Shown: positions 1-64,000 of the stretch, piece after piece
How positions within the stretch are numbered: position 1 is the stretch's first letter
Layout: each line of letters opens with the position of its first letter
Source: an uncultured Bdellovibrionales bacterium
Lineage (GTDB): Bacteria > Patescibacteriota > Minisyncoccia > Moranbacterales > UBA1568
Direction of reading: 5' to 3'
Assembly: GCA_964612055.1 (NCBI GenBank)
Contig: CAZTBI010000002.1
Span: 163,529 to 227,528 of the forward strand
DNA: 64,000 nucleotides
The notes under the pieces: generated by a model
Database searches by the model: none
What the model was told of the DNA's origin: nothing
What the model saw: the letters and a program-made list of their open reading frames with translations, nothing else
Program-made: the position numbers and the translations under genes

Positions 1-173
1 AAGAAACTATCGCTCTTGGTGACCTCGTCGTTGGTGACAAAATAGTAGTAGTAGGTAAGCCCCAGGACGACGGCGTAATTGCCGCTACCCTGATCCGCAT
101 CTTTCAGAAAGATAAATCATTGAAGTAGTCTCATGTGAGGAAGGGGGGTTTCAGAACAGGTCCCAAGTGACAC

Positions 174-665
174 TTGATTTTTTCTGAGATTCGTGCTACC
201 ATTCTTCTTCAGGAAATGATTGTCCGTACGGACGATTTTTCTTTTGTCTCAAATTATCTTTTCTCTATGAAACAAGCAAAACAGCAGCCCACCTATATCC
301 AAGTAAAACGCTCGAGCGCCGGCTTGGGTCTCTTTGCTTTGGCGCCGATAAAGAAGGGGACGACCATCATCGAATATATCGGTGAACGCATCACGACGAG
401 TGAGGGTGACGAGCGGGATAACCGCTATATGTTCAATGTGAATACCAAATGGGATATCGATGGCAGCCCGCGCTACAATACGGCGCGCTATGCCAATCAC
501 TCCTGCCGTCCGAATGCTGAGGCGATCAACCGTCGCGGTCGGATCTTTATCGTCGCCAAGAAAAATATCGAGGTTGGTGAAGAAATTACCTACCACTACG
601 GCAAGGATCATTTCCAGGGCTTCATTGAAAAACTCGGTTGCCGCTGTGTGAAGTGTGACGCCTAA
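174..665 (+). CDS. SET-domain protein (putative protein-lysine N-methyltransferase); start codon uncertain (TTG at 174; in-frame ATGs at 213 and 267)
   Basis: Canonical SET motifs ANHSCRPN and EEITYHYG, then a Cys-rich post-SET tail CRCVKC. Confidence 0.7.
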   Translation: MIFSEIRATILLQEMIVRTDDFSFVSNYLFSMKQAKQQPTYIQVKRSSAGLGLFALAPIKKGTTIIEYIGERITTSEGDERDNRYMFNVNTKWDIDGSPRYNTARYANHSCRPNAEAINRRGRIFIVAKKNIEVGEEITYHYGKDHFQGFIEKLGCRCVKCDA

Positions 666-730
666 ACTTTCTGGTTCGTATTGACTTTTTCTAAAACTTC
701 TGTCATAATCCACAGATTCATACATGACCT

Positions 731-1456
731 ATGACAGAGGAAATTTCTTATCCTATTCGTATCAACCGCTATCTCGCTTTGAAAGGGATGGCGACTCGTC
801 GTGGCGCCGATCAGTTGATTGAGGCTGGTTTAGTCTTGATCGGAGGGAAGAAAGCAGTATTGGGCGACAAAGTAGAAAATGCCGAGACTTTTGTGGAAGT
901 GATTAAAGATAAAAAGCAACCGGAAAAGAAACTGGTCTATATTGCCTATTACAAGCCACGGGGTATTATCACCCATTCGCCACAAGAACACGAAGAGTCG
1001 ATTGATCAGATCTCGGGATTCCCTGGGACTTTTCCGATCGGCCGCCTCGACAAGGATTCTGAGGGACTCATTATTCTGACGAACGATGGTCGCGTGACCG
1101 AGCGTTTGCTTCATCCGCGCTTCAAACATGAGAAAGAATACAAAGTCATGGTCCGAGAAGATATTCCCGGTAATTTGAAACGGGTACTCGAAGACGGTGT
1201 CTACAGTGTCGGGGAGTGGCTCAAGGCGAAGAAGGTCATGGTTGTCCCACCGCGCACCATTCATATTATTTTGACCGAAGGCAAGAAGCACCATATCCGG
1301 CGCATGCTCTCTGAAGCGCACCTGACGGTAGAGAAACTCGTCCGTACTCGGGTCATGGGTATTCATCTTGGAGCGCTCAAGCCCGGTAAGGCTCGTGTCC
1401 TCGAAGGTGCCGCCCGCAAAGCCTTCCTCCAAAGTATCGAACTCCAAGAACTCTAA
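731..1456 (+). CDS. RNA pseudouridine synthase, RsuA/RluB family (S4 domain + catalytic domain)
   Basis: N-terminal S4-like segment IRINRYLALKGMATRRGADQLI; catalytic motif GRLDKDSEGLIILTNDG. Confidence 0.85.
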   Translation: MTEEISYPIRINRYLALKGMATRRGADQLIEAGLVLIGGKKAVLGDKVENAETFVEVIKDKKQPEKKLVYIAYYKPRGIITHSPQEHEESIDQISGFPGTFPIGRLDKDSEGLIILTNDGRVTERLLHPRFKHEKEYKVMVREDIPGNLKRVLEDGVYSVGEWLKAKKVMVVPPRTIHIILTEGKKHHIRRMLSEAHLTVEKLVRTRVMGIHLGALKPGKARVLEGAARKAFLQSIELQEL

Positions 1457-1457
1457 A

Positions 1458-1483
1458 AACACTCCTCAAAAGGGTGTTTTTTC
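1458..1483 (+). terminator. Intrinsic terminator after the pseudouridine synthase gene
   Basis: Imperfect hairpin acactcc/gggtgt followed by a run of six T immediately after the stop codon. Confidence 0.4.
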
Positions 1484-1490
1484 ATACCCA

Positions 1491-1519
1491 TTGACATACC
1501 CCCCTGGGGGTATTAAGAT
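1491..1519 (+). promoter_or_regulatory. Sigma70-like promoter (TTGACA-N17-TAAGAT) with an embedded CsoR-type operator palindrome ATACCCCCCTGGGGGTAT (1496-1513)
   Basis: Perfect 8+8 GC-rich inverted repeat fills the -35/-10 spacer, just upstream of csoR; resembles known CsoR operators. Confidence 0.5.
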
Positions 1520-1545
1520 AAGAGTATAAATAGTGGAGCATACAT

Positions 1546-1809
1546 ATGAATACATCCAAGCAAAAAATCGAACGACGCCTCAAGATCATTGCTGGCCAGG
1601 TGAGAGGGCTAGAGGAGATGGTGGCCAAAGATACCTACTGTATTGATGTCATCACCCAGACCTCGGCTGTGAAGCAGGCATTGACCGTGATCGAGGATCT
1701 CATGATGGAGAGTCATCTTAGTACGTGTGTGATCAATCAGATCAAGAATGGGAAAGAAGAAAAAGCCAAAGCAGAGATCTTGAAGGTCTATCAACTCAAG
1801 CGAAAATAA
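1546..1809 (+). CDS. csoR: CsoR/RcnR-family copper-sensing transcriptional repressor
   Basis: 87-aa all-helical protein with conserved Cys/His (YCIDV...ESHLSTC); heads a copA operon. Confidence 0.8.
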
Positions 1810-1814
1810 TACCT

Positions 1815-4118
1815 ATGGAGACAAAACAAACCTACGGAGTGAAAGGAATGCATTGTGCCTCGTGCGCTAGCATCATCGAAAAGACTTTCAAGAAAGTGGA
1901 GGGAGTAGCGGAGGTCTCTGCCAACTACGGCAATGAGAGCGTGGCTGTTTCGTACGATGAGATGAAAACCAACCCTCACCACTTATCAAAAACACTCGAG
2001 CCGCTAGGTTACTCGCTTATCATTCCCGAAGAACAAACAGCCGAGTCCATGGGTATGAGCGCAGATGAGCATGCGGCGCACCTCGGGTTGAATCAAACAA
2101 AGAAAGAAAAACTGGCCGAGCTTGCCACGATGAAGACCCAGATTCTTTCTGTTATCCCCCTGGCTATTTTCAGTATTTTTCTCATGGGCTGGGAAATCTT
2201 GGCACGCTTTGAAGTGATCCTCCCGCCACCATATATCTGGAAGGAATTTTTTCATCACCTGCTTCCCATCATGGCGACCTACGTTTTGTTCGTTGTGGGT
2301 AAGCCATACTTGCTCGGTTTCTACCGATTTCTCCGTTATGGCAAAGCCAATATGGATACACTCATTGGTATCGGCACCACAGCTGCTTTCCTCTATAGTT
2401 TCATTCTCTCGGCTTTTGAAGAGACGCTGCGACCGTACCTCGATGTCGAAAATATGTATTACGATGTGACGATTGTCGTCATCACCTTTATCGCCCTCGG
2501 GAAATATTTGGAAGCACGTTCAAAGCTCCGGACTGGTGACGCTATCGAAAAACTCTTGAACCTTCAGGCCAAGACCGCCCTTGTTACTCGCGACGGAAAA
2601 GAAATGGAAATACCGGTGACGGAAGTAGTAGTTGGTGATCTTATCGTGGTAAAACCTGGTGCCAAAATTCCAGTCGATGGGGTGCTCACGCTCGGGTCTT
2701 CGTATATTGATGAATCGATGGTGACGGGTGAACCGATGCCGGTGAACAAGGCTATCGGCGATAGCGTGGTAGCTGGTACGGTCAATACCAGTGGCGCCTT
2801 TACCTTTCAAGCGACCAAGGTTGGGGGAGCGACTTTCCTTTCGAGTATTATCAAAATGGTGCAAGAGGCCCAAGGGTCGAAAGCACCGATTCAGGCTCTT
2901 GCCGACCGGATCTCGAGCGTGTTCGTACCGGTGGTACTGGTGATCGCGTTTTTGACGCTTGGCACCTGGCTTGTCGTAGGGACTCAGTACTTTGGATTTT
3001 CTCAGGCGCTTTCCTATGGGCTGACCTCATTTGTCGGTATCCTCATTATTGCTTGTCCTTGCGCGCTCGGACTGGCCACCCCGACGGCTATCATTGTTGG
3101 AGTGGGGAAGGGTGCCAAAGAAGGTATTCTGATCAAGGATGCGGCGACATTGGAAAAGCTCCATCAAGCAACGGTAGTGGTCGTTGATAAGACCGGGACA
3201 CTCACTCGGGGTAAACCAGAACTGACGAAACTCCAGAATTTTTCTGATCAGAGTGATGACGAACTTCTCTCGATCTTTGCGTCACTTGAAAGTCAATCAG
3301 AACATCCGATCGCTCATGCCATCATCAAAAATGCGGAAGAGAAACATATCGCTTTTGCCACACCAGAAAATTTCTCGGCCATCAAGGGGAAGGGAGTTCG
3401 GGGTGAAATTGGAGGAAAAGAATATTTTCTTGGAAATAGAAAACTGATTCAAGATTTCGGATTGTCTTTTGACATGACTTCTCTCGAGGAAGAGACGAAA
3501 ACAGGGAAGACGCCGGTCCTCTTGGCAACCAAAGAACGAGTGCTTGGTGTCGCGTTGGTTGCTGATGCTTTGAAAGATGAAGCCAAGGCTTCGGTCGCGG
3601 CACTTCACGCGCTCGGGATCAAGGTGGTTATGCTCACAGGGGATGATCGTAATACGGCGCAGCATATTGCAGCGCAGGTTGGTATCGATGAGGTTTTTGC
3701 CGAAGTTTTGCCTGATGAGAAACTCGCGAAAATTAAAGCACTCCAACAAGCAGGCGAGGTAGTAGCGATGGCAGGGGACGGGGTGAATGATGCTCCAGCT
3801 CTCGCCCAGGCCGATATCGGTATTGCTATGGGAACAGGCACTGATGTGGCGATCGAATCAGCGGGCATCACGCTCCTTCACGGTGATATTTCGAAACTGG
3901 TGAAAGCGATCAAATTATCAAAGCTCACTATGAGAGGAATTAAGCAAAATCTCTTCTGGGCCTTCGGTTATAACATCATTGGCATTCCGCTCGCTGCTGG
4001 AGTATTCTATCCAATTTTTGGTTGGCTCCTCTCGCCAGTCTTTGCGGGTCTCGCCATGGCACTTTCCAGTGTCTCGGTCGTCGGTAACTCGCTCCGTCTC
4101 AAAACGAAAAAACTCTAA
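1815..4118 (+). CDS. copA: Copper-translocating P1B-type ATPase
   Basis: N-terminal HMA motif GMHCASCA; CPC in TM6 ([12 protein letters not shown]); DKTGTLT; [10 protein letters not shown]. Start moved to the ATG at 1815, 6 nt after the csoR stop. Confidence 0.9.
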
Positions 4119-4122
4119 GTCT

Positions 4123-5142
4123 ATGAAAACTTACACTTTCCATGTTTCAGGCATGCACTGCCACTCGTGTATTCTCCTTACCGAGAGTGAGCTCTCAGAA
4201 TACCCAGGCGTGACCAAGGCGCACTCGAGTCTGAAGACACATTCAGTCACTATTACCGGTGATTTTGGTGACAAGGCGCCAGCCGCGATAGCCGAAGAGC
4301 TCAGTCAGGTACTACAGAAACATGGCTATACCCTTTCGCTCGAGAAACAGGAAACGAAAAAAGAATGGTCACAATTCAAAGTAGCCGTACCGCTAGCACT
4401 GCTTCTCGTCATACTGTTTATCGGTCTGCAGAAAACAGGGCTGGTCAATCTGGTGAATACTGATTCGGTTTCGTACGGGACAGTGTTTTTGATCGGGATC
4501 ATTGCGTCGCTCTCGACTTGTATGGCAGTGGTCGGTGGGCTGGTACTTTCTGTTTCGGCTACCTTTGCCAAGGAGGGGGACAAAGTGAAACCGCAGCTCC
4601 TCTTTCATGTCGGAAGACTTGTTTCCTTCTTTATCTTAGGTGGAGTGATTGGCGCTGTCGGTGCCAACTTTACCTTGAGTACGACGGCGACATTTGTGCT
4701 GAGTCTTCTCATCGGTCTCGTCATGCTCATTCTCGGTATCAACCTGCTTGATATTTTCCCGTGGGCCAAGCGTTTGCAGCCAGCCATGCCAAAATTTTTT
4801 TCGAAGCACGCGCTCGGAGTAGCTCGTTTCAATCACACGCTCACGCCACTCTTTATTGGTATTGCTACCTTCTTTCTGCCATGTGGCTTCACGCAGTCGA
4901 TGCAGCTCTATACACTCTCAACGGGGAGCTTCTTTTCGGGCGGACTGACAATGCTCACCTTTGCACTGGGGACACTGCCGGTCTTAGCACTTATTAGTTT
5001 CAGCTCCTTCAGCATAGAGCGCAGCGCCAAAAAGGGACTCTTCTTCAAAACCGCTGGTCTGATAGTGATCTTCTTCGCACTCTTCAATCTCGTAAATAGT
5101 CTGGTTGTTATCGGTCTCATTCCACCGATCTTTAATTTCTAA
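4123..5142 (+). CDS. HMA (heavy-metal-associated) domain fused to a polytopic DsbD_2/TauE-like membrane domain
   Basis: N-terminal GMHCHSC metal-binding fold, then about 8 TM helices with intramembrane Cys (LSTCMAV, FLPCGFTQ). Start moved to the ATG at 4123, 5 nt after the copA stop. Confidence 0.6.
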   Translation: MKTYTFHVSGMHCHSCILLTESELSEYPGVTKAHSSLKTHSVTITGDFGDKAPAAIAEELSQVLQKHGYTLSLEKQETKKEWSQFKVAVPLALLLVILFIGLQKTGLVNLVNTDSVSYGTVFLIGIIASLSTCMAVVGGLVLSVSATFAKEGDKVKPQLLFHVGRLVSFFILGGVIGAVGANFTLSTTATFVLSLLIGLVMLILGINLLDIFPWAKRLQPAMPKFFSKHALGVARFNHTLTPLFIGIATFFLPCGFTQSMQLYTLSTGSFFSGGLTMLTFALGTLPVLALISFSSFSIERSAKKGLFFKTAGLIVIFFALFNLVNSLVVIGLIPPIFNF

Positions 5143-5153
5143 GCTCTCGTTCT

Positions 5154-5555
5154 ATGAAAGTATTTTTTGGTTTCGTTGTCGTCCTCGTTCTTCTCATGGG
5201 TGGATATCTGGTGATGAATATTGCCGGAAAAGGAGAGGGTGAGGCGACTAATCCTCTGGTCGCGGCAAACAACGTCAGCATTGTTGATGGGAAACAGATT
5301 GTCGAAATCCGGGCCAAGGGAGGCTATCTCCCAAGAAAGAGTGTGGTGAAAGCTGGCATGCCAACTATCTTGCGGGTGAATACTGCTGGAACATTTGATT
5401 GTTCTTCAGCTATTCGGATTCCCAGTCTTAGGGTCAGTCAGACCCTACCGGCTACCGGTGTGACCGAGATCGAGCTCGGGAGTCTGGAGCCGGGAACGCT
5501 TCAGGGAAATTGCGGTATGGGCATGTACCCCTTTGAGATATCTGCTGAAAATTAA
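5154..5555 (+). CDS. Cupredoxin-like domain protein (membrane-anchored)
   Basis: N-terminal TM; C-terminal C...GNCGMGMY motif typical of small cupredoxin-like proteins found in cop operons. Confidence 0.5.
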   Translation: MKVFFGFVVVLVLLMGGYLVMNIAGKGEGEATNPLVAANNVSIVDGKQIVEIRAKGGYLPRKSVVKAGMPTILRVNTAGTFDCSSAIRIPSLRVSQTLPATGVTEIELGSLEPGTLQGNCGMGMYPFEISAEN

Positions 5556-5558
5556 AAC

Positions 5559-6062
5559 ATGAAATTCCTTCCTTATCTTATTTTTGGATTGGTGCTCCTC
5601 GCCGTGATGGAAGGGATAGTTTGGTTCGTTCTTCGTTCCGGTTCCGAAACTCCTTCGGACGTGCCGGTGGTCGAAGAGGTGTTGCCAGTAACCCAATTAC
5701 CAGTGACTCCGGCGACCAAGGAAGAAACGAAAGCGAACGTTGAGAGCGGAACTTTTCCGGAGCCGAGCGTAGAGGTAGTGAATGGCGTCACGGAACGGAC
5801 GATTCATATCGGGGTGCGGCAGTGGGAATGGGATCCCAAGGTCATCCGTGCCAAAGAAGGGGAGCGAGTCCGTCTCATCATTCACAATGCTGACGTGCGT
5901 CATACGCTGGTTGTTCCGGCACTTCAGATTGATATCGATATTCCACCCGATGGCGCAGTGGCGGATTTCATGGCCACGAAAAAAGGTACCTTTGATTTCC
6001 TCTGTGGCACCTACTGCGGTGTCGGACACGCGGAGATGCAGGGGACACTTGTGATAGAATAG
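5559..6062 (+). CDS. Cupredoxin-like domain protein (membrane-anchored), CuA-like CxxxCxxxH site
   Basis: N-terminal TM; FLCGTYCGVGHAEMQG resembles CuA/cupredoxin copper ligands. Confidence 0.55.
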   Translation: MKFLPYLIFGLVLLAVMEGIVWFVLRSGSETPSDVPVVEEVLPVTQLPVTPATKEETKANVESGTFPEPSVEVVNGVTERTIHIGVRQWEWDPKVIRAKEGERVRLIIHNADVRHTLVVPALQIDIDIPPDGAVADFMATKKGTFDFLCGTYCGVGHAEMQGTLVIE

Positions 6063-6083
6063 AGAAGATTTGAGATAAAAACT

Positions 6084-6593
6084 ATGGATATTTTGTCACA
6101 CGGGCTCTATGGGGGAGTGGCCTTTGGAAGGAAGAGCAAGAAAAGTTTCTGGTTGTCATTCTTTTTTGGTATCGCGCCGGATCTTTTCTCCTTTGGATTA
6201 TTTACGGCGAGTGTCTGGCTGGGGCTGACACATGGATTGGATTGGTCTGCTGGGCCACCTGACGAGAAGCTGATCCCGCAGTATGTCCATACGCTCTACA
6301 ATTTCACGCACAGTTTTGTTGTTTTTGCGGCTGCCTTTGGTGTGGTCTGGCTCATCCGTCGCAAGCCTTTGTGGGAAATGCTGGCATGGCCACTTCATAT
6401 TCTGGTTGATATTCCGACCCATTCGGACAGATTCTTTCCGACACCGTTTCTTTGGCCAGTTTCGGATTATCACGTGAACGGGCATCCCTGGAGTAGTCCC
6501 GAGATTTTTATTCCCAACGTCATTCTCATCATCAGTCTCTACCTTTGGTTCTATGTCATCAAACCATGGCGGAAACGGACAGGAAATTCCTAA
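6084..6593 (+). CDS. DUF457/YdjM-like membrane-bound metal-dependent hydrolase
   Basis: Starts MDILSHGLYG; conserved HILVDIPTH; multi-TM. Confidence 0.45.
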   Translation: MDILSHGLYGGVAFGRKSKKSFWLSFFFGIAPDLFSFGLFTASVWLGLTHGLDWSAGPPDEKLIPQYVHTLYNFTHSFVVFAAAFGVVWLIRRKPLWEMLAWPLHILVDIPTHSDRFFPTPFLWPVSDYHVNGHPWSSPEIFIPNVILIISLYLWFYVIKPWRKRTGNS

Positions 6594-6599
6594 AGGGGC

Positions 6600-6628
6600 T
6601 TTACAAAAGGGAAAAAAGGTGCTATAAT
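6600..6628 (+). promoter_or_regulatory. Sigma70-like promoter TTTACA-N17-TATAAT upstream of paralog A
   Basis: Hexamers read directly; followed by a leader with direct repeat GGGTGCC-aaac-GGGTGCC and a small hairpin plus T-run (about 6656-6675). Confidence 0.5.
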
Positions 6629-6700
6629 GGGTATACAAGTGAAAAAGCGGGTGCCAAACGGGTGCCCGTTTTTTCTTTATATAAAGCCAAATAGAGCCAA

Positions 6701-7327
6701 ATGAAACACAAACAACATAAAAAAACAGAGTATCAAACACAAAAGCCTCTCTTCCAGGCTGCTTCTTTGTCTTCCATGACACTTTCGAGTGATGTCTTTT
6801 ATGGAGCCTTTCTTTCGCTCTCCTTTGTCGTTGCCACACTTCTTTTTGGTGCTGGTACTAGTCTCGCCAATGTAGAGATCGCTTTTCCAGAAAAAAGTCC
6901 TCGTCAGGTGGTCTTTGAGCACAAGATGCACAAGCTTGTTACTGGCTATCCGATCGAGGCTATGACACCCTATATCGACGAACAAGACGAAACGACCGCT
7001 GCTTATCTAGTGAGTATCGCTAAGAAAGAAAGTAACTGGGGCAAGCGTGTTCCTCGTGCCGAAGATGGTTCTGATTGTTACAATTACTGGGGCTATCGTG
7101 GGGCAGGGAGTCGTGGTATCGCCATGGGTCATGGTTGTTTCGGGAGTCCCGAAGAGGCTGTTGGCGTGGTTGGCGGACGACTCGATACCCTGGTTAATGA
7201 GTACCAGTTCCGTACCCCGGCCGAGATGGTGGTCTGGAAATGCGGCTTTAGCTGTGATGGCCATAGCGGCCAGAGCGTCAAAAAATGGATCACTGACGTG
7301 GGGTACTACTACAACAAAATGCAGTAA
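6701..7327 (+). CDS. Secreted protein, paralog A of a 3-member family with a GH73-like glucosaminidase signature
   Basis: N-terminal TM; IAKKESNWGKR ... CYNYWGYRG ... GHGCFGSPEEAV ... WKCGFSC; compare GH73 ESGWG / NNLFGIK. Four conserved Cys. Confidence 0.45.
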   Translation: MKHKQHKKTEYQTQKPLFQAASLSSMTLSSDVFYGAFLSLSFVVATLLFGAGTSLANVEIAFPEKSPRQVVFEHKMHKLVTGYPIEAMTPYIDEQDETTAAYLVSIAKKESNWGKRVPRAEDGSDCYNYWGYRGAGSRGIAMGHGCFGSPEEAVGVVGGRLDTLVNEYQFRTPAEMVVWKCGFSCDGHSGQSVKKWITDVGYYYNKMQ

Positions 7328-7330
7328 TCT
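7273..7330. repeat. 58-bp direct repeat, copy 1 (3' end of paralog A including the TAA stop)
   Basis: Exact 58/58 identity with 8533-8590. Confidence 0.9.
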
Positions 7331-7339
7331 TCTCTGAAA

Positions 7340-7364
7340 CGACCGATTGAAAACCGGTCGTTTT
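7340..7364 (+). terminator. Intrinsic terminator (cgaccg-N9-cggtcg-TTTT)
   Basis: Perfect 6-bp stem plus T-run immediately after repeat copy 1. Confidence 0.5.
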
Positions 7365-7369
7365 CTGTA

Positions 7370-7398
7370 TTGACAAAGAGCCTTTTTCGCTCTAGAGT
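7370..7398 (+). promoter_or_regulatory. Sigma70-like promoter TTGACA-N17-TAGAGT driving the inserted GC-rich gene
   Basis: Hexamers read directly; RBS AAGGAG lies 7 nt before the ATG at 7443. Confidence 0.4.
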
Positions 7399-7442
7399 GC
7401 CTCCAGATCAATCCTGATCTTTTCCTTCACAAGGAGACTTCC

Positions 7443-8459
7443 ATGAAGTCCATATCAATAGCAGCAGGACTGTTTCTGGTTGCTTTCTCCGTAGTGGCGG
7501 CGGAAGTGGCTTGTCCGGAACTCACGGCGCCCCAGCGTGTCGCCGGATACCTTTCCTGGATGGGATTTTTCCAGGTCATTGGTGTTACCACTTTGACCGC
7601 CGGCGTGATGTATGTCTTTCGGGGCGTACTGACAGTGATCTGGGGTAGGTTGTGGGCTGTCATTCGCGACATCGCCGACGTACTGGCTCACGTGTTCAGT
7701 CTCGGGCTCGTTGTGGTTGGCGCCTGGGTGCCAGAAGAATACCGCCTGTGGCCAGTGCTCGGCGGGTGCCTCCTCTTCGCGGGGAGCGTCTTCCTCACTA
7801 TCTGGCTACGCAAGTTGAAGGGCGACAGTCCGGCTGGCATATACGGCCTCCTGACGTTCGTGTGGGGGTGTGTTGCGCTCTACTATGGAATGCCTGAAGT
7901 TGGGTTCATAGCGGTGGCCGCTCTCATGGGTCTTCTCGGCTACTCCATCGTCGTCACGCCGTTTTGTTACGGCTTTGGCTTCCGTGATGAACCAACCATG
8001 GTACGGACCACCAGTGCAGCACTCGTGATCCTGGTGTTCTACTCAGTGGCCCAGCTTTTTCCGTCAACTGTTCCGGCACTGCCAGCGGTGTTTGCTACCG
8101 GAGCGTTCTGGCTCGGTTCTTTGGTCGCTTTCACGGGCCTCCTCATCGTTTCGAACAAGCTGTACTTTCAGGAGAAGAAGGATTCCACCTACATGTGGAT
8201 GCAGGCAGTGACCCTTCTGGTCTACCTCGGCGGCACTGCCTACGGCATGATCTTCGGCATCAATGCGCTTGCGGGGATGGCGGGCACCTTCCTGGTGCTC
8301 TACGCCGCCGCCAAGCTGGTGGAGGTCGAAACGAATGGTTACATCACCTTCGGGCTCAAGCTCATGGCCATCGGCGGAATCTTCGCCGGAGCCTGGTGGT
8401 ACGCGACGGCGCATCAGGAAGTGGTCATGAAGTACCTGACCACGACGCTGCCGGTCTAG
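7443..8459 (+). CDS. GC-rich polytopic membrane protein, unknown function (about 10 TM)
   Basis: 338-aa ORF with strongly G/C-biased third positions, unlike the flanking genes; hydrophobic throughout; no recognisable motif. Confidence 0.6.
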   Translation: MKSISIAAGLFLVAFSVVAAEVACPELTAPQRVAGYLSWMGFFQVIGVTTLTAGVMYVFRGVLTVIWGRLWAVIRDIADVLAHVFSLGLVVVGAWVPEEYRLWPVLGGCLLFAGSVFLTIWLRKLKGDSPAGIYGLLTFVWGCVALYYGMPEVGFIAVAALMGLLGYSIVVTPFCYGFGFRDEPTMVRTTSAALVILVFYSVAQLFPSTVPALPAVFATGAFWLGSLVAFTGLLIVSNKLYFQEKKDSTYMWMQAVTLLVYLGGTAYGMIFGINALAGMAGTFLVLYAAAKLVEVETNGYITFGLKLMAIGGIFAGAWWYATAHQEVVMKYLTTTLPV

Positions 8460-8478
8460 GCTGCGCTAAGCAGCGACA

Positions 8479-8514
8479 AGGTTTCTTGTGAGATATCTCG
8501 CGAGGAACCTTTTT
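8479..8514 (+). terminator. Intrinsic terminator after the inserted gene (aggtt...aacct + TTTT)
   Basis: Inverted repeat with inner palindrome gagatatctc, followed by T-run. Confidence 0.4.
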
Positions 8515-8532
8515 CTTTTGTGCAGGAGAGGG

Positions 8533-8590
8533 GAGCGTCAAAAAATGGATCACTGACGTGGGGTACTACTACAACAAAATGCAGTAATCT
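8533..8590. repeat. 58-bp direct repeat, copy 2 (non-coding remnant)
   Basis: Exact copy of 7273-7330. Confidence 0.9.
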
Positions 8591-8615
8591 CCCTCTATAG
8601 ATGGATAATTCCCAA

Positions 8616-8641
8616 AGACTGTCACAAAAGACAGTCTTTTT
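8616..8641 (+). terminator. Intrinsic terminator (agactgtc-acaaaa-gacagtct-TTTTT), probably the original terminator of paralog A
   Basis: Perfect 8-bp stem plus T5 directly after repeat copy 2. Confidence 0.55.
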
Positions 8642-8739
8642 CGTTATTATTATGTTTGACCAAACGTCAAAAATGTGTTATTTTTAGATGCGCTAAAAAG
8701 GAGTTTTTAGGAAGTTACTTTAGCCAAACTTTGTTCTAA

Positions 8740-10125
8740 ATGAGGAAACACACACTCTACAAAAAAGATGACTTTAAGTTGAAGCATCGAGCGGTCATTC
8801 ATTTCATTGTCGCTGCCATTTTCCTTATATTTATAGGAAAATCTTTTTTTGTTGAGTCTGATTACTTCTTACTTTATATTTACGGCGTATTAGTTACGCT
8901 TGTGCTCGGTATCAACTTTTACGTTGCTATTTTTCGATATGAAGACCCTGCAGTCTTGGCTGGGAAAATAGAGCAGAAGAAACGTGACAGGGGAGCGAAG
9001 ATTGAAGAACCATTCGTAAGTTTCATGGTTGCTGTGTATAACGAAGAAGTTGTTATAGAACAATGCATACTTTCTCTACTTGATCAGACGTATCAAAACA
9101 GAGAAATTATATTTGTGAATGATGGCAGTACCGATGGAACAGCCAAGATTCTGGATGACTATGCTCGCTTAGGAAAAATCAAGGTCATTCACCAGAAAAA
9201 TTCTGGAAAGAAGAGAGCATTAGGGAGGGCTATGAGAGAAGCAAAAGGAAATATATTTGCTTTTTCAGATAGCGACTCTGTCTGGGCAATTGATGCTATT
9301 GAAAGAATAGTCCCTATTTTTAATGTCTTTCCAGATGTGGGGGGGGTAAGCGGTCATTTCCGACTTAAGAATTCTTTGGTCAATATACTTACTAAGGCTC
9401 AAGACTCTTGGGCTGAAGGACAGTTCGCTATTCGTAAAGCCTTCGAGAGTTATTATGGATCTGTTTCTTGTATTTCTGGCCCACTAGCTGTTTTTCGAAA
9501 AGAAGCCATCTACAACTTTATTCCAGCATGGGAGCAAGATAGGTTTCTTGGACAAGAATTTAAATTTGCAACCGACCGCACCCTAACGGGATTCTTGTTA
9601 GGAAACAAGTATATTAGTAAAGATCTAAAAACAAAATATGCAGATGATGATTGCGTGAAGCAGGTTGATTATCCAGAATGTGATTGGCAGGTAGTATACG
9701 CAAAGTCTGCTAAATCCTGGACTATTCTTCCTGAAACCTTTAAGGGAATAGTTAAGCAACAAGTTCGATGGAAGAAGAGCTTTATTAGGAATACTTTCTT
9801 TACAGGTTCTTTCTACTGGCGGAAACCATTTCCTGCTGCTCTTGTGTACTATCTTCATGTACTGTTTGTTCTTTTCGGTCCAATCGTTGCTTTTCGTCAT
9901 CTTGTTTATCTTCCGCTGCACGGTGACCCATGGTCTATCGTTTTGTATCTAGGAGGAATTATATTTGTGGGGTTTATGTTTGGTTTTGCATATAAATTAG
10001 AAAACAGAGATTCGCATCTATGGATATACCGACCTATAATGAGTCTTCTTTCAACCGTTGTTTTATCTGGGCTTATCTATTATTCAGCTCTAACGATTAG
10101 AAAAATGGTATGGCATCGAGGATAA
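8740..10125 (+). CDS. Processive family-2 glycosyltransferase (NodC / hyaluronan / chitin-synthase-like)
   Basis: TM helices at both ends; VYNEE...DQTY; DGSTDGT; DSD; QQVRWKKS (QxxRW). The gene is strongly AT-rich. Confidence 0.8.
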   Translation: MRKHTLYKKDDFKLKHRAVIHFIVAAIFLIFIGKSFFVESDYFLLYIYGVLVTLVLGINFYVAIFRYEDPAVLAGKIEQKKRDRGAKIEEPFVSFMVAVYNEEVVIEQCILSLLDQTYQNREIIFVNDGSTDGTAKILDDYARLGKIKVIHQKNSGKKRALGRAMREAKGNIFAFSDSDSVWAIDAIERIVPIFNVFPDVGGVSGHFRLKNSLVNILTKAQDSWAEGQFAIRKAFESYYGSVSCISGPLAVFRKEAIYNFIPAWEQDRFLGQEFKFATDRTLTGFLLGNKYISKDLKTKYADDDCVKQVDYPECDWQVVYAKSAKSWTILPETFKGIVKQQVRWKKSFIRNTFFTGSFYWRKPFPAALVYYLHVLFVLFGPIVAFRHLVYLPLHGDPWSIVLYLGGIIFVGFMFGFAYKLENRDSHLWIYRPIMSLLSTVVLSGLIYYSALTIRKMVWHRG

Positions 10126-11615
10126 CCCTAGGAAGAATATGGCTTTTTGTTCTTCCAATAAGCATATTCTTTGGAACATTTTTTACGCTGTTTAGCCTAG
10201 AACGTTCACAGCCATTTGTTTATGATGAAGCGGTCTATTTGACGAAGGCGCGAGCATGGCAGATAAATTCGCCTGCAGATGAATTTAGAATCTACAGGCC
10301 GGTTGGTATGCCTGTAATAGGAAGGGCATTATTAGAGTTTGGTAATTCTGAAGCTCATCTTCGATTTTTCGGTGTGTTTTTTGGAGCGAGTACCATACTG
10401 CTTCTCTATTTGATTTTTACAAGAATATTTGGCTGGTTAGTGGGGGTATCTGTATCATTAGTGACGACTTCATCATCATTGTTCTTGTATAATGCACCTC
10501 AATTTTTGAATGATGTTCCGTCGTCCGGTCTCCTGTTCGGATCTCTGATTGCAGTTTGGATATGGCATGAGTCGAAAGGGAATAGTAATTGGATCTATTT
10601 ATTTGGGCCATTTTCGGCAGCAGCATTTTATTTACGATACGGAGCTTCGAGTACTCTAGTGTTGATAGCGATAGTCTCCGTTTTTGTGTTCTGGAATAGC
10701 ATAAGGACGGGGGTTAAAGATTTTGAGAAAACTATTCTTTCCGGTATCTTCTCGATTTTTCTGTTTGCCCCACATTTCATACAGTCAGTTGTTGTTACGC
10801 ACGATGTGTTAGGGATATTGAAGCGAAGTGGTGGGGCAGCGGGAAGAGAATATCTAGGGGAGGGTCTTTTAAGATATATTCAATGGCTCCCTCACGATCT
10901 GGGGGGTTGGTTATTTGGTACGCTAGCTATTTTCGGAATTCTTACCACATTCTATTTACTTCTCAGAAAAAATTGGACAGAACAACATAGAGGGTTAGCG
11001 TGGATTGGATTAATTGGCGTTTCGAATCTTATTTTAACAGGAGTCTTGGTTCATGCGGAACCAAGATACGTATTTTTTTCAGTGACTCTTCTTTGTGGCG
11101 TAGGTACTGCTAGTATTTTTTTGATACTCTCGAAATTTCAAACATCGAAGTTTTTTGTTGCAACATTTTTCTTTGTGGCTTCAGTGATTTCTGGTTACTT
11201 TAATTATTACGATGTTAATGCGGCTTTAGGCGATAAGGCAAATGGCGTAAGAGAATTTTATGTTGACGCTGCATCAGCAATACGTAACGATATTTCTTCT
11301 GGAAAAGACTGCGCGATATGGTCTGCATCATCTCGTCCTGAGTTGTCATGGTATGCTGGCTGCCATACGATTTCGATTGATACAAAAGAGGCTTTTGTTA
11401 AGGACTTTCTTACTAATTTTAGAAGACCATGCTACAGTGTTGTTTTTTCAAAGTTAGGAGAAAAGCAACTTGATGAGAACGTCGCTAAAGAGTTTGGCAT
11501 TGAATTATCAGAGATATTTCGCGCAAAGACATCGCAATCATTGGGGGATATTGTTGTGTATAGACTAACAGATCAAGGAAAGATCAGGCTTCAGGCCGTA
11601 ACCGAAAAAGAATGA
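10110..11615 (+). CDS. GT-C fold membrane glycosyltransferase (PMT_2/ArnT-like), about 12 TM
   Basis: Polytopic; early loop motif VYDEAVYLTKARAW resembles the DE motif of PMT/ArnT enzymes; AT-rich. Confidence 0.45.
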   Translation: MASRITLGRIWLFVLPISIFFGTFFTLFSLERSQPFVYDEAVYLTKARAWQINSPADEFRIYRPVGMPVIGRALLEFGNSEAHLRFFGVFFGASTILLLYLIFTRIFGWLVGVSVSLVTTSSSLFLYNAPQFLNDVPSSGLLFGSLIAVWIWHESKGNSNWIYLFGPFSAAAFYLRYGASSTLVLIAIVSVFVFWNSIRTGVKDFEKTILSGIFSIFLFAPHFIQSVVVTHDVLGILKRSGGAAGREYLGEGLLRYIQWLPHDLGGWLFGTLAIFGILTTFYLLLRKNWTEQHRGLAWIGLIGVSNLILTGVLVHAEPRYVFFSVTLLCGVGTASIFLILSKFQTSKFFVATFFFVASVISGYFNYYDVNAALGDKANGVREFYVDAASAIRNDISSGKDCAIWSASSRPELSWYAGCHTISIDTKEAFVKDFLTNFRRPCYSVVFSKLGEKQLDENVAKEFGIELSEIFRAKTSQSLGDIVVYRLTDQGKIRLQAVTEKE

Positions 11616-11632
11616 ATTTATAAGCTATTCTT

Positions 11633-13249
11633 ATGCAACATGAATATGGCCCTAAAAGTTATAGGAGGATAGAGATGGTCTTCTTTGTTCTGGCTGTTTT
11701 TGTTTTTATTATCATTTCAGCGAAGTATTTCTCTTCCCCGTCTGGCGGTAGCATTTTGACACATACAAAGGATGCTATTTTGAAAAAGATGAATGCGTAT
11801 TATCTTGAAAAATCATCTAATGATATTGTGTCGCAACAATCTCTAATACTCAAAATTAGTGATGATGGCCGGTGGAGGATCTTTAATGTTGATGGAAGCG
11901 AATCAGATCTATATTCTGTAGAGAATCTTGATGGAAAAATTTTGATTTATGGATTAAAAAAAGGAGTTGCTCAAGATTTATATGTTGACGGGGTGCGAAG
12001 CTACTTCACTAGATCTGAAATGGTCAGTACGGACATACCTCACGATGTTATAAATGGTGACACTTTTCTTGTTCCAGAGCAGGAAGATCTTTTCCCTATT
12101 TTTGGATACCACAATATCTTTGATAGAGAGGAGGATATCAGAGATCCGTATCTGGATATCAGGAAGAGCGATTTTGAGAGGCAGGTACAGGTGTACAATC
12201 ATGAAATTAATTGCCGATGGGCGACTCTTCGTGAGGTTGTTGAAAATTTTATTCTAGTAAATAAGAAATTACCTAGGAATGTATGTGTAATGACTTTTGA
12301 TGATGGAAGGAAGAATAATTATGAAATAGCATTTCCAATTCTTAAGGAAAATGGTATTCGCGCTACATTTTATATTATTTTTGGCCGACTAGGGAGCGGT
12401 ATATACATGACTAAGAATGAGGTAGCTGAATTGTTTCGTGCTGGAAATGAAATGGGTTCGCATACTATGACAGGCGGAAGCCTGGTTGATACAAGCTGGT
12501 TTACTGGTGAATTTACTGATAACGAGCTTAAGAATCAACTCCAAGACTCTAAGGAGATTTCTGAGGTATACTCTTATAACTCTAGAACTTTTGCCTATCC
12601 ACTTGGAGATTGGAATGATAAAGTTGTTACTGCTATCAAAGATGCTGGATATATTGCTGCTCGTGATACTGAGAAGGATGAACAATGGAGAGATCACCGC
12701 GCATTAGCAATAAGTGCAACAGAGGATTTTATATGGCATTTGAATTATTATAAGCCGGAGCTTCGTTTTGATGATGAGATATATCAAAATATGCGCTATA
12801 GCGGTTGGTGGCAGTTCGAAGAAGGCAACCTTGTTTCCGGAGATGAAAATGGAAATGTTTTAATTAAACATGACGTTGATATTCCTAATCAGGGCTACGG
12901 GGTTGTTGTACTCGTAGATCCGAATGATTCAAATAGGAATGTGTTTCTTTTAGAACAAGATGGCCAGTACGTTATAGATATGTTACTTGCAAAAGATCAA
13001 TCGAAAAATATCGATCCATCAGTTTTTATTGATGGTATTAATCTGCCGATTCAGAAGGATGATTCACAAACTTGCACTACACAGGGCAAGGGCGTCTATT
13101 GCCATTATACGATTGAAGCTAGTCTTTCACAGGGCAGGCACACTTTGGATATTATTAATAATAGTGGAATAATGAAACTAGATCGTTTCCGCATTTATAG
13201 ACGCGCTTTAGTGGAGCAAGAATACAAGTTAACAATAACGAAGGATTAA
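11633..13249 (+). CDS. Polysaccharide deacetylase (CE4/NodB homology domain) with N-terminal TM and extra C-terminal domain
   Basis: VCVMTFDDGRKNNYEIAFPILKENGIRATFYI (TFDDG motif); HTMTGGS; AT-rich. Confidence 0.75.
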   Translation: MQHEYGPKSYRRIEMVFFVLAVFVFIIISAKYFSSPSGGSILTHTKDAILKKMNAYYLEKSSNDIVSQQSLILKISDDGRWRIFNVDGSESDLYSVENLDGKILIYGLKKGVAQDLYVDGVRSYFTRSEMVSTDIPHDVINGDTFLVPEQEDLFPIFGYHNIFDREEDIRDPYLDIRKSDFERQVQVYNHEINCRWATLREVVENFILVNKKLPRNVCVMTFDDGRKNNYEIAFPILKENGIRATFYIIFGRLGSGIYMTKNEVAELFRAGNEMGSHTMTGGSLVDTSWFTGEFTDNELKNQLQDSKEISEVYSYNSRTFAYPLGDWNDKVVTAIKDAGYIAARDTEKDEQWRDHRALAISATEDFIWHLNYYKPELRFDDEIYQNMRYSGWWQFEEGNLVSGDENGNVLIKHDVDIPNQGYGVVVLVDPNDSNRNVFLLEQDGQYVIDMLLAKDQSKNIDPSVFIDGINLPIQKDDSQTCTTQGKGVYCHYTIEASLSQGRHTLDIINNSGIMKLDRFRIYRRALVEQEYKLTITKD

Positions 13250-13258
13250 TTTTTTCTA

Positions 13259-14224
13259 ATGAAAAAAAACGCAAAGATTTTTTTAGGAACGGTAATTTTA
13301 ATAGTTGTTGTTTTTTTGTATCAAAAATTCAATTCTCAAGAAGAAGCTAGCCAGACTCAAGGTATGAATGTTTCAGTTTCAGCTAACAACGCAATAGTTC
13401 TTAATCAGGATACCTCAATTAATAGTCAGATAGATGGGGATGGGTTAACAGGATTAAGTATTCTTGACCAAGAATCCAGTAAGACTGAATTCAGCGAGGA
13501 TTTCTCTAGGGATGCTCTTCTTGTAGAAACCGGCTCAATGAATGAGAGTGTTTCTGCGAATTGGTGGCTCAATTCTGGAGCATACCTCTCTATTAGTAAG
13601 GGTCTTGGCGAAACTGTTCAAGGAGAGCTTTCTAAACAGGATGAATGGAGGATAAAATATAAAGATTACAATTCTAGCGAAACCGATGACGGGTATCATC
13701 CACAAAACATCTTCAGGCTTGTAACAAGATATCAGTGGAAGAATTTTCTTCAGGAAAGTTATTTTAAAATTAATCGCTATATTCTTAGCCAAGACAAGGC
13801 TCGGAGTGAGTCAAATGGCCTGCTTCTTTTTAACCGATACCAAGATGGTGACAACCTCTATTATACGGGGCTCAGGGTTGATGGTACTGTTGTTATAAAA
13901 AAGAAAGTTAAGGGAATATACTACACGATGGCTCAGGAGCCTCTCTATCCGGGGAAGTATGATAGAAAGAGTAAGCCGAATCTTCTACCCATTGAAGCCT
14001 GGATAGGATTACAGAGTGAGGTACGAGATAATCCCAACGGAACTGTCTCTATAAAAGTGTACCGAGATAAAGATCGCTCTGGAGACTGGCAGCTTATTTT
14101 GACTGCGATAGACGATGGAAAAAAATACGGGGGAGCGGCTATAAAAAATGAAGGATACGCTGGTATCCGAACGGACTTCATGGATGTCGAGTTTGATGAC
14201 TACAAAATTGAGGAGTTGAAGTAG
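13259..14224 (+). CDS. Secreted/anchored protein, unknown function; possibly a beta-sandwich carbohydrate-binding protein
   Basis: N-terminal TM; no catalytic motif recognised; last gene of the AT-rich block. Confidence 0.5.
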   Translation: MKKNAKIFLGTVILIVVVFLYQKFNSQEEASQTQGMNVSVSANNAIVLNQDTSINSQIDGDGLTGLSILDQESSKTEFSEDFSRDALLVETGSMNESVSANWWLNSGAYLSISKGLGETVQGELSKQDEWRIKYKDYNSSETDDGYHPQNIFRLVTRYQWKNFLQESYFKINRYILSQDKARSESNGLLLFNRYQDGDNLYYTGLRVDGTVVIKKKVKGIYYTMAQEPLYPGKYDRKSKPNLLPIEAWIGLQSEVRDNPNGTVSIKVYRDKDRSGDWQLILTAIDDGKKYGGAAIKNEGYAGIRTDFMDVEFDDYKIEELK

Positions 14225-14312
14225 GTCAATCTCCCGATTGACAGAACTAGCATTTCCTTGTACAATACACTATCATTCTTTTACGGTAACCCATTCTTGA
14301 GAATGGGGTTTT

Positions 14313-16640
14313 ATGAGTTCTGGGGAGTGCAATACAGTAGGAACATCTATGAACAACAAGGTTTACAAAAAAAAGAAGGCTTCCAATAGTTCTCGCAGGA
14401 GACAGTGGGGGACTGAGCGTGAGAGAGCGCCGCTTTCGAGTATTCACGATCAACCTTCGGGTTATTCTATTGTCTTTAGTCGGGTGGCTATTGTCCTGAC
14501 GGTGGTTTTTTGGGCGATGTACGTGACGTCAGTGGTTATTCGTCAGCTGATTGATGGTCCAAAAAGCTACCAGTTTACTATGGAAGTGCTCGGTTATCTG
14601 ACCGTCACGACCTTTCTGACCTTTTCAGCCCTTGTCTACCTGATTGCCAGGCAAGGGGCACTGCAGCGTTTCAGTAAACACGTGCGTGTCCCTCGGGCGG
14701 TCATCGACAGACATTTCTCTTCTCAGCAGTCATCTATTACGATGCTCATCCCTTCCTATAGTGAAGAGACCGAGGTAGTGCGCAAGACGGTACTTTCCGC
14801 GGCACTGCAGGAATATCCTGATATGCGTGTCGTTCTCTTGCTCGATGACGAGCCTTTCAAGGTGCGTCCTGAGAATAGGAAGCGACTGGAAGCGACGCGT
14901 GCTATCGGAGAGGAAATCGAAATGCTTCTCTCCAAGCCCTCTGAGCGTTTTCGTGAGGCTTTGGAAGAGTTCGAGGCTACCAGCCTGAAAACTGGCACCG
15001 TGACTTTAAATACGGTACCGAAAATAGCGGATCATTATCTGTGGGCAGCCGCTTGGCTCAATCGGTTAGCAGAGAAAGAGGTGATCGAGGACCATGTCGA
15101 TACCTTTTTCGCTGATCAGGTACTGCGTGAACTGGCCAAGGATCTTTCCTTGGTCGGGGAGGCGCTTTTGGTGTCACACAAAGAGGGGGTGCGTTTTTCA
15201 TTGGAGCGTCTCCTTCAGCTCTACCACAGACTGGTCTGGATCTTTGGTGTTCGGGTAGAAGTCTTCGAAAGAAAGAGGTACATCTCTTTGTCGCATGAGC
15301 CGAATAAGGCGATGAACCTCAATTCGTATATCGGACTGATGGGTGGTATGTATCGGCAAGAGCAGACACCGGATGGAATTGTCTTGGTGCCAACCAAGAG
15401 TCAGCGCAGCGCTGACATGATTATCCCTGATAGCGAATTTGTCCTGACGCTCGATGCGGACTCTATTTTGCTCCGCGAGTACTGTCTCCGCTTGGTCTAT
15501 TTCTTGGAGCAACCTGACAATGCTGATGTGGCGGTAGCGCAAACCCCATACTCTTCATTTCGTGGTGCGCCAACTCGTATCGAACGGCTCTCTGGAGCAA
15601 CGACCGATATCCAACACATTATTCACCAGGGGATGAGTCACTACGGTGCTACCTTTTGGGTTGGGGCGAACGCCGTGATCCGCAAGCGTGCCCTGGAAGA
15701 TATCGTAGAAAAAGAATGGGTGGGAGGATTTGAGATAAAGCGTTACGTACAGGACCGTACTGTTATCGAAGATACCGAATCAAGTATCGATTTGGCACTC
15801 CGTGGTTGGAGACTGGTCAACTATCCGGAACGTTTGAGCTATAGTGCGACGCCACCAGACTTTGGCTCCCTCGTCATTCAGCGTCGCCGTTGGGCCAATG
15901 GCGGACTTTTGATACTCCCGAAACTGTGGTCGCTCATGCGAGAACGCAAACATGCGGGTAAGCCCATATCGAAAGTGACCTTCATGATCCGCTTGAACTA
16001 TATGGCGTCCATTGCCTGGTCAAACTTTGGCTTACTCTTTCTCTTGGCCTATCCCTATGACGGACGTCTGCTTAGTCCACTGGTGCTTCTCGCAGCGATG
16101 CCGTATTTCGTCGCTATGGCGATCGATCTCAAGTACTGCCGATATAACTACAGTGACATCATTCGTATTTACGGTTTCAATTTGATTCTCCTGCCGGTGA
16201 ACATTGCTGGAACGCTCAAGTCATTGGAGCAGGCTCTCACCACAAAAAAGACACCTTTTGCCAGAACGCCAAAAGTAAAGGATCGAACATCCGTGGCTTT
16301 GCCGTATGTCCTCTCGCCAGTGCTCATTGTCGGTTTTTCACTCTTTACCCTCTGGCGCAATATTCAGGGCGAAAACTGGGGGAACGCAGCGGCTGCTGGT
16401 TTCAATGCTTTTGCAGCTACCTGGGCTATCTTTTCGTATATCGGACTGAAGAATATGTTTGTTGATATCTGGCTCGGACTGACAGATATGCTCTACGTCG
16501 ATGTTCCTGCCCAAAAGTCTTCCCAAAAACCAGTTGATGATGAGGCTGAATTTAATTGGAAAGGCGTACTGTACCATGGGGAAGTCAACGCGACCGTACC
16601 ACATGAATCGGTCACTGAGATGATACTCAATAAAAAGTAG
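14313..16640 (+). CDS. Cellulose-synthase-like processive GT2 (BcsA/CesA family); no PilZ domain evident
   Basis: ITMLIPSYSEE; DADS; TEDTESSIDLALRGW; QRRRWANGGL; TM helices on both sides of the catalytic domain. Confidence 0.8.
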   Translation: MSSGECNTVGTSMNNKVYKKKKASNSSRRRQWGTERERAPLSSIHDQPSGYSIVFSRVAIVLTVVFWAMYVTSVVIRQLIDGPKSYQFTMEVLGYLTVTTFLTFSALVYLIARQGALQRFSKHVRVPRAVIDRHFSSQQSSITMLIPSYSEETEVVRKTVLSAALQEYPDMRVVLLLDDEPFKVRPENRKRLEATRAIGEEIEMLLSKPSERFREALEEFEATSLKTGTVTLNTVPKIADHYLWAAAWLNRLAEKEVIEDHVDTFFADQVLRELAKDLSLVGEALLVSHKEGVRFSLERLLQLYHRLVWIFGVRVEVFERKRYISLSHEPNKAMNLNSYIGLMGGMYRQEQTPDGIVLVPTKSQRSADMIIPDSEFVLTLDADSILLREYCLRLVYFLEQPDNADVAVAQTPYSSFRGAPTRIERLSGATTDIQHIIHQGMSHYGATFWVGANAVIRKRALEDIVEKEWVGGFEIKRYVQDRTVIEDTESSIDLALRGWRLVNYPERLSYSATPPDFGSLVIQRRRWANGGLLILPKLWSLMRERKHAGKPISKVTFMIRLNYMASIAWSNFGLLFLLAYPYDGRLLSPLVLLAAMPYFVAMAIDLKYCRYNYSDIIRIYGFNLILLPVNIAGTLKSLEQALTTKKTPFARTPKVKDRTSVALPYVLSPVLIVGFSLFTLWRNIQGENWGNAAAAGFNAFAATWAIFSYIGLKNMFVDIWLGLTDMLYVDVPAQKSSQKPVDDEAEFNWKGVLYHGEVNATVPHESVTEMILNKK

Positions 16641-16648
16641 CACCACTT

Positions 16649-18238
16649 ATGAAAGAGTCACGAACCGAAAAAAATATCGTTCATACTGAGTCAAGGAGAC
16701 GGCTTTCCCCTTGGCGAGTTTTACTCGCTTTTTTGGTACTCGGTGGAGTGGCCTACGGTACCACGCTTGGTGTGGATCGGTGGCGAGAAACCGAATCGAC
16801 CACTGTCTACGAACCCTGGTTTGCGGCCTATGTCGATGTGACCTCGACTCCGGAGTATCCTTTTGAACAATTAGGATCAACGGCAACGCCAGATGCGATA
16901 CTTTCTTTCATTGTTTCTTCGAAGACTGAAGCTTGTACGCCAACTTGGGGAACGCACTACACGATGGATAAAGCAGGGATCGCCCTTGATCTCGATCGGC
17001 GCATTGCCAGGCTGGAACAGCAAGGAGGGAGAGTCGCCATATCTTTCGGTGGAGCGATCAACTCGGAGCTTGCCATTTTGTGCCAAGATCATGATGCGCT
17101 GCTTAGTGCTTACGATTCTGTCTTACAACGGTACAACGTCGATACTATAGATCTGGATATTGAAGGTGAAAGTCTGAAAGATACTGAAGCATCAAAACGT
17201 CGTGCTGATGTCATAGCCAAACTCCAGAAACAGTATCGAGAGAGTGGGAAAAATCTGGCCGTGTGGTTGACGCTGCCGGTCGCTCCAAGTGGTCTCGCTC
17301 CAGAAGGGGCGAATGCGGTAGCGCAAATGCTCTCAAGTGGCGTCGACTTAGCCGGAGTGAATGTGATGACTATGGACTATGGTGCTAGTCGAGGAGAGGG
17401 GCAGGGGATGCTCGATGCTTCGACGAGTGCTTTGATTGAGACGCACCGTCAATTAGGAGTTCTCTACAAGCAAGCCGGTATCAGTCTCAATAGTAATTCG
17501 TTGTGGCGAAAAATTGGAGCCACGCCCATGATTGGTCAAAATGATGTGGTGGATGAGGTATTTACTCTGGACGATGCCAAAGGATTCAATGTTTTTTCTT
17601 TGAATCAGGGTGTGGGTCGTATGTCGATGTGGTCAGCCAATCGCGATACTCCCTGTGGAGAAAACTATGTCGATGTGAAAGTGGTTTCTGATTCTTGCAG
17701 TGGTGTGAAGTCAGCGAAGTTTAGTTTTTCTCAGGCGTTGGGAAGTGACTTCAATGGTGATCTGACCCAGAGTGCTTATATTTCAACCACAGAAGATCCT
17801 GAAAGCAACGTCACTATTATCGATAACCCAGAGACGAGCCCGTACCAAATCTGGCAAGAAGTAGGTGCTTATCCAAAAGGCGTGAAGGTGGTATGGCACG
17901 GCAATGTCTATGAAGCAAAGTGGTGGACGAAAAATGACTTGCCTGACAATCCAGTGCTTCAATCATTTGAGACGCCGTGGCAGTTAGTCGGACCAGTGTT
18001 GGTAGATGAGAAGCCTATTGAGCAACCAAAGTTGCCAGCAGGTACTTACAAGCAGTGGTCTGGAGAAACGGTCTATCAAGGTGGTGATCGAGTTCTCTTT
18101 GAAGGTGTGCCTTTTCAGGCTAAGTGGTGGAATCAGGGTGATAGTCCAGCTGCTTCAGCTGCCAACTCAGACGCCTCGCCGTGGATTGCTCTGACGCAGG
18201 CGCAGATTGTCGATATCCTCGAAGAGTTGAAGAAGTAA
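16649..18238 (+). CDS. GH18 chitinase-like hydrolase with two C-terminal CBM5/12 carbohydrate-binding modules, membrane-anchored
   Basis: DTIDLDIEGE = DxxDxDxE catalytic motif; two WW-type modules (VVWHGNVYEAKWWTKND; YQGGDRVLFEGVPFQAKWWNQGDSP). Confidence 0.75.
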   Translation: MKESRTEKNIVHTESRRRLSPWRVLLAFLVLGGVAYGTTLGVDRWRETESTTVYEPWFAAYVDVTSTPEYPFEQLGSTATPDAILSFIVSSKTEACTPTWGTHYTMDKAGIALDLDRRIARLEQQGGRVAISFGGAINSELAILCQDHDALLSAYDSVLQRYNVDTIDLDIEGESLKDTEASKRRADVIAKLQKQYRESGKNLAVWLTLPVAPSGLAPEGANAVAQMLSSGVDLAGVNVMTMDYGASRGEGQGMLDASTSALIETHRQLGVLYKQAGISLNSNSLWRKIGATPMIGQNDVVDEVFTLDDAKGFNVFSLNQGVGRMSMWSANRDTPCGENYVDVKVVSDSCSGVKSAKFSFSQALGSDFNGDLTQSAYISTTEDPESNVTIIDNPETSPYQIWQEVGAYPKGVKVVWHGNVYEAKWWTKNDLPDNPVLQSFETPWQLVGPVLVDEKPIEQPKLPAGTYKQWSGETVYQGGDRVLFEGVPFQAKWWNQGDSPAASAANSDASPWIALTQAQIVDILEELKK

Positions 18239-18260
18239 AAAATTTTTGAACAAAAAGAAA

Positions 18261-18290
18261 GCCGAGCTTTTGGACAGCTCGGCTTTATTG
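18261..18290. terminator. Bidirectional intrinsic terminator (gccgagc-N9-gctcggc, A-run upstream and T-run downstream)
   Basis: Perfect 7-bp stem; serves the chitinase gene on + and the small ORF on -. Confidence 0.55.
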
Positions 18291-18307
18291 TGGACGGCGG
18301 GTTCTTT

Positions 18308-18376
18308 TTACAAGAGACCGACTTGTCCGAAGAAGGTGAGGGTAATCACCGGCAGGAGGGCGAGGAGGAACGCCAT
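18308..18376 (-). CDS. Candidate 22-aa hydrophobic peptide MAFLLALLPVITLTFFGQVGLL
   Basis: GAGGAAG Shine-Dalgarno 5 nt upstream of the ATG; ORF ends at the bidirectional terminator; absent from the ORF track (too short). Confidence 0.3.
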   Translation of the reverse strand: MAFLLALLPVITLTFFGQVGLL

Positions 18377-18677
18377 TGAAACTTCCTCATTCTTTTTCGC
18401 CTCTACTGCTACGTGCTCACAAGTTGTACAGCTTGTCTGTTGAGACTCCAGGGTCTCCATAGTTACATCTGACATACGTTTGTATGTTATTTGTTTTTAC
18501 CTGCCCTCCGCAGGTTTTGTTAAAGAGGGGGTTGAGAAAGAAAAAACGGGCTGTAGACGTGGACGTCCTCACCCGTTTTTCACTTCTCAACATATCTATT
18601 ATAGCGCATAAAAAGAGAAAAGTCAAGGGCTTCTCGCGTGGTACAATAAAGATACCAATTTCTTCTTTCTTTTTTCT

Positions 18678-20426
18678 ATGGTACTGCTTCTTTTGTTCGC
18701 GTTTCTTTCGGGTGTGGTGACAATTTTTGCGCCGTGCATTTGGCCGATCCTGCCGATCATTCTTTCATCGGGAGTTTCGGGTGGTGAAAAGAAACCGCTT
18801 GGTGTGGTGACGGGACTGATGGTGAGCTTTACTATTTTTACTCTGACGCTGTCGTACATTTTGAAAGTCGTGCCGATTGATCCGGACACGCTTCGTTTGT
18901 TTGCGGTGGCTATCATCAGTCTTTTGGGATTCACACTTGTCGTGCCAGCACTCGGTCGCCTGCTCGAAGGATGGGTCAGTCGTTTGAGTAACAGTGGCGG
19001 CAGTTTGTTTCAGAAGCGTGATGGTTTCAAAGGCGGGTTCATCACTGGCTTTGCGCTCGGTGTCGTGTGGTCGCCCTGCGCGGGGCCAATTTTGGCAACG
19101 GTAGCAACGCTCGCTGCGACACAGACACTCAATCTTTCGATCATCTTGGTGACGGTTTCCTTTGTGCTCGGCGTTGGGGTGCCGCTGTTTATTCTCGCTT
19201 TTTTAGGACAACATATTTTGACTCGCACCAGAGTGCTCTCTCCGTACACCGCACGCATCCAACAAGTCTTTGGTGTGATCATGATTGCTTCGGCGGTCGC
19301 CATCTATACCGGTTACGATCAGGTGTTGCAAATAAAGTTCGCAGAATTTTGTTCAGCCAATGGTATTACGTTCCTCGATCGTTTCCAAACCAACAGTACG
19401 GTGACGACAGCATTGGAAGAACTGCGCAGTACCGATGAAACGAAAAAGAATTTTGTTCCAGCAAAAAAGAAGAGCGGAGAGAGTTTGGAGAATTACGGGG
19501 TGGCGCCGGAGTTTGTCGGTATCATGAATTGGCTCAATGTTGATCAACCACTGAAACTTTCTGATCTGCGCGGTAAAGTCGTGTTGGTTGATTTCTGGAC
19601 CTACAGTTGTATCAACTGCATCCGGACGTTTCCTTATCTCACCAGTTGGTACGAGAAGTACAAAGATCAGGGGTTGGTGATTGTCGGTGTCCACACGCCC
19701 GAGTTTGAGTTTGAGAAAAAAACGAGTAACGTGGCTGATGCGCTCACGCGTCACGGTATCACCTATCCGGTGGCACAAGATAATAACTATGCGACCTGGC
19801 AGGCCTACAGCAATCGCTATTGGCCAGCGCATTACTTGATCGACGCTGAAGGCAATGTGCGGGAGTATCATTTTGGTGAAGGAAATTACGAAGAGACCGA
19901 ACGAGCGATCCAGGAACTCTTGCGGGAAGCCGGGCAGAATGTGAACGAAGAGGTCTCATCGCTTCAGGCAGAAACAGGGAGTCGAGGACAGACACCAGAA
20001 ACATACCTCGGGTCTGATCGTATGGAGCGCTTTGCTTCGCCAGAAAAAGTAACTGGCTTGAAGCAGGTATTTACGGCGCCAGAAAATCTCGCCCTCCACA
20101 ATTTTTCTTATAGCGGGGGATGGACAGTAGAAAGAGAACGAGCCATGGCCTCTTCACAGGCCAGTCTGAAAATTCATTTCAAGGGGAAGAAAGTTTTCTT
20201 GGTGATGGCGCCGGATGTTGCTTTAGCAAAACGGACAGTTACAGTGCGATTGGATGGTCAGGTTATCGATAGCGTCTTGGCCGGGAGCGATGTCCGTGAT
20301 GGGAGGGTGACGGTCGATGAAGACCGACTTTACGAATTGGTAAATTTCCAGGGCGGTGCCGAGGAGCATGTTTTGGAGCTCTTGTTCGAATCCGGAACAG
20401 CTGTCTATGCCTTCACTTTTTCGTGA
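18678..20426 (+). CDS. CcdA/DsbD-like transmembrane thiol:disulfide transporter fused to a TlpA/ResA-like thioredoxin and a C-terminal extracytoplasmic domain
   Basis: FAPCIWPILP and WSPCAGPILA (CcdA Cys pair); WTYSCINCIRT (CxxC thioredoxin); WPAHYLID. Confidence 0.7.
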   Translation: MVLLLLFAFLSGVVTIFAPCIWPILPIILSSGVSGGEKKPLGVVTGLMVSFTIFTLTLSYILKVVPIDPDTLRLFAVAIISLLGFTLVVPALGRLLEGWVSRLSNSGGSLFQKRDGFKGGFITGFALGVVWSPCAGPILATVATLAATQTLNLSIILVTVSFVLGVGVPLFILAFLGQHILTRTRVLSPYTARIQQVFGVIMIASAVAIYTGYDQVLQIKFAEFCSANGITFLDRFQTNSTVTTALEELRSTDETKKNFVPAKKKSGESLENYGVAPEFVGIMNWLNVDQPLKLSDLRGKVVLVDFWTYSCINCIRTFPYLTSWYEKYKDQGLVIVGVHTPEFEFEKKTSNVADALTRHGITYPVAQDNNYATWQAYSNRYWPAHYLIDAEGNVREYHFGEGNYEETERAIQELLREAGQNVNEEVSSLQAETGSRGQTPETYLGSDRMERFASPEKVTGLKQVFTAPENLALHNFSYSGGWTVERERAMASSQASLKIHFKGKKVFLVMAPDVALAKRTVTVRLDGQVIDSVLAGSDVRDGRVTVDEDRLYELVNFQGGAEEHVLELLFESGTAVYAFTFS

Positions 20427-20503
20427 GAAAGTGGTGTTTGTAGCGAGACTGGAAAAGAGGGTCTTTCTCCGGTATACTAAGATATATCCGTAATCCCTCT
20501 TCT

Positions 20504-21199
20504 ATGAAGAAACGTTATCTTTTCCCCGTCCTCCTTTTGGGGGCACTGACCCTTTCGGGGTGTACGACACCAGAACTTCGCCAAGAAAAAGCCGTCGATG
20601 ACAATCTCGATTTCAGTAACATGAAGCAGGCAGTGCCAGAGAGTGAACAAGTTGCGGAGCCGAAAGAGACTAAACCAGTAATCACCAAAAAAATGTATTC
20701 TTACCAACCAGTGGTATCAATCGATACGACGAAAAAATATACCGCTACCATGAAGACGAGTGCTGGGGAAATGGTTGTTGCCTTGAATGCCAAGGAGACG
20801 CCCATCACCGCCAACAACTTTATTTTTCTCGCTCGGGAGAAATTCTATGACAATACGATTTTCCACCGCACCATTCCTGGTTTCATGATCCAGGGTGGCG
20901 ATCCACAAGGGACGGGTATGGGTGGTCCTGGTTACAAATTTGATGACGAGCCATTTAGCGGAAAGTATGAACGTGGCACGATCGCCATGGCCAATTCCGG
21001 ACCAGATACCAACGGCAGCCAGTTCTTCATCATGCACAAAGACTACCCCTTGCCACCAAACTATGTGATTTTCGGAAAGGTGACGAGCGGTCTCGAAGTG
21101 GTCGACAAAATCGCCGAGGCACCAACGAAGCCTGGTGGCGAAGGCTCAAGTCCGGTTACTCCGGTCACTGTCACTTCTGTGACCATTACCGAAGAATAG
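20504..21199 (+). CDS. Cyclophilin-type peptidyl-prolyl cis-trans isomerase, lipoprotein
   Basis: Lipobox LTLSGC; FHRTIPGFMIQGGDPQGTGMGGPGY. Confidence 0.85.
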   Translation: MKKRYLFPVLLLGALTLSGCTTPELRQEKAVDDNLDFSNMKQAVPESEQVAEPKETKPVITKKMYSYQPVVSIDTTKKYTATMKTSAGEMVVALNAKETPITANNFIFLAREKFYDNTIFHRTIPGFMIQGGDPQGTGMGGPGYKFDDEPFSGKYERGTIAMANSGPDTNGSQFFIMHKDYPLPPNYVIFGKVTSGLEVVDKIAEAPTKPGGEGSSPVTPVTVTSVTITEE

Positions 21200-21218
21200 A
21201 TTTGAGATAAAGATTAAA

Positions 21219-21247
21219 GCCTCTCCAGATGGAGGGGCTTTTTTTGT
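21219..21247 (+). terminator. Intrinsic terminator after the PPIase gene (gcctctcc-agat-ggaggggc-T7)
   Basis: 8-bp stem with one G-U pair plus T-run. Confidence 0.55.
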
Positions 21248-21332
21248 ATGAAAAAGAAAAAACGGCTACTTCGAGGAAGTAGCCGCTTGGGCTTTGGTCT
21301 GGTTCGACCGAGGCTTAGAACTGGCGGTGAAG
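21243..21332. repeat. About 90-bp direct repeat, copy 1 (terminator module)
   Basis: About 98% identical to 22125-22214 (two 1-nt indels). Confidence 0.9.
21251..21285 (-). terminator. Minus-strand intrinsic terminator inside repeat copy 1 (cggctacttc/gaagtagccg + T-run)
   Basis: Perfect 10-bp stem; terminates the 68-aa and 142-aa membrane protein genes. Confidence 0.6.
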
Positions 21333-21337
21333 TTTCT

Positions 21338-21544
21338 TCACTTCCGGCTGGGCATGGGGGTGCTGTAGACGATGCCGATGCCGATGAAGAGAGGCAGGAG
21401 ACCGAACTTCATCACCCAATACGCAGAGTCCTTCCAAATCGGAGCAAATGTCATGACTGCATCAGCCGCGCCGATGAGTACTGCGCCAAGGACTGCAACA
21501 CACCCTCCCTGTAGCACTCGCTTTGTATCTTTGTCCATCTTCAT
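21338..21544 (-). CDS. Small membrane protein (68 aa, 2 TM), unknown function
   Basis: In-frame ATG with GGAG RBS (AAAGGAGTCAGCTATG); the ORF-track version (21338..21817) is over-extended into the upstream gene. Confidence 0.45.
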   Translation of the reverse strand: MKMDKDTKRVLQGGCVAVLGAVLIGAADAVMTFAPIWKDSAYWVMKFGLLPLFIGIGIVYSTPMPSRK

Positions 21545-21576
21545 AGCTGACTCCTTTCGAGTCGGTTGAGCTGGCT

Positions 21577-22005
21577 TTACTTTCCAGCGATGAGGTAGAT
21601 GCCGATACCGGCGAGGATGATGCCGGCAACTTGGCGGAAAGAGGGAAATGACCAGGCAATGACCGAACCGAGGAGTGTCGCGAACACCACCATCATGATG
21701 TTGATAGAGGCGACGAAGATCCAGCTCGGGATGGTCGGATCGACCGACTTGGCGCCGTAGTAGTAGACGGCGATCCCGTTCACGATCCCGACAACCATCA
21801 TGATGCCGAAGTGCCACGAATGGAAGAGCGGGCTTTTCACCATGTCATTCCAGCCAATGGCCAGGTTGCCGATCAGTGTGCCGATGAGAACGAGGATAGT
21901 CACCCACGCTGCCGGCGTACCAGAAATCTTGGCCAGAAGCGGCCAGATCACCATACCAAAGGCAATCAGGGCCGCTGAATACAGATAAGAGGGGATTGTG
22001 CTCAC
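21577..22005 (-). CDS. Membrane protein (142 aa, 4-5 TM), small DMT/EamA-like or unknown
   Basis: GTG start with GGAGG RBS 5 nt upstream; hydrophobic with GxxxG motifs; GC-rich. Confidence 0.5.
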   Translation of the reverse strand: MSTIPSYLYSAALIAFGMVIWPLLAKISGTPAAWVTILVLIGTLIGNLAIGWNDMVKSPLFHSWHFGIMMVVGIVNGIAVYYYGAKSVDPTIPSWIFVASINIMMVVFATLLGSVIAWSFPSFRQVAGIILAGIGIYLIAGK

Positions 22006-22061
22006 GATTTCCTCCGAGAAGGACGAGTTGTTAAGGAGAGTTCATAGAATATGAACCTAAC

Positions 22062-22090
22062 ATGATAGCATATTTTTTATAAAAAGTCAA
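22062..22090 (-). promoter_or_regulatory. Sigma70-like promoter TTGACT-N17-TATCAT for the 142-aa/68-aa gene pair
   Basis: Read on the minus strand; 17-bp spacer. Confidence 0.45.
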
Positions 22091-22124
22091 TAGGTGGTAG
22101 AGAGAGTACTCTTAGTAATGGTTG

Positions 22125-22214
22125 TTTGTATGAAAAAGAAAAAACGGCTACTTCGAGGAAGTAGCCGCTTGGCTTTGGTCTGGTTCGACCGAGGCTTAGA
22201 ACTGGCGGTTGAAG
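22125..22214. repeat. About 90-bp direct repeat, copy 2 (last codons plus terminator of the 275-aa secreted protein gene)
   Basis: About 98% identical to 21243-21332. Confidence 0.9.
22133..22167 (-). terminator. Minus-strand intrinsic terminator inside repeat copy 2
   Basis: Same 10-bp stem hairpin plus T-run as copy 1. Confidence 0.6.
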
Positions 22215-22972
22215 AGGAGTCTGTCAGCCACTGACTGTCCCATGACGGCGATGTTGCCGGGCACGAGGTAGTAGTTGGTGGCCGAGCAGCTAGCCGATGC
22301 GCCCTGGCCCGGCGTGTTGACCAGGTGAACCCGGAAGCCAGCGCTGTTCTGGTCGGTCTTCGGGACGTTGATCCCGCAGGAGAACCCTTCAGCGTGGCAG
22401 GAGACGACGGTGCCGTCGGCATTGGTCGGGGGACCGTTGGGGATGCCGCGTTGGTCGACCCTGACATCCGTCTTGCCACCAGAGACCACGAGGCCTGAGA
22501 GCCACTTGGTGCCGGAGACAAAGGGTTCCCAGGAGCCGTCGAGGAAATCCTCGGGCTTGGGAGCCTGGACCGGGCCGCCGACTGCGTAGCGGTACCGGAG
22601 GGTGCTGTAGCCGACGTAGAAGTCCGCGCCGTTCTTGAAAGCCGGCGAGACGTTCAGGTCGTAAGCGCGCCACTGCAGCAACGGTGCGATGGAGCTGAAG
22701 CCCCAGACATCGTTCTTCCCTTGACCCACGTAGAGAAGGTGAGTGGGACTTTGGTTGCCCTGGCCGACACCGCGCAGCGACATCTGAACTGGCTGGTTCG
22801 GTTCGCCATCGAGACGGAGCTCGGCGGAAACCTGGCCATACAGGAAGACAACGCGGTCGGCGACGGGTGGGGCGGTGATGCCGTTCACGCAGTCGACTGC
22901 CGGGTATTGTGCCCAAGCCTGGGCAGCAGAAACGGCGACGACGATCGTGATGATGGAATGCTTGATTGCCAT
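22196..22972 (-). CDS. GC-rich secreted protein, unknown function (signal peptide MAIKHSIITIVVAVSAAQAWAQ)
   Basis: Start trimmed to the ATG at 22972 behind a strong GAAGGAGGGG RBS; third positions strongly G/C-biased; several Cys. Confidence 0.6.
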   Translation of the reverse strand: MAIKHSIITIVVAVSAAQAWAQYPAVDCVNGITAPPVADRVVFLYGQVSAELRLDGEPNQPVQMSLRGVGQGNQSPTHLLYVGQGKNDVWGFSSIAPLLQWRAYDLNVSPAFKNGADFYVGYSTLRYRYAVGGPVQAPKPEDFLDGSWEPFVSGTKWLSGLVVSGGKTDVRVDQRGIPNGPPTNADGTVVSCHAEGFSCGINVPKTDQNSAGFRVHLVNTPGQGASASCSATNYYLVPGNIAVMGQSVADRLLFNRQF

Positions 22973-23067
22973 GGTGCGGCCCCTCCTTCGAGGCCTAATT
23001 TTGAAGTTGCTGGGTTGCGTCATTCCCTCTCGGGAATGGATTTCCCAGTACCGGAGGATGACATGAA

Positions 23068-23096
23068 ATACTAACAGGAAATACCATTCCTGTCAA
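23068..23096 (-). promoter_or_regulatory. Consensus sigma70 promoter TTGACA-N17-TAGTAT for the secreted protein gene
   Basis: Read on the minus strand; followed by an about 95-nt leader containing hairpin ccattccc-gaga-gggaatgg. Confidence 0.55.
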
Positions 23097-23102
23097 GAGG
23101 CA

Positions 23103-26100
23103 TTATGCCTGTACGGGCTGCTCTTTCTCGGCAAACCAGATACGATAGATCACGGGGATAAAGAAGAGTTTGGCGACACCAGAGAAGGTAAGACCAGCGA
23201 TGATAGCGCCACCGAGTCCCTGCCAGATTGGGTCAGAGAGAGTGATCGGAATGAGACCAACGATGGTGGTGAGGGCGGTCAGGAGAATTGGTTCGAGACG
23301 GCTGGCGGCGCCTTCGCTAATGGCTTGCGAGAGCGGAAGGCCACTATCCATGTTGCGGTTGATCTTGTCGACCATGATGATCGAGTTGTTGACCACGATA
23401 CCGAAGAGAGCGAGGATACCGATCAGAGCTGGGAAGGAGAGAGGGATACCAACAAGTGAAAACATGATGAATACACCCGAGACCGCGAGCGGTACTACCA
23501 TGAGGACGATGAGTGCTTTGCGGAAAGAGTTGAACTGGATAGCCATGGTACCAAAGATGAGAATGGCCGAGAGGAGCATGGCTTTTAGGATCGATTGCAC
23601 CGACTTATTGTTTTCATCATTCACGCCACCTGTCTTCCAGCTGTAGCCCTGCGAGAGTCCGAGGGTATCGGCAAATTTTTCGAGATCGGCATTTACGGTA
23701 CTGATAGAGTAGCCGTCATTGACTCCGGCTGAAACAGAAAGAGTGCGCTTACCATCTTCGCGAGTGATGAGGGTCGGGTTTGGTTCGAGCGTCATTTCGC
23801 CTAAGGCTGAGAGCGGCAGGGTGCTCCCTGAGACAGGAATCGAGATGAGGCCGAGAGTCTCTGGGTGTTCGAGATCAGTAGTATCGCCAAAGCGGAGCAC
23901 GATGTCGAATGTACTGTCTTTCAAATGAGCATCGCTCTTGATGGTGAAGCCACTGCCTAAGGTGCGGAGAAGAAAAGCAGTGTCGTTTTCGCTCAAGCCT
24001 TGTTCGGCGAGTTTTTCTTGGTACGGGGTGAAGACGAGCTTGCTCGCACCGCTCACGATAGACGTAGAAACATTATCCACACCAGGTTGGGTATTCAGAT
24101 ATTCACTCACCTTTTTTCCGTAGTCTTGGAGTTTTGAAAGATCATCACCCAAGAGCTTGAGTTCGATGTCGCTCCCCGCTGGTGGACCACCAGAGAGTTG
24201 GCTCGCCGAAAACTCCCCCTTGTTGTAACTCCCAAATTTGTTGTTCAAATCAGAAACAATTTCCCCAGAGGAATGGGCGCGTTCTTTGGCTGGCGTCATG
24301 ATGAGCGTAAAGAGGAGATGATTCCAGTCTTTGCCGGTGACGAAGTTGTCTGTCGGAGGAGCAGCGCCAATTTCTGCCACCACGAAACGGGCTTCTTCAT
24401 AGCTTCGCAATTGTTCGAGAAGGGAGAGGGCTTCAGTCGTACTCTCGCTGATCGTTGTGTTCTTCGGGAGTTCGACACTGACGAAGATGGTGTCTTGGTT
24501 GTCTTCGGGGAAGAATTCATTGACCACGTACCCGAGCGGGACGAGAGCATACGAGAAGAGGGAAAAGATAATGAGAGCCGTGATCGTTTTGCGACGCGCG
24601 CTTTTGGAATCGAGGATGCCCGCGATGAAGCGCTCGTAGCGATGAGCCAGAGGATCGAAGTTGAAGAGTCCGTCACCAGAGAGTTCGTGAAACTTGCGGA
24701 AGAATTTGGCGAAGTGCGAAGCCTCGTACTCATGAATTTCACTGCGGAGGTACTTAGAAACTTTTGCGATCACCATGAGAATGATGAGGGCAGCAACGAA
24801 CAGTGGTAACTTCACTGGGCCAGCAGGAATGAGAATATAGAGCAATCCGGCACCACCTAAGAAGAGTAGGGTGTAGGTCAAAATGATGACACGACGTGGG
24901 AATGATCCTTTGAGGAGGAGCGCCATGAGCGGGATAACGATGAGAAGAGCGATGGCAGCAGAAATAGCGAGGGATGACGAAACCACGATCGGAATTGGTT
25001 TGATGAATTCGCCGATGATACCGGAAGCGAGAAGGAGCGGCAAAAAGGCCCAGACCGTAGTAATAGTCGTGGTGAAAATGACGGCTCGGAAGTCACGCCA
25101 TACGAGGAGAGCGACTTCATCAGGAGTGAACTTTCCTGTGCGCTCGTAGCTTGCCATGGCCGAGATGATGACGATAGCGTTGTCGACCAAGATACCGAGA
25201 GCCAAGAGAAGTGAGAAAAGGGCGATGAAGTTGATGGAGATGCCCGAAGCACTCATGACGAGGAAGGTACCCAAGAAAGTGAGGGGAATAGCGAGGGCGG
25301 CGATGACTGATTGGCGCAAACCGAAGAAGGTAAAGAGCACCACGAAGACGAGAAAAATAGTGAGTGCAAAGTCATGGAAGAGTTGATCGAAACTTTTTTT
25401 GATTTCTTTGGCGCCATCAAAAACTGGTTCGAAGACAAAGGCTTCGCCGTAGTGGCCACGGAGCGTCTCGGCAGTACTCAAGATACTGCTGACCGTTTCT
25501 GTAGCATCAGCGCTATCAGTTTTGAAAACAGAAAAGACGATACCGCGTACTGGGGCAGTATCTTGATCAGCGTAGAAACTTTCTGGAGCGTTCCGTTTTG
25601 GTTCTTCGCGAATAGTTGCGACTTCACCCAAGGAAACGGTGTTTTGTCCGAGTACCAAGGGAAGGTGACGGAGCTCTTCTACTGAGTCAGCGACGGTGGC
25701 CTGTGTGAGAGCAAAAGAAGTTTGTTCAGTGCTGACGTTCCCAGCAGGATGGCTGGTGATGGCGGTCTCTATACTTTGAGCTACTGCAAAGGGACGGATT
25801 CCTTTTTCGGTCAGAAGCTCTGGTTTCAATATGATACTAATCTCCTCTTCTTTTCGATACGAAATGTTGACCTTTTCTACACCGGGCAGGTCCTTCAACC
25901 GTTCTTCGAGAGTATCAGCAAAACGACCGAGCGTCGCTCCGTCGACTTCTCCGGAGAGGACAAAGTTTAAGACAGGCTGATCCTGGAAATCGAGCACCTG
26001 GACCTTGGGAGTCTCGGCATCTTCCGGGAGATCACTGACGCCATCTAAGGCGCTTTGGACATCGCGCTTGGCTTTTTCTGGGTCAGTACCAGAACCGAAT

Positions 26101-26435
26101 TCAATATTTAAGGTAGAGATATTTTCCTGAGAAACGGAAGAAACTTTTTCGACACCAGAAAGTCCGGTGACAGCATCTTCGAGAGGGACAGTCACGAGCT
26201 TCTCGACATCTTCTGGGCCGGCACCGGGAAAGGGTGTCGCGACAAAGACGATCGGAATCTGGATATTGGGATTGAGTTCTCGAGGCAGCGTGAAAAAAGT
26301 CGCGAGCCCAGCTCCGGTCAAGGTCAATACAATAAGGACGATAGTACGAACGTTCTTGAAGTAGGAGGCGATGAACGTTTCTTTGAGACTCGGATCAAAT
26401 GTCAGTCGATCGAGGAAAGAGGATTCTTTTTGCAT
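23103..26435 (-). CDS. RND-superfamily efflux transporter permease (AcrB-like, 12 TM + two large loops)
   Basis: 1110 aa; N-terminus typical of AcrB/HAE (LDRLTF...FIASYF, TM1, long periplasmic loop). Confidence 0.85.
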   Translation of the reverse strand: MQKESSFLDRLTFDPSLKETFIASYFKNVRTIVLIVLTLTGAGLATFFTLPRELNPNIQIPIVFVATPFPGAGPEDVEKLVTVPLEDAVTGLSGVEKVSSVSQENISTLNIEFGSGTDPEKAKRDVQSALDGVSDLPEDAETPKVQVLDFQDQPVLNFVLSGEVDGATLGRFADTLEERLKDLPGVEKVNISYRKEEEISIILKPELLTEKGIRPFAVAQSIETAITSHPAGNVSTEQTSFALTQATVADSVEELRHLPLVLGQNTVSLGEVATIREEPKRNAPESFYADQDTAPVRGIVFSVFKTDSADATETVSSILSTAETLRGHYGEAFVFEPVFDGAKEIKKSFDQLFHDFALTIFLVFVVLFTFFGLRQSVIAALAIPLTFLGTFLVMSASGISINFIALFSLLLALGILVDNAIVIISAMASYERTGKFTPDEVALLVWRDFRAVIFTTTITTVWAFLPLLLASGIIGEFIKPIPIVVSSSLAISAAIALLIVIPLMALLLKGSFPRRVIILTYTLLFLGGAGLLYILIPAGPVKLPLFVAALIILMVIAKVSKYLRSEIHEYEASHFAKFFRKFHELSGDGLFNFDPLAHRYERFIAGILDSKSARRKTITALIIFSLFSYALVPLGYVVNEFFPEDNQDTIFVSVELPKNTTISESTTEALSLLEQLRSYEEARFVVAEIGAAPPTDNFVTGKDWNHLLFTLIMTPAKERAHSSGEIVSDLNNKFGSYNKGEFSASQLSGGPPAGSDIELKLLGDDLSKLQDYGKKVSEYLNTQPGVDNVSTSIVSGASKLVFTPYQEKLAEQGLSENDTAFLLRTLGSGFTIKSDAHLKDSTFDIVLRFGDTTDLEHPETLGLISIPVSGSTLPLSALGEMTLEPNPTLITREDGKRTLSVSAGVNDGYSISTVNADLEKFADTLGLSQGYSWKTGGVNDENNKSVQSILKAMLLSAILIFGTMAIQFNSFRKALIVLMVVPLAVSGVFIMFSLVGIPLSFPALIGILALFGIVVNNSIIMVDKINRNMDSGLPLSQAISEGAASRLEPILLTALTTIVGLIPITLSDPIWQGLGGAIIAGLTFSGVAKLFFIPVIYRIWFAEKEQPVQA

Positions 26436-26447
26436 ATCAAGCAGGGA

Positions 26448-27599
26448 TTATTTGACCAAAGTAACGTCGTCGCCCGAGAGAATGGCACGACTCAAGATAA
26501 TACGATCACCAGTCGTGAGACCGGAACGTATTTCGGCAAAACTGCCGTAGAGATTGCCGAGAGTGACGGCCACTGAAACGGCTTTTCCGTCGCGTTCGAC
26601 GAGTACCCAGGCATCCTTGTCATCTTGGAATATGGCATCGATCGGAACGAGCGCGAGTGCTTCAGCATCTTTCTCTAGGGGAAGAGCGATCTTCAGGAAT
26701 TCACCATTGGTGATTTTGTTCTCGAGATCTTGGGAGAGAGTAAAGAGTACGGAGAAAAGTCCGTTCTCATTTTCACTTTGAGCAAAGTAGGTTGGACGGA
26801 GCATGATGACTTCGTCGCCAATCTGAAGCTTCGCTTCTTTGGTGGCATCGAATATACGAGCCGTTTTGGGATCGAGGAAAGTCTCGATGGTGGTAGCACC
26901 ACGAGTAGCACGAATCGTGGCGATGACTTGGCCAGCCGAGACGAGGTCACCACGTTTGACGGTGATACTTTGAACAATACCGGAAGCGAAAGTTTTTGGC
27001 TTGAGAACAGCGTCGCTCACTGTACTCATTTGAAGTGAGAGCGCGTTTTGTTCGAGAGTGCTTCTTCGTGTCGCACGATCTTTCTTGAGTTCACCTAAGG
27101 CGATATCTTGTTCGGTATCAGTGATACTGGAATCATGGCGCGTTTTTTTCTCTTCCAGCGCAAAAATATCCTTGTCGATGGCGGCAAGCTCCGCGGTCAG
27201 TCGGGCTGATTCCTCAGCCAGTCTTTTCCCGAGTTCGGTGCTGCCACCTTGGTAATCATTGGTGAGAGTGATGAGGGTTTGCCCAGAAACAACGTTGCGT
27301 CCTGGAGAGGTGAGGATGTTGGAAACAACACCTGGTACGAGAGCGACGATGTGAACCACGCCCTCTTTCTTTACTTTGGCAGGAACGGCGATGAAAGCAG
27401 TATCTTCTGTGGTATCAAATACAGAAGTTTCTTTGGTCTCAACAGCGGCATTTTGATTGGTTTCATCTGGAGTGCGGAGGAAATGACCCAAGGCAATCAC
27501 TCCGAAAAGGAGGACGAGCAGCCCAAAAAAGCTCGTGGCAGGATACTTCCCGAGGGCCTCAATAGATTTGGAAAACAGGCTCTTGAATCGCTCTAACAT
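26448..27599 (-). CDS. Efflux RND transporter periplasmic adaptor subunit (membrane fusion protein)
   Basis: N-terminal TM, coiled-coil region, beta-barrel/lipoyl-like segments; lies directly upstream of the RND permease. Confidence 0.75.
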   Translation of the reverse strand: MLERFKSLFSKSIEALGKYPATSFFGLLVLLFGVIALGHFLRTPDETNQNAAVETKETSVFDTTEDTAFIAVPAKVKKEGVVHIVALVPGVVSNILTSPGRNVVSGQTLITLTNDYQGGSTELGKRLAEESARLTAELAAIDKDIFALEEKKTRHDSSITDTEQDIALGELKKDRATRRSTLEQNALSLQMSTVSDAVLKPKTFASGIVQSITVKRGDLVSAGQVIATIRATRGATTIETFLDPKTARIFDATKEAKLQIGDEVIMLRPTYFAQSENENGLFSVLFTLSQDLENKITNGEFLKIALPLEKDAEALALVPIDAIFQDDKDAWVLVERDGKAVSVAVTLGNLYGSFAEIRSGLTTGDRIILSRAILSGDDVTLVK

Positions 27600-27739
27600 A
27601 GGGAAAATGAGATAATATTGAATGTTTGATTCTAGCAGAAAGAAGCCCCCTTGTCAATCAAGATTTTCCCTTTGAACAAGGAAGTTCTGCCACTGAAATG
27701 ATAAAAAAACGTGTTACAATAGAGTGAGTAAAAGAGCGT

Positions 27740-29203
27740 ATGAATTTTTTTTATTCTCCAAATATATTTTTGCGCGGACTGCTTTTTCTTGGTGGGGTAG
27801 TATTTTTTGTTTTCCCCCTTACCACCTCAGCTGAAGCGACACTTTCTGAGGAAGCATTGGCTGACTTGGTAAAGCCCTCCGTCGTGCGTATTGCGGAACA
27901 CGTGACCGGCACTGCCAAGATCCCTGCGGTCAAGGTCGATATCAGACAGCGACTGGTCGCTGTTATCCCGGATCAATTCACCGAGGTACCTATAGATGAG
28001 TATCTTTCTGGAACCGGATTTATTATTCATCCCGATGGCTATATCGCGACCAATGCTCATGTCGTGTCACTGGAAACTATCAAGGCAACGCTTGCCTCGG
28101 AGAGCGCCCTCTCAGCTATTTTCGAGAATGCTCTTTTGATGAGTGATCAGGAGATGGAGGAGTTCTTGAGCCAAGAGGAGAGCGGAAAGTTTAGCAAAGA
28201 AATCGTTCACTACATCATCGATAATGGCACATTTGATCTCAAGCACGAGCTGGCGGTACTTCGTCCTGATGCCGCAGGATCAAACATGGAAAAACTTATC
28301 GCCTCCGGATTTCCAGCGGAAGTGGTCTCGGTCAATGAAAATTTTCTTGATGATGAACGAGACATAGCGCTTTTGAAGATACAAGAAACCAATCTTCCGG
28401 CACTTTCACTGGGAACGTCGAGCGAGTTTTCGGTTGGAAAAAAAGTGTTCATATTTGGTTTCCCAGCCACAGCAGAAATCAATGAGAAAAATCCGGGAGA
28501 GGCCACTTTTACCCGGGGCATCGTCAGTGCTATCAGACAGTCACTGGATGGGAAACTGAAAATTTTTCAGACAGATGCCAAGGTATCACAGGGATCAAGC
28601 GGTGGACCACTTTTCAATGAGCGCGGTGAAGTGCTTGGTATCATTACTTTTCAGACGGATGAGCTCTCGCGCACGGCCGGAGATAACTTCGCCTTTGCCT
28701 TGCCAGTTGATATCGTGAAAGAGCAGGCACTAGACGGTCGTATCCTCCCAGAAGAGGGAGTGTACGGACAAGCCTTTAAAACTGCATTTGCAGCTTTTAC
28801 TGACAAGCACTGTGATACGGCGCTCTCCTATTTCAACAAAACCAAAGAAACTAATCAGGCTTTTCTCCCGGGACGTTATGTGGAACCATATGAGGCGCAG
28901 TGTGAAGAGTGGCAGTCACAGGGACAGTCACGTGATACCTATTGGGACGAGTTTCGTGATGGCGTGAGCACGCTTAGTAATCCGCTCCTCTATATTATAG
29001 GTGGCGTACTCCTTTCTTTTGGTCTTTTGGGAGTGATGATGTTTTGGCTCTTGCGCCAGCTCCGTCGCGAAGAGAAAGAAATCGATACTTTAGAGGATCG
29101 CTTACGGGTTGATGAGCAGAAGCTGAAGTACCACGAGATGATGGCTTCAGGAGAAGAAATGGCTCCAAAGAAACAGAGTCCTTCTCCAAGAAAAAGGATC
29201 TAG
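27740..29203 (+). CDS. Trypsin-like (S1C/HtrA-type) serine protease with C-terminal TM anchor
   Basis: Catalytic triad contexts YIATNAHVV (His), DIALLKI (Asp), GSSGGPLF (Ser). Confidence 0.75.
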   Translation: MNFFYSPNIFLRGLLFLGGVVFFVFPLTTSAEATLSEEALADLVKPSVVRIAEHVTGTAKIPAVKVDIRQRLVAVIPDQFTEVPIDEYLSGTGFIIHPDGYIATNAHVVSLETIKATLASESALSAIFENALLMSDQEMEEFLSQEESGKFSKEIVHYIIDNGTFDLKHELAVLRPDAAGSNMEKLIASGFPAEVVSVNENFLDDERDIALLKIQETNLPALSLGTSSEFSVGKKVFIFGFPATAEINEKNPGEATFTRGIVSAIRQSLDGKLKIFQTDAKVSQGSSGGPLFNERGEVLGIITFQTDELSRTAGDNFAFALPVDIVKEQALDGRILPEEGVYGQAFKTAFAAFTDKHCDTALSYFNKTKETNQAFLPGRYVEPYEAQCEEWQSQGQSRDTYWDEFRDGVSTLSNPLLYIIGGVLLSFGLLGVMMFWLLRQLRREEKEIDTLEDRLRVDEQKLKYHEMMASGEEMAPKKQSPSPRKRI

Positions 29204-29220
29204 CATTCACAAAAACAAAC

Positions 29221-30990
29221 ATGATTGGTATCAGCGATATTGTGACGAGTCGCGAATTTCGACTACCCCTATTCTTGGTAGCTATTACGGCTATTGCGCT
29301 GCTTTTTTCTTCGCCGTATCTCTACGGGCTCGCTATACTGATTGGTCTCTTCCGTCTCGTGACTGAGTCGTACGAGCGACTCCGGATGGGGAAGTGGAGC
29401 TTGGACTATTTGGCACTGCTGACACTGCTCACAGCACTTCTTCTGGAAGAATGGTTAGCCGGATCAGTGATTGCGCTCATGGTGGCGGTGAGCGCGGCGC
29501 TCGAAGCCTATGGCACCAAGCAGGCAGAGAAAACCTTGCATGGACTTTTTGAGGCCTTGCCAAAAACTGTACTCTTGAAACACGGAGCGCATGAAACGGA
29601 GGTACCACTTCAGAGCATTGTTTCTGGCGATACCATTCTCATTCGCCCCAATGAGATGCTCGCGTTTGATGGCTATCTTCTTTCGGAAAAGGCGCTCTTG
29701 AATGAGGCGAACCTGACTGGGGAAATGGAGCCGGTGGTCTATGAAGAAAAGAAACTTTTGAAGAGTGGAAGTGTCAATGTAGGAGAGAATTTTACTTTTG
29801 AAGTGCGTGGAGATTTCGAACACTCCAGTTATCGAAAGATATTGAAACTGGTTGAGGAGGGAAAAAAACATCCCTCTCCTTTGACGCGTTTGGCAGAGCG
29901 TTATAATATTTGGTTTTCACTTTTTGCTGTGACGCTTTCTTTCGGCGCTTACTTTATTTTTGATGACTGGAATCGTTTCTTGGCAGTCTTGGTCATTGCG
30001 ACACCGTGCCCACTCCTCATTGCTGCTCCGATGAGTTTTATTGGAGGTTTAAACAAAGCAGCGCGCAAAAATATCATTGTGAAAAGTCCGTATGCGCTGG
30101 AGCTCCTGGCTAAGACGAAAGTATTTTTTTTCGACAAGACGGGGACACTCACTCTGGGTGAACCGAAATTAAAAAAAATAGAGTTGCTTGATCGAGGCCT
30201 TGATCAAGAGCAGGCACTTGATTTGGCCGCTTCCCTGGAGCAACACTCCTTTCATCCCTTGGCTCGTTCTCTCGTGAAAGAGCACCAGGCTCATTCGCAT
30301 CGCGCCCTTTCTCAAGTGGAGGGTGTGGAAGAAAAGATTGGCGAAGGAATCTTTGGCATGATTCACGGTAGTCGTTTTGGTGTCGTAAAGTCCCGAGGGA
30401 CAGTTGAGGGACTGGCTGTTGATTTGACGCATGAAGATAAACCGATTGCTCGATTTTTCTTTGATGATGAATTGAAGAGCGACGTTTCGGAAGTCTTTGC
30501 GTATCTGCGGGAACGTGGCTACTCCTTCGGGATTTTGACTGGTGATAAGAAGGCGAATGCCGAGCGCCTGCTTGGCTCTTTCGGGTTACCTATTTACGCT
30601 GAGTCGACACCGGAGAAAAAAGTGGCTTTGGTACAGCAGTATCAGAAACAAGGGAAGTTGGTCGGGATGATTGGTGATGGAGTGAACGATGCTCCAGCAC
30701 TTGCCTTGGCTGATATCGGAGTAGTCTTTTCTGGAAATGAAAACAGCGCCTCCATTGAAGCGGCTGATGTGGCGCTTCTCGGGCCCGACGCCTGGAGTAT
30801 CCGTGATGCTATCCATATTGGGCGACGCTCGTACCACGTCGCACTCCAGAGTATCGCTCTTGGTATCGGACTCTCCTCTGTCGGTATGATACTTGGATTC
30901 TTTGGTTTTATCCCGCCGCTGCAAGGCGCTATTCTTCAAGAAGTTATTGACGCTGTGGTGATTGTAAACGCCCTTCGCTCAACGTATTAG
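29221..30990 (+). CDS. P1B-type heavy-metal ATPase with PCP intramembrane motif; no N-terminal metal-binding domain
   Basis: TPCPLLIAAP in TM6; DKTGTLT; [10 protein letters not shown]. Confidence 0.8.
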   Translation: MIGISDIVTSREFRLPLFLVAITAIALLFSSPYLYGLAILIGLFRLVTESYERLRMGKWSLDYLALLTLLTALLLEEWLAGSVIALMVAVSAALEAYGTKQAEKTLHGLFEALPKTVLLKHGAHETEVPLQSIVSGDTILIRPNEMLAFDGYLLSEKALLNEANLTGEMEPVVYEEKKLLKSGSVNVGENFTFEVRGDFEHSSYRKILKLVEEGKKHPSPLTRLAERYNIWFSLFAVTLSFGAYFIFDDWNRFLAVLVIATPCPLLIAAPMSFIGGLNKAARKNIIVKSPYALELLAKTKVFFFDKTGTLTLGEPKLKKIELLDRGLDQEQALDLAASLEQHSFHPLARSLVKEHQAHSHRALSQVEGVEEKIGEGIFGMIHGSRFGVVKSRGTVEGLAVDLTHEDKPIARFFFDDELKSDVSEVFAYLRERGYSFGILTGDKKANAERLLGSFGLPIYAESTPEKKVALVQQYQKQGKLVGMIGDGVNDAPALALADIGVVFSGNENSASIEAADVALLGPDAWSIRDAIHIGRRSYHVALQSIALGIGLSSVGMILGFFGFIPPLQGAILQEVIDAVVIVNALRSTY

Positions 30991-31005
30991 ATTGAGTTTG
31001 AACTC

Positions 31006-31035
31006 TTGACTTTGTCTGTTTGCTAAAGGTATTCT
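31006..31035 (+). promoter_or_regulatory. Sigma70-like promoter TTGACT-N18-TATTCT for cassette a
   Basis: Read directly; RBS GAAAGG before the ATG at 31078. Confidence 0.4.
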
Positions 31036-31077
31036 TGTGGGGCAGTAGTTCCTCAACCCCATACCGAAAGGTACACC

Positions 31078-31824
31078 ATGAGTGCAGAACTGATAAACAT
31101 TCAGGCACAGGCAAACTTTTTCAACTTGAGCCAGAATCCCTATCCTGGCCGAGGGATCGTGGCTGGTCTCGACGAAACAGGCCAGTACATGGTTCAGGTC
31201 TACTGGATCATGGGGCGAAGCGAGAACAGCCGGAACCGCGTGTTCAAGGTTGATGACGAAACCGGGCGACTCTTTACCGAAGCCGCCGATCCGTCGAAGG
31301 TGAAGGATCCGTCTCTCATCATCTACAACGCGATGCTTGAAGCTCCTCCGTTCTACGTCGTGAGCAACGGCGACCAGACAGACACAGTCATCGGTGAGCT
31401 CAATAGAGGGCCGTTCTTTCTAGAGTCTGCTCTGTGCGGAAGGGAATACGAACCGGATGCCCCAAACTTCACGCAGCGGATCACAGCTGTGGGTAAGCTC
31501 GACAGCAGACTCGGTCAGCGCATCATGATGTCGATTTTGCGCAAGTCAAGATTCGGCGACAGGTGCGATCAGCACACCTATGAGCTGCATTCTGGTCCTG
31601 GCTTCGGTTTCTGCGTCACGACGTATTCGGGTGACGGGGACCCGCTTCCGCCTTTCCGCGGTGATCCGCTCCTTATGCCACTTGTGGGCGGAGCGGAGGA
31701 CATCGCACGGACCTACTGGGACGCACTCAACGAAGCGAATCGCGTTTCGCTGGCGGTGAAATGGATCGAGATCGGTAACGGTCGCTCCGACATCTACATC
31801 ATCAACGAGTACACGCAGGGGTGA
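31078..31824 (+). CDS. PurO-like (archaeal-type IMP cyclohydrolase family) protein, GC-rich
   Basis: GRGIVAG...YWIMGRSENSRNRVF and VVSNGDQTDTVIGEL resemble PurO motifs (YRVSSRSFPNRV; VVSNGSQTD); recalled from memory, not searched. Confidence 0.4.
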   Translation: MSAELINIQAQANFFNLSQNPYPGRGIVAGLDETGQYMVQVYWIMGRSENSRNRVFKVDDETGRLFTEAADPSKVKDPSLIIYNAMLEAPPFYVVSNGDQTDTVIGELNRGPFFLESALCGREYEPDAPNFTQRITAVGKLDSRLGQRIMMSILRKSRFGDRCDQHTYELHSGPGFGFCVTTYSGDGDPLPPFRGDPLLMPLVGGAEDIARTYWDALNEANRVSLAVKWIEIGNGRSDIYIINEYTQG

Positions 31825-31877
31825 CGTGAAGTCTCAACTCGTAATAGTCTCAAGCCGCAGGGTATCGCCCAGCGGCC

Positions 31878-31908
31878 TTTTCTTTTTTCAAACAAAACAA
31901 GTTCGAAT
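31878..31908 (+). repeat. Conserved 3' box, copy a (TTTTCTTTTTTCAAACAAAACAAGTTCGAAT), preceded by hairpin gccgc...gcggc
   Basis: Shares the core with the boxes at 32392 and 33096. Confidence 0.8.
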
Positions 31909-31980
31909 CTGGTGTGGACAAACTAAGAAAAAGAGGGTACTCTTCTAAGTCCAATCTCGGACTTGTTCTTCGGGGGAAGT

Positions 31981-32352
31981 ATGCAATATCTGAAGTGGTA
32001 TGGAGGCCCGATCACGGGATTCTATGGCCGGATCGAAATCAATCGGTACAAAAATGAGGGTACCAAGCTTCATTTGACGAATCTTCCTTGGTCCGCCCTC
32101 GTCGAAGAACGCGCGAAGAACCCATTTCCTGACGTTCGCGTCGATCCTCATGGGAGTGACTATGAGTACGAAAAGAGGGCAAATGAGCTCATCGAGCTCT
32201 TGAACACTACCGATGACATCATGGTGTTCAAGATCGCTATGAATACCCTCATCAGGCTCGTTCAGGGCGAGAGGGCGTCACCTATCTATCCCGGGGAACA
32301 GTATCACCCGGACCTTTTGGAGGAAGCCATCAGGCTTTCGGAAGAGGAGTAA
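31981..32352 (+). CDS. Hypothetical protein (123 aa), GC-rich cassette b
   Basis: ATG at 31981 behind GGGGGAAG; no recognised motif. Confidence 0.45.
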   Translation: MQYLKWYGGPITGFYGRIEINRYKNEGTKLHLTNLPWSALVEERAKNPFPDVRVDPHGSDYEYEKRANELIELLNTTDDIMVFKIAMNTLIRLVQGERASPIYPGEQYHPDLLEEAIRLSEEE

Positions 32353-32391
32353 GTCGTCTACCGCAGAAGTCGCATGGCAACACCCGGCGGC

Positions 32392-32424
32392 TTTTTTCTT
32401 TTCTCAAACCAAACAAGTCCGAGC
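32392..32424 (+). repeat. Conserved 3' box, copy b (TTTTTTCTTTTCTCAAACCAAACAAGTCCGAG)
   Basis: Identical to box c at 31 of 33 positions; preceded by a GC hairpin. Confidence 0.85.
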
Positions 32425-32488
32425 TTTATCTAAGAAGTGGGGCAGCTTCTAAAAGAGGTTTTAGTAAGCATCTTTTTGTATTTACATA

Positions 32489-32517
32489 TTGACTAACCTT
32501 CAAAAAAGAAGTATAGT
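32489..32517 (+). promoter_or_regulatory. Sigma70-like promoter TTGACT-N17-TATAGT for cassette c
   Basis: Read directly. Confidence 0.45.
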
Positions 32518-32571
32518 ACTAAGTCCTTAAATCTAAGGGCGAGTTCTTCAATCTAACCTGGGGAGATACCC

Positions 32572-33054
32572 ATGGCAACATACAGCGCCCCTTATTACCC
32601 CGCGCGCATCATCGAGACAGTTTCTCAGGTGATTGCGCTTGGTAGGCAGGCTCAACTTTTCGACCACCATAAGAGCGATGGGTGGTTCACCCTTGCGCTC
32701 AAGGATGGTGCCACGGTCTTGGGTTTTGCGGTACCTGGACCGTTGTCTGCCACGCTGGCATTTGACTATCGGCATCACTCAGAGGAGCAGGTCTCGTGGC
32801 TTCGGTCACACGAACTTCTCACGAGCAATGTTTGGGTCGAACACAACGTGAGCGAAGCGGTGGCTGCGCAGGGCTACGATTTCTACTTCAGCTTTGTCTC
32901 AGCGCTTCCGCGGGAATGGAATGAGGCCATTGTGGTGGTCTCGGCAGTGTGTATGCGTCAGTTCAACCAGAGTGTCATCGACAATCCGGCGTGGCATCTC
33001 AAGAGCAACCCGCATATCAACGAACTTCTCGAAGTGGCGCATTGGACCAAATGA
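32572..33054 (+). CDS. Hypothetical protein (160 aa), GC-rich cassette c
   Basis: No recognised motif; third positions G/C-biased. Confidence 0.5.
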   Translation: MATYSAPYYPARIIETVSQVIALGRQAQLFDHHKSDGWFTLALKDGATVLGFAVPGPLSATLAFDYRHHSEEQVSWLRSHELLTSNVWVEHNVSEAVAAQGYDFYFSFVSALPREWNEAIVVVSAVCMRQFNQSVIDNPAWHLKSNPHINELLEVAHWTK

Positions 33055-33095
33055 CTCGGTCATGGTCACAAAACATAGAAGAGCCTGGCCAGCTC

Positions 33096-33128
33096 TTTTT
33101 TCTTTTCTCAAACCAAACAAGTTCGAAT
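33096..33128 (+). repeat. Conserved 3' box, copy c (TTTTTTCTTTTCTCAAACCAAACAAGTTCGAAT), preceded by hairpin agagc...gctct
   Basis: 31/33 identical to box b. Confidence 0.85.
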
Positions 33129-33154
33129 TTTCTTTCAGGAGCGAAATACCCCTC

Positions 33155-34351
33155 TTACTTGTAGCGGAGAGCTTCTAGGGTATCGATGTGAGAAGCTTTA
33201 CGAGCTGGGAAGACGCCGGTCATGAAACCGACAAAGGCACCGAAGGCGATGACCGTCATGATAAACCACAGTGGACTGTAGAAGAGATCAACAGATTCTC
33301 CACCAAAACGAGTGGCGATCAAGTTGACGAAAAAATTGAGCACTTCACCTTCGATCATGCCCAAGATGACACCGCCTAAGGCTCCGAGGAATCCCATGAG
33401 TGTCGACTCCATGATGAACATGATTGAGATACTGCTTCGGGAAGCACCGATGGCTTTCATAATACCGATCTCTTCGGTTCGTTCGAGGAGGGCAATGGTC
33501 ATGGTGTTGAACATACCGATAGCTGAAACGACGAGCGCAATCATACCGAAGACCATGAGGACGATCTGAACAGCACCAAAGACCTTGTTGGCTTGGTCGA
33601 TAGTTTCAGAAATAGAAGAGGCGTTGAATCCTTTGGCTTCGATCTCTCGGTGGACCTGGTCGAGTATCTGTGTCGAATCACATTTGACCTTGAGTTTGGT
33701 GTAACTGGTGAGGGGAAAGCCGGTGAGTGAACCGAGTGAGAGATAGACGATATTTTCCTCACCGTCTGAAATGCCCGAGATGGTGTAGGAGTTTTTTGGG
33801 GTGAAAGAGCCCGTGCGACTGACTTGCCCGGATGCATCATTCTGGAACAGCGTAAGAGAAACCGTCTTGCCAAGCATTTCTTCAGGAGCGATACCAAAGA
33901 CTTGAGCCACTGCCTTGGTAATGATAACTTTGCTCGTCTCCTCTTCGGTGAAGAGTCGCCCGTACGCTATTTTGATGCCTTCTGATTTAAGAAGCGAGGC
34001 GCTAGAGCTTACAGTATTGATGTCGAGGGTGATGTCGTCGAATTTTCCTTGGCCGGAGAGCTCGAGAACTGGAATGACACCAACAACATTGGGGATAGCT
34101 TTCAGTGTTTCGATGGCGTTGTTGTCGAGAGCGTCTGGGGCATTTTCTTTACCGAGGGTGACGTCGAGTGTTACCAGGGCATCAGAAGTAGTAATTTTTT
34201 CAAGGAGAGTACGCTGGAGTCCATATCCCAAGGAAACAAGAAATATGATGGCAGCGATACCGACACTCATGCCGAGAATAGTCAAAAGCGTTCGCATGGT
34301 GCGAGCCTTGAACATACGCATAGAAAGTTTGAGAATGTCGAAAAAGCGCAT
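33155..34351 (-). CDS. ABC transporter permease, FtsX/MacB-like (N-terminal TM, large extracytoplasmic domain, C-terminal FtsX helices)
   Basis: 398-aa topology typical of MacB-type permeases; downstream of the ATPase gene. Confidence 0.8.
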   Translation of the reverse strand: MRFFDILKLSMRMFKARTMRTLLTILGMSVGIAAIIFLVSLGYGLQRTLLEKITTSDALVTLDVTLGKENAPDALDNNAIETLKAIPNVVGVIPVLELSGQGKFDDITLDINTVSSSASLLKSEGIKIAYGRLFTEEETSKVIITKAVAQVFGIAPEEMLGKTVSLTLFQNDASGQVSRTGSFTPKNSYTISGISDGEENIVYLSLGSLTGFPLTSYTKLKVKCDSTQILDQVHREIEAKGFNASSISETIDQANKVFGAVQIVLMVFGMIALVVSAIGMFNTMTIALLERTEEIGIMKAIGASRSSISIMFIMESTLMGFLGALGGVILGMIEGEVLNFFVNLIATRFGGESVDLFYSPLWFIMTVIAFGAFVGFMTGVFPARKASHIDTLEALRYK

Positions 34352-34354
34352 AGA

Positions 34355-35662
34355 TTAGCTGTATTTGAGGAGCATAATAATTTCGATTTCCCGTACCATT
34401 TTTTCTGCGGTGTGCTTGTGGACACCCACGCCACCAGCAGATACTTTGCTATCGAAGCGTTTCTGCATTTCGAGTTGTCCAATCTTGCTTTCGAGGCGGA
34501 GTTTCATGGTTGCCTGGAGACGGAGACGCTGTTCTTCGCTCAACTTGAGGTGGAAAAACTGAGTGAGGTATTCTGCGAGAGCGACGGCGCTGATAGCGGG
34601 GTCATCTTTGATGTTTTGGGATTGCTCAATAAGAGCCTGTGTCCGGGTAGCAAAAGACTCTGCCCGCATTTTGTTCCAGCCAGCGCCCCCTTCATCGAGA
34701 TCAAGATCGAGGCGTTCCTTGAAAACGGTGGTATCAATATTTTTGAAGAGGAGTTCTTTCAAGAAGGCCTCGGCCATACTGACCTGTTCTTCGTTCAACT
34801 CAGAGAGGAGGTGGCTCAAAAGTTGTTTGGCTTTGAAAGGAACCAAAAGAACATCAACCTGTTGTGGCAGAAGGCTTTTGAAAGACGTCATGAGCATTTT
34901 GAGTTCGCTTGACTGTTGTGACTCTTGGCCATCTTCTTTCACTTCTGGTCTGGTTATGGGCCGTTTCTCCTTGAAGACCTCTTCTTTGACGACGCGACCA
35001 TCTTTCATATGGATGACTCGGTCGGCATAGACCAAGTGTTCCGGGTTGTGAGTAACCATGATAATGGTTTTTTTGTCGATGGTATTGAGCTCTTTCAAGA
35101 TTTTGAGCACGTTTTCGGCACTTTCGCTATCGAGGTTACCGACGGGTTCATCGGCCAAGATGATTTCAGGATTGTTGACGAGCGAACGAGCAATAGCCAC
35201 GCGTTGCTTTTGTCCGCCAGAGAGCTGGCTTGGGAACTTGTCAGCTTGCTCAACAATACCGAAACGACGCAGAAGTTTGATACCAGCCGCTTTTCGTTCA
35301 CGAGGGATCTCTCCTCGGAAAACCTTCGGAAGGCAGACGTTATCAAGGATATCGAGTGAGGAGATGAGGTAAAAAGCCTGAAATACCATCCCGAGCTTCG
35401 TCTGGTGGAGTTCGAGTTCCTCGGCGCGGCTCATTTTTGCAATGGATGTTCCCTGAATGAGCACATCACCGTACGTAGGAGACTGGAGGCCAGAAATAGA
35501 ATAGAGCAGGGTCGATTTTCCGCAGCCCGAAGGCCCGAAAATGATGACGTACTCTTCTGGATAGATAGTAAGATTCGTTTCTTCAAGTGCGCGCGTTTCG
35601 TTTGATTTTCCCTGATTGTAGATAATGCGCAGCTTGTCAACGACGATGATCGGATCGCTCAT
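34355..35662 (-). CDS. ABC transporter ATP-binding protein (MacB-type) with about 200-aa C-terminal extension
   Basis: Walker A GPSGCGKST; signature LSGGQKQRVAIARSL; Walker B ILADEP. Confidence 0.85.
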   Translation of the reverse strand: MSDPIIVVDKLRIIYNQGKSNETRALEETNLTIYPEEYVIIFGPSGCGKSTLLYSISGLQSPTYGDVLIQGTSIAKMSRAEELELHQTKLGMVFQAFYLISSLDILDNVCLPKVFRGEIPRERKAAGIKLLRRFGIVEQADKFPSQLSGGQKQRVAIARSLVNNPEIILADEPVGNLDSESAENVLKILKELNTIDKKTIIMVTHNPEHLVYADRVIHMKDGRVVKEEVFKEKRPITRPEVKEDGQESQQSSELKMLMTSFKSLLPQQVDVLLVPFKAKQLLSHLLSELNEEQVSMAEAFLKELLFKNIDTTVFKERLDLDLDEGGAGWNKMRAESFATRTQALIEQSQNIKDDPAISAVALAEYLTQFFHLKLSEEQRLRLQATMKLRLESKIGQLEMQKRFDSKVSAGGVGVHKHTAEKMVREIEIIMLLKYS

Positions 35663-35877
35663 GCTTTTTGTTTCAGAATTGCCTTTAGCATAGCATATTT
35701 CGGCGTTCTTTTCTAAAGAATAAACATTGCTTTCCCTCCCGTCTTTCGTTATGCTCTATGTGCGTCCGTATACGATATTTTTGAGTATGAAGAGAGTGTT
35801 GCTGATGGTTTTTACCTTTGGTCTAGTACAGACAGTGATCCTGACTTTTGTATTGTTTTACTTTTATCAACGTTCCC

Positions 35878-36606
35878 ATGGACAATAATAAGAATATTCA
35901 AAAATTACTGCATTTCTTCTTCTGGTGTCATGATGAGGCGAGTGCTTTTTTGGCTCGTCATTTGTTTGGGGTGAAACGCGGTATCCTGATTATTGCTCAT
36001 CTGGCTTTGTTCGGACTTTTTTTTCCAGAAATGCGGAAGGATTTTGGAGAAATGGCAGCGACGCTTCTCATCGGTATCCTTTTTTTGAGCCCAGTTTCCA
36101 AGATACTGCACATGAGACTCCTCCTTCAGATGATGAGTTTGCGTCGAGAATTGGGTATTACCATGGCCTATCTCGCGAGCGTGCATGTTATCGGATTTCT
36201 GATTGATCCACAGTGGCTCACTCTTTTGACTGATCCTTACCTGCAGGGTGGGGTGTGGGCGATTGACCCGGCCTATCTTTTTGGTATCAGTGCTTATCTT
36301 CTTACTCTACCGCTTCTGCTTACCTCGAATGCTCTGGCACAGCGTTCTCTGGGTAAAAATTGGAAACTGCTTCATCGTATAGTGTACGCTGTTTTTATTT
36401 TTACCATTCTTCATCGGATGCTGATTCGTGGCGGTGTTGATCCGGGAGGGGTTTTTCAAGCGATAGTACTGGCGTCGGCCTATATCTTGGCTAAAATATT
36501 GGCTTGGAAAAATTTTCTCCCGCCACTTCAAAAGAGTATCGATTTTTTTGCTTTTCGCTATCGTGAGTACACTGTTATCAGAAAGGCCCCAGAAACTCTT
36601 TCTTGA
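35878..36606 (+). CDS. Ferric-reductase-like transmembrane heme-binding protein (MsrQ/YedZ-like)
   Basis: 6 TM; paired His in helices (HRIVYAVFIFTILH, H-x13-H); KNWKLLHR. Start chosen at the ATG at 35878 (the ORF track uses TTG at 35848). Confidence 0.4.
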   Translation: MDNNKNIQKLLHFFFWCHDEASAFLARHLFGVKRGILIIAHLALFGLFFPEMRKDFGEMAATLLIGILFLSPVSKILHMRLLLQMMSLRRELGITMAYLASVHVIGFLIDPQWLTLLTDPYLQGGVWAIDPAYLFGISAYLLTLPLLLTSNALAQRSLGKNWKLLHRIVYAVFIFTILHRMLIRGGVDPGGVFQAIVLASAYILAKILAWKNFLPPLQKSIDFFAFRYREYTVIRKAPETLS

Positions 36607-36660
36607 GCAGGCTCTGGCTTCATGATAAACTAGGAGAGATAATCCTTTACGAAGTCGTGT

Positions 36661-37458
36661 ATGGAAAATGAAATGATGCCGAATCCACATCAGGAACCGG
36701 TGGCAGTAGTGAGCAAAGAAAAAGGATGGGCGAAAGAAGCGCTCCTTGTTTCTGGAAGCATTCTTCTGGGGAGTCTCATTATAGCCGGAGCGATTCTGAC
36801 CTTGAGCCCGCAGGTGGCGAATAAAGCGGTGATCAAGGATACCGACTCGAAAGTAGCCGCTGATCCAGAAGATACTACGGCTATCGTTTCAATAGATGAT
36901 GATCCAGTGTTGGGTGACAAGAAGAAGGCCAAAGTAGCTATCATTGAGTTTAGTGACTATGAGTGTCCATTCTGTAAGCGTTTCCATGCTGAAACATTCG
37001 ATTCTTTGGTGAAAGAGTACGTCGATACGGGAAAGGCTATTATTGTAGCTCGTGACTTCCCGCTCTCTTTTCATGATCCGAAAGCGACTATGGAAGCAGC
37101 GACTGCTGAGTGCGTTCGGAAAGAAAAGGGCGATAGTGCCTATTTTGCTTTCGGCAAGGGGGTCTATGAGGGTACCCAGGCAAATGGCAAAGGATTGCTA
37201 GAGGGGAAGCTGGATGAACTTATCAGAAAAGTTGGAGCTAACCCAAAAACAGTGAGTGCCTGTGCAGAGACTGCTGCTATCAAGGCAGAGATCACAAAGG
37301 ATATGGATGATGGGCAGAAGGCGGGTGTGACTGGTACACCAAGCTTTGTAATCGGGACACTCTCTGCTGATGGCACCGTGACCGGGGAGCGCATAGTGGG
37401 AGCTCTGCCACTTTCTGGTTTCAAATCGACGGTTGAGAGGTATCTTGGAGAAGAATAG
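36661..37458 (+). CDS. DsbA-family thioredoxin-fold protein, membrane-anchored
   Basis: N-terminal TM; active site YECPFCKRFH. Confidence 0.75.
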   Translation: MENEMMPNPHQEPVAVVSKEKGWAKEALLVSGSILLGSLIIAGAILTLSPQVANKAVIKDTDSKVAADPEDTTAIVSIDDDPVLGDKKKAKVAIIEFSDYECPFCKRFHAETFDSLVKEYVDTGKAIIVARDFPLSFHDPKATMEAATAECVRKEKGDSAYFAFGKGVYEGTQANGKGLLEGKLDELIRKVGANPKTVSACAETAAIKAEITKDMDDGQKAGVTGTPSFVIGTLSADGTVTGERIVGALPLSGFKSTVERYLGEE

Positions 37459-37571
37459 ATCTTGGTCCGAGAGAAGGAAAACAGGGTTTTGGCGTACGAG
37501 TCAGAGCCCTGTTTTTTTGCTATACTGTAGGGGAGAGGGAAGTAAAATAAAAAAGAGATTGCCTTTGAAAT

Positions 37572-40500
37572 ATGTCTGACTATCTCGCTACTAAGGCGCG
37601 CGCTTTTCAATGGATCGGAATTATTCTCGCCATGCTTGTTTTTGCTGGTGCCTACTGGTATTTCAAAGTGCAGGGATCAACGCTCAATCAGTCGGAAAAT
37701 GCATCGTTGACCAGTGGCTTAGTGGGGTTGTGGTCGTACAATGGTGATGATATGTCGAGTACGACGGCCTATGATCGTTCAGGAAATAGTTTTGATGGGA
37801 CTCGTACCAATGGACCGACGCTTATTGCCGGCAGGGCTGGTCAGGCACTCGACTTTGATGGCACGGATGATTATGTGAGCGTGGCTGACAATGCCTCTTT
37901 GGATTTTACAACGAGTGCTGATTTTAGTATTTCCGGCTGGTTTTATCGTGACACCTTTACCACGGACGATACCATTATTGCAAAGCGCAATGGTATCACA
38001 GCAGCAGATGCTGGCTACATTTTATATATTGATGATGCGACGGATCAGATTATCTTTGAAACGTCTGACGGTACCGATGAATTTTCGACAACATCCGTGA
38101 CGACCTTTACCGCGACCGGTTGGCATCATTTTGCCATTGTCTGGGATGATAACTCTGCCACCAATACCGATATTTATATTGATGGTATAGCGAATAATGC
38201 CACTGATAGCGGTAACTCTCTCGCTCAGGCCTCGGTAGGCGATCTTTCCAATGCTCTGGTATTGGCTCATGGGGCTGAGTCCGATGCCGGCAATCCCTTT
38301 GACGGCAGGCTTGATGAAGTACGACTCTATAGCCGTACGCTTGCCGCAGGGGAGATTAAGAGCCTTTTTGATTTAGGGAACCCTGACAAGCTCAATGCGA
38401 GTATTTCTCAGGACCAAGGAACGGGTCGTTTGAGTGCGGGGGTAGCGGGATACTGGCCACTCGATGATAATTCTGGTACTGGTGCGGCAGATAGTAGTAC
38501 CAATAGTAACAACGGTACACTGACCAATGGTCCGACCTGGACGACGGGACAGATTGGAACTGCTGTTGATTTTGATGGTAATAATGATCACGTTTCTGTG
38601 AGTGATGATATAGCTTTAAATGCTACTGATACGGCTGACTTGACGATTACTGGTTGGTTTAATCGTGATACTTTCACAACTGATGATACGGTCATTGCGA
38701 AACGAAACGGTATTGCAGCTGGAGATATTGGTTATATCATTTACATCGATGATGCTACCGACCAGCTTATTTTTGAGGCTTCTGACGGTACCGATGAGTA
38801 TTCGCTGACTTCGGTTTCGACCTTTACCGCCACCGGTTGGCATCATTTTGTAGTGACCTGGGATGAGAATTCGGCTGCTAATTCGGAAATATATATTGAT
38901 GGAGTAGCGAACAATGCTACTGATAGTGGAACCATTGGCAATATTGGTACCTTGACCAATGCCCTCGCCCTCTTTTTTGGAGCAGAAGCTAATGTTGGCG
39001 TAGGCAACCCTTTTGACGGTAAATTAGATGAAGTGCGTTTGTACAACCGGGTGCTTTCGGTAGATGAGATTGGTCGGCTGTATAGTCTTGTTACGCCAAC
39101 TGGTATCGATGCCAGACTCGATGGCTACTGGTCGCTTGATGGTGAGGATATGTCTGCGACGGAGGCTTTTGATCGGAGCGGTGCTGGAGGGACGGGTGCA
39201 CTTATAGGTACGCCGACGAAATCTTTGGGCAGAGTCGGTCAGGCTATCAACTTTGATGGCACGGATGATGGCGTGAGCGTAGCGGATAACCCTATTCTTG
39301 ATGTAGGAAATGCTGTCGATCTGACTGTTTCGGGCTGGTTTAGCCGAGATACCTTTACGACCGATGATACTATCATTGCCAAGAAAAACAACCCGGTTAA
39401 TACGCAGGCCGGATACAGTGCCTATATTGATGATGCTGACGATAAGCTTTACTTTGACGTCTCGGACAACCCAGACAACTACCAGGTTGTTTCGACGCGG
39501 ACGTTTACTGATACGGATTGGCACCATTTCGCCGTTGTCTGGGATCAAGACTCCGCTTCTGGTACGGAAATATATATTGATGGAGTGGCGGACAATGGTA
39601 CTGACACGGGAACTATCGCAAATGTCGACAGTATATCGAATACGCGTGTTTTCGCTATTGGCGCTGAATCCGATGCCGGTAACCCCTTTGATGGAAAAAT
39701 TGATGAAATACGTGTACATAGGCGCGTTTTGTCAGCAAGCGAAATAAAAAGCCTCTATGATCAAGGGGTTCCTGATAAGCTGAATTCAAGTGTCTCACAG
39801 CCTCAGGGTAAAGGTCGTCCAGAATCTGGAATAGCCGCTTACTTCCCCCTTGATGAAAATACGGGTACCGCTGCTGGTGATACGAGTATTAATACGAATA
39901 ATGGAACGCTCACTAATGGTCCGACATGGACCACGGGGCAGATCGGGAGCGCAGTGGATTTCGATGGAACAGATGACTATGTCACGGTCGCTGATAAAGA
40001 CGTTTTTGATTTTGTGGATAGCAGAAACTTTGCTCTCTCTGGTTGGTTTAACCGTGATACGTTTACCACGGATGATACTATCGTGGCGAAACGAAATGGT
40101 ATCACCGCTGGAGACACGGGCTATATTCTCTATATTGATGATGCCACCGATAAGCTGACTTTTGAGGCTTCTGATGGGACTGATGAGTACCAACTAGAGT
40201 CAGTTTCGACCTTTACCGCGACCGGCTGGTATTACTACGCTCTTGTTTGGAATGATAGCGTGAGTGCTTCAACGAGGCTGTATGTTAACGGCATTCCGGA
40301 AGCTGCCACGGCAACGGGGACGTTTTCGAACGTGAACAGTTTGGCAAACTCCGATGCTTTTCGCTTGGGTGCTGAGTCTGATGCTGGCAACCCCTTTGAT
40401 GGAAAAATTGATGATACAAAGCTTTACAACCGCACTTTATCAGGTGATGAGGTGGCGCAAATCTATCGACTCACGACACCGACCGGTATCGATACCAGTC

Positions 40501-41156
40501 TTCGAGCGTACTGGCCTTTCAATGGCGGAGATACGTCTGGCACGATTACTATGGATCGTTCAGGTGGAGGGAATACTGGCACGCTTACGAATACCCCAAC
40601 CAAAACTATCGGTAAAATAGGGCAGGCACTTTCTTTCACGGGGGCGGATAGTGGCACGAACCAATATGTGAATATTCCTTCTGCCACCCTTACTTCGACG
40701 GATAATTTTACTGCTCTTACTCTGTGTGCTTGGATAAAACCTGGTGATCAGATTAATCAATTTCCGGTAATAATAACAAAACATTCGACCTTCTTTACTT
40801 CATGGGATCTCTATCTTGAAGATGGCGGCACTGGGCCGCATGGTTTTGGGACATCTGCGTGGGGGAATTACGTGAGTTCTTCATCGGCACCTCTGGTGCA
40901 GGGAGTATGGGCACATATCTGTGGTGTCCAAGCAGGACAAAATGCTTCAACATACACGTTGTACTATAACGGTACTGATATCACAGGAACTCCGAATGGG
41001 ACGGGGGCCAGAAGTAGTGATACCGGTGGCGACGTATCAATCGGAACATTTGATGCGAGCTCCTGGCAGTACACGGGGTCTATAGACGAGGTGCGTGTCT
41101 ATAATCGCGCCCTTTCAGCAGCGGAAGTAGCGACACTCTACAATCAAGGAAGATAA
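37572..41156 (+). CDS. Giant membrane-anchored surface protein with 5 tandem about 180-aa LamG-like (concanavalin A-like lectin) repeats plus a divergent 6th
   Basis: N-terminal TM; recurring GTDDYVSVAD...SGWFxRDTFTTDDTIIAKRNGI...GNPFDGKLDEVRLY blocks. Confidence 0.7.
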   Translation: MSDYLATKARAFQWIGIILAMLVFAGAYWYFKVQGSTLNQSENASLTSGLVGLWSYNGDDMSSTTAYDRSGNSFDGTRTNGPTLIAGRAGQALDFDGTDDYVSVADNASLDFTTSADFSISGWFYRDTFTTDDTIIAKRNGITAADAGYILYIDDATDQIIFETSDGTDEFSTTSVTTFTATGWHHFAIVWDDNSATNTDIYIDGIANNATDSGNSLAQASVGDLSNALVLAHGAESDAGNPFDGRLDEVRLYSRTLAAGEIKSLFDLGNPDKLNASISQDQGTGRLSAGVAGYWPLDDNSGTGAADSSTNSNNGTLTNGPTWTTGQIGTAVDFDGNNDHVSVSDDIALNATDTADLTITGWFNRDTFTTDDTVIAKRNGIAAGDIGYIIYIDDATDQLIFEASDGTDEYSLTSVSTFTATGWHHFVVTWDENSAANSEIYIDGVANNATDSGTIGNIGTLTNALALFFGAEANVGVGNPFDGKLDEVRLYNRVLSVDEIGRLYSLVTPTGIDARLDGYWSLDGEDMSATEAFDRSGAGGTGALIGTPTKSLGRVGQAINFDGTDDGVSVADNPILDVGNAVDLTVSGWFSRDTFTTDDTIIAKKNNPVNTQAGYSAYIDDADDKLYFDVSDNPDNYQVVSTRTFTDTDWHHFAVVWDQDSASGTEIYIDGVADNGTDTGTIANVDSISNTRVFAIGAESDAGNPFDGKIDEIRVHRRVLSASEIKSLYDQGVPDKLNSSVSQPQGKGRPESGIAAYFPLDENTGTAAGDTSINTNNGTLTNGPTWTTGQIGSAVDFDGTDDYVTVADKDVFDFVDSRNFALSGWFNRDTFTTDDTIVAKRNGITAGDTGYILYIDDATDKLTFEASDGTDEYQLESVSTFTATGWYYYALVWNDSVSASTRLYVNGIPEAATATGTFSNVNSLANSDAFRLGAESDAGNPFDGKIDDTKLYNRTLSGDEVAQIYRLTTPTGIDTSLRAYWPFNGGDTSGTITMDRSGGGNTGTLTNTPTKTIGKIGQALSFTGADSGTNQYVNIPSATLTSTDNFTALTLCAWIKPGDQINQFPVIITKHSTFFTSWDLYLEDGGTGPHGFGTSAWGNYVSSSSAPLVQGVWAHICGVQAGQNASTYTLYYNGTDITGTPNGTGARSSDTGGDVSIGTFDASSWQYTGSIDEVRVYNRALSAAEVATLYNQGR

Positions 41157-41163
41157 AAGATTT

Positions 41164-42702
41164 ATGTCGTTATCAAGTGAGCTTCGGAATTGGCGCAACA
41201 CTCAAGCACGCATCGAAGGGGTAGAGCAGTATCGGGTTCTTTCGAATGCTGTTTTGGATGCGCTCGTTGGGACTTTGCCTCAAAGTAAAGAAGAGATGCT
41301 CTTGGTCAAGGGTATCAAGGAGGCGAAGTTTTCAAAGTATGGCGCGACCTTACTCCGCATGATCAAGGAGTATGCAGGAAGTAAGAGCGAGGTACGAGAG
41401 ATCTCTTTTTATGAAGAAGGAAAAAAAGAGGATCAGGGACAGCCTGAGGAAAATGTTGATCAGACGCTTTCGGTGAGCGGTTTTTTGGATGGGCTCAATG
41501 TCGAGCTTTCGGGTATGGCGGCACGGGTGCGCGGAGAAGTTTCGAGCGTTGATATTCGCGACAGGGTCGTATACTTTACGCTCAAAGACAGTGCCGATGA
41601 GAGCACGCTCAATTGTCTTATCTTTCGTTTTCAGTATGAAATTTCTGGAGTGGCACTCGCTATTGGTGACGAGATTATCGTCGAAGGAGCGCCAGATATC
41701 TATAAACCAAGCGGACGACTCAGTTTGAAAGTGGGGATGATTGAGCTTTGTGGTGAGGGAGCGCTCAAGAAAGCGTACGATGCTCTGAAGCTGAAGTTTG
41801 AGGAAGAGGGCATGTTTGCTTTAGAGAAGAAGAGAGCGTTGCCACAATTTCCAGAACGTATTGCGCTTATCACTTCTGAGCAAGGGGCAGCCATCGGTGA
41901 CTTCACGATGAATCTCGGAGCCCAGGGACTGAAAGTCGATTTTTATCCGACCAGTGTTGAGGGGAAAAAGGCGGTCTTTGAAATTATTGAAGCGCTGCGC
42001 TACTTCGATCGTCATGCTGACAAGTACGATATTTTGGTAGTAGTCCGTGGCGGAGGGAGTCTTGAGAGTCTGCAGGCTTTTAACAATGAGGCCTTAGTAC
42101 GAGAACTCGCTGCTTCAAAAATCCCGACCCTCCTTGGTGTGGGACACGAGAAAGACGTGACGCTCGCTGCTCTTGCCGCTGATGTTATGGTATCGACACC
42201 GACGGCGACAGCGCGGACACTGCGCGAACCATGGGACGAGGCCAGGGGATTGGTCCGGCATTTTGGAGAGCATCTCCCGATGTTGATGGAGCGAGAACTT
42301 TCGCTTGTGAAAACCGAACTCGGTACTTCGAGTGAGGAGCTTTCGCGAAGATTACGAGGGTTTTTGGAGTACGCCAATACTTTGAAGCAATCTCTGGTAG
42401 AGAAACTTCTTTTAGTACAGTCAGGTATTCGAGAAAAAATGACTCTTTTGGATCAGGGAGAAAAAAATATGGCGCGGGGCTTTCTCCTGGGACTGGAAAG
42501 TGCCAAGAAAGAGCTTGCGTATGCCGAGGATCTCCTCCGTCAGTATGATCCGACCCGTGTACTCAAGCTTGGCTATAGCTTGGTCAAAAGCGGGGCGCGT
42601 ATTGTAAAGGGTGTTGAGGGGCTCCAGGTTGGTGATATACTCGATATACAGTTAAATAAAGGGGTGGTCGGAGCGCGCATTGAAACGATAGTTCCGAAAT
42701 AA
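41164..42702 (+). CDS. xseA: Exodeoxyribonuclease VII large subunit with an N-terminal HRDC-like domain
   Basis: HRDC-like LRNWRNTQARIEGVEQYRVLSNAVLDALVGTLPQSKEEMLLVKGIKEAKFSKYG; OB-fold; VVVRGGGSLESLQAFNNE. Confidence 0.8.
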   Translation: MSLSSELRNWRNTQARIEGVEQYRVLSNAVLDALVGTLPQSKEEMLLVKGIKEAKFSKYGATLLRMIKEYAGSKSEVREISFYEEGKKEDQGQPEENVDQTLSVSGFLDGLNVELSGMAARVRGEVSSVDIRDRVVYFTLKDSADESTLNCLIFRFQYEISGVALAIGDEIIVEGAPDIYKPSGRLSLKVGMIELCGEGALKKAYDALKLKFEEEGMFALEKKRALPQFPERIALITSEQGAAIGDFTMNLGAQGLKVDFYPTSVEGKKAVFEIIEALRYFDRHADKYDILVVVRGGGSLESLQAFNNEALVRELAASKIPTLLGVGHEKDVTLAALAADVMVSTPTATARTLREPWDEARGLVRHFGEHLPMLMERELSLVKTELGTSSEELSRRLRGFLEYANTLKQSLVEKLLLVQSGIREKMTLLDQGEKNMARGFLLGLESAKKELAYAEDLLRQYDPTRVLKLGYSLVKSGARIVKGVEGLQVGDILDIQLNKGVVGARIETIVPK

Positions 42703-42719
42703 TGTAATAATGTACCACT

Positions 42720-42920
42720 ATGCCGAAAATGAATCTCAGTGACTCGCTCAAGAAAGTGCAGGAAATTATCGCTTGGTTTGATAACCAGGAAGAAGTCGAT
42801 GTCGAGAAGGGATTGGAAAAGATCAAAGAAGGCACTGTCCTCATCAAGGAGAGCCGGACGCGGCTTAAGGAGATTGAAAACGAATTTGAAGTGGTGAAGA
42901 AGGATCTGGAGAAAGAGTAG
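42720..42920 (+). CDS. xseB: Exodeoxyribonuclease VII small subunit
   Basis: 66-aa helical protein directly downstream of xseA; LEKIKEGTVLIKESRTRL. Confidence 0.75.
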   Translation: MPKMNLSDSLKKVQEIIAWFDNQEEVDVEKGLEKIKEGTVLIKESRTRLKEIENEFEVVKKDLEKE

Positions 42921-43084
42921 TTTTTTGTGATTGTCTTTGTAAAACCGTAGGAAAAGTAACTTTTTCTCGACGTGTTCCAGCCTCGTCTCAGACAAGTGGA
43001 GCAGTCGATAAAAAATTCTTTTCCCGCGGTTTTTTTCTTTTGACCTGATACTGATCCGTTTCTTCTAAAAAGTGATATTGTTTG

Positions 43085-43093
43085 TGATATAAT
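43085..43093 (+). promoter_or_regulatory. Extended -10 element TGATATAAT upstream of korA
   Basis: TGn + TATAAT located 21 nt before the ATG at 43114. Confidence 0.4.
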
Positions 43094-43113
43094 GAGAGCA
43101 AAGAAAAACAAAC

Positions 43114-44817
43114 ATGAAACGATTTTCTGGGGATATTTCTATTGTCTTGGGCGGCGCAGCAGGGCAAGGTGTCCAGACTGTTGAAGCTCTCTTGGTACAG
43201 GTACTGAAACGTGAAGGGTATCATGTTTTTGCGATCAAAGAATACATGTCACGTATTCGTGGTGGCAGTAATTCGACCGAGATTCGTGTTACGAATGGTC
43301 GGCGGCGGGCTTTTGTGAATCGTATTGATATTCTGCTTGCGATGGACAAGGATGTTTTACCGCATCTGGAACACCGTGTTAGTAAAGAGACGATTGTGCT
43401 CGGCGAACGGAGTAAGGTGTGCACTATGACTACTTGTCCGGTAGTTGATGTTCCCTTTACCCAGTTTGCCAATGAATTGGGAAATCCTATCTATACCAGT
43501 ACCGTGGCTGTCGGTGTCACGCTTGGTATGCTCGATGCTGATCAAGAAGTTTTCGAAGGATATCTCAGGGAACGCTTTGCCCGGAAAGGAGAAGAAGTAG
43601 TAGCCAAGAATATTGAAGCAGCGAAGAAAGGATATGCTTTTGGAAAACACCTGGCTTATGATGCCGGTATCGAAGTCCATATCAGTCGTCACGAAAAAGT
43701 GAAGGAAGAAGTACTTGTCGATGGCGTAACCGCGCTTGGTATGGGAACCTTAGCTTCAGGCTGTAATTACATTTCTTCCTATCCGATGTCACCAGGGACT
43801 GGGCTTCTCACTTTTCTAGCTGAGCAGAGTGAAGCGTTTGGAGTGGCAGTGGACCAGGCAGAAGATGAGATTGCGGCGATCAATCAGGGACTAGGTGCCT
43901 GGTACGCCGGTGCTCGGGCTATTGTCACGACTTCAGGTGGTGGTTTTGCGCTCATGACTGAGGGGGTGAGTCTTGCTGGCATTATTGAAACTCCGATCGT
44001 GATCCATATTGGACAACGTCCCGGGCCTGCCACGGGACTACCGACTCGTACTGAACAAGCTGACCTCAACCTCACTCTCTATGCTGGTCATGGAGAATTT
44101 CCTCGGGCTATATTTGCACCAGGCACCCCAGAAGAAGCATTTCTCGCAGCGCAGCAAGCGTTTCATATTGCCGATACCTATCAAATTCCCGTTTTTATTT
44201 TGACGGATCAGTATCTTTTGGATTCTATAAGCAGTTTTCCGAAAGAGTCTCTCAAATACTTGAAGATACAGTCAGGAGTTGTTGTGACGAAGCCCAATTA
44301 CCAGCGCTATGCGCTCACCAAAGATGGCATATCACCCCGGGGTATCCCAGGAAATGGCGAAGGGTTAGTAGGGGTAGATAGCGACGAACATGATGAAGCG
44401 GGGCATATCACTGAGAGTGCCACGATGCGCCTCTCTATGCATGGCAAGCGTCTTTCGAAACTCCTAGCTCTCCGCGAAGAAGCTTTTTTACCGACAGAGA
44501 TTGGTGATGTGGCACATGCTGACACGCTTATTGTAACGTGGGGTTCGAATAAAGGAGTGATCGAGGAAGCATTGGAACTTTCGAAGCGAGAAGATATGGC
44601 GGCTCTTCATTTTTCTCAAGTGTATCCGTTGCCAGAAAAAGCCAAGAAACTTTTCACTCGAAAAAAGATTGTAGTGATGGAAAATAACGCTACTGGGCAG
44701 TTTGCCAATCTTTTGAAATTGGAATATGGCGTGAAGATTTCTGATACGATATTGAAATACGATGGCGATCCATTTTCAGTGGAAGAAGTTGTTCAGAAGC
44801 TAAAGGCTATCGACTAA
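43114..44817 (+). CDS. korA: 2-oxoacid:ferredoxin oxidoreductase, fused gamma-alpha subunit
   Basis: N-terminal POR gamma domain ([11 protein letters not shown]); alpha domain ([10 protein letters not shown]). Confidence 0.8.
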
Positions 44818-44828
44818 AGACTGTTCAT

Positions 44829-45686
44829 ATGATCGACAAGAAACTCTACGATATGCCGCAGGAAACCGACATGGCCTGGTGCCCAGGTTGTGGAAACTTT
44901 CCTATTTTGAATATTGTGAAGATGGCTCTGGCGGAGCTTGATATCATGCCCCAGGACGTCGTGATTTGTTCCGGCATCGGTCAGGCAGCCAAGACACCGC
45001 ACTATCTGCGGGTCAATTACTTTAATGGTCTTCATGGTCGGGCGCTGCCACCGGCAACAGCCATCAAAATCACCAATCCTAAATTGACAGTGATAGCGGA
45101 GTCTGGTGATGGCGATACCTATGGCGAAGGAGGGAATCATTTCATGCATGCCATCAGACGCAATCCTGATATCACCAATATTGTTCATAACAACATGGTC
45201 TATGGCCTCACGAAGGGTCAAGCTTCGCCCACCTCAGAAAAAGGAATGAAGACACCGGTACAGGTAGGAGGCGTGGTGATGGAACCCTTCAATCCTTTGG
45301 CAACCGCCCTTTCATTGGGTGCCACTTTTGTGGCCCGAGTTTTTGCGGGAGATATTATGCAATCTAAAGAGATTATCAAAGCGGCCATACAGCATAAGGG
45401 CTATGCCTTAGTTGATGTCTTTCAGCCCTGTGTCGTCTTTAACAAACAAAATACCTATCAATGGTTCAAGCAAAATACCTACTATCTTGATGAAACGCAC
45501 GATAAAACAGATAAAATGAAGGCGCTGGAACTTGCTTTGAATCTGGAACGTATGCCACTGGGGATTCTGTATCAAACAACCGGGCGACCAAGCTATGAAA
45601 CACTGGTACGTAAGGGGGACGACCCACTTCATGAAAGAACGTTTGATAAAAAGGCGTTGGATGGATTGATTGAAAAATACAAGTAG
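44829..45686 (+). CDS. korB: 2-oxoacid:ferredoxin oxidoreductase beta subunit (TPP-binding)
   Basis: [12 protein letters not shown]; [12 protein letters not shown]. Confidence 0.85.
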
Positions 45687-45720
45687 AATAAAAAAACATC
45701 CCGCATGTGCGGGATGTTTT

Positions 45721-46032
45721 TTAATCGAGGCCGAGTTGGATTCTGGCTTCCTCAGTCATCTTGTCGGCTGTCCACGGTGGATCAAAGGTGAGGTCAACGA
45801 CGACTTCTTCGATAGCTTCGAGCTCCATAACGCGGTCCTCAATTTCTTTTTGAATTTGACCAAAAAGCGGACAACCGATAGTGGTAAGGGTCATGCTAAT
45901 AGTGCAGACGCCTTCTTTGGAAACAGTGATGCTATAGATAAGTCCTAAATCGACAATAGAAACACCAAGCTCGGGATCTAACACGAGCTTGAGCTTTTCT
46001 TGCACTTCTTGTTTGCTTACTTGCTTTGTCAT
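45721..46032 (-). CDS. sufT: Fe-S cluster assembly protein SufT (DUF59/MIP18 family)
   Basis: LVLDPELGVSIVDLGLIY...TLTTIGCPL. Confidence 0.8.
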   Translation of the reverse strand: MTKQVSKQEVQEKLKLVLDPELGVSIVDLGLIYSITVSKEGVCTISMTLTTIGCPLFGQIQKEIEDRVMELEAIEEVVVDLTFDPPWTADKMTEEARIQLGLD

Positions 46033-46305
46033 TTATTCAGGAAAAATTTGCTTGCCAGTAGCGTCCTTGATGCGAATAGCACCGACTGGACAGGCGCGAG
46101 CGGCGTTTAAGATTGTTTCTTGATCATCCTCGTCAACAGTCGCAAGGATACCGGCCTTTCCGGTGTCATCTAAGGCGAAAGCGTTTGGCGCCATAGCGGT
46201 ACAAGGGGCAGCTCCAATACAGATACCGTGATCAACTTCAACGGTCCAGCCATTGTTGAGAGTTACTGGTCCGGCTACTTTGGCTTCATCTTTCCACTGC
46301 GACAT
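46033..46305 (-). CDS. Small single-cluster 4Fe-4S ferredoxin
   Basis: HGICIGAAPC...ARACPVGAI; start trimmed to the ATG at 46305 (the ORF-track N-extension is unsupported). Confidence 0.55.
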   Translation of the reverse strand: MSQWKDEAKVAGPVTLNNGWTVEVDHGICIGAAPCTAMAPNAFALDDTGKAGILATVDEDDQETILNAARACPVGAIRIKDATGKQIFPE

Positions 46306-46511
46306 AGTTTTTCGTGCTAATTGGTTATTCTTACATTTGTTATAAACTGAACTTCCCTTTTCTTCCCCTGTGTTTCCCTCGAACATCCCTGACTCGCTTC
46401 GCCGAACAGGGAGCTGCCGAGTCGAGACCGTCCTGTCGACGCTCGACTGTTACCGGCACACTCATCACGGATGTGACCGAGAGAAACGGATGAAGAAAAC
46501 GAAAATTCAGT

Positions 46512-46886
46512 TCACAATAGATGGTCGCTGGCTAAAGTTTTCTTCGCGGTCTCGAGCGAGAGGAGTCCGCACTTGATTCGACTCGGTGACAGCGTGACGC
46601 CGAGGAGACTGAGGACATCCTTTGGTTCCATGGCGAGCGCTTCTGGCACCAGTTTCCCAGTAAGTGTTTCTGAGAGGAGAGACGCCGAAGCCTGTGAAAT
46701 AGCGCATCCGACACCGGAAAAACGCACTTCCTTAATGATACCATCTTTCACTACCATGTCCATTTGGAGCTTGTCGCCGCAACTGGCATTGAGCGCTTTT
46801 GCTTGGTGGGTCGGATGATCGAGAGTTCCGTGATTTCTCGGGTTGCGATAATGGTCGAGAATTATCTCTTGATAGATGTCGCTCAT
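46512..46886 (-). CDS. sufU: SUF-type Fe-S scaffold SufU (NifU-like N-terminal domain)
   Basis: ILDHYRNPRNHG...CGDKL...GCAIS. Confidence 0.85.
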   Translation of the reverse strand: MSDIYQEIILDHYRNPRNHGTLDHPTHQAKALNASCGDKLQMDMVVKDGIIKEVRFSGVGCAISQASASLLSETLTGKLVPEALAMEPKDVLSLLGVTLSPSRIKCGLLSLETAKKTLASDHLL

Positions 46887-48100
46887 AGGATTTTTTCTCT
46901 TACTGCCTGTAATCCGGCGATCAGCTTTTCGATGTCTTCTTCAGTATTGTAGATGGAGAAACTGAGACGGGTGGTAGCGGACAGATCGAGTGTCTCATGA
47001 AGGGGGGCGGCGCACTGGAGTCCGGCCCGGATACAGATATTACGTTCACCTAAGAGATAAGCGGTGTCGTGAGGGTGAACGTCCGAGAGGAGGAAAGAGA
47101 CGATGCCACTCCGCAGCTCTGGGGTATCGAGGCCGATGATTTTTACCTTCTCTCCGAAAGCTTCTTTGAGTCTCTGACAAGCTAAGAGTGCCAAGGTATT
47201 TTCATGAGTGTGGATGGTATCAATACCCATTGCTTCGATGAACTCGATAGCCTGACCGAGACCGATGACGCCAGCGATATTGGGAGTGCCGGATTCGAAA
47301 CGAGCGGGGACTTCTTTGTAGAGCGTCTCTTTGGCACAAGCATCAAGTACCATACCGCCACCGAAAGAAACGGGAGAGAGGGTTTCGAGGAGGGTGTATT
47401 TTCCGTAGAGCACACCGGTGCCAGTCGGACCAAATATCTTATGTCCGGAAAAAGCGATGAAATCAGCATTCCATGTGGCAACATCGACTGGTATATGTCC
47501 GACGGCTTGGGCGGCATCGATAATGACGAGGGTATTAGGATTTCTTTCCTTTACGAGGCGTACTATTTCCTTCACGGGATTGATAATGCCCAAGACATTG
47601 GAGATAGCTCCAAAGGAGGCGATCTTGGTATGGGCATCGACGAACTTTTGGAAGGCTACGAGATCAAGCAGGCCATCTTGCGTGACAGGAACGATACGCA
47701 GCTCCACTTTCTTTTTTTGGCACAATTCTTTCCAGGGGAGAAAGTTGGAATGATGTTCAGCGGCGGTGATAATAATATTGTCTCCTTCTTCAATGCGAGC
47801 AGCGAGGAGGTCAGCTGCGAGATTGATCGAAGCAGTGGTACCAGAAGTGAAAATAATTTCTTCCGGTTTGGCACCGATAAAGGCGGCTACCCTTGCGCGC
47901 GTTTTCTCAAAGGCTTCGGTTGCTTGTTCAGCCATGGGATAGATACCGCGCGCAATATTGGAAGAATACTGTTCGTAGTATTTTGCTTCGGCCGCGATGA
48001 CGGAAATTGGTTTGAGAGCGGTAGCGGCCGAGTCGAGATACACGAGATCTGGTTGATTCGTGAAAAGAGGAAAAGATTTTTTGATATCCTTGAGATCCAT
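46883..48100 (-). CDS. sufS: Cysteine desulfurase SufS
   Basis: PLP-lysine context SGHKIFGPTGTGVLYGK; class V fold length. Confidence 0.85.
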   Translation of the reverse strand: MDLKDIKKSFPLFTNQPDLVYLDSAATALKPISVIAAEAKYYEQYSSNIARGIYPMAEQATEAFEKTRARVAAFIGAKPEEIIFTSGTTASINLAADLLAARIEEGDNIIITAAEHHSNFLPWKELCQKKKVELRIVPVTQDGLLDLVAFQKFVDAHTKIASFGAISNVLGIINPVKEIVRLVKERNPNTLVIIDAAQAVGHIPVDVATWNADFIAFSGHKIFGPTGTGVLYGKYTLLETLSPVSFGGGMVLDACAKETLYKEVPARFESGTPNIAGVIGLGQAIEFIEAMGIDTIHTHENTLALLACQRLKEAFGEKVKIIGLDTPELRSGIVSFLLSDVHPHDTAYLLGERNICIRAGLQCAAPLHETLDLSATTRLSFSIYNTEEDIEKLIAGLQAVREKIL

Positions 48101-48109
48101 AGGGAGTGT

Positions 48110-48706
48110 TTAGGCGAGAGAATTTCCTACCAAGGCTAACACTTTTTCCTTGTCCTGAGAAGAAAGAAGTTTACCAAGCTTCTCAATGGATGACTGGAGA
48201 AATCCGCGAATGAGAAGTTCTTCAGCTTGATTACGGGAAAGGCCTCGCGTTTCAGCAAAGAATAATTGCTCCTGGCTGAGAGGGCTGGTGGTGGCAGCAT
48301 GATGACAGCGGACATCGTTGTTCAAGATTTCCAGTGTTGGCGCAGAGGAAGCGCGCGCTTCTTCTGAAAGGAGGAGATTCCGGTTTTCCTGTGAAGCATC
48401 GGAGAGAGGTGCGTCCTTAGAAATGTGGATAGTGCCTTGATAAGCGAAGGAAGCCTGGTCGTTCAGAATACTTTTCACCAGGACGTGGGATGCGGTGCGC
48501 GGAGAAAGGTGTTTTTGGTTGATGGTAAGAATTTTTTTGGCGTCATTTTTACCAGTGAAAAAAGCAAAGACATGCGCTTCCGCACCTGTCCCTCTCAGTT
48601 CAAACGTTATTTCTCCATCGCGATTCCACATGAAAAAAACAACCTGCTCGTTTTCTGTGAGGGTGTAGAGGCTTTTCGTGTCAGTTGAGATATCGATGAA
48701 GCGCAT
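48110..48706 (-). CDS. sufD: SufD-like Fe-S assembly protein (short form, 198 aa)
   Basis: C-terminal SufBD beta-helix motifs; sits between sufB and sufS. Confidence 0.7.
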   Translation of the reverse strand: MRFIDISTDTKSLYTLTENEQVVFFMWNRDGEITFELRGTGAEAHVFAFFTGKNDAKKILTINQKHLSPRTASHVLVKSILNDQASFAYQGTIHISKDAPLSDASQENRNLLLSEEARASSAPTLEILNNDVRCHHAATTSPLSQEQLFFAETRGLSRNQAEELLIRGFLQSSIEKLGKLLSSQDKEKVLALVGNSLA

Positions 48707-48710
48707 AGGT

Positions 48711-50117
48711 TTAGCCGATACTGCCTTTCATTTCCATATTAATCAGGCGATTCAGTTCGATAGAGTACTCAAGGGGGATTTCTTTGACCACTGGATCAAT
48801 GAAGCCATTGACGAGGAGTCCTTCCGCGTCACCCTTGGTAATGCCGCGTGAAGTGAGGTAGAACAGTTTTTCTGCACCGATGCGCTCCACAGTCGCTTCA
48901 TGAACGATCTCGGCACTTTTTTCATTGATGCGCATTGTGGGGTAGGTATCGGATCGGGAATGCTCATCAAGAAGGAGAGCATCACAGACGACGGAGGCCT
49001 TGGCGTTGGTAGCACCCGAAGCGATGTGGACGAGACCGCGGTATGAAGTACGACCACCATCTTTGGAGATAGATTTTGAAACGACGCGAGAAGTAGTGTC
49101 AGGAGCGAGGTGCACCATTTTGGCACCAGCATCTTGGTGCTGATCTTTCCCGGCGTAGGCGATGGAGAGGACTTCTCCACGAGCACCACGACCAGCCAGG
49201 TAGACGGCCGGATATTTCATGGTGACTCCAGACCCGATGTTGCAGTCGATCCATTCCATAACAGCATTTTCTTCAGCTCGAGCACGCTTGGTGACGAGGT
49301 TGTAGATATTTTTGCTCCAGTTTTGAACAGTAGTGTAGCGAACACGAGCATTTTTCTTGACGAAAATTTCAACGACGGCAGAGTGCAGTGATGAGGAACT
49401 GTAGATAGGGGCAGTGCAGCCTTCGATATAGTGCACGTAGCTCCCTTCTTCGGCGATGATGAGAGTTCGTTCGAATTGACCAAAGGCTTCAGCATTGATA
49501 CGGAAGTAGGCCTGAAGTGGTAAATCAACGCGTACTCCTTTTGGGACATAGACAAAGGAGCCGCCGGACCAGACGGCAGAATTGAGGGCGGCGAATTTGT
49601 TGTCCTGTGGCGGAATGAGCGTACCGAAATATTCTTTTACCAGTTCCGGATACTTTTTTACTGCAGTATCCATATCACAAAAGATGACGCCGAGCTTGTC
49701 GAGCTCCCGATTGACGCTTTCGTACACAACTTCAGATTCGTACTGTGCCGAGACGCCGGCCAAGAATTTCTTCTCGGCCTCTGGGACGCCGATGCGGTCA
49801 TAGGTGTCTTTGATTTCTTGAGGGAGATCCTCCCAGGAATTCGCTTGTTTGTCAGTCGCGCGCAAATAGTAGGTGATAGCATCGAAATCAATCGGCATGA
49901 GATTGGCGCCCCATGTCGGCATCGGTTTTTGTTTGAAAATTTCGTATGAGCGCAGGCGGAAATCACGCATCCAGGCGGATTCCTTCTTTACTTTGGAAAT
50001 CTCTCGGACCACTTTTGGGCTGATACCAGTTTTGGTGCGATGCACCGAAACATTGGGCATGGAAAAACCATACTTGTAGTCATCGAGATCAAGATTTTTT
50101 TGGGAAACTTTTTTCAT
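48711..50117 (-). CDS. sufB: Fe-S cluster assembly protein SufB
   Basis: 468 aa, conserved SufB core (TKRARAEENAVMEWIDCNIGSGVTMKYP). Confidence 0.9.
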   Translation of the reverse strand: MKKVSQKNLDLDDYKYGFSMPNVSVHRTKTGISPKVVREISKVKKESAWMRDFRLRSYEIFKQKPMPTWGANLMPIDFDAITYYLRATDKQANSWEDLPQEIKDTYDRIGVPEAEKKFLAGVSAQYESEVVYESVNRELDKLGVIFCDMDTAVKKYPELVKEYFGTLIPPQDNKFAALNSAVWSGGSFVYVPKGVRVDLPLQAYFRINAEAFGQFERTLIIAEEGSYVHYIEGCTAPIYSSSSLHSAVVEIFVKKNARVRYTTVQNWSKNIYNLVTKRARAEENAVMEWIDCNIGSGVTMKYPAVYLAGRGARGEVLSIAYAGKDQHQDAGAKMVHLAPDTTSRVVSKSISKDGGRTSYRGLVHIASGATNAKASVVCDALLLDEHSRSDTYPTMRINEKSAEIVHEATVERIGAEKLFYLTSRGITKGDAEGLLVNGFIDPVVKEIPLEYSIELNRLINMEMKGSIG

Positions 50118-50120
50118 AGG

Positions 50121-50834
50121 TTACAGTGCTTCGAAGCCTTGTTCTTCAATTTTTTTAGCAAGAGCAGCTTTACCGGTTTTTACGAGCTTGCCATTTTTGA
50201 TGACCATGACTTCATCGGGGCTGACATATTTCAAGAGACGGGTGGAGTGGGTGATAAAGACCAGAGTGGATTTTTTCGGGAGATACTTTTTCAAAAATTG
50301 CGAAATGGTTTTCAAAGCATCGACATCGACGCCGGTATCGATTTCATCGAAGAGAACAAATTGCGGTGCGAGCATCACTGTTTGGAGTGCTTCGAGTTTC
50401 TTCTTCTCGCCACCAGAAAATCCTTCGTTCAGTGAGCGTTTCAAAAGTTCGTCTTTGATATGGAGTTCTTTGGCGTAGGCTTTCACCTGTTTGTGAATCG
50501 TGACGGCGTCAAGCTTCTTTTCGAGGGCGATACGAAGAAGGTCGAAAACAGTGACGCCGGGAATTTCCAGTGGCGTTTGGAAAGAAAGAAACACACCGAG
50601 TTTGGCGCGAGTGTCGGGAGAGAGGTTTTTCAGATTCTTTTCGCCGATGAGAATTTTACTTCCCCGAGAGTAGGTAATATTGGGATGTCCCATGATGGCG
50701 CTCGCCAGGGTCGATTTGCCTGAACCATTTGGACCCATGAGCGCATACGTTTTTCCTGGACGAAACGAAAACGAGATATCCTGGAGGATCTGCTTTTTTT
50801 CTATGGAAACGGAAAGGTTTTTGAGAGTCAGCAT
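50121..50834 (-). CDS. sufC: Fe-S cluster assembly ATPase SufC
   Basis: Walker A GPNGSGKST; LSGGEKKK; Walker B VLFDEIDTG. Confidence 0.9.
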   Translation of the reverse strand: MLTLKNLSVSIEKKQILQDISFSFRPGKTYALMGPNGSGKSTLASAIMGHPNITYSRGSKILIGEKNLKNLSPDTRAKLGVFLSFQTPLEIPGVTVFDLLRIALEKKLDAVTIHKQVKAYAKELHIKDELLKRSLNEGFSGGEKKKLEALQTVMLAPQFVLFDEIDTGVDVDALKTISQFLKKYLPKKSTLVFITHSTRLLKYVSPDEVMVIKNGKLVKTGKAALAKKIEEQGFEAL

Positions 50835-50837
50835 AGG

Positions 50838-51254
50838 TTAGTGTGAGTGAGGGTGATTTTCGGGGATGAGGCTACTTAAGGTGATATGAGATAAGGTACT
50901 TTCTATTTCTGTTTCCAGTTTGCGCCACACCTCGTTGGTTTGACAGTGGCTGGGCTGGAGACAGGGGAGTGTGCCCTTGATCGGTGCAGCAAAGGTTCTC
51001 AAGGGGCCGTCGAGTTCACGGAGCACTTCCCAAACGTTTACTTCTTCTTTTGGGCGTGCCAAGGTATAGCCACCAGAAGTTCCTTTGGTAGCTTCTACCA
51101 TGCCAGCGCGCCTCAGGTGCTGGAGAATTTTTTCGAGGTAGTCCTCAGGTAAATGCTCGGTCTCAGCTAAGGCGTGAATAGAGACTGGCTTCTCTGCTTG
51201 AGCGAGAGCCAGTACTGCTCGGAGGCCGTAGTAAGCCTTTTTTGATACTTTCAT
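50838..51254 (-). CDS. Rrf2-family transcriptional regulator (IscR/SufR-like)
   Basis: N-terminal wHTH (AYYGLRAVLALA...); heads the suf operon. Confidence 0.8.
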   Translation of the reverse strand: MKVSKKAYYGLRAVLALAQAEKPVSIHALAETEHLPEDYLEKILQHLRRAGMVEATKGTSGGYTLARPKEEVNVWEVLRELDGPLRTFAAPIKGTLPCLQPSHCQTNEVWRKLETEIESTLSHITLSSLIPENHPHSH

Positions 51255-51263
51255 ACCGTTTTT

Positions 51264-51316
51264 ATAAATTCAGACTCATTAAGTCCGATATTACTGGAAA
51301 CGGGGGAAAATGTCAA
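51264..51316 (-). promoter_or_regulatory. suf-operon promoter TTGACA-N17-TAATAT (51288-51316) overlapping an IscR type-1-like site ATAAATTCAGACTCATTAAGTCCGATAT (51264-51291)
   Basis: Consensus hexamers read on the minus strand; GACT-N5-AGTC palindrome with ATA/TAT flanks lies at -10/+1. Confidence 0.45.
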
Positions 51317-51389
51317 TGTGGCCATAACATATGGTAGGGGTTTCTTTTTTCCTAAAAACACGCTACACTTTTCCAGTTATACTGAATAT

Positions 51390-52403
51390 ATGTCTATGCA
51401 GCCCTTCTTGGGATTTTGGGGAAAATTGAAGAAGCCAATTTTTGTTTTAGCGCCGCTTGCCAATGTGACGGACGCGGTTTTTCGGGCGCATATTGTGAAA
51501 TATAGTAAACCGGATGTTTTTTGGACGGAGTTCGTTTCGGCAGATGGCCTGTGTCACCCGAAAGGTCGCGAAGCATTGGTACGTGATCTCAAGTTTTCTG
51601 AAGCGGAGCGACCAATTGTGGCGCAGTTGTTTACCGCTCATCCGGACAATATGCGTGAGGCAGCAAAATTGTGTACGGAGCTTGAGTTTGATGGGATCGA
51701 TATCAACATGGGCTGTCCGGATAAGAATGTCATGAAGCAGGGCGCTGGGGCATCATGCATGAAAGATCCTGTTTTGGCGCAGCAGCTTATCCTTGCTGCT
51801 CGTGAAGGCACAGTGGCTGCCGGGAAAGAGCTCCCTATTTCTGTAAAAACGCGTCTGGGGTTCAATGAAGATTCTCTGGAAGAATGGCTCCCGGCGCTCC
51901 TCGAAGCCAAGCCAGCCGTGATCACAATGCATGCTCGGACAAAGAAAGAGATGTCGAAAGTTCCAGCTAGGTGGGAGCGGGTAAAACGGGCAGTCGAAAT
52001 TGCTGCAGGTTCCGGTACACTTATTTTCGGCAATGGTGATGTGAGAGATATCTTTGATGCGGAAGAAAAAGTGAAACAAACTAGTGCCAATGGGGTGATG
52101 CTCGGCCGGGCGATCTTTGGCAACCCGTGGTTGTTTGATAAAGAGAAAAAAGTAACGGTAGAAGAAAAAGTCTTAGCAGCTCTCGAGCACACCAAGCTGT
52201 TTGAAGAAACGTGGAAGGAAACGAAAAGTTTTGAATTGATGAAAAAACATTACCAAGCCTATATCAATCATTTTCCACTCGCCAAAGAACTGCGCGTAGA
52301 ACTGATGAGTTGTCATAGTGTGGTAGAAGTAGAAAAGGTGATAGAAAAATTTCTGACTGAGCATGATGATATTGCCAAGGAGTACGTAACAACTGGTCTA
52401 TGA
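51390..52403 (+). CDS. tRNA-dihydrouridine synthase (DusB-like)
   Basis: FVLAPLANVTD; FMN/TIM-barrel motifs; start trimmed to the ATG at 51390. Confidence 0.8.
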   Translation: MSMQPFLGFWGKLKKPIFVLAPLANVTDAVFRAHIVKYSKPDVFWTEFVSADGLCHPKGREALVRDLKFSEAERPIVAQLFTAHPDNMREAAKLCTELEFDGIDINMGCPDKNVMKQGAGASCMKDPVLAQQLILAAREGTVAAGKELPISVKTRLGFNEDSLEEWLPALLEAKPAVITMHARTKKEMSKVPARWERVKRAVEIAAGSGTLIFGNGDVRDIFDAEEKVKQTSANGVMLGRAIFGNPWLFDKEKKVTVEEKVLAALEHTKLFEETWKETKSFELMKKHYQAYINHFPLAKELRVELMSCHSVVEVEKVIEKFLTEHDDIAKEYVTTGL

Positions 52404-53488
52404 AGATTGCGGTTTTGGTATCAGGCGGGGTGGATAGTTCCGTGGCGCTGCGGCTTCTCAAAGATGAGGGGCACGAACTGACCGCTTTTTACCTGAAAAT
52501 TTGGTTGGAAGACGAGCTTTCTTTCTTGGGTGAATGTCCTTGGGAGGAAGATCTCGCCTATGTGCGGGCCGTCTGCGAACAGGCGGAGGTGCCGCTCGAA
52601 ATTGTGCCGTTCCAGAAAGAATATTGGGAGCGTGTGGTTTCGTATACGGTCAATGAAGTGAAGGGGGGTCGCACACCAAATCCAGACATGCTTTGCAATG
52701 CTCGCATCAAATTTGGTGCTTTCTATGAGTACATCGCTGACAAGGGCTTCGATAAGATTGCGACCGGGCATTATGCTTGGACAGACCCGATCTTGCTAAG
52801 CCAAGCCGAGGCAGGAGAACAAGAGAACAAGACGCTTCTCAAAATGTCGCCCGATCCGATCAAGGATCAAACATACTTTCTTTCGCAGCTCTCTCAAGAG
52901 CAAGTAAGTAAAGCACTGTTTCCTATTGGCAATTTAGAAAAAAGTGAAGTACGAAAGTTAGCCGAGAAATATAACCTCCCCAATGCCAAGCGTAAAGACA
53001 GCCAAGGGATTTGTTTCTTAGGAAAAATTCCATTTGATAAATTTCTCGAGTATCATCTCGGGAAAAAACCAGGGAAATTAATCGAGTATGAAACAGGAAA
53101 GATTTTAGGTGAGCACGATGGTTTCTTTTATTACACCGTCGGCCAAAGGCGCGGTATTAAACTTTCTGGTGGGCCATGGTATGTGGTGAAGAAGGATCCT
53201 GGAAAAAATGAAATCTTTATTTCACACGGCGATCATCACGAACTTCTGGCACGTGACGTCTTTACTGTGGGAGCGCTTAACTGGATTGCTGGTGAGAAAC
53301 CAGAAAAGACAGAGCTTTTGGTTAAGATTCGTCATGGAGAAAAAATGTATCCGGCTGCTGTTGAGTACTTGGAAAATGGAAATGTAAAAGTTGTCCTCAA
53401 AGAAAAAGACCCTGGCGTTGCCGAGGGTCAGTTTGCCGTCTTTTACGACGACACTGTCTGTTTGGGCGGTGGAGTGATCGCGTCATGA
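52400..53488 (+). CDS. mnmA: tRNA 2-thiouridine(34) synthase MnmA
   Basis: PP-loop MKIAVLVSGGVDSSV; ATGA overlap with the upstream stop. Confidence 0.9.
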   Translation: MKIAVLVSGGVDSSVALRLLKDEGHELTAFYLKIWLEDELSFLGECPWEEDLAYVRAVCEQAEVPLEIVPFQKEYWERVVSYTVNEVKGGRTPNPDMLCNARIKFGAFYEYIADKGFDKIATGHYAWTDPILLSQAEAGEQENKTLLKMSPDPIKDQTYFLSQLSQEQVSKALFPIGNLEKSEVRKLAEKYNLPNAKRKDSQGICFLGKIPFDKFLEYHLGKKPGKLIEYETGKILGEHDGFFYYTVGQRRGIKLSGGPWYVVKKDPGKNEIFISHGDHHELLARDVFTVGALNWIAGEKPEKTELLVKIRHGEKMYPAAVEYLENGNVKVVLKEKDPGVAEGQFAVFYDDTVCLGGGVIAS

Positions 53489-54031
53489 GACCTTGAGGCC
53501 GTGTTGCGTTTGCTCCTGCAGCCAAGTATGCACGATCTCGTATGAAGCGGCGATACGAAGGCCAAGGTCACTTGCTTTGTCAATCGGGCGCCCCGTTGAT
53601 TTGAAAAGCATGTCGGGATCATCCGATACCACCAGCTTGCTTACCTCGAAGTACAGACCCCTCGATTCCGAGTACTGGTTGCAGAGTTCGGTGTCTCGGC
53701 CAGCGCCATTGAATCCGAGCTCTCCTTGGAGTGAAACTGCGAATTGCAGCAGTCTGGTTTGTTGGATGGCGGCATGCTGTTCAGCCAGTCGTTTCATGAG
53801 CTTGAGGAGCCAATCAGGATTCATCAGATATAGATGCCCCGGCTCTCGCAGGAGTTCCACACGAGGTGCTTGCGAGAAACGTAAAGGGATGCGCCGCTCT
53901 TCCAGAATCAGTGGAAGCTTGATCGTTGCGGTAAGCGAATAGTGATCAGGCGCCACGAGTTCGTGGAGGACTGTAGGAAACAGGCCGGATTTCATGATGC
54001 GCTCCTTGGGTGAGAGGTACCAGGATTTCAT
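53483..54031 (-). CDS. Hypothetical protein (182 aa)
   Basis: No recognisable motif; convergent with mnmA, divergent from mutY. Confidence 0.4.
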   Translation of the reverse strand: MKSWYLSPKERIMKSGLFPTVLHELVAPDHYSLTATIKLPLILEERRIPLRFSQAPRVELLREPGHLYLMNPDWLLKLMKRLAEQHAAIQQTRLLQFAVSLQGELGFNGAGRDTELCNQYSESRGLYFEVSKLVVSDDPDMLFKSTGRPIDKASDLGLRIAASYEIVHTWLQEQTQHGLKVS

Positions 54032-54076
54032 GCCTGGCTGGGCATGATAGGGCAGTGTATAATGAGGAGAACTTCT

Positions 54077-55057
54077 ATGTCAATTCGCAAGGAAAAGATC
54101 CAATTTTTTGAAAAACATCTTGATGACTTTTTCCGCAAAGCGGGGAGGGTAGAACTACCGTGGCGCAAGAAGAAGATCACGGCCTATGAAGTCTGGGTAT
54201 CGGAAATCATGCTCCAGCAGACCCAGGTCGTCCGGGTAGTCGAGTATTACAAGAAATTCCTGAAGCGTTTCCCGAGAGTTGAAGATCTGGCCAAGGCTTC
54301 CTGGGAAGAATTTCTACCATACTACCAAGGACTTGGTTACTACGCTCGTGGTCGCAATATGCTCAAAGCGGCTCAGAGAGTGGTCGGGGAGTATGGCGGG
54401 AAGTTTCCTTGTGACAAGAAAGCGCTTGAAACCCTGCCCGGTGTCGGTCCGTATACCGCTTCCGCTGTCATGAGCTTTGCTTATGGAGAGGATCACCTGG
54501 CTTGGGATACTAATTTGAAGCGGGTAATCGGACGTTTCTTCTATGGTGGCAAGCATTTAGTGGAGGATGAAGTATTCTGGGAGGATAAATTCTCCTTTCC
54601 CAAAAAAGAGATGAATGCGGCACTTATGGATTTTGGGAGCGCGCTTTGTGTTGCACGACCAAAATGCGAAGCCTGTCCGGTACAGAGTCGCTGTATCTAC
54701 TATAAGGAGCATGGGAAGCAAGAGGCAGTAAACAAAAAGCAGTCGACAAGAAGTCGGGTGGATTGGCGAGAGGCTCAGGTAAAGTTGTTTCTTCATGAGA
54801 ATCACAAGCAGTATTTTTCTTCGAATACTAAACAGTTTCAGCCGTTTGTTTTACCAGCTGGTTACAATACACGCGCCGGGATTAAGAAGTATTTTCTTGA
54901 AAAATACGGACTGACGCTCTCGGTGCGGCCGCCACACAAGCGAACGGTCGTTTCTGGAAGACCGACGCTTTTGGTTAATGCTCAGATACTCCTTGGTATG
55001 CCGAAATTTGCCTCATTTTCGAAAAGTGCCTTCGAAGAGTATAATAGAAAGAGTTAA
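54077..55057 (+). CDS. mutY: A/G-specific adenine DNA glycosylase MutY-like (HhH-GPD + 4Fe-4S loop); C-terminal domain divergent
   Basis: HhH LPGVGPYTASAV; FCL CVARPKCEACPVQSRC; start chosen at the ATG at 54077 with GAGGAGA RBS (the ORF track starts at 54044). Confidence 0.7.
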   Translation: MSIRKEKIQFFEKHLDDFFRKAGRVELPWRKKKITAYEVWVSEIMLQQTQVVRVVEYYKKFLKRFPRVEDLAKASWEEFLPYYQGLGYYARGRNMLKAAQRVVGEYGGKFPCDKKALETLPGVGPYTASAVMSFAYGEDHLAWDTNLKRVIGRFFYGGKHLVEDEVFWEDKFSFPKKEMNAALMDFGSALCVARPKCEACPVQSRCIYYKEHGKQEAVNKKQSTRSRVDWREAQVKLFLHENHKQYFSSNTKQFQPFVLPAGYNTRAGIKKYFLEKYGLTLSVRPPHKRTVVSGRPTLLVNAQILLGMPKFASFSKSAFEEYNRKS

Positions 55058-55068
55058 GAATCTTCACT

Positions 55069-56130
55069 ATGCAACTGCGCTCACTCAATGTCTCCTTTTT
55101 CTTCTTTCTGTTCCTCGCTGTGGGCGTGGCGGTTTTTTTCATCTTTCAGCCGTTTCTCACTGCCATCGTAGCCGCCGCTATCTTGACGGCACTTTTCAAG
55201 CGACCCTATCATTGGTTTGAGCATATTATGCGTGGGCATCGGGGAGCGAGCGCTTTCCTCACCTGTCTTCTTGTCATCGCTATCATCGTGACGCCACTTT
55301 TTTTGGTCTTGAGCCTGGCGATAAGTGAAGCGAGTAACTTGTACTCTCTCCTTGCTCAGGAATCGGTACTCCAAACATCGATTGAAAAGATTCTGAGCGC
55401 AGTAAAGAGCGCTCCCTATGCGAACGTGTTTCTCGATACAGCGGCCTTTGATCAGGAGCGTATCGTATCTGATATCAAGAACTTGAGTCAGAATGCTCTT
55501 GGACTCCTTCAGGCAGCGTACCAAGGAGTGACTCATTTCATTTTCTGGGTCTTCATCATGTTCTTTACCTTATTCTATTTCTTGATTGATGGTAAGAAGA
55601 CGCTTCGAGCTCTCATGGAGCTTTCTCCGCTTAAGAACGAGCACGACAAACTATTGGTTGAAAAATTCATTTCTATCAGTCGTGCGACGCTTAAGGGAAC
55701 TATCGTGGTGGGAGTGATTCAAGGACTTCTCGGCGGGATAACGTTCTGGATTGCTGGTATTCCATCGCCTGCTATCTGGGGATTAGTGATGATTCTCTTC
55801 TCTATCATCCCGATGATTGGTTCGACGATGATTTGGTTCCCAGCGGGACTTATCATGCTTTTTCTCGGAGATGTCTGGCAGGGCATTTTCATCCTCTCTG
55901 TTGGCCTCGGTATCATATCGGTCATTGATAATATTTTGCGCCCGAAACTGGTTGGCAAGGATACGCAGATGCACCCGCTCCTTGTTTTCTTTGCTACTTT
56001 GGGAGGCATCGCCTTTTTCGGACTACCAGGATTTGTGATTGGCCCGATCATCGTTTCCCTTTTCATGGCCCTAAGTGAGATCTACAGTATTGAATTCCGC
56101 GATCAACTGAAAGAATACAACGAGCAGTAG
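55069..56130 (+). CDS. AI-2E family transporter (UPF0118/PerM-like)
   Basis: 8-TM topology with characteristic C-terminal GPIIVSLF motif region. Confidence 0.7.
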   Translation: MQLRSLNVSFFFFLFLAVGVAVFFIFQPFLTAIVAAAILTALFKRPYHWFEHIMRGHRGASAFLTCLLVIAIIVTPLFLVLSLAISEASNLYSLLAQESVLQTSIEKILSAVKSAPYANVFLDTAAFDQERIVSDIKNLSQNALGLLQAAYQGVTHFIFWVFIMFFTLFYFLIDGKKTLRALMELSPLKNEHDKLLVEKFISISRATLKGTIVVGVIQGLLGGITFWIAGIPSPAIWGLVMILFSIIPMIGSTMIWFPAGLIMLFLGDVWQGIFILSVGLGIISVIDNILRPKLVGKDTQMHPLLVFFATLGGIAFFGLPGFVIGPIIVSLFMALSEIYSIEFRDQLKEYNEQ

Positions 56131-56131
56131 T

Positions 56132-56971
56132 ATGATTGACTGGTGGCAACATTTGTTAGGGCACATCGATCCGATCGTTTTTACGGTCGGTTTTCTTTCC
56201 CTGCGGTGGTATGCGCTTTCTTGGTTGATCGGGTTCTTCCTCTCTTTTCTCTTTGCAAAAAGATGGCTTAAAGAGTGGGGAGTGAGTTTGAAGGAAGAGG
56301 CATTATTTGATCTTTTTCTCGTTTTATTTCTCGGGGCCATCGTAGGTGGGCATCTCGGATATGCTTTTCTCTATCGACCGGAACTCCTCTTTCTCGACCC
56401 ACTCGGTTTTTTCTGGCCCTATGACCATGAGGCAGGAGCGTGGACAGGGATAGCGGGTATGAGTTTTCATGGTGGGGTAATCGGTGTTGCTTTCGCGCTG
56501 TTTCTTTTTGCTAAGAGATACCAACAGGATTTTTTTCGTCTGGCTGACTTGGTTGTTTTTTCGGCGCCGGTAGTGCTTTTTCTTGGTCGTACTGGAAATT
56601 TCCTCAATCAAGAACTTCCAGGTCGTGTCACGGAAGTCTTCTGGGGGATGTATTTCCCTGGTATGTTCCCAGAGGGGGCGCTTCGTCATCCATCGACTCT
56701 GTATGAAGCCTTGGGTGAGGGCATAATACTCCTCCTTTTTCTTTTCTTGATTCGGCGTTCTCTTAGGATTCCGGGTCAGTTGGCGAGTTTTTTTCTGATA
56801 GGATATGGCGTAATTCGTTTCAGTCTCGAGTATTTCCGTGAACCCGATCCGGGCGTGGCGCTTTTGTTTACACTGACGCGTGGGCAAATTCTCTCGGTTT
56901 TTCTCGTTGGTTTCGGGGTTCTTCTCTTTGTGTGGCTTACAAGAAAAAATCGTGGTAAAATAGGCGTGTAA
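56132..56971 (+). CDS. lgt: Prolipoprotein diacylglyceryl transferase
   Basis: Lgt signature region GRTGNFLNQELPG; 7 TM. Confidence 0.85.
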   Translation: MIDWWQHLLGHIDPIVFTVGFLSLRWYALSWLIGFFLSFLFAKRWLKEWGVSLKEEALFDLFLVLFLGAIVGGHLGYAFLYRPELLFLDPLGFFWPYDHEAGAWTGIAGMSFHGGVIGVAFALFLFAKRYQQDFFRLADLVVFSAPVVLFLGRTGNFLNQELPGRVTEVFWGMYFPGMFPEGALRHPSTLYEALGEGIILLLFLFLIRRSLRIPGQLASFFLIGYGVIRFSLEYFREPDPGVALLFTLTRGQILSVFLVGFGVLLFVWLTRKNRGKIGV

Positions 56972-56986
56972 CCTCAAAACAAACGC

Positions 56987-57940
56987 ATGTATTCTTTGCA
57001 ATCGTCTTTGGCTGAGCGAGAGAGAAAAAAGAGACCAACGCTCGATATTGCTACTCCCAGAAAATCTTCCTTCTCTCCACTGAGCGTCCCACTTACTTTT
57101 TCGGAAAAAAGACAGAATCTTCCTCAAAGAAAGAGGCTGGATGGTCTTGTTCGTGAGCGTTCCTTTCTGGAAGAGTTGAAAAATCGCCCTTGGCAGGAAA
57201 GTGCTAAGCGTTTTTGGCGTCGGGCAGAGATTTCTTTTCGTCGAATCAAGCGTCTTTCATCGAGCGTGATGCCGAGTTTTTCTCCGCACAAGATGCTCTA
57301 TGGATCAATTGTGGGCGGTATCGCTTTCGGTATGGTGAGTATGGCCTTTATGGAACACTACTTCGGACCTGGAGTTTTTGCTCGTTCTGAAGCGCCAGTG
57401 GTCGTGAATCAGGTTGGTCCAGAGCCTTCACTCACTCAGGCATCACCGAGTGGGGAAACAGGAGCTTACGATCCCGGACAGGATGTTTTCTTTGAATACT
57501 TCGGGCAGGTGACTAAGGAGAAGTATGAAGAAAGTATCCGTGACATGGTGAAGGGGTATCCGATTGAAGCGATGTTGCCGTATATTTTCAAGCAAGATCG
57601 TCTTACGGCAGCCTTTTTGGTTGGTATCGCGAAAAAGGAGAGTAATTGGGGAAAGCGTATTCCAGTGCTTGATAACCAAGACTGTTTCAATTACTGGGGC
57701 TATCGTGGTGTCCGGCGCATGATGGGTACTGGCGGACATACCTGCTTCAATAGCCGGGAAGATGCCGTAGAAACGGTAGCGGCGCGTTTGAATAGACTGA
57801 TTCAATCCGAGAAACTCGATACTCCGGAGAAGATGATCATTTGGAAGTGCGGCTTCAGCTGCCAGGGACATAGCCGGGAGAGTGTGAAAAAGTGGATTTC
57901 CGACGTCGACATGTACTTCTCACAATTGAGTGACGAATAG
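56987..57940 (+). CDS. Secreted protein, paralog B of the GH73-like family
   Basis: N-terminal region then IAKKESNWGKRIP...CFNYWGYRG...WKCGFSCQGHS. Confidence 0.45.
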   Translation: MYSLQSSLAERERKKRPTLDIATPRKSSFSPLSVPLTFSEKRQNLPQRKRLDGLVRERSFLEELKNRPWQESAKRFWRRAEISFRRIKRLSSSVMPSFSPHKMLYGSIVGGIAFGMVSMAFMEHYFGPGVFARSEAPVVVNQVGPEPSLTQASPSGETGAYDPGQDVFFEYFGQVTKEKYEESIRDMVKGYPIEAMLPYIFKQDRLTAAFLVGIAKKESNWGKRIPVLDNQDCFNYWGYRGVRRMMGTGGHTCFNSREDAVETVAARLNRLIQSEKLDTPEKMIIWKCGFSCQGHSRESVKKWISDVDMYFSQLSDE

Positions 57941-58016
57941 TCAATTTTTGTCCCATCCAGTATTCCAATTTTTGCTTCTAAAAAGCCATTTCTTGTGAAA
58001 AGAGTGGCTTTTTTCA

Positions 58017-58045
58017 TTGACGTTTAGGGAGGAATCTGCTATTCT
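58017..58045 (+). promoter_or_regulatory. Sigma70-like promoter TTGACG-N17-TATTCT with an about 115-nt leader before paralog C
   Basis: Read directly; the leader contains several GGAGG/GGGG segments. Confidence 0.4.
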
Positions 58046-58165
58046 CTCTAGTACGTTCTTAAGTAAATTTTCCTCAAGGCACTTCGATTTTCGGGGTGTG
58101 GAGGGGAACCAAACTGATAAAATACTGTTCCGGAGGGTCTGGTATGTCCTTGGAGGCTGCAAGAT

Positions 58166-58996
58166 GTGAACAGGTACTTTATGGGTGATTCTGTCAGGCG
58201 AGGTAGTTTGTATGGAGGGCTATCACAACTGAAGCAATTCTTCAAAAAATATCCTTTTTTCTTTAAAAAAGGTTTTTCTGGTTTCGCTGTCCTCTTCTTT
58301 GGCTTGGCCGGAGCGGGGACTTTTCCCTCTCTTCCAGAAATAGATACCAAGGATTTAGCGGTTTCTGAAGAGAAGATACCAGTTGCGGAGGGAGCGTCTT
58401 CTGTAGCATACGAAAGAGAGCTTTGCCTCTGGCAGCGGGACTTTTCCTTTTTTAGCGACTTAGAACTTGAGAAAAGAGCTTCTCAAGAAGCAACTCCTTG
58501 TCCGGAAGTAAAGGAGAAGGCGGCGGTGGTAGTTGCGGTGGATGAAAATAAAGGTCCTTCTGAGAAAGAAGAGGGGCTGGGTCGAGAAATTCGCGAACTC
58601 GCCGCTGGCTATCCGCTCGAAGTGATGGCACCTGCCATCGCGGAGTATGATCGGGATGTCGCCGCTCTTATTGTCGGTATCGCTAAGAAAGAGAGTAATT
58701 GGGGCAAACGTGTCCCGGTAGATGCTGCAGGGAAAGATTGCTTCAATTATTGGGGATTCAAAGGAGCGGGAACTCGTGGTGTTGCTATGGGTCATGGCTG
58801 TTTTGGAAGTCCAGAAGAAGCGGTGCATGCTGTAGGAAATCGCATTGCTCAGTTGGTGGATATCAAAAAAACCAGTGAGCCGAAAAATATGATTATCTGG
58901 AAGTGCGGATCAAGCTGTGCGACTCATAGTCCGGAAAGTGTGCGCAAGTGGATTTCCGATGTTGATATCTATTATCGCAAGATCGCGCAGAAGTAA
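58166..58996 (+). CDS. Secreted protein, paralog C of the GH73-like family
   Basis: GTG start after GGAGG; IAKKESNWGKRVP...CFNYWGFKG...GHGCFGSPEEAV...WKCGSSCATHS. Confidence 0.45.
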   Translation: MNRYFMGDSVRRGSLYGGLSQLKQFFKKYPFFFKKGFSGFAVLFFGLAGAGTFPSLPEIDTKDLAVSEEKIPVAEGASSVAYERELCLWQRDFSFFSDLELEKRASQEATPCPEVKEKAAVVVAVDENKGPSEKEEGLGREIRELAAGYPLEVMAPAIAEYDRDVAALIVGIAKKESNWGKRVPVDAAGKDCFNYWGFKGAGTRGVAMGHGCFGSPEEAVHAVGNRIAQLVDIKKTSEPKNMIIWKCGSSCATHSPESVRKWISDVDIYYRKIAQK

Positions 58997-59068
58997 CCAA
59001 AACCTCCCTCTCGGAGGTTTTGTCTTTTCCGGGTATAATAAAGACAACAAAAACATAAAGGTTTCTCT

Positions 59069-60007
59069 ATGACTTCGGCGCTTGTGGCACTCCTCGGATA
59101 TTTTTTTGGTGCTGTCTCATCTGTTTTCGACAAATATCTCCTTTCCGATCGTATACCGACTCCGGCCGTGTATGCGTTTTTTGTTTCCATGTTCAGTTTG
59201 TTTGCACTTGGATTCATACCATTTGGTGCTCAGTTTGCGGATGCACGAACGACGAGTATGCTTCTTTTTTCCGGAGTGTTAGGGACCTTTGCACTCGTTG
59301 CCTTTTACGCGGCCGTGAAGCAGCACGAGGTTTCTCGAGTAGCACCGCTTGTAGGAACAACGGTCTCACTCGTGGCTTTTCTAGCAGTTTTTTTTCCGGG
59401 AGTGGCTGGGGGTGACTCTTTTGAAATGTGGTACATCTTGGCGGTGGTACTACTCATCATCGGAGGATTGCTTATCTCATTTGATTTGCCACTGCGCCGC
59501 GGAGAACATGTTTCGCGGTATATATTTCTCGCTGGAATACTTATGGGTATATCGCTTCTGTTTCTTAAGGAGGGATACGCCCATACAAATTTTCAGAGTG
59601 GTCTGGTCTGGTCTCGGCTCGGTATGACGCTCGGAGGACTGCTTCTTTTATTGGTGCCACAGTTTCGTCGGCAGATTATGGCGCAGTTTCATGGCTTCTC
59701 GAATCGTTCATCGAGAGCAACGAGTACCGGAGCGTTATTCGTATTGAACAAGGTGAGTGCAGGAGTCGCCTCCTTTCTTGTTTCCTATGCTATATATCTC
59801 GGATCAGTTTCTTTCGTGCAAGCGCTCTCTGGTATGCAGTATGTGTTTCTTCTTCTCATGATGATCCCGCTCTCTTTCCGCTACCCAAGCATTTTTGGTG
59901 AGAAGTTGTATTTTTGGGACTGGGCCCAAAAGGCAATTGCGGTGGCTATTATTGGTCTGGGTTTGTGGCTGGCAACACTCAGTGGCGTTCCTTTATTATC
60001 AGTCTAA
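59069..60007 (+). CDS. DMT-superfamily/EamA-like membrane protein (10 TM)
   Basis: Two 5-TM halves; hydrophobic profile only. Confidence 0.4.
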   Translation: MTSALVALLGYFFGAVSSVFDKYLLSDRIPTPAVYAFFVSMFSLFALGFIPFGAQFADARTTSMLLFSGVLGTFALVAFYAAVKQHEVSRVAPLVGTTVSLVAFLAVFFPGVAGGDSFEMWYILAVVLLIIGGLLISFDLPLRRGEHVSRYIFLAGILMGISLLFLKEGYAHTNFQSGLVWSRLGMTLGGLLLLLVPQFRRQIMAQFHGFSNRSSRATSTGALFVLNKVSAGVASFLVSYAIYLGSVSFVQALSGMQYVFLLLMMIPLSFRYPSIFGEKLYFWDWAQKAIAVAIIGLGLWLATLSGVPLLSV

Positions 60008-60014
60008 TGTTTTT

Positions 60015-61028
60015 ATGAAAAAACTTTTCAAAATTATAGCAACTATCTTTCTTATTATGATAGCTGCAGCACTGCTTCTATTCGGATACTTTAATCTGCC
60101 AGCTCCGGCACCACGCGAAGATGTGAGTCTCGGGATGACATTTTCTTCTCGTTACGCGGAGGGATTGGGACTGAACGCCCGAGAAACGTACTTAGCACTG
60201 CTCGACGAGGTGGGTGTGAAAAAGATGCGTCTTCCGGTGTACTGGGATTTAGTGGAGTCAAAGAAAGACACCTACGATTTTTCGGAAGTGGACTGGCAGC
60301 TCGCCGAAGCTGAGAAACGTAATGTTGATGTCATTCTCACCGTCGGACTGAAGGTACCGCGTTGGCCAGAGTGCCATATTCCCGAATGGGCCAAGGAGAG
60401 TGATGATGTCCGTAAGCAGGGAGTGCTTCATTTTATTGAAAAAACGATTGAGCGGTATAAAGGAAATGAAGCCATTGTGAAGTGGCAGATTGAAAATGAA
60501 CCTTTCTTGTCTTTCGGTATCTGCCCACCCTTTGAAGTGGCATTTCTGGAACAGGAAGTAGCCTTGGCCAAGCGTCTTGATCCATCACGACCGATACTGC
60601 TTACCGATAGCGGAGAGCTTTCAACCTGGTACGGGGCAGCTAAGCGTGGCGATGAGTTCGGTACGACGCTGTATCGCGATATCTATAGCCCCAAAGCAGG
60701 AGGCTATTTCGAGTATCCGATTGGTCCTAACTTTTTCCGTTTTAAAGAGAAAGTCATGCGACTTCTGACTGATCAAGAGCACTTTTCTGTTATCGAGCTT
60801 CAAGCAGAACCCTGGGCGAGCGGCTGGATAGCGAACATCGCGCTTGAAGAACAGTTCAGAACGATGAATGAGACAAGGTTGCGGGACAATGTCGACTATG
60901 CCCGCCAGGTGGGATTTCATGATATCTATCTCTGGGGCGGCGAGTGGTGGTATTGGATGAAGGTAACAAAGAATTATCCAGCTGTTTGGGAAGAGGGAAA
61001 GAGACTGTTTCAACAATATGGAAAATAA
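60015..61028 (+). CDS. Secreted clan GH-A glycoside hydrolase (GH5/GH113-like)
   Basis: N-terminal TM; WQIENEP (acid/base NEP motif); TIM-barrel length. Start trimmed to the ATG at 60015. Confidence 0.5.
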   Translation: MKKLFKIIATIFLIMIAAALLLFGYFNLPAPAPREDVSLGMTFSSRYAEGLGLNARETYLALLDEVGVKKMRLPVYWDLVESKKDTYDFSEVDWQLAEAEKRNVDVILTVGLKVPRWPECHIPEWAKESDDVRKQGVLHFIEKTIERYKGNEAIVKWQIENEPFLSFGICPPFEVAFLEQEVALAKRLDPSRPILLTDSGELSTWYGAAKRGDEFGTTLYRDIYSPKAGGYFEYPIGPNFFRFKEKVMRLLTDQEHFSVIELQAEPWASGWIANIALEEQFRTMNETRLRDNVDYARQVGFHDIYLWGGEWWYWMKVTKNYPAVWEEGKRLFQQYGK

Positions 61029-61533
61029 GAAGCGTTCGAAATTGATCCTCGTAATTCACAATATTCGGAGTGCTCACAATGTCGGTGCCTTGTTTCGGAC
61101 CGCTGATGGAGCAGGGGCGGATGAAATTATCCTTTCTGGCTACACGCCGCTTCCGCCAAAAAAGGATGCCCTGTATCTGACTGATGCCGACAAGGCACTC
61201 AAGAAGACGGCGCTGGGCGCTGAAGAGTCTGTTCCTTGGAGGAAAGCTTCTTCTCTCACGAAGATTCTCACTGATTTGAAAAAGACGGGATACAAGATAG
61301 TGGCCCTAGAACAAGATGAGCGTAGTGTTGATTATCGAAAGTATACACCCGGGAAGAAAGTAGCCCTCTTGGTTGGAAACGAAGTTTCGGGGGTGGACAA
61401 AAGAATTTTGAAGCAGTGCTATGCTATCATAGAACTTCCGATGCGTGGAAAAAAGAATTCACTCAATGTTTCTGTGGCTGCGGGCATTGCTCTCTATCAA
61501 ATAACCAGTACAATGGAAAAGGAGTCTGTATAG
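61018..61533 (+). CDS. SpoU/TrmH-family RNA 2'-O-methyltransferase
   Basis: SPOUT motifs IRSAHNVGALFRTADGAGA; LLVGNEVSGV; SLNVSVAAGIALY. Confidence 0.75.
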   Translation: MENKKRSKLILVIHNIRSAHNVGALFRTADGAGADEIILSGYTPLPPKKDALYLTDADKALKKTALGAEESVPWRKASSLTKILTDLKKTGYKIVALEQDERSVDYRKYTPGKKVALLVGNEVSGVDKRILKQCYAIIELPMRGKKNSLNVSVAAGIALYQITSTMEKESV

Positions 61534-61544
61534 ATAATGTCCGT

Positions 61545-62279
61545 ATGTCTGCGAAAAAGAAAACAAAAATAGCGATCTTTGATATCGATGGAACGATTTT
61601 TCGCAAGAATCTCCATTTCGAGCTGATCAACCAGCTCACCTGGATGAAAGTTTTTCCTCATGAAGCACGCAATCAACTGACCAATATTTATACGGGTTGG
61701 TTGGAACATGAAGGTACCTACGAAGACTATCGCAAAGCTTTGGTCACTTTGTATGCTGAGCATATCCGAGGTTGCTCCAAAGAAGATGTGATCAAGGCGA
61801 GTAAGATGCTGGTACCGTTTCATGCCAAGCGGACCTATATCTATGCGGAACGGCTGATCAAAAAACTGCGGGCTGAAAATTATCACCTGGTAGTGATCTC
61901 AGGATCACCCATCGAGGTGGTAGAAGAGTACAATCGTCAGTACCTCAATTTCGACAGTGCCTTCGGAAGTGTCTATACTGTAGATGAAAAGGGGAAATAC
62001 ACTGGAGAAGCCTCTTTCGAGCCTTCAAGGAACAAGGGAAGCTTAGTAGAGCAGTACCTGTACGAGCACAAACTTTCTCTTAAAGACTCGTACGGGATTG
62101 GAGATACCGAATCTGACATGGGCTTTCTCAAACTCGTCGAGCACCCTATCGCCTTCAATCCGAATCAGAATCTCAAATTAGCCGCTGAAGAAAATGGCTG
62201 GAAGATAGTAGTAGAAAAGAAGGACGTCGTCTACGAAATAAGTGATCATTGTGCCCATCCATTACAAAAAGATCTATGA
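61545..62279 (+). CDS. HAD-IB family hydrolase (phosphoserine-phosphatase-like)
   Basis: Motif I IAIFDIDGTI; C-terminal GDTESDMGFL; start trimmed to the ATG at 61545. Confidence 0.6.
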   Translation: MSAKKKTKIAIFDIDGTIFRKNLHFELINQLTWMKVFPHEARNQLTNIYTGWLEHEGTYEDYRKALVTLYAEHIRGCSKEDVIKASKMLVPFHAKRTYIYAERLIKKLRAENYHLVVISGSPIEVVEEYNRQYLNFDSAFGSVYTVDEKGKYTGEASFEPSRNKGSLVEQYLYEHKLSLKDSYGIGDTESDMGFLKLVEHPIAFNPNQNLKLAAEENGWKIVVEKKDVVYEISDHCAHPLQKDL

Positions 62280-62366
62280 ACATCAATTCCTCTATCGATG
62301 ACTTTTTAAAGAAAACATCCTGGCTGTGGCTGCCGTTTTATGCGCTTTTTCATTTGATTCAGGAAT

Positions 62367-62804
62367 TTGGAGAACGAAAAAAGCACGAATAGTATGTTTT
62401 CTCGATCTACCGTTTTTTCTTCTCGAACCATGACCTTTTCTCTGCTCCTTCTCTGGATGGCAGTGATTTTTTCTTTTTCAATGCTCTCTGGAAAAGCCAC
62501 GGTTGGCGCGCCGCCCCTCTGGTATTTCGTGGAGCGTAAGGGGGCGCATGTGGTAGAATATGCCGTCCTCATGTTTCTCTCTTTCCGTTATTTCCGACTC
62601 TGTTTTTCACAAGAGTCTTTCCGGAGGGTGATTGCTCTGGCCGCAGCGTTTTCTCTTATGTATGCGGCTACCGATGAACTGCATCAGTTTTTCGTACCTT
62701 TTCGTGGCGCCAAGATGACAGACGTTGGTATTGATGGCTTGGGCATTTTTCTTGTAACCGTACTTCTTTTCTTTTGGCACAAAAACAAAAATCGCTCCCA
62801 GTAA
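62367..62804 (+). CDS. VanZ-family membrane protein
   Basis: 4 TM; ATDELHQFFVPFRGAKMTDVGIDGLG. Confidence 0.6.
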   Translation: MENEKSTNSMFSRSTVFSSRTMTFSLLLLWMAVIFSFSMLSGKATVGAPPLWYFVERKGAHVVEYAVLMFLSFRYFRLCFSQESFRRVIALAAAFSLMYAATDELHQFFVPFRGAKMTDVGIDGLGIFLVTVLLFFWHKNKNRSQ

Positions 62805-62831
62805 GAGAGCGATTTCGGTACGAAGTTTTCT

Positions 62832-63176
62832 TTAGCGCACTTTTTCGACAAAAGTCTTGAAAGTTTCTGGATTCTCAGCGGCCATCTGAGAGAGAACTTT
62901 GCGATCAAGGGCAATGTTTTTGCTTCCCTCGAGAGCAATGAAATCTCGGTACTTGATGCCGTAGAGGCGAAGCGCAGTGTTCAAGCGAGTGATCCAGAGG
63001 CTCCGGAAAGAGCGTTTCTTGGCGCGGCGGTCGCGGTGAGCGTACTTGCCAGCTTTGATCACGGCTTCCTTGGCTTTGGTAAACAAATTTTTACGTCCCC
63101 AGCGGTAGCCTTTGGCAGCTTCCAGGACATTCTTGTGACGTTTCTTGGTCATGACGCCACGCTTTACTCTCGTCAT
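62832..63176 (-). CDS. rplT: 50S ribosomal protein L20
   Basis: MTRVKRGVMTKKRHKNVLEAAKGYRWGRKN. Confidence 0.95.
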   Translation of the reverse strand: MTRVKRGVMTKKRHKNVLEAAKGYRWGRKNLFTKAKEAVIKAGKYAHRDRRAKKRSFRSLWITRLNTALRLYGIKYRDFIALEGSKNIALDRKVLSQMAAENPETFKTFVEKVR

Positions 63177-63212
63177 ACAATTCTCTTAAAAATGGGATTA
63201 CGTGCTTGATGA

Positions 63213-63416
63213 TTACTTCTTTCCGTACGGGAGGGCTCGTTTGATGTTTTGTTCTTCGGTCTTGAAAATACTCTGATCTTTCCGTTTTGATCGGGTCTCG
63301 TCACCGGTATTACGAGAGTTGTAGTGATTTTGTCCGGAAGCACGGCGCTTGAGTTTTCCAGTGCCAGTCACTTTGACTTTCTTGGAAACTGATTTTCGGG
63401 TCTTGAGCTTAGGCAT
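63213..63416 (-). CDS. rpmI: 50S ribosomal protein L35
   Basis: MPKLKTRKSVSKKVKVTGTGKLKRR. Confidence 0.9.
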   Translation of the reverse strand: MPKLKTRKSVSKKVKVTGTGKLKRRASGQNHYNSRNTGDETRSKRKDQSIFKTEEQNIKRALPYGKK

Positions 63417-63441
63417 AGCATTATGAGCTTACGATTCATTA

Positions 63442-63990
63442 TTATTCTGGAACGATGAGAGCGTTGAATCCCATAGGTCCGCGTTTCATTTCTTCCTCGA
63501 AACGATGGGGGATGGCGATACTCTTGATGAAGGCAGTCAGATTCTCTCTCGCCTTTTCTTGCATAGCCTTTTCGCGACCACGGAGTACAATCTCGAGACG
63601 CACCTTGTTTCCTTTGCTCAAGAATTTCTCGGCCTGAGTCTTCTTGAAAAGGAGGTCGTGAGTGTCGGTCCGAAAACCGATACGGATACCTTTGGTCTCA
63701 ACCTTTTTTTGCTTCGCCTTTTGCTGCTGTTCCTGCTTGGCAGCCTTGTATTGAAGCTTGCCGTAGTCAGTGATTTTGCAAACAGGAGGCTTGGCCAAAG
63801 GAGAGACTTCTACCAAATCCGCCTCTTGCTCTTGGGCAAGTGCAATGGCAGCAGCAGTATCCATGACACCGCGATTCTCCCCATTTAAGTCAATGACCAT
63901 TACTTGAGGAACGAGAATCTTCTCGTTAATGCGCGAGTGCTCCTTGACCTGCACTTTTGGTTTCGGTCGATTGTGGCGTCTTCGTCTCAT
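63442..63990 (-). CDS. infC: Translation initiation factor IF-3
   Basis: Conserved IF-3 N- and C-domains; infC-rpmI-rplT order. Start may be a non-ATG codon near 63990. Confidence 0.85.
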   Translation of the reverse strand: MRRRRHNRPKPKVQVKEHSRINEKILVPQVMVIDLNGENRGVMDTAAAIALAQEQEADLVEVSPLAKPPVCKITDYGKLQYKAAKQEQQQKAKQKKVETKGIRIGFRTDTHDLLFKKTQAEKFLSKGNKVRLEIVLRGREKAMQEKARENLTAFIKSIAIPHRFEEEMKRGPMGFNALIVPE

Positions 63991-64000
63991 TTTTCAACTG

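Follow-up and report, generated by a model that had tools for sequence, protein, structure and literature searches.

The window, that is, the whole stretch of DNA that was analysed (64 kb), comes from a Moranbacteria-like bacterium of a candidate phylum and contains a resident gene, here called pA, whose end is present twice as an exact 58-nt direct repeat (7273-7330 and 8533-8590, 58/58 identity, spacing 1260). Between the two copies lies an insert of 1202 bp (7331-8532), and the genes around it (copper ATPase, cupredoxins, glycosyltransferases) are cellular, with no prophage. The features of the locus are the following:

6701 to 7327, + strand: resident gene pA, 208 aa, of a very large Patescibacteria/Moranbacteria family
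7273 to 7330, + strand: direct repeat copy 1, which forms the functional 3' end of pA, without significant fold (z -0.85)
7336 to 7364, + strand: terminator 1, on the left margin of the insert (-13.1 kcal/mol, z -3.6, T-run after the hairpin), which ends pA in occupied genomes
7370 to 7398, + strand: cassette promoter of sigma-70 type, TTGACA-N17-TAGAGT, matching 10/12 consensus positions
7431 to 7437, + strand: ribosome-binding site AAGGAGA, 5 nt 5' of the ATG, as read from the sequence
7443 to 8459, + strand: cargo gene (GC3 0.72), whose product is a polytopic membrane protein of 338 aa from an uncharacterised family
8478 to 8511, + strand: cassette terminator, a 15-bp stem followed by a T-run (-22.4 kcal/mol, z -5.1)
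8533 to 8590, + strand: direct repeat copy 2, which duplicates the pA tail and is non-coding
8614 to 8639, + strand: terminator 2, the ancestral pA terminator, hairpin and T-run (-13.5 kcal/mol, z -7.8)
8656 to 8684, + strand: promoter-like site of the next gene, which encodes a glycosyltransferase; the site belongs to the ancestral flank of pA and is conserved in the relative L016 after the pA terminator

For pA, 1655 homologs were found, some of them labelled Candidatus Moranbacteria by their sources, and a resemblance to FlgJ-type muramidases is weak (NCBIfam FlgJ match, E 1e-3 only). The gene had been called a paralog in a preliminary description, and the window indeed contains two paralogs of it (about 57524-57928 and 58583-58984), with 55-57% amino acid identity to pA. 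Copy 1 of the repeat comprises the final 52 coding nucleotides (17 codons) of pA, the stop codon TAA and 3 nt beyond it. The upstream copy leaves pA intact, and the downstream copy is a dead duplicate. The claimed exact recurrence of the end of pA holds over its full length, the window containing only these two copies even when 3 mismatches were allowed, and matches were obtained in 0 of 100 shuffles. With only two copies in the window, a widespread genome repeat was ruled out.

All parts of the complete unit that had been proposed for the insert, namely a terminator, a promoter, the gene for the 338-aa membrane protein and a second terminator, are present within the 1202 bp. The promoter hexamers are the same in the related contigs L006, L028, and L017, a hairpin homologous to terminator 1 occurs at the matching place in L028 and L017, and the position of the cassette terminator is kept in L006. 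The GC content of the insert is 56.5% as compared with a window mean of about 48%. The G/C-biased third positions noticed earlier were recovered as well, the cargo ORF having a GC3 well above the value of about 0.5 around it (0.48-0.56 in upstream and 0.32-0.37 in downstream genes). The predicted protein was modeled by AlphaFold as an all-helical, polytopic membrane protein with a pLDDT of 84, and no match to the ORF was found in Pfam and NCBIfam.

Homologs of the cargo gene are GC-richer at third positions than their flanks in nearly all of the 13 contexts examined, as the check on their GC context had called for, and in the window, L006, L007, and L011 each such gene has its own promoter and terminator. 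A scan of genome contigs gave two loci only, and a scan of metagenomes gave eight more contexts, 0 of them with a long flanking repeat; cargo homologs in unrelated contexts likewise had no long repeats beside them, and around the homologous gene in L007 there is no repeat. Carriage of the cargo by phages or plasmids was considered and rejected: no match was found among 50,697 phage records, two IMG/VR contigs hold relatives with 35% identity in a neighborhood that is not clearly viral, and there was one distant match (32%) on a Rhizobium replicon.

To verify the two junctions (7330/7331 and 8532/8533), contigs assembled independently of the window were inspected. Logan contig L001 corresponds to window positions 7301-8562, i.e., exactly to the insert flanked on both sides by 30 nt of the repeat, and contigs L003, L004, and L005, from three other samples, each cross both junctions within a single contig, spanning the pA tail, the cassette, copy 2, and terminator 2 with 98.9-99.3% identity to the window. 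In these three contigs the repeat is not exact: copy 2 has 2 nucleotides that copy 1 lacks, both at third-codon positions that would be synonymous in the pA frame, and because of these differences the path through the repeat is unambiguous. An assembly artefact, in which a chimera had formed or two strain haplotypes had been concatenated at a common 58-mer, might have been feared, as 58 is near the usual assembler k-mer sizes and graphs with k=31 break at the repeat. With both junctions traversed in three other runs and with 31-mers from the source sample (L001) over both of them, such an artefact is hardly credible and a chimera is contradicted by all four contigs. A comparison of the window with L003 showed 0 differences over 7226-8188 followed by 16 over 8189-8646; this places a recombination breakpoint inside the cassette and therefore indicates that homologous exchange is active at the locus. 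Gene conversion between the two copies was considered separately, and with about 1.5-2 differences expected and 0 observed the numbers are too small.

The cassette is a presence/absence polymorphism after pA among relatives. In L016, a related organism, the pA ortholog runs straight into homologs of terminator 2 and of the promoter-like site without any cassette, and L016 positions 3239-3392 align with window positions 8533-8697 with 79.4% nucleotide identity over 165 nt. The empty site sought after in the preliminary description is therefore found in this organism, and the strong terminator after copy 2, which had been taken for the original one of the resident gene, can be assigned to pA since the pA of L016 runs directly into the homolog of 8614-8639. 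A JGI contig of P0033 is probably a second empty site. The cassette is present after pA in L028 (85% nucleotide identity) and in L006 (74%); its association with pA is therefore older than the still-identical 58-bp repeat. The pA tails of L028 (occupied) and L016 (empty) are about 98% identical (5 of ~255 nt differ; 92% identity at fourfold sites), and the two contigs diverge completely from ~15 nt upstream of the stop codon, inside the region equivalent to the repeat, so that the part of pA that moves along with the cassette appears to be no more than a short tail. The contig L028 ends in the palindrome of the cassette terminator and its right junction is therefore not recoverable. Downstream of pA, which is itself conserved, the content differs among the window, L003, L006, L016, and L029.

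From these data we consider it a little better than an even bet that a moron-like cassette has been exchanged among relatives and was inserted here by a Campbell-type or one-ended insertion-duplication that used short gene-tail homology and host recombination. DNA of a relative with one arrangement (pA and the cassette) would have recombined with a genome that had the other (pA, terminator 2, glycosyltransferase genes), the crossover passing through, or beside, the last 58 bp of pA, and the two 58-bp copies would mark where the insertion-duplication at the 3' end of pA was joined. The fragment might have been circular and have entered by one Campbell-type crossover, or it might have been linear and joined at one end, by the homology-facilitated illegitimate recombination (HFIR) that is known from transformable bacteria. 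The agent would have been host general recombination after DNA uptake, without any cassette-encoded or site-specific enzyme, and the unit, which encodes no mobility function, behaves like a cellular 'moron'. We infer the enzymology, the circular or one-ended intermediate and the incoming haplotype. The preliminary description had seen in this arrangement the footprint of an integration, either of Campbell type or at an att core; the exact repeats and the empty site of L016 bear out the insertion footprint, whereas the footprint would be the same for a Campbell-type event through general recombination and for an att core with a recombinase acting in trans.

Several observations count against insertion-duplication by host recombination. 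A homology of 58 bp is about the lower limit for an efficient RecA-dependent crossover, a site-specific recombinase acting in trans would leave an identical footprint, and the repeat of L006 is imperfect and 22 nt at most, while the homologous gene in L007 has none. The initial non-homologous capture of a GC-rich gene is outside the reach of this model. Since the cassette stands beside pA in L028 and L006 with a divergence similar to that of the flanks, it may also be old at the pA site and have been lost in L016, rather than gained in the window.

The relatives also bear on an explanation that we consider unlikely, namely that the cassette is an old, vertically inherited neighbor of pA and that the downstream segment of ~9.7 kb (to about 18300) arrived later. 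Copy 2, terminator 2 and the glycosyltransferase genes would then have come as linear DNA from a relative, with a homologous right end and with a left end, starting 58 nt inside pA, that was joined illegitimately behind the cassette terminator. In L006, pA and the cassette are followed directly by the homolog of window positions 18308-19437, and the window holds ~9.7 kb extra relative to it, which speaks for this explanation. It also agrees with a divergence of the cassette from those of L006 or L028 that is similar to the divergence of the flanks, with a repeat far younger than the split between the window and L028 (0 differences as compared with 15% divergence), and with the departure of L003 from the window directly after terminator 2, by which the downstream region appears as a swap hotspot. 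However, it is the mirror image of insertion-duplication and the present data fit both, and it leaves unexplained the polymorphism between L028 and L016 as well as the elevated GC3 and the scattered contexts of the cargo gene.

The architecture of the pA locus is met again at two other places in the window:

21240 to 21328, - strand: second locus, distal repeat copy, 89 nt, with 1 mismatch and 1 indel between the copies
21329 to 22121, - strand: second locus, insert with a promoter, a gene for a 142-aa EamA-like protein (GC3 0.755) and a gene for a 69-aa membrane protein (GC3 0.64)
22122 to 22209, - strand: second locus, proximal repeat copy, covering the last 4 codons, stop and terminator of a 275-aa gene (22196-23023, GC3 0.79)
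31875 to 31921, 32391 to 32437, and 33095 to 33141, + strand: third locus, three 47-nt repeat copies, 64-85% identical

At the third locus (31875-33141), each repeat copy begins in the T-run of a terminator, and between the copies lie two small units of promoter, gene and terminator (ORFs 31963-32352 and 32572-33054, GC3 0.64). All other GC3-high genes of the window sit in the second and third loci; that every GC3-high gene is in a similarly bracketed unit suggests that insertion-duplication may be recurrent. The repeats of the three loci are unrelated in sequence, each copying the local upstream gene end or terminator, and no backbone common to the three cassettes was found. The same architecture with unrelated repeats and without common cassette sequence therefore speaks for a process that relies on homology and is independent of sequence, rather than for three separate site-specific systems. 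Another Patescibacterium, L007, has a fourth example, with a repeat of about 66 nt. Such similarly bracketed GC-rich cassettes hint at a recurrent, enzyme-less route of gene gain.

The variable length of the repeats (58, 89, and about 47 nt) would also be expected from variable staggers, if a foreign fragment had been caught at a staggered double-strand break and fill-in had duplicated the target. Nicks would then lie 58 nt apart at pA and 89 nt apart at the second locus, and a transposition-like enzyme or end-joining would be responsible. Such a long target-site duplication, which could account for the first capture of non-homologous GC-rich DNA and for identical copies with the insert exactly between them, is nevertheless improbable. 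Target duplications of insertion sequences and transposons are short (2-14 bp), and there are neither terminal inverted repeats, the insert ends aligning no better than shuffles, nor a transposase in the window; with the duplication of 58 bp, a transposon, insertion sequence or MITE was rejected. Furthermore, the difference between L028 and L016 sets in ~15 nt ahead of the stop codon and so within the would-be target, as in a mosaic tail and unlike the outcome of a clean insertion into a site of the L016 type, and the two synonymous positions that distinguish copy 2 of L003 lie within a tract of allelic differences and therefore fit a second pA allele better than a decaying new duplicate.

It is also conceivable, yet quite unlikely, that Patescibacteria possess a dedicated and so far unrecognised process of cassette capture, by which foreign, GC-rich promoter-to-terminator units are placed at the ends of resident transcription units with duplication of tens of target bases. 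Its function would be integron-like without attC or IntI, and the three loci of the window together with L007 would be its footprints.

An integration at an att core in the 58-mer by a tyrosine or serine recombinase, whose gene would be located on a helper element or at another place in the genome, is rather unlikely but deserves to be weighed in detail. The cassette would be a recombinase-less unit of the CIME or pseudo-SCC kind, mobilisable in cis, which excises as a circle of 1260 bp and re-integrates at the pA 3' end. As in an integrative element, direct repeats lie over the 3' end of the target and an empty site exists (L016); a conserved gene has its end within the exact repeat and is restored by it, the breakpoint between occupied and empty alleles is inside the repeat, and the same site is occupied in three diverged lineages (the window, L028, and L006). 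In contrast, the insert consists of one ORF and contains no recombinase gene, and integrase, transposase or other recombinase domains were not detected in any of about 50 large ORFs of the whole 64-kb window, in accordance with the earlier claim that no recombinase accompanies the insert. An element that bears a recombinase and uses the same att site was not seen in the loci examined, and we know of no cognate recombinase or helper element for the pA cassette. Also against a site-specific integration, the other bracketed cassettes have unrelated repeats and nothing in common with the pA cassette, homologs of the cargo occur in unrelated contexts without long repeats, and the 58-mer has no notable symmetry or fold. 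A tRNA, tmRNA or ncRNA as attachment site was rejected, the search revealing no tRNA and no Rfam match. An attC-type repeat was likewise rejected; no attC-like fold was detected in the 58-mer, which folds no better than its own shuffles (z -0.85) and is simply the coding 3' end of pA.

Among known systems, CIMEs of streptococci and the pseudo-SCC elements at the rlmH 3' end are recombinase-less, att-flanked elements that are mobilised in trans. The pA cassette resembles them in being small, in its location at the 3' end of a conserved gene, in its direct repeats, in the lack of an own recombinase and in that tandem arrays are possible in principle, but att cores are typically shorter than its exact 58-bp repeat, and the repeats of the other cassettes in the window are unrelated. 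Integron cassettes carry attC hairpin sites, depend on IntI and attI, and are usually promoterless. Like integron cassettes and CALINs, the loci described here consist of repeat-separated single-gene units, the third locus (31875-33141) resembling a short array; unlike them, the repeats are copies of local gene ends or terminators without attC hairpin, there is no IntI in the 64-kb window, and the cassettes have promoters of their own, that of the pA cassette being conserved in relatives. According to the concept of Hendrix and Juhala, phage morons are reportedly independent promoter-gene-terminator units of deviant composition inserted between phage genes. The pA cassette is similarly self-contained, deviant in GC and present or absent between collinear relatives, although its neighbors are cellular genes and it has a long direct repeat on either side, a feature that does not belong to the definition of morons.

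In E. coli, a single crossover of circular DNA with a homology fragment leads to flanking duplications of 109-950 bp (PMC3240628), and one-ended homology-facilitated events (HFIR) have been proposed for strings of orphaned 3' ends (PMC5361080). In such insertion-duplications, as at pA, a direct duplication of the homologous segment flanks the insert, the upstream copy is intact and no enzyme of the element is involved; the pA case differs in that it arose naturally, in a Patescibacterium that is uncultured, through no more than 58 bp of homology, and in that a single gene makes up its cargo, the intermediate and the uptake being presumed. In arrays formed by C-terminal displacement at rhs and T6SS effector loci (PMC2935791, PMC5361080), incoming DNA is likewise anchored on the upstream gene and a 3'-end remnant is left downstream. 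What remains there is an orphaned toxin tip, differing from the present one, together with its immunity gene. At pA the remnant is instead a 58-bp tail without any difference, and the cargo has no relationship to the gene upstream of it. Minimal mobile elements of Neisseria, as covered in PMC3787668 (citing Saunders and Snyder, 2002), share with the pA locus a slot beside a conserved gene, a content that varies in close relatives, the absence of mobility genes and an exchange presumably by transformation and homologous recombination. Here pA provides a conserved left flank, the content downstream of it is variable, and there is a 58-bp duplication, whereas the exchange of minimal mobile elements is by double crossover in two conserved flanks without duplication.

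Patescibacteria (candidate phyla radiation) have tiny genomes with few recognisable mobile elements and apparently rely on DNA uptake, and to our knowledge gene gain in these bacteria is poorly documented. At the pA locus, a single-gene transcription unit that has no mobility gene is fully resolved, with an occupied and an empty allele, its two junctions and a breakpoint in the 58-bp repeat. Should a dedicated enzyme turn out to be responsible, it would define a new class of cassette system. The two copies of the repeat permit a precise loss of the cassette via recombination between them, and these organisms may repeatedly add, and precisely lose, accessory genes by insertion-duplication through short homologies at gene ends, an idea that is directly testable on existing metagenomes.

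The preliminary description had placed an exact 58-nt direct repeat at the end of a resident gene (pA), and this was borne out: positions 7273-7330 and 8533-8590 are identical, the window holds just these two copies even when 3 mismatches are permitted, and matches were obtained in 0 of 100 dinucleotide-preserving shuffles. The insert between the copies (1202 bp, 7331-8532, here called the cassette) carries a terminator, a promoter, an ORF for a 338-aa membrane protein (the cargo) and its own terminator, all present as first described.

Features of the pA locus
6701-7327: resident gene pA, ORF of 208 aa
7273-7330: copy 1 of the repeat, the true 3' end of pA, made up of 17 codons, the stop TAA and another 3 nt
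7336-7364: terminator 1, hairpin with T-run (-13.1 kcal/mol, z -3.6)
7370-7398: cassette promoter, TTGACA-N17-TAGAGT
upstream of the cargo ORF: ribosome-binding site AAGGAGA
7443-8459: cargo ORF, 338 aa
8478-8511: cassette terminator, 15-bp stem (z -5.1)
8614-8639: terminator 2, the third terminator, following copy 2 (z -7.8)

The pA family is very large (1655 hits), and several of its members carry the source names Candidatus Moranbacteria or Moraniibacteriota. Two pA paralogs, near 57.5 and 58.6 kb of the window, stand in tandem (56987-57940 and 58166-58996) and share 55-57% amino acid identity across the C-terminal 135 residues, and their N-terminal parts are longer and unrelated; models of FlgJ-type muramidases are matched weakly through a conserved AKKESNWGKR motif. 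Upstream of pA lies a copper-handling cluster (1725-6593) encoding a CopA-like P-type ATPase, an HMA/DsbD_2 membrane protein, two cupredoxin/COX2-like proteins and a conserved 169-aa membrane protein, and its synteny is kept in the related loci L006 and L016 and on the JGI contig carrying the pA homolog P0033. The window of this small-genome bacterium also encodes a SET-domain protein (174-665; PF00856, E 1e-23).

A Logan contig from SRR16481186 (L001) corresponds to window 7301-8562, that is, the insert flanked left and right by 30 nt of the repeat, which is the overhang (k-1) expected where a k=31 graph forks at a genuine repeat. Contig L002 stops at 7330, and L012 and L013 begin at 8561. 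In L003 (SRR12762275), L004 (SRR12762323) and L005 (SRR12762274), one contig each, 98.9-99.3% identical to the window, runs from the pA tail through copy 1, the cassette and copy 2 to terminator 2, and as copy 2 of these strains is 2 nt off copy 1, the assembly path is unambiguous. The junctions at 7330/7331 and 8532/8533 are thus crossed in three other runs, and an assembly artefact is ruled out.

The cargo ORF has a GC3 of 0.72, compared with 0.48-0.56 in the upstream and 0.32-0.37 in the downstream genes, so that the G/C-heavy third positions noted earlier are indeed unlike those of the neighbours. Clustered at 50% identity, the cargo family forms 876 clusters, which fall into two length classes; close relatives are Patescibacteria, and among the distant homologs are one from a Vicinamibacterales MAG (34%) and one encoded by a Rhizobium replicon (32%). 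When the GC context of the homologs was recorded, they were GC-richer than their flanks in nearly all 13 contexts (window, L006, L007, L011, L015, L018 and L020-L027); wherever the context is Patescibacterial, the gene comes with a promoter and a terminator of its own. This lack of GC3 amelioration persists although the Patescibacterial members have diverged to about 40% identity. In MAG H51-bin007 (GCA_964361175.1; L007/L014, 9884-11994), a cargo homolog (GC3 0.79) that likewise has a promoter and terminator of its own, together with two small ORFs on the opposite strand, splits the conserved ribosomal-protein operon between rplB and rpsS; between rplE and rpsH, two unknown genes form a second insertion. 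Around other copies of the cargo gene no long flanking repeats were found, except for an exact 14-nt repeat (L011) and an exact 30-nt promoter-like repeat at 4788/6908 (L018). The latter brackets a 35%-identity relative on contigs labelled viral (L018/L019; IMG/VR UViG_3300037483_000641 and UViG_3300037484_001152), whose neighbours (epimerase, phosphoesterase, DNA polymerase III alpha fragment) are not clearly viral.

Relatives provide both states of the site. In L016 (SRR30605901), whose pA is 82% identical at the amino acid level, the site is empty: the pA stop is followed by a hairpin homologous to terminator 2 and then by a TTGACC...TATTTT promoter region, which in the window precedes a glycosyltransferase gene (79.4% match between L016 3239-3392 and window 8533-8697). 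Because a terminator 2 homolog directly follows pA in L016, the terminator after copy 2 is the ancestral one of pA, as had been proposed. A JGI contig with an 80%-identical pA is probably also empty, the next gene (at least 349 aa) starting 163 nt past the stop, and L029 (pA 83%) has unrelated genes downstream. Occupied sites, which share terminator 1 and the promoter, were found in L017 (98% pA), L028 (85% nt) and L006 (74% nt). A long second copy is missing from L006, which instead has a 22-nt imperfect repeat including the pA stop (shuffle p ~0.004); its cassette directly abuts a homolog of window 18308-19437, and the window therefore carries about 9.7 kb here that L006 does not. This stretch of about 8590-18300 is absent at this position in L006, and its promoter region is found after pA in L016. 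It includes a low-GC block (8740-14224; GC3 0.32-0.37 and ~38% GC, where the window averages near 48%) encoding a PgaC/IcaA-like GT2, a PMT_2-family protein, a polysaccharide deacetylase and an unknown protein.

The pA tails of occupied L028 and empty L016 differ at only 5 of ~255 nt (92% identity at fourfold-degenerate sites), and divergence is complete from about 15 nt ahead of the stop codon: both read CACTACTAC, after which L028 continues with GACAAAATGAAGTAA, terminator 1 and the cassette, and L016 with AAAAAATTACAATAA and terminator 2. The cassette-linked difference thus starts within the counterpart of the 58-nt repeat. A double-crossover import with kilobases of left homology would rarely end in the last dozens of pA bases, and the pattern fits a mobile unit carrying a short pA tail only, as the 58-bp repeat of the window implies. 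The C-termini of pA (NKMQ, DKMK or AKIK in occupied genomes; KKLQ twice without the cassette, and NKLQ in one genome that is probably empty) agree weakly with such a mobile unit.

Amino acid identity between window and L028 is 88% in the cassette and 90% in the flanks, and for L006 the values are 76% and 67-88%. Cassette and flank divergence are thus similar, yet the window copies are identical, and therefore the cassette moved between lineages or the repeat is much younger than the cassette-pA association. Comparison with L003/L004 reveals 0 differences over 7226-8188, 16 over 8189-8646 and unrelated sequence after 8648, which indicates a homologous-recombination breakpoint inside the cassette (8189) and a swap point just past terminator 2 (8648). 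Both changes in L003 copy 2 (GTG GGG to GTT GGC) fall inside this allelic tract, at third positions that are synonymous when read in frame with pA, and look like another pA allele, not random decay. As to direction, either the cassette entered an L016-like site, or a segment of pA tail, terminator 2 and glycosyltransferase entered an L006/L028-like site; either way the kind of event would be the same, one scenario mirroring the other.

Apart from a doubtful 62-aa ORF (21800-21988) inside the second locus, every other window ORF whose GC3 reaches 0.64 or more falls into one of two additional loci bracketed by repeats.

Further repeat-bracketed loci of the window
21240-23023, minus strand: second locus, 89-nt direct repeat with 1 mismatch and 1 indel between copies
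22196-23023, minus strand: gene of the second locus, 275-aa secreted-looking ORFan, GC3 0.79
31875-33141: third locus, 47-nt sequence in three copies (at 31875, 32391 and 33095; 64-85% identical), delimiting two units

The 89-nt repeat comprises the last four codons, stop and terminator of the 275-aa gene, which has only 4 homologs in 5.8 billion proteins, and the 793-bp insert between its copies holds a promoter with two genes for small membrane proteins (GC3 0.755 and 0.64). In the third locus, whose array-like layout suggests that this process acted there at an earlier time, each 47-nt copy begins in a terminator T-run and the units are small promoter-gene-terminator units; the IMP-cyclohydrolase-like gene upstream (31078-31824) is also GC3-high (0.68). 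L007 shows a fourth example, a gene-tail duplicate behind an extra gene in another Patescibacterium: its ~66-nt repeat (5532-5600 and 7008-7075; 93% identical over a 43-nt core) has one copy within the 3' coding part of a CapK-like gene and the other just behind the gene that follows, a paralog. The stretch 37572-41156 encodes a protein of 1194 aa in which five Laminin_G_3 (concanavalin-like) domains are recognised, and at the DNA level contains four repeats of ~700 nt (37851-40256; 62-71% identical).

The three repeat sets of the window are unrelated in sequence, and the three cassettes, compared with each other, share no common sequence; none of the three has terminal inverted repeats. Pfam scans of ~50 large window ORFs gave no integrase, transposase or other recombinase domain, in line with the earlier remark that no recombinase accompanies the cassette, and the window contains no tRNA and no Rfam family. 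Among other readings, a site-specific recombinase acting in trans is considered unlikely, and a long target duplication from staggered breaks and a dedicated cassette-capture system are each judged improbable. Given the unrelated repeats, the missing recombinase and structural motif, the mosaic tails and the breakpoints in and around the cassette, we favour a sequence-independent, homology-driven insertion-duplication. Two routes could lead to it: a circularised fragment that includes a little of the upstream gene end may integrate by a single crossover, or one end may invade by homology while the second joint forms illegitimately. In experiments, such single crossovers give flanking duplications of 109-950 bp (PMC3240628), and orphaned 3' ends at rhs and T6SS loci have been proposed to stem from one-ended events (PMC5361080, PMC2935791). 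In its changing content, the slot behind pA is also reminiscent of Neisseria minimal mobile elements (PMC3787668).

The interpretation in the preliminary description, the footprint of an integration at the 3' end of pA with no recombinase gene alongside, is supported by empty and occupied relatives, spanning contigs and a breakpoint inside the repeat. The locus is best read as a moron-like, recombinase-less cassette joined by insertion-duplication, and as such a variant of known things; it is set apart by how cleanly occupied and empty sites are documented for an uncultured lineage, and by the return of the pattern wherever the window has a GC-anomalous locus.

Follow-up and report, generated by a model that had tools for sequence, protein, structure and literature searches.

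A putatively imported polysaccharide operon beside a native synthase-GH18 gene pair in a Patescibacteria genome

Six open reading frames, all on the + strand, occupy positions 8740-18238 of the window, the 64,000-nucleotide stretch of DNA that was analysed, and the question they raise is whether their products build one surface polymer or two. A preliminary description had placed the genes at exactly these coordinates and joined them into a single composite locus of a small-genome organism. Its domain assignments were all supported, as was a small-genome (Patescibacteria) origin, and the motifs QQVRW, YDE, TFDDG, QRRRW and DTIDLDIE could be read from the sequence, but the reported TED motif proved to be IED. 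We consider, with a probability of roughly 0.6, that the region comprises two separate synthase-dependent surface-polysaccharide modules: a native module B (14313-18238), and an imported module A (8740-14224) whose product would be modified outside the cell and which is perhaps switched by a G8 tract.

Composition, insertion and distribution of the two modules

The first four genes, GT2a, GT-C, CE4 and a ConA-like protein, form a cassette (8740-14224) with a GC content of 0.386, compared with 0.485 in the remainder of the window. Each of the 1-kb windows within the cassette, five in number (0.368-0.404; z = -3.3 to -4.7), fell below the minimum of 0.447 among the 58 windows outside it, and GC3 was 0.32-0.37 in the four genes, versus 0.41-0.57 in most backbone genes. 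The AT-rich character that had been noted by eye thus survived computation. Moreover, the comparison with relatives showed that the compositional island is an insertion. In locus L019, where GT2b is 78% identical, the gene order is pseudouridine synthase, Cu-ATPase, HMA/DsbD2, unk208, GT2b and GH18; unk208 directly adjoins GT2b and there is no cassette between them. The order GT2a, GT-C, CE4, ConA-like is kept in two unrelated Patescibacteria contexts, L005 and L007 (GT-C identity 45-53%), while in L006 (36%) the first three genes are kept up to the end of the contig. The cassette is AT-rich relative to its flanks in three different neighbourhoods (0.386/0.485 in the window, 0.347/0.447 in L005 and 0.399/0.486 in L007), and neighbouring genes within it either overlap or are separated by 9-17 nt. 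Judged by sequence comparison, 8740-14224 is a horizontally acquired operon. The core GT2a-CE4(-ConA-like) arrangement recurs in L018, L020, L022, L029-L032 and L035.

If all six products cooperated on one chitin- or chitosan-like sheath, the cassette having been recruited beside GT2b-GH18 as a modifier of the same polymer, several features would be accounted for: 1) the six genes all run in one direction, separated by short gaps, 2) all of the extracytoplasmic proteins are predicted to be membrane-anchored, 3) both GT2s have weak chitin-synthase Pfam matches, 4) the families CE4, GH18 and CBM5/12 are each directed at GlcNAc and 5) L018 has independently gained a related AT-rich cassette (GT2a-CE4-...-ConA-like) next to this pair, on its other, downstream side. 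However, L017, L019 and L100 have the pair but no cassette, and L005, L007, L006 and L003 have the cassette but not the pair, so that the single joined system of the preliminary description gives way to modules with separate histories. Two complete synthases would also be redundant for one polymer, and the UDP-glucose dehydrogenase linked to the synthase in relatives (see below) points to a different, acidic product. In addition, the stretch between the modules contains a terminator-like hairpin as well as a separate promoter-like site. The latter (TTGACA-17-TACAAT, 14238..14266, + strand, 11/12 consensus match only) is located just 3' of the cassette end and is a candidate for the GT2b-GH18 pair; the hairpin, followed by TTTT, lies 3' of it at 14290-14307. 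The cassette has its own promoter-like site in the AT-rich leader 5' of GT2a (TTGACC-17-TATTTT with an upstream TG, 8656..8684, + strand), likewise a consensus match only from a consensus scan, with two terminator-like hairpins 5' of it (8478-8511 and 8614-8639). A single six-gene system is consequently considered unlikely. Nevertheless, the L018 arrangement suggests that some functional or positional affinity of the modules is possible, and modules A and B may not be fully independent.

The native GT2b-GH18 pair

GT2b (14313-16640, + strand, a 775-aa ORF whose homologues start at M13, position 14349) matched PF13632 with 127 bits and has a GC content of 0.497. Its catalytic core aligned with the cellulose synthase BcsA (4hg6, 5ej1; E 1e-14), it carries the motifs LDADS, IED and QRRRW, and the Pfam search gave no PilZ match. 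The description of GT2b as cellulose-synthase-like is apt for the catalytic core only; the protein scored below the threshold of the cellulose synthase model TIGR03030 (85 bits vs a cut-off of 699). More than 5000 homologues were found; the best 120 were 65-100% identical (65-83% when the same species is left out), and among them are several labelled Patescibacteria.

The adjacent gene (16649-18238, + strand) encodes a GH18 enzyme with two CBM5/12 modules. The GH18 Pfam match was weak (25.7 vs 29.6), while the protein matched the solved chitinase 9buf, 'Exochitinase 1' (E 1.7e-48), and the Pyrococcus chitinase 2dsk (E 1e-22); the two CBM_5_12 modules are at the C-terminus (47.5 bits). A membrane anchor is predicted at residues 24-42, and the DTIDLDIE motif is retained as D/N-T-I/L-D-L-D-I/L-E in L017, L018 and L019. 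The earlier picture of an anchored GH18 protein with an intact DxxDxDxE site and two binding modules was thus borne out, and the enzyme looks active by motif. GH18 catalysis requires a 2-acetamido sugar, so the polymer of module B would be chitin-like, rich in β-1,4-GlcNAc.

GH18 lies immediately 3' of GT2b in all four other lineages examined (L017, L018, L019 and L100), the two genes overlapping or standing 0-12 nt apart, as GT2b identity falls from 83% to 65%. The pair is, on this comparison, native and highly conserved. It is conceivable that the GH18 protein is instead catabolic or predatory, acting on environmental chitin or a host surface, and that GT2b is an incidental neighbour making an unrelated β-glucan: GH18 with CBM5/12 is the classic architecture of a secreted chitinase, the best solved homologues are chitinases, and the core of GT2b is closest to BcsA. 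We regard this as very unlikely. The adjacency has been kept in four lineages, the enzyme is predicted to be anchored rather than free, and no chitin uptake or GlcNAc catabolic genes were found nearby among the window ORFs scanned against Pfam. Moreover, synthase-dependent systems regularly pair a synthase with its cognate hydrolase, as in BcsA/BcsZ (PMC7710045).

Products of the acquired cassette

GT2a (8740-10125, + strand, 461 aa; GC 0.385, GC3 0.33) matched PF00535 (111 bits) and Chitin_synth_2 (32 bits) in the Pfam search. It carries DGS and DSD motifs and aligned with Xenopus HAS1 (8smm) and the Chlorella-virus HAS (7sp7) across SCISGPLAVFR, ATDRTLT and QQVRWKKSFIR. All of the catalytic motifs were found, and two N-terminal and three C-terminal helices are predicted, in agreement with the processive QxxRW GT2 with transmembrane helices at both ends that had been proposed; GT2a is probably a membrane-embedded enzyme of the class I hyaluronan-synthase, NodC or chitin-synthase type. 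Membership in the PNAG or Nod families was not sustained, since the protein scored below the curated thresholds for PgaC/IcaA (137 vs a cut-off of 422) and NodC (102 vs 550) and the signatures it comes nearest to belong to class I hyaluronan synthases.

In seven relatives (L003, L006, L024, L033, L035, L036 and L038) the gene directly upstream of the synthase encodes a UDP-glucose dehydrogenase (246-546 bits, or called by Pfam), and one further relative has a weak match there. This linkage hints that the polymer of those relatives contains GlcA and is not a plain GlcNAc homopolymer. No such gene was found in the cassette or among the 44 window ORFs scanned against Pfam, a set that left out about 20 ORFs of at least 150 aa, mostly overlapping or opposite-strand frames.

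The CE4 protein (11633-13249, + strand, 538 aa) matched PF01522 (75 bits; best PDB match 6dq3) and has additional domains on both sides, N-terminal at about 40-150 and C-terminal at about 380-538. One N-terminal transmembrane helix is predicted, as in a membrane-anchored NodB-homology protein. The TFDDG and AYPLG motifs are retained, but of the Asp-His-His metal triad the second His is replaced by Gly in motif 2 (H-T-M-T-G-G), a loss common to all five clade members (the window, L005, L006, L007 and L022). The metal site is degenerate, and the predicted de-N-acetylation is uncertain as the second metal-binding His is missing. A partially deacetylated GlcNAc polymer, as first proposed, is thus weakened both by this site and by the dehydrogenase linkage in relatives. 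A CE4 domain lacking its metal ligands had been named in the preliminary description as grounds for refutation, and the loss of one His goes part of the way there.

The GT-C (10110-11615, + strand, 501 aa), the first 16 nt of which are shared with the end of GT2a, matched PMT_2 (PF13231, 35.2 bits vs a gathering score of 26.1). The best PDB matches of its AF2 model (pLDDT 83, pTM 0.82) were ArnT structures 5f15 and 5ezm (TM 0.62-0.66), and the model suggests an ArnT-fold glycosyltransferase with about 12 TM helices, consistent with the original assignment, and a C-terminal extracytoplasmic α/β domain. The YDE motif is present; in the first loop D39 is conserved in at least 90% and E40 strongly, and there is no variation at R63, D135, R176, H315, E317 and Y320. 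The family is small, with about 16 close clusters out of 1.84 billion representatives. Its members lie within 5 kb of a GT2a-type synthase in seven of nine independent contexts, but in L010 and L011 there is no synthase nearby, and many GT2a-CE4 cassettes lack a GT-C (L018, L020, L022), so the GT-C is accessory. The close family member P0261 has a C-terminal β-sandwich that is homologous (E 3e-20) to the domain at the C-terminus of the L003 cassette-type CE4, a putative substrate-binding module common to both enzymes. In the wider family, P0377 carries a fused DPM1/GtrB-like GT2, as would be expected if the GT-C draws on polyprenyl-phosphate sugars.

A GT2, a CE4 and an ArnT-fold GT-C are the exact ArnC/ArnD/ArnT enzyme set. 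GT2a could accordingly form polyprenyl-phosphate-linked GlcNAc or a short oligosaccharide, to be deacetylated by CE4 and transferred as an amino sugar by the GT-C onto lipid, wall polymer or protein, altering surface charge. ArnT as the best structural match, the P0377 fusion and the ability of the GT-C to stand alone are in accord with such a route. However, GT2a has the processivity motif QxxRW, the hyaluronan-synthase SGPL..FR signature and 2+3 TM helices, which ArnC, GtrB and DPM1 lack, and it scored 24 bits against the ArnC model (cut-off 529). ArnD acts on the membrane's cytoplasmic side, whereas the catalytic domain of CE4 is predicted to lie outside. Most GT2a-CE4 cassettes also lack the GT-C. 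On all these grounds this scheme is highly doubtful.

The last cassette product (13259-14224, + strand, 321 aa) had no match in the Pfam or PDB sequence searches. It has a TM helix (3-25), a disordered linker (30-70) and, in the AF2 model (pLDDT 86), a ConA-like β-sandwich (75-321); the secreted β-rich protein of the preliminary description is thus β-rich as stated, with one predicted N-terminal membrane anchor. The top Foldseek matches were CBM66, a galectin-like protein, DUF1080/3-keto-glycoside hydratases, GH16 and PL14, a range that does not tell a lectin from a lyase or hydrolase. There are 1552 homologues, the named ones from Patescibacteria, and an alignment of 35 members shows 43 invariant columns, in many cases R, K, D, Y or W. 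The model suggests a glycan-binding or glycan-cleaving module.

The G8 tract and a two-module scheme

A G8 homopolymer (9339..9346, + strand) within GT2a, in codons for V-G-G-V, is the sole run of at least seven G or C in the 64 kb and is a candidate slipped-strand on/off switch. The sister contig L001 (97% identical) has G7 instead, and its GT2a is broken into two ORFs; an assembly error could account for the G7/G8 difference. In L005, L006, L007 and L020 an identical or almost identical peptide is encoded without a G tract.

The gene families are all known; their combination was not found described in the literature searched. In the two-module reading that we favour, module B would be native and vertically inherited. 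GT2b, as a BcsA-type synthase-translocase, would polymerise and export a β-linked glycan, and the co-transcribed, membrane-anchored GH18 with its two chitin-binding modules would trim or release it. Module A would be a mobile operon of Patescibacteria whose insertion separated GT2b from the upstream gene. GT2a would make a GlcNAc-containing chain from UDP-sugars, probably of the GlcA-GlcNAc type in relatives with an adjacent UDP-glucose dehydrogenase, and pass it through its own TM channel. Outside the membrane the extruded chain would encounter three anchored proteins: CE4 would de-N-acetylate it or perhaps, given the degenerate metal site, only bind it; the GT-C would add a sugar from a polyprenyl-phosphate donor or tie the polymer to an envelope acceptor; and the ConA-like protein would bind or cleave it. 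By phase variation at the G8 tract, the whole of module A may be turned on and off.

Composition of the locus and insertion of the cassette

The six genes of the locus were found as co-oriented open reading frames at precisely the coordinates of the preliminary description: a processive-type synthase, GT2a (8740-10125), a GT-C glycosyltransferase (10110-11615), a CE4 polysaccharide deacetylase homologue (11633-13249) and a 321-aa ConA-like protein (13259-14224), which constitute the cassette, followed by a second synthase, GT2b (14313-16640), and a GH18 protein (16649-18238). The AT-richness ascribed to the first four genes survived computation, their GC content being 0.386 versus 0.485 in the remaining window. 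The five 1-kb windows within the cassette (GC 0.368-0.404, z = -3.3 to -4.7) all fell below 0.447, the minimum of the 58 1-kb windows outside it, and GC3 was 0.32-0.37 in the cassette genes versus 0.41-0.57 in most backbone genes. A Pfam scan recovered GT2, PMT_2 for the GT-C, CE4, the GT2 family PF13632 and two CBM5/12 modules, gave a sub-threshold match to GH18 and, as stated earlier, detected no PilZ domain. The quoted motifs were all present, except that the one given as TED reads I-E-D.

The named homologues of backbone and cassette genes came from Patescibacteria/CPR metagenome-assembled genomes (Moranbacteria, Parcubacteria, Paceibacterota, Saccharibacteria, Portnoybacteria and Minisyncoccia), a few labels evidently being mis-binned. 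The remainder of the window, which includes a Cu-ATPase, cupredoxin, DsbD, SUF, PFOR, an archaeal-type IMP cyclohydrolase and a giant Laminin_G_3 protein, fits a reduced, monoderm-type CPR genome; no Rfam families or tRNAs were detected in it. The giant protein (37572-41156, 1194 aa) has five Laminin_G_3 (ConA-like) repeats and a match to a clostridial-neurotoxin-type receptor-binding domain, and is a candidate large surface adhesin of a putative epibiont. The copper cluster upstream of the locus (1725-6593; Cu-ATPase, HMA-DsbD2, cupredoxins) varies among close relatives: the sister contig L001 has a 544-aa multicopper oxidase (2376-4010) between the ATPase and HMA-DsbD2 that is absent in the window.

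A syntenic relative, L019, shares with the window backbone the genes for a pseudouridine synthase, the Cu-ATPase, HMA/DsbD2, a cupredoxin, unk208 (the ORF at 6701-7327 in the window), GT2b and GH18. In L019, unk208 directly precedes GT2b with no gene in between, while the window lineage and its relatives L001, L002, L014 and L015 (91-97% identical) carry two inserts at this position, a 1.2-kb high-GC segment and the 5.6-kb AT-rich operon of four genes. The order GT2a, GT-C, CE4, ConA-like recurs in the loci L005 and L007, and L006 has the first three genes followed by the contig end; the neighbourhoods of these three cassettes are unrelated. The cassette is about 9-10 GC points lower than its flanks in L005 (0.347 vs 0.447) and L007 (0.399 vs 0.486). 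The idea that AT-richness is a property of the gene family was rejected because the cassette matches the GC content of its host in low- or high-GC genomes (L006, a low-GC host, L003 and L013) and deviates in three hosts near 45-50% GC. Judged by composition, this is the pattern of a cassette that has apparently moved out of low-GC Patescibacteria donors. Since its composition deviates, a syntenic relative lacks it and it recurs in unrelated contexts, the cassette qualifies as a horizontally acquired genomic island. Neither a tRNA target (tRNA scan) nor mobility genes (integrase and transposase domains in the window) were found for it, and no convincing repeat flanks it.

A perfect 58-nt direct repeat (7273-7330 and 8533-8590), corresponding to the 3' end and stop codon of unk208, instead brackets the neighbouring high-GC insert (7331-8532, GC 0.565). 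This segment contains an ORF (7443-8459) for a 338-aa protein with about 9-10 TM helices, a GC3 of 0.72 and no Pfam match, as well as a strong terminator-like hairpin (8478-8511). It is missing from L019 and seems to record a second integration event, independent of that of the cassette, at this position.

The six genes had been read as one composite exopolysaccharide system. They do adjoin one another, but each module was found without the other, so that the two are mostly not linked. A promoter-like site (14238-14266) and a hairpin (14290-14307) moreover lie between them. Some affinity between the modules is indicated by L018, in which a GT2a-type synthase, a CE4 protein with an H-x4-H motif, an unrelated 418-aa secreted protein and a ConA-like homologue (4236-9480) lie directly downstream of the GT2b-GH18 pair; this cassette, with a GC content of 0.37-0.38 versus 0.50-0.53 for the pair, is an independent second insertion beside the same pair, on its other side. 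A single integrated six-gene system is nevertheless an unlikely account, in view of the separate occurrence of the modules and the regulatory-like elements that divide them, and the locus is treated here as two modules.

Enzymes of the mobile cassette

GT2a has predicted TM helices at both ends (residues 19-37 and 47-65; 367-385, 399-417 and 433-451) and aligns with vertebrate and Chlorella-virus hyaluronan synthases (8smm, 7sp7) across the signature motifs: SCISGPLAVFR corresponds to SCISGPLGMYR, ATDRTLT to GDDRHLT and QQVRWKKSFIR to QQTRWTKSYFR. It also carries NDGS and DSD motifs. The catalytic set expected of a processive GT2 (D, D, D, QxxRW) is therefore complete at the sequence level, in agreement with the earlier assignment. 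The membrane-embedded architecture, SGPL..(Y/F)R, the (G/T)DDR-type Asp and QQxRWxKS are shared with class I hyaluronan synthases (7sp6, 8smm), and by these motifs and the helices at both ends GT2a is a class I hyaluronan synthase-like processive GT2, although it resembles those enzymes little overall (E about 1e-14).

Of 26 loci whose GT2a-type synthase scores at least 200 bits, 15 have a CE4 after the synthase and nine have a linked ConA-like homologue. A UDP-glucose dehydrogenase gene lies immediately upstream in 7 of the 26 (L003, L006, L024, L033, L035, L036 and L038; 246-546 bits or Pfam), as it does beside the synthase in streptococcal hasA-hasB, and L023 has a weak match in this position. 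The has-operon-like linkage suggests, by analogy, a uronic-acid-containing polymer in those relatives that have the dehydrogenase. In contrast to hyaluronan systems, whose product is an alternating GlcA-GlcNAc polymer, the window cassette has no such gene, nor was one found among the window ORFs scanned, so that glucuronic acid is not established for the window polymer. The has operons, for their part, have no CE4, GT-C or ConA-like partner.

The pairing of a QxxRW GT2 with an extracytoplasmic or membrane-associated CE4 is also that of NodC/NodB and PgaC/PgaB, to which the preliminary description had likened the locus, and of IcaA/IcaB; in each, a GlcNAc oligomer or polymer synthase is joined by a CE4 de-N-acetylase. 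The top NCBIfam matches point the same way (PgaC/IcaA and NodC for GT2a, IcaB for CE4), but all are far under the curated cut-offs. GT2a scored 136.6 bits against 422.3 for PgaC/IcaA (TIGR03937), over its N-terminal half only, and 102.3 against 550 for NodC (TIGR04242), while CE4 scored 52 against 248 for IcaB. Membership in the PNAG and Nod families was accordingly not upheld. The cassette differs further from these systems in having no PgaD/IcaD and no GH153, in the loss of the second metal-binding His of CE4 and in the addition of the GT-C.

CE4 has a single N-terminal TM helix and a NodB homology domain (PF01522, 75.2 bits) in which TFDDG and AYPLG are retained; MTFDDGR, with the catalytic-base Asp, is kept in 14 of 15 relatives. 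Motif 2, however, reads GSHTMTGG, with Gly in the position of the second metal-binding His of 6dq3, 7bly and 8hfa. The Asp-His-His metal triad is therefore incomplete, and the concern that the deacetylase might lack its metal ligands was borne out in part: the catalytic Asp is kept and the second His is lost. The same Gly occurs in all five members of the clade (the window, L005, L006, L007 and L022). Of the ten cassette CE4s that are more distant, eight have the PgaB-like H-x4-H. Since the loss is stable across members that are only 36-73% identical, the gene is not decaying, but on its sequence canonical metal-dependent deacetylation cannot be assumed.

The GT-C was modelled with confidence (AF2, pLDDT 83). 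The model most resembled ArnT (TM 0.62-0.66), then ALG9/ALG12, OST/PglB and AftA, and the protein matched PF13231 (PMT_2) with 35.2 bits versus a gathering score of 26.1. In an alignment of 19 family members, Asp39 in the first loop is kept in at least 90% and Glu40 is strongly conserved, while Arg63, Asp135, Arg176 and the HAExRY block vary little or not at all. The Pfam match, multi-TM fold and acidic loop-1 motif place it in the ArnT/PMT_2 superfamily, and the conservation fits an active enzyme. A profile search run exhaustively over 1.84 billion representatives found a small family of about 16 close clusters; 229 proteins matched at E ≤1e-30 and 1095 at E ≤1e-3.

The fold raises the possibility that the cassette is a lipid-carrier route of the Arn kind, in which the GT2, CE4 and GT-C would act as ArnC, the deformylase ArnD and ArnT do. 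These same three superfamilies occur in one operon in the Arn pathway of L-Ara4N lipid A modification, to which the pairs GtrB/GtrC, CsbB/YfhO and PpgS/Rv3779 are related, and ArnT is the best superposition for the GT-C. This route is disfavoured, however, by the signatures of GT2a, which are those of a processive synthase (QxxRW) rather than of ArnC/GtrB (24.4 bits against a cut-off of 529 for ArnC, PRK10714), by the outward orientation of CE4 and by the many GT2a-CE4 cassettes that have no GT-C. The cassette also lacks small flippase genes and sugar-nucleotide genes like ArnA or ArnB, and the latter were not found in the scanned window ORFs either.

Three observations bear on the role of the GT-C. 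It lies within 5 kb of a GT2a-type synthase in 7 of 9 independent contexts, the exceptions being L010 and L011. A close homologue, the 780-aa database protein P0261, has a C-terminal β-sandwich homologous to the C-terminal domain of the L003 cassette CE4 (E 3e-20), and this homology points to a putative substrate-binding module common to both enzymes. In P0377, an 878-aa protein of a high-GC organism, a GT-C of the wider family is fused to a DPM1/GtrB-like GT2. Enzymes of the latter type are the usual producers of polyprenyl-phosphate-sugar donors, and by analogy with the fusion the GT-C is a putative user of such a donor. From synthase proximity, the shared module and the fusion, we infer that the GT-C would act extracytoplasmically, transferring either a sugar from the polyprenyl-phosphate-sugar to the polymer or the polymer to an acceptor. 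No coupling in which a GT-C acts on a synthase-made polymer was described in the literature searched.

Two other loci, L017 (16064-20631) and L005 (3131-7959), contain a processive GT2 together with a PMT_2 GT-C and an endoglucanase-type hydrolase of GH8; in L005, GT-C and GH8 form one fused protein of 881 aa. The coupling of a GT2 synthase and a GT-C thus recurs in at least two other Patescibacteria loci.

The 321-aa protein had no Pfam match and was modelled as a TM-anchored ConA-like β-sandwich (pLDDT 86) resembling CBM66, DUF1080/3-keto-glycoside hydratases, GH16 and PL14. Its 1552-member family, in which all named sequences are from Patescibacteria, includes a stand-alone case, L016. An alignment of 35 sequences had 43 invariant columns, with R, K, D, Y or W in many of these. 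By its model, the protein is a putative glycan-binding or glycan-cleaving protein. It was unrelated, by hhalign, to the C-terminal domain of the window CE4 and to the P0261 extension.

A G8 tract lies within GT2a (9339-9346); nowhere else in the 64 kb does a run of G or C reach seven. In L001, which is 97% identical, the corresponding tract (about 9230) is G7 and the synthase is frameshifted into two ORFs; more distant relatives encode an identical or very similar peptide with no homopolymer tract. The difference may reflect a phase-variation switch or an assembly error. The cassette resembles the synthase-dependent capsule systems of minimal bacteria, such as those of the Mycoplasma GT2 synthases (PMC11658790). 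In these capsules and in that of pneumococcal type 3 (Cps3S/Cps3D), a single membrane GT2, sometimes with a UDP-glucose dehydrogenase, suffices as synthase, and the genes are horizontally mobile and can be phase-variable. Unlike the cassette, these systems have no extracytoplasmic CE4, GT-C or lectin-like partners. The literature searched held no description of the present system, in which a hyaluronan synthase-like enzyme is accompanied by CE4 and GT-C.

The native GT2b-GH18 pair

GT2b has more than 5000 homologues, the best 120 of which are 65-100% identical (65-83% outside the same species). The 775-aa ORF had no exact match in the databases; public gene calls start 12 codons (36 nt) later, at M13 (14349), giving the 763-aa protein P0141. 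A GH18/CBM5/12 gene directly follows GT2b in every lineage inspected (L017, L018, L019 and L100, in which GT2b is 75%, 83%, 78% and 65% identical to that of the window, respectively), and the two genes therefore form a native, conserved unit. Just upstream of the first ATG of the ORF, a promoter-like site (TTGACA-17-TACAAT, 11/12 consensus) is followed by a hairpin (CCCATTCT/AGAATGGG) and TTTT; the segment 14238-14312 may serve the pair as a regulatory leader.

The core of GT2b can be aligned to BcsA (E 1e-14) and contains LDADS, IED and QRRRW. GT2b shares with BcsA/BcsZ cellulose systems both the D, DxD, ED, QRRRW core and a membrane-anchored glycoside hydrolase partner. Gram-positive variants of these systems include ccsZABHI (PMC7710045). 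Membership in BcsA was not supported, with 84.8 bits against a cut-off of 699.1 (TIGR03030) and no PilZ in the Pfam scan. GT2b also differs from BcsA systems in the lack of BcsB/CcsB and in an insertion of about 190 residues in the GT domain, and the hydrolase of those systems is a GH8 or GH5 enzyme, whereas here it is a GH18 with chitin-directed CBM5/12 modules. CcsB, the Gram-positive cellulose partner, was rejected as a GT-C; it is a two-TM CBM11-like protein.

The GH18 protein is membrane-anchored and has an intact DTIDLDIE site, kept in relatives, and two CBM5/12 modules (PF02839, 47.5 bits versus 26.2, two stretches) that match the CBM of chitinase C (2d49). In Pfam it stays under the GH18 gathering score (25.7 versus 29.6), but residues 53-369 match 9buf (E 1.7e-48) and 2dsk (1e-22). 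The DxxDxDxE motif and a (β/α)8 domain homologous to characterised chitinases place it among the GH18 chitinases. A purely catabolic GH18, which would act on chitin from elsewhere, is disfavoured by its tight, conserved coupling to GT2b. In synthase-dependent systems the nature of the polymer can be read from the cognate hydrolase, as with BcsA/BcsZ, and GH18 catalysis is substrate-assisted by the 2-acetamido group. For these two reasons, the most economical prediction for the product of the pair is a chitin-like, β-1,4-GlcNAc-containing polymer (for the synthase and cognate hydrolase logic of the BcsA/BcsZ type, see also PMC7710045).

With the chitin synthase, chitinase and chitin deacetylase of the eukaryotic type, the locus shares QRRRW, GH18 and chitin-binding modules, a CE4 being present elsewhere in the locus. 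The comparison extends to the few chs genes that bacteria acquired by horizontal gene transfer (PMC5122149). Neither synthase reached the Chitin_synth_2 gathering score over the full domain (GT2a 31.9, partial; GT2b 24.3), and neither is of the proteobacterial division-1 CHS type. The literature searched documents no chitin-like polymer of this kind and no chitin in Patescibacteria, and nothing found there on chitin synthase, cellulose synthase or GH18 in Patescibacteria, the CPR or Saccharibacteria described this system.

Significance for the Patescibacteria envelope

The observation of the preliminary description was confirmed, while its interpretation found support in part. As a kind, the synthase-dependent exopolysaccharide modules to which the locus belongs are known. 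The locus differs from known examples in combining an ArnT-fold GT-C and a metal-site-degenerate CE4 within a mobile hyaluronan synthase-like cassette, and in a conserved GT2-GH18 pair through which Patescibacteria may make a chitin-like polymer. The broadest reading, to which we give roughly one chance in four, is that Patescibacteria as a group make a chitin-like polymer by means of GT2b-GH18/CBM5/12 and that some lineages in addition exchange a phase-variable cassette, in which the hyaluronan synthase-like enzyme, the ArnT-fold GT-C and the metal-site-degenerate CE4 would build a de-N-acetylated, possibly glycosaminoglycan-like polymer, with the GT-C glycosylating or anchoring the polymer made by the synthase.

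The Patescibacteria (CPR) constitute a large share of bacterial diversity and live mostly attached to other cells, yet their envelope is almost uncharacterised. The GT2b-GH18 pair, with thousands of GT2b homologues and the hydrolase always next to the synthase in the lineages inspected, is a concrete candidate for the source of a major surface polymer. The mobile cassette points to an exchange of surface glycans among reduced genomes. It also provides a naturally occurring coupling between an ArnT-like GT-C and a processive GT2 synthase, which would widen the range of synthase-dependent pathways should the GT-C act on the polymer. Should the proposed chemistry fail, the locus would still be a clear case of an island inserted into a CPR genome. 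If the reading is correct, no widespread chitin synthase-chitinase system of bacteria would precede the pair, and its product would be a candidate material for the attachment or the sheath of these epibionts.

Follow-up and report, generated by a model that had tools for sequence, protein, structure and literature searches.

A gene-insertion hot spot between convergent RND transporter and PPIase genes in a Patescibacteria genome, with a compositionally foreign two-gene unit set between direct repeats

The DNA analysed here is a stretch of 64,000 nucleotides, referred to throughout as the window, from a host that belongs to the Patescibacteria (CPR) and is close to MAGs labelled Moraniibacteriota. 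Within it, the genes for an AcrB-like RND transporter and a cyclophilin-type PPIase are convergent and enclose two small units, termed A and B, the second of which lies between two copies, R1 and R2, of a direct repeat. The features of this interval, and of two comparable sites in the window, are collected in Table 1. Orthologues of the AcrB-like and PPIase genes border the same site in the related loci L012-L017, L043, L101, L102 and L106.

Table 1. Features of the RND-PPIase interval (20504-26435) and of two further sites in the window
Feature	Position	Strand	Remarks
RND (AcrB-like) transporter gene	23103-26435	-	Conserved left flank; Pfam ACR_tran, E = 1.7e-159
Unit A promoter, TTGACA-N17-TAGTAT	23068-23096	-	TG-extended; begins 6 nt past the AcrB stop codon
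5' leader of the 258-aa gene, ~95 nt	22973-23067	-	From the alignment of relatives and the fold
Unit A, 258-aa secreted orphan gene	22196-22972	-	Signal peptide, four invariant Cys, GC3 0.80
R2, 3' end of unit A	22122-22215	-	Last 5-6 codons, stop 22196-22198, 3' UTR, hairpin 22142-22170, T-tail
Unit B promoter, TTGACT-N17-TATCAT	22062-22090	-	TG-extended; similar promoter in L013
Unit B 5' UTR	22006-22061	-	Stem-loop, then CUCCUUAACAA, then GGAGG ribosome-binding site
Unit B gene 1, 142-aa membrane protein	21577-22005	-	GTG start, GC3 0.755
Unit B gene 2, 68-aa membrane protein	21338-21544	-	Two predicted membrane helices, GC3 0.65
R1, duplicate of R2	21240-21333	-	Vestigial HRQF and stop 21315-21329; hairpin 21260-21288
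Unit B edges			68-aa gene side …GAAGAAA; unit B start CAACCATTAC…
Ancestral terminator of the PPIase gene	21216-21241	+	Sole AcrB-PPIase element in empty-site relatives
Cyclophilin-type PPIase gene	20504-21199	+	Conserved right flank; Pfam Pro_isomerase, E = 2.2e-42
Second case, copy 1	7273-7330	+	Functional last 18 codons and stop of a 208-aa gene
Second case, insert: 338-aa membrane orphan	7443-8459	+	Own promoter; own terminator, TTTTTCTTTT tail
Second case, copy 2	8533-8590	+	Vestigial, 100% identical to 7273-7330
Second hot spot, P-type ATPase gene to FtsX gene	31078-33141	+	Three stacked GC3-rich units

Unit A carries one gene, for a secreted protein. An earlier note on this DNA had given that protein 275 residues; this length belongs only to the longest open reading frame, which starts at 23023, and a length of 258 residues is indicated by the coordinates that the note itself gives (22196-22972), by the ribosome-binding site, and by gene calls and homologues in other assemblies. 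The gene evolves fast, and in the databases searched its protein has only four close and three remote relatives. Unit B had been described as a self-contained two-gene unit, and both of its genes, the GTG-started 142-aa gene and the 68-aa gene, prove genuine: the 142-aa family is strongly conserved, with a mean column identity of 85%, and the 68-aa frame, a fast-evolving partner gene, is undisrupted in five of five strains. Homologues of the 68-aa protein come after the 142-aa gene in L100 and L104. The 142-aa protein has five predicted membrane helices and is weakly EamA-like, covering the whole PF00892 profile at 20.9 bits, which lies below the gathering cut-off of 28.2; its distant relatives P0020 and P0023 also match PF00892. 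The AlphaFold2 model of this protein likewise has five helices, but it is poor (pLDDT 52) and was used for the helix count only, and that of the 258-aa protein (pLDDT 30) is unusable. The unit genes are extreme orphans: among billions of database proteins they have 17 and 7 relatives. Pfam holds no family for the 258-, 338-, 129- or 160-aa proteins, PHROGs gave no match for any of seven unit proteins, and searches of viral contigs, phage records and plasmid records returned no relatives of the units.

The foreign composition that had been suspected is confirmed when GC3 is calculated for each gene, with values of 0.80, 0.755 and 0.65 for the 258-, 142- and 68-aa genes against 0.54-0.57 for the flanking core genes. 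In seven loci that were checked the 142-aa family has a GC3 of 0.65-0.84, and its neighbours there 0.32-0.62. At least seven genomic contexts contain the 142-aa gene, which is mobile among genomes. Its nearest other representative, in L111, is 85% identical and has a different context, promoter type and partner gene.

Each unit begins with a promoter of the sequence previously proposed, both having 10 of 12 matches and a TG ahead of the -10 element. The unit A promoter is kept in L001, L101, L102, L014 and L106. The idea that the unit B promoter is a remnant of the 258-aa promoter was rejected, as the similarity is limited to the consensus hexamers. The leader of the 258-aa gene is almost invariant among relatives, and the ribosome-binding site sits inside a hairpin, GGCCUC-GAAGGA-GGGGCC. 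No Rfam family corresponds to this leader; across the window Rfam gave nothing at the gathering score, and 21100-23200 yielded terminator-like noise only. This near-invariant leader is a candidate for a new cis-regulatory RNA. The 5' stem of unit B shows compensatory differences in L010, L013, L095 and L100.

Minus-strand terminators had been noted in both repeats and are indeed present, with a stem of 13 pairs (22170-22142 and 21288-21260) rather than the 10 bp first described. The R2 and R1 hairpins each run into TTTTTTCTTTTTC and fold with a predicted energy of -26 kcal/mol (z = -4.4 and -4.95); L014 and the 270-aa unit of L106 preserve the stem by compensatory changes. As a GC-rich stem-loop with a U-run directly behind it, placed where a transcription unit ends, R falls by its sequence within the definition of an intrinsic (Rho-independent) terminator. 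Unit B is without a terminator of its own and R1 serves as its predicted terminator. The terminators of several GC3-rich units have in common a hairpin with a TTTTT(T)CTTTT tail behind it, a pattern that occurs nine times in the window against 0.16 expected.

The two repeats are about 98% identical, as had been reported, and extend over 21240-21333 and 22122-22215. Ungapped matches join 21240-21290 to 22122-22172 (51 nt, 98%) and, with a one-base offset, 21290-21328 to 22171-22209 (39 nt, 100%); in a gapped alignment there are about 92-94 nt per copy, with one mismatch and two 1-nt indels. No repeat of this kind is expected by chance in 64 kb. R2 overlaps the last codons of the secreted-protein gene (…LFNRQF*), again in agreement with the earlier description, and R1 holds a vestigial …HRQF* in which the ancestral His codon of single-copy relatives is retained. 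The outer flanks of R1 and of R2 each run on into the ancestral neighbours. Inverted repeats are absent from the ends of the unit B insert (21334-22121), and neither integrase nor transposase was found among the Pfam-scanned window proteins or among the Pfam hits precomputed for the context contigs. Concerted evolution of the two copies was considered and gave no clear signal, since R1 and R2 differ independently in L001, L002 and the window. Because it is flanked by direct repeats, unit B can be deleted reversibly and precisely.

The state of the site varies among relatives. Units A and B with both repeats are present in the window, L001, L002 and L106, which are 96-99% identical, and L106-L108 carry a 270-aa unit as well as A and B. 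With 26% identity between them, the 270-aa and 258-aa proteins belong to paralogous stacked units with similar terminators. Unit A with a single R and without unit B is found in L101 (about 90% identical) and in the more distant L102 and L014, and in L015, L016, L017 and L043, which are more distant still, only a terminator lies between the RND and PPIase genes. In L012/L013 the 142-aa unit is alone at the site. Five states are thus counted: empty, A only, 142-aa unit only, A+B, and 270+A+B. The comparison of presence and absence that the earlier note had proposed therefore does reveal relatives whose site is empty of unit B, and, with states that range from empty to extra units, the AcrB-PPIase interval is an integration or gene-insertion hot spot.

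Unit B is not the only case of its kind. The parallel that had been drawn with 7.3-8.6 kb holds, in that 58 nt at 7273-7330 recur with 100% identity at 8533-8590 on either side of a 338-aa gene with a GC3 of 0.72. The same unit is present in L014, where its repeat pair is only 79% alike; the difference between 100% in the window and 79% in L014 means that gene conversion or re-acquisition is needed. L100 has two long duplications at unit boundaries, 2002-2130/2762-2890 and about 880-954/3040-3112, and a vestigial copy upstream of its source gene. Long flanking repeats are missing from roughly half of the insertions that this gene pool has made (L010, L013, L095, L103 and the 270-aa unit of L106), so duplication is not an obligatory signature. 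At the second hot spot, the stacked units encode proteins of 248 aa (PurO-like), 129 aa and 160 aa, and behind every unit come a terminator and one copy of the tail TTTTTTCTTTTCTCAAACCAAACAAGTTCGAAT. A motif, GAGTTCTTACCGTAG.TACTACCCAGC, was examined as a universal attachment site and discarded: L010, L011 and L100 have it repeatedly between their units, but the window lacks it.

Between the window and L001 synonymous divergence is 0.019 in the 142-aa gene and 0.055 in the 258-aa gene, compared with 0.16-0.26 in the flanking genes, and the differences are grouped in patches to give a mosaic, albeit one built on small counts. The low divergence of the island suggests recent sharing, and the mosaic in the flanks would fit an exchange through homologous recombination there. 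Codon constraint may be a partial cause of the lower dS in GC3-rich genes.

The locus is probably best explained by insertion at a hot spot with duplication of the target by housekeeping functions, followed by spread through the flanking genes. The order of events is clear, unit A having preceded unit B. In the ancestral state a single terminator lay between the RND and PPIase genes. Unit A came in first, bringing its sigma-70-type promoter, conserved leader, 258-aa gene and terminator R. Unit B followed after the split from the lineage of L101, which is about 90% identical, and would have joined the 3' end of unit A with duplication of about 92 bp of target, running from the last five codons and the stop through the 3' UTR to the hairpin and its T-tail. 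Through such a duplication R2 would leave unit A intact and terminate it, and R1 would be left as dead codons and a terminator for unit B. The joining itself may have taken place by a single (Campbell-type) crossover of circularised or concatemeric DNA bearing R, or by a switch of template during replication, in which synthesis would have quit the chromosome where R ends and come back to it where R starts. These two routes stand side by side, as no donor of unit B with native flanks was found and the microhomology at the junction is unreadable. The Campbell-type route requires R to be already on the incoming DNA and leaves the first event unaccounted for. As a last step, the island may have spread among strains through homologous recombination in the flanking core genes.

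Insertion by an integrase classically leaves direct repeats that contain the 3' end of the target gene. The repeats described here do contain such a 3' end, the pattern recurs at several sites and the 142-aa gene is clearly mobile, all of which would suit site-specific integration of a small, non-autonomous, CIME-like element with R and the 58-nt repeat as attL/attR and an integrase acting in trans. We nevertheless regard this as unlikely, given that no integrase was found among the window proteins scanned or in any context contig, that the repeats of the different sites (R, 7273/8533 and L100), 48-130 nt in length, are unrelated in sequence, that many insertions of the 142-aa gene are repeat-free and that the units have no relatives among viral contigs, phage or plasmid records.

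Tandem duplication of unit A, after which unit B would have taken the place of the second copy's promoter and body and left R1 behind, would account for the vestigial 258-aa-gene codons in R1. The hot spot does stack paralogous units, as with the 270-aa and 258-aa genes, and the vestigial copy upstream of its source gene in L100 fits replacement of a first copy. Such a history requires two illegitimate joints in addition to the earlier duplication. No trace of the 258-aa promoter, leader or body remains between R2 and R1, and a second 258-aa unit was found in no genome, so that this history too appears improbable.

It is also conceivable, at low probability, that the GC3-rich orphan units constitute an undescribed cassette system. 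Its modules would then be what a dedicated capture process recombines, with duplication of 50-130 bp of target, and the capture enzyme would be encoded at another place in the genome or on an episome outside the sampled sequences. Non-homologous open reading frames do have a common 5' module, consisting of a promoter and the leader hairpin AAGTCCAATTCGGAC, in the 129-aa unit of the window, the 137-aa unit of L014 and the 170-aa unit of L100. Moreover, the 3' modules that they share, namely terminators with TTTTTTCTTTT tails, R and an 'HWT[EK]*' module, are far better conserved than the reading frames. Of the recurrent insertion mechanism put forward in the earlier note, the recurrence stands (the 338-aa unit, L014 and L100), but a dedicated mechanism is not established, several insertions of the family being repeat-free.

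The earlier note had also raised the concern of assembly artefacts at the repeats; here this would mean a chimeric join, or a loop mis-resolved at the repeat, in a metagenome assembly. The short contigs L003-L009 end at or inside R and the composition of the units is unlike that of the surroundings, as an artefact might produce. One of these contigs, L009 (SRR16481186), is 100% identical, and the strain is also carried by the samples SRR5306403/04/09, SRR21621037/38 and JGI 3300045502. However, the same order of R2, unit and R1 is read across both repeats in three independent assemblies, made with different assemblers and in different projects, from strains that are 1-4% diverged: L001 (NCBI GCA_020049755.1), L002 (one k127 contig across both repeats) and L106 (JGI). 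R1 and R2 have distinct private variants in L001, L002 and the window, and the 338-aa case is kept in L014 at about 80% nucleotide identity. An assembly error is accordingly very improbable, and the arrangement is a real and recent insertion. A further objection, that R is a common dispersed terminator or repeat (REP- or MITE-like) whose proximity is meaningless, can draw on the TTTTT(T)CTTTT tail common to several GC3-rich units but has almost no probability left, since full-length R takes in part of the 258-aa coding sequence, is present twice in the window and nowhere else in it, and in 947 kb of related loci appears at the orthologous position only.

The genomes of CPR/Patescibacteria are tiny and their routes of gene gain are poorly understood. 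The locus provides a clean natural series of empty, one, two and three units, and shows the addition of self-contained, compositionally foreign orphan genes at permissive convergent-gene sites without recognisable mobile-element machinery. An insert can gain a terminator by copying that of its neighbour, and reversible deletion of the newest unit via long direct repeats offers a simple route to variation in gene content among strains. The same long repeats are break points in metagenome assemblies. A fast-evolving secreted protein and small membrane proteins are plausible candidates for a role in episymbiont-host interaction.

With regard to known systems, the units share some features with several classes of element. 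Phage 'morons' are autonomous promoter-gene-terminator units of atypical composition set between resident genes. Units A and B resemble them as autonomous transcription units of atypical composition between resident genes, but differ in their chromosomal context with no prophage, and they have no PHROG, phage or viral-contig relatives. Integron cassettes are likewise small one- or two-gene units arranged head-to-tail at one site with a structured 3' element after each. Unlike those cassettes, which are promoterless reading frames with an attC and a GTTRRRY core, the present units have their own sigma-70-type promoters and a perfect 13-bp stem with a U-run; no intI, attI or Pc platform was found, and the neighbours are RND transporter and PPIase genes. 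IS elements, transposons and MITEs have short duplications of 2-15 bp and terminal inverted repeats, in contrast to the duplication of about 92 bp and the lack of inverted repeats seen here. As in islands with att sites that target 3' ends, and in cis-mobilisable elements, the repeats hold the 3' end of the target and the gene stays intact; unlike att-flanked elements, there is no integrase and no common repeat core, the inserts are tiny and many insertions are repeat-free.

Closer parallels come from homologous recombination. Duplications bordered by repeats are triggered by transformation in naturally transformable bacteria (Johnston et al. 2013, PMC3784515). As in Campbell-type insertion-duplication, heterologous DNA lies here between two direct copies of the target, and housekeeping recombination suffices; the natural cases in that report involve kilobase repeats and duplications of 100-900 kb, compared with a homology of 58-130 nt and an insert of about 0.8-1.3 kb here. 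Oliveira, Touchon and Rocha (2017, PMC5635113) describe hot spots that lack mobile elements and diversify as the core genes on either side recombine, and a related concept, as it is cited in PMC1538595, is the 'minimal mobile element' of Neisseria (Saunders and Snyder 2002). The AcrB-PPIase site agrees with both in having a fixed core-gene interval, variable whole-gene units and empty sites, with no integrase, transposase or inverted repeats found and a mosaic of divergence in the flanks. It departs from their definitions in that two units of the window are bounded by target duplications of 58-92 nt, and in that the units come with promoters and, for the most part, terminators of their own, reside in a CPR host and encode extreme orphans. 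The locus is a variant of known hot-spot biology rather than a new kind of element.

The hot spot is the interval between two convergent core genes, one for an AcrB-like RND transporter and the other for a cyclophilin PPIase, the closest matches of which among species-representative genomes are Patescibacteria MAGs, the best credibly labelled being 'Candidatus Moraniibacteriota'. Within window positions 20800-23500 a module of roughly 92 nt, called R, is present as a direct repeat, its copy R2 ending the 258-aa gene and its copy R1 lying on the PPIase side. On the minus strand each copy consists of last codons (LFNRQF in R2, HRQF in R1), a stop codon, a short 3' UTR, a 13-pair hairpin and the tail TTTTTTCTTTTTC. 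Positions 21240-21290 repeat 22122-22172 and 21290-21328 repeat 22171-22209, with a one-base shift between the blocks; after gapped alignment the copies differ by 1 mismatch and two single-base indels. The predicted folding energy is -26 kcal/mol for either copy, with z-scores of -4.4 and -4.95 relative to shuffled sequence. Alignment and fold agree with the earlier note, which had described direct repeats with terminators at a gene end. In one strain (L003; L numbers denote related loci or contigs from public genomes and metagenome assemblies) the loop of the R1 hairpin is inverted, with CTTCGAGGAAG in place of CTTCCTCGAAG, which is a signature of an intra-hairpin strand switch.

Unit A comprises a promoter, a leader, the 258-aa secreted-protein gene and R, and unit B a promoter and the genes for 142-aa and 68-aa membrane proteins. 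No other stretch of the region matches a sigma-70-type promoter as well as the two proposed previously, each fitting at 10/12 positions and both TG-extended. The open reading frames also stand as described, except that the secreted protein has 258 and not 275 residues, as indicated by the ribosome-binding site, gene calls in other assemblies and homologues. The protein carries a signal peptide and four cysteines that do not vary, its family numbers 4 close and 3 remote members among 1.84 billion representatives, and it evolves fast (dN/dS 0.28 vs 0.01-0.07 in the neighbouring genes). Its leader of about 95 nt is near-invariant in six genomes, including L102 and L014, and stays almost unchanged in the latter, where dS exceeds 1 in core genes; the ribosome-binding site lies within a hairpin (GGCCUC-GAAGGA-GGGGCC). 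No Rfam family matches the leader; it is a candidate for a new cis-regulatory RNA. Ahead of the 142-aa gene, the 5' UTR has a stem-loop kept through compensatory changes (GTTCAT/ATGAAC, GTCGA/TCGAC, GTCCGT/ATGGAC), followed by a conserved CCTCTTTAACAA motif and then GGAGG.

Coordinates of features in the window and in related contigs
Feature	Window	Strand	Related contigs
Cyclophilin PPIase gene, right flank	20504-21199	plus	
AcrB-like RND transporter gene, left flank	23103-26435	minus	
R1; hairpin	21240-21333; 21288-21260	minus	L003 866-891 (inverted loop)
R2; hairpin	22122-22215; 22170-22142	minus	
258-aa gene	22196-22972		
258-aa gene leader	22973-23067	minus	
142-aa 5' UTR stem-loop	22006-22061	minus	L010 ~7945-8000; L013 ~415-468; L100 ~980-1034
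270-aa unit	23098-23121 (corresponding stretch)		L106 211-1228; also L107, L108
58-nt repeats of 338-aa unit	7273-7330; 8533-8590		L014 18539-18586 / 17279-17326
208-aa-like blocks	6981-7308; 57591-57915; 58644-58971		
208-aa gene paralogues, tandem	56987-57940; 58166-58996		
Second hot spot; its units	30991-33154; 31078-33141		
GAGTTCTTACCGTAG.TACTACCCAGC motif			L010 8886-8907; L011 1060-1081; L100 2104-2125, 2864-2885, ~3838-3872; related form L095/L097
66-aa ORF; terminator	42720-42920; 43032		
Low-GC island	8740-14224		
1194-aa gene; internal copies	37572-41156; 37851-40256		
Extra ~1.1 kb of L001	18626/18677 (junction)		L001 4925-6092
Fused 142-aa homologue			L104 1-160

An assembly artefact, left as an option by the earlier note, is refuted by three independent assemblies that cross both repeats in the order R2-unit B-R1: L001 (NCBI GCA_020049755.1, with 96% identity to the window across 4.9 kb), L002 (a single MEGAHIT k127 contig of SRR5306409 that spans from within the 258-aa gene as far as the PPIase gene, 97.5%) and L106 (JGI 3300045502, 98.8%). 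Eight public contigs encode a 142-aa protein identical to that of the window. R1 and R2 carry private differences in each strain, and hence are two loci rather than one collapsed repeat. Nor is R merely a common terminator or a dispersed element, since beyond its two copies in the window it occurs in 947 kb of related sequence only at the orthologous position.

Comparison with related genomes, which had been proposed as a check on unit B, does yield relatives without it. The site is empty, with 57-105 nt and a single terminator hairpin, in L015, L016, L017 and L043 (PPIase 54-77% identical in amino acids). In L101, L102 and L014 there is only the 258-aa unit, one R leading directly into the PPIase terminator; the L101 PPIase is 97% identical to that of the window in amino acids, and L101 is about 90% identical to the window in nucleotides. 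The window, L001 and L002 have the 258-aa unit, R2, the 142+68 unit and R1, and L106-L108, 98-99% identical to the window, add a 270-aa unit. L012/L013 carry a 142-aa gene (64% identical) with another small partner, other terminators and no 258-aa gene. From this series of states the ancestral site appears to have been empty, unit A probably entering in the common ancestor that the window shares with L101, L102 and L014, and unit B later, inside a lineage with 96% identity or more to the window. The 270-aa unit, of about 1 kb, sits between the AcrB stop codon and the 258-aa promoter; at its junctions nothing but TTGACA is shared, the strains that have it also differ in the final AcrB codons, and its product is a secreted paralogue (26% identical) of the 258-aa protein.

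At the hot spot some 790 bp were inserted, and a target stretch of about 92 bp was duplicated so that one copy lies on either side. The left side of R2 runs on into the 258-aa gene and the right side of R1 into the ancestral PPIase terminator, whilst R1 retains the ancestral His codon and R2 has Asn; the flanks thus agree with insertion plus target duplication. Unit B has no terminator of its own, and so R1 supplies one.

The parallel drawn earlier with 7.3-8.6 kb holds: 58-nt repeats, 100% identical, enclose a 338-aa gene (GC3 0.72) with its own promoter (TTGACA-N17-TAGAGT) and terminator, and the final 18 codons of the 208-aa gene upstream are repeated 3' of this unit as a dead copy. The same arrangement occurs in L014, where the repeats are only 79% alike, suggesting gene conversion or re-acquisition in the window lineage. 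The tandem paralogues of the 208-aa gene show blockwise nucleotide identity of 66-74%. Directly after a 142-80-72 operon in L100 comes a dead copy (130 nt, 84-89% alike, ending HWTE-stop) of the neighbouring 170-aa gene's 3' end together with its terminator, and about 75 nt from upstream of the Ham1 gene are duplicated (82%) on both sides of the whole two-unit block. In L104 the dead HWTE-stop module lies 3' of a 142-67 pair and the 170-aa gene is absent. No long flanking repeat was found at the insertions in L010, L013, L095 and L103, or at the 270-aa unit. A conserved motif of about 30 nt, GAGTTCTTACCGTAG.TACTACCCAGC, followed by a terminator, recurs between accessory units of relatives and is absent from the window.

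The inserted genes are GC3-rich (0.80, 0.755 and 0.65 for the 258-aa, 142-aa and 68-aa genes; PPIase 0.54, RND transporter 0.57). The 142-aa family comprises 8 close clusters among 5.8 billion, or 17 by profile search, and is under purifying selection (dN/dS about 0.15). The gene has at least seven contexts: the AcrB-PPIase site of the window; L013; between a methyltransferase gene and a putative tsaB-like gene, so named by sequence reading (L010, L104); 3' of a 418-aa gene (L095-L099), of a tRNA gene (L100) or of a PilB-like ATPase gene (L111); and between MreB and AspRS genes (L103). Its GC3 at the seven loci checked is 0.65-0.84, irrespective of the 0.32-0.62 of its neighbours. Pairing with the 68-aa gene is frequent but facultative: homologues of the 68-aa protein (30-42% identity) follow the 142-aa gene in L100 (72 aa) and L104 (67 aa), and other copies have a 111-aa soluble partner or none. 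No relatives of the unit proteins were found in PHROGs, viral contigs, phage records or plasmid records. As judged from sequence, the units form a pool of mobile, foreign orphan genes. In L104 a TPR-like peptide is joined in frame with the C-terminal half of a 142-aa homologue; the contig may be chimeric, or the fusion or truncation may be real.

A second hot spot, the convergent interval between P-type ATPase and FtsX genes, holds three stacked GC3-rich units of 248 aa (a PurO-like IMP cyclohydrolase, PF07826), 129 aa and 160 aa, each with a promoter and a terminator followed by a copy of the tail TTTTTTCTTTTCTCAAACCAAACAAGTTCGAAT. In L014 this interval has a single, unrelated orphan of 137 aa, and in L019 it is empty, at 77 nt. 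The 160-aa gene and the 170-aa gene of L100 are homologues (33% identical) with terminators far better conserved than their proteins, and a leader hairpin, AAGTCCAATTCGGAC, is common to non-homologous units. A hairpin followed by TTTTT(T)CTTTT occurs 9 times in the window against 0.16 expected, six of the nine terminating GC3-rich units. A 66-aa ORF of raised GC3 (0.63), with the accessory-unit tail TTTTTTTCTTTT at its terminator, may be another small inserted unit.

The insertion appears to have been made by general functions, by either of two candidate routes. A Campbell-type single crossover with circular or concatemeric DNA carrying R would give exactly R-X-R; it would require R on the donor. 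Alternatively, replication could have switched template where the two terminator hairpins stand back to back, with the growing strand exiting after R, copying unit B and re-entering before R. No donor copy of unit B with native flanks was found that would favour one route over the other. No mobility genes occur at the hot spot in the sequences examined, Pfam scans of 45 window proteins gave no integrase or transposase, and the whole window has no tRNA or Rfam match; site-specific integration in trans, duplication followed by replacement and a dedicated cassette-capture system are each unlikely. Between the window and L001, dS is 0.019 for the 142-aa gene, 0.055 for the 258-aa gene and 0.16-0.26 for the PPIase and DsbD-like genes, and the differences are patchy, which suggests spread between strains by recombination in the flanks, in agreement with the published account of hot spots free of mobile elements (PMC5635113). 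Duplications bordered by repeats are a known product of transformation (PMC3784515).

Elsewhere in the window, there is a low-GC island (GC 0.37-0.40, GC3 0.32-0.37), probably a variable gene cluster for cell-surface polysaccharide; it encodes a GT2 glycosyltransferase, a polysaccharide deacetylase, a PMT_2-like protein and one protein of unknown function. L001 is only 80% identical to its right-hand end, which is joined there to window 18221 onwards, so that L001 seems to be without 14313-18220. The extra DNA of L001, with three small genes, one having an HTH_3 domain, has no counterpart in the window and may be an insert of toxin-antitoxin-like type. The 1194-aa gene contains four tandem copies of about 700 nt, 62-71% identical.

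The AcrB-PPIase locus has the structural features of hot spots without mobile elements and of the Neisseria 'minimal mobile element'. Tested for the defining features of each, it does not conform to an integron array, an IS element, a MITE or an att-flanked island, and is therefore none of these. Several features are unusual: the target duplications are long and also serve as a borrowed terminator, the orphan genes are extremely rare and consistently show raised GC3, unrelated ORFs stand between conserved 5' and 3' modules, and the host belongs to the CPR.
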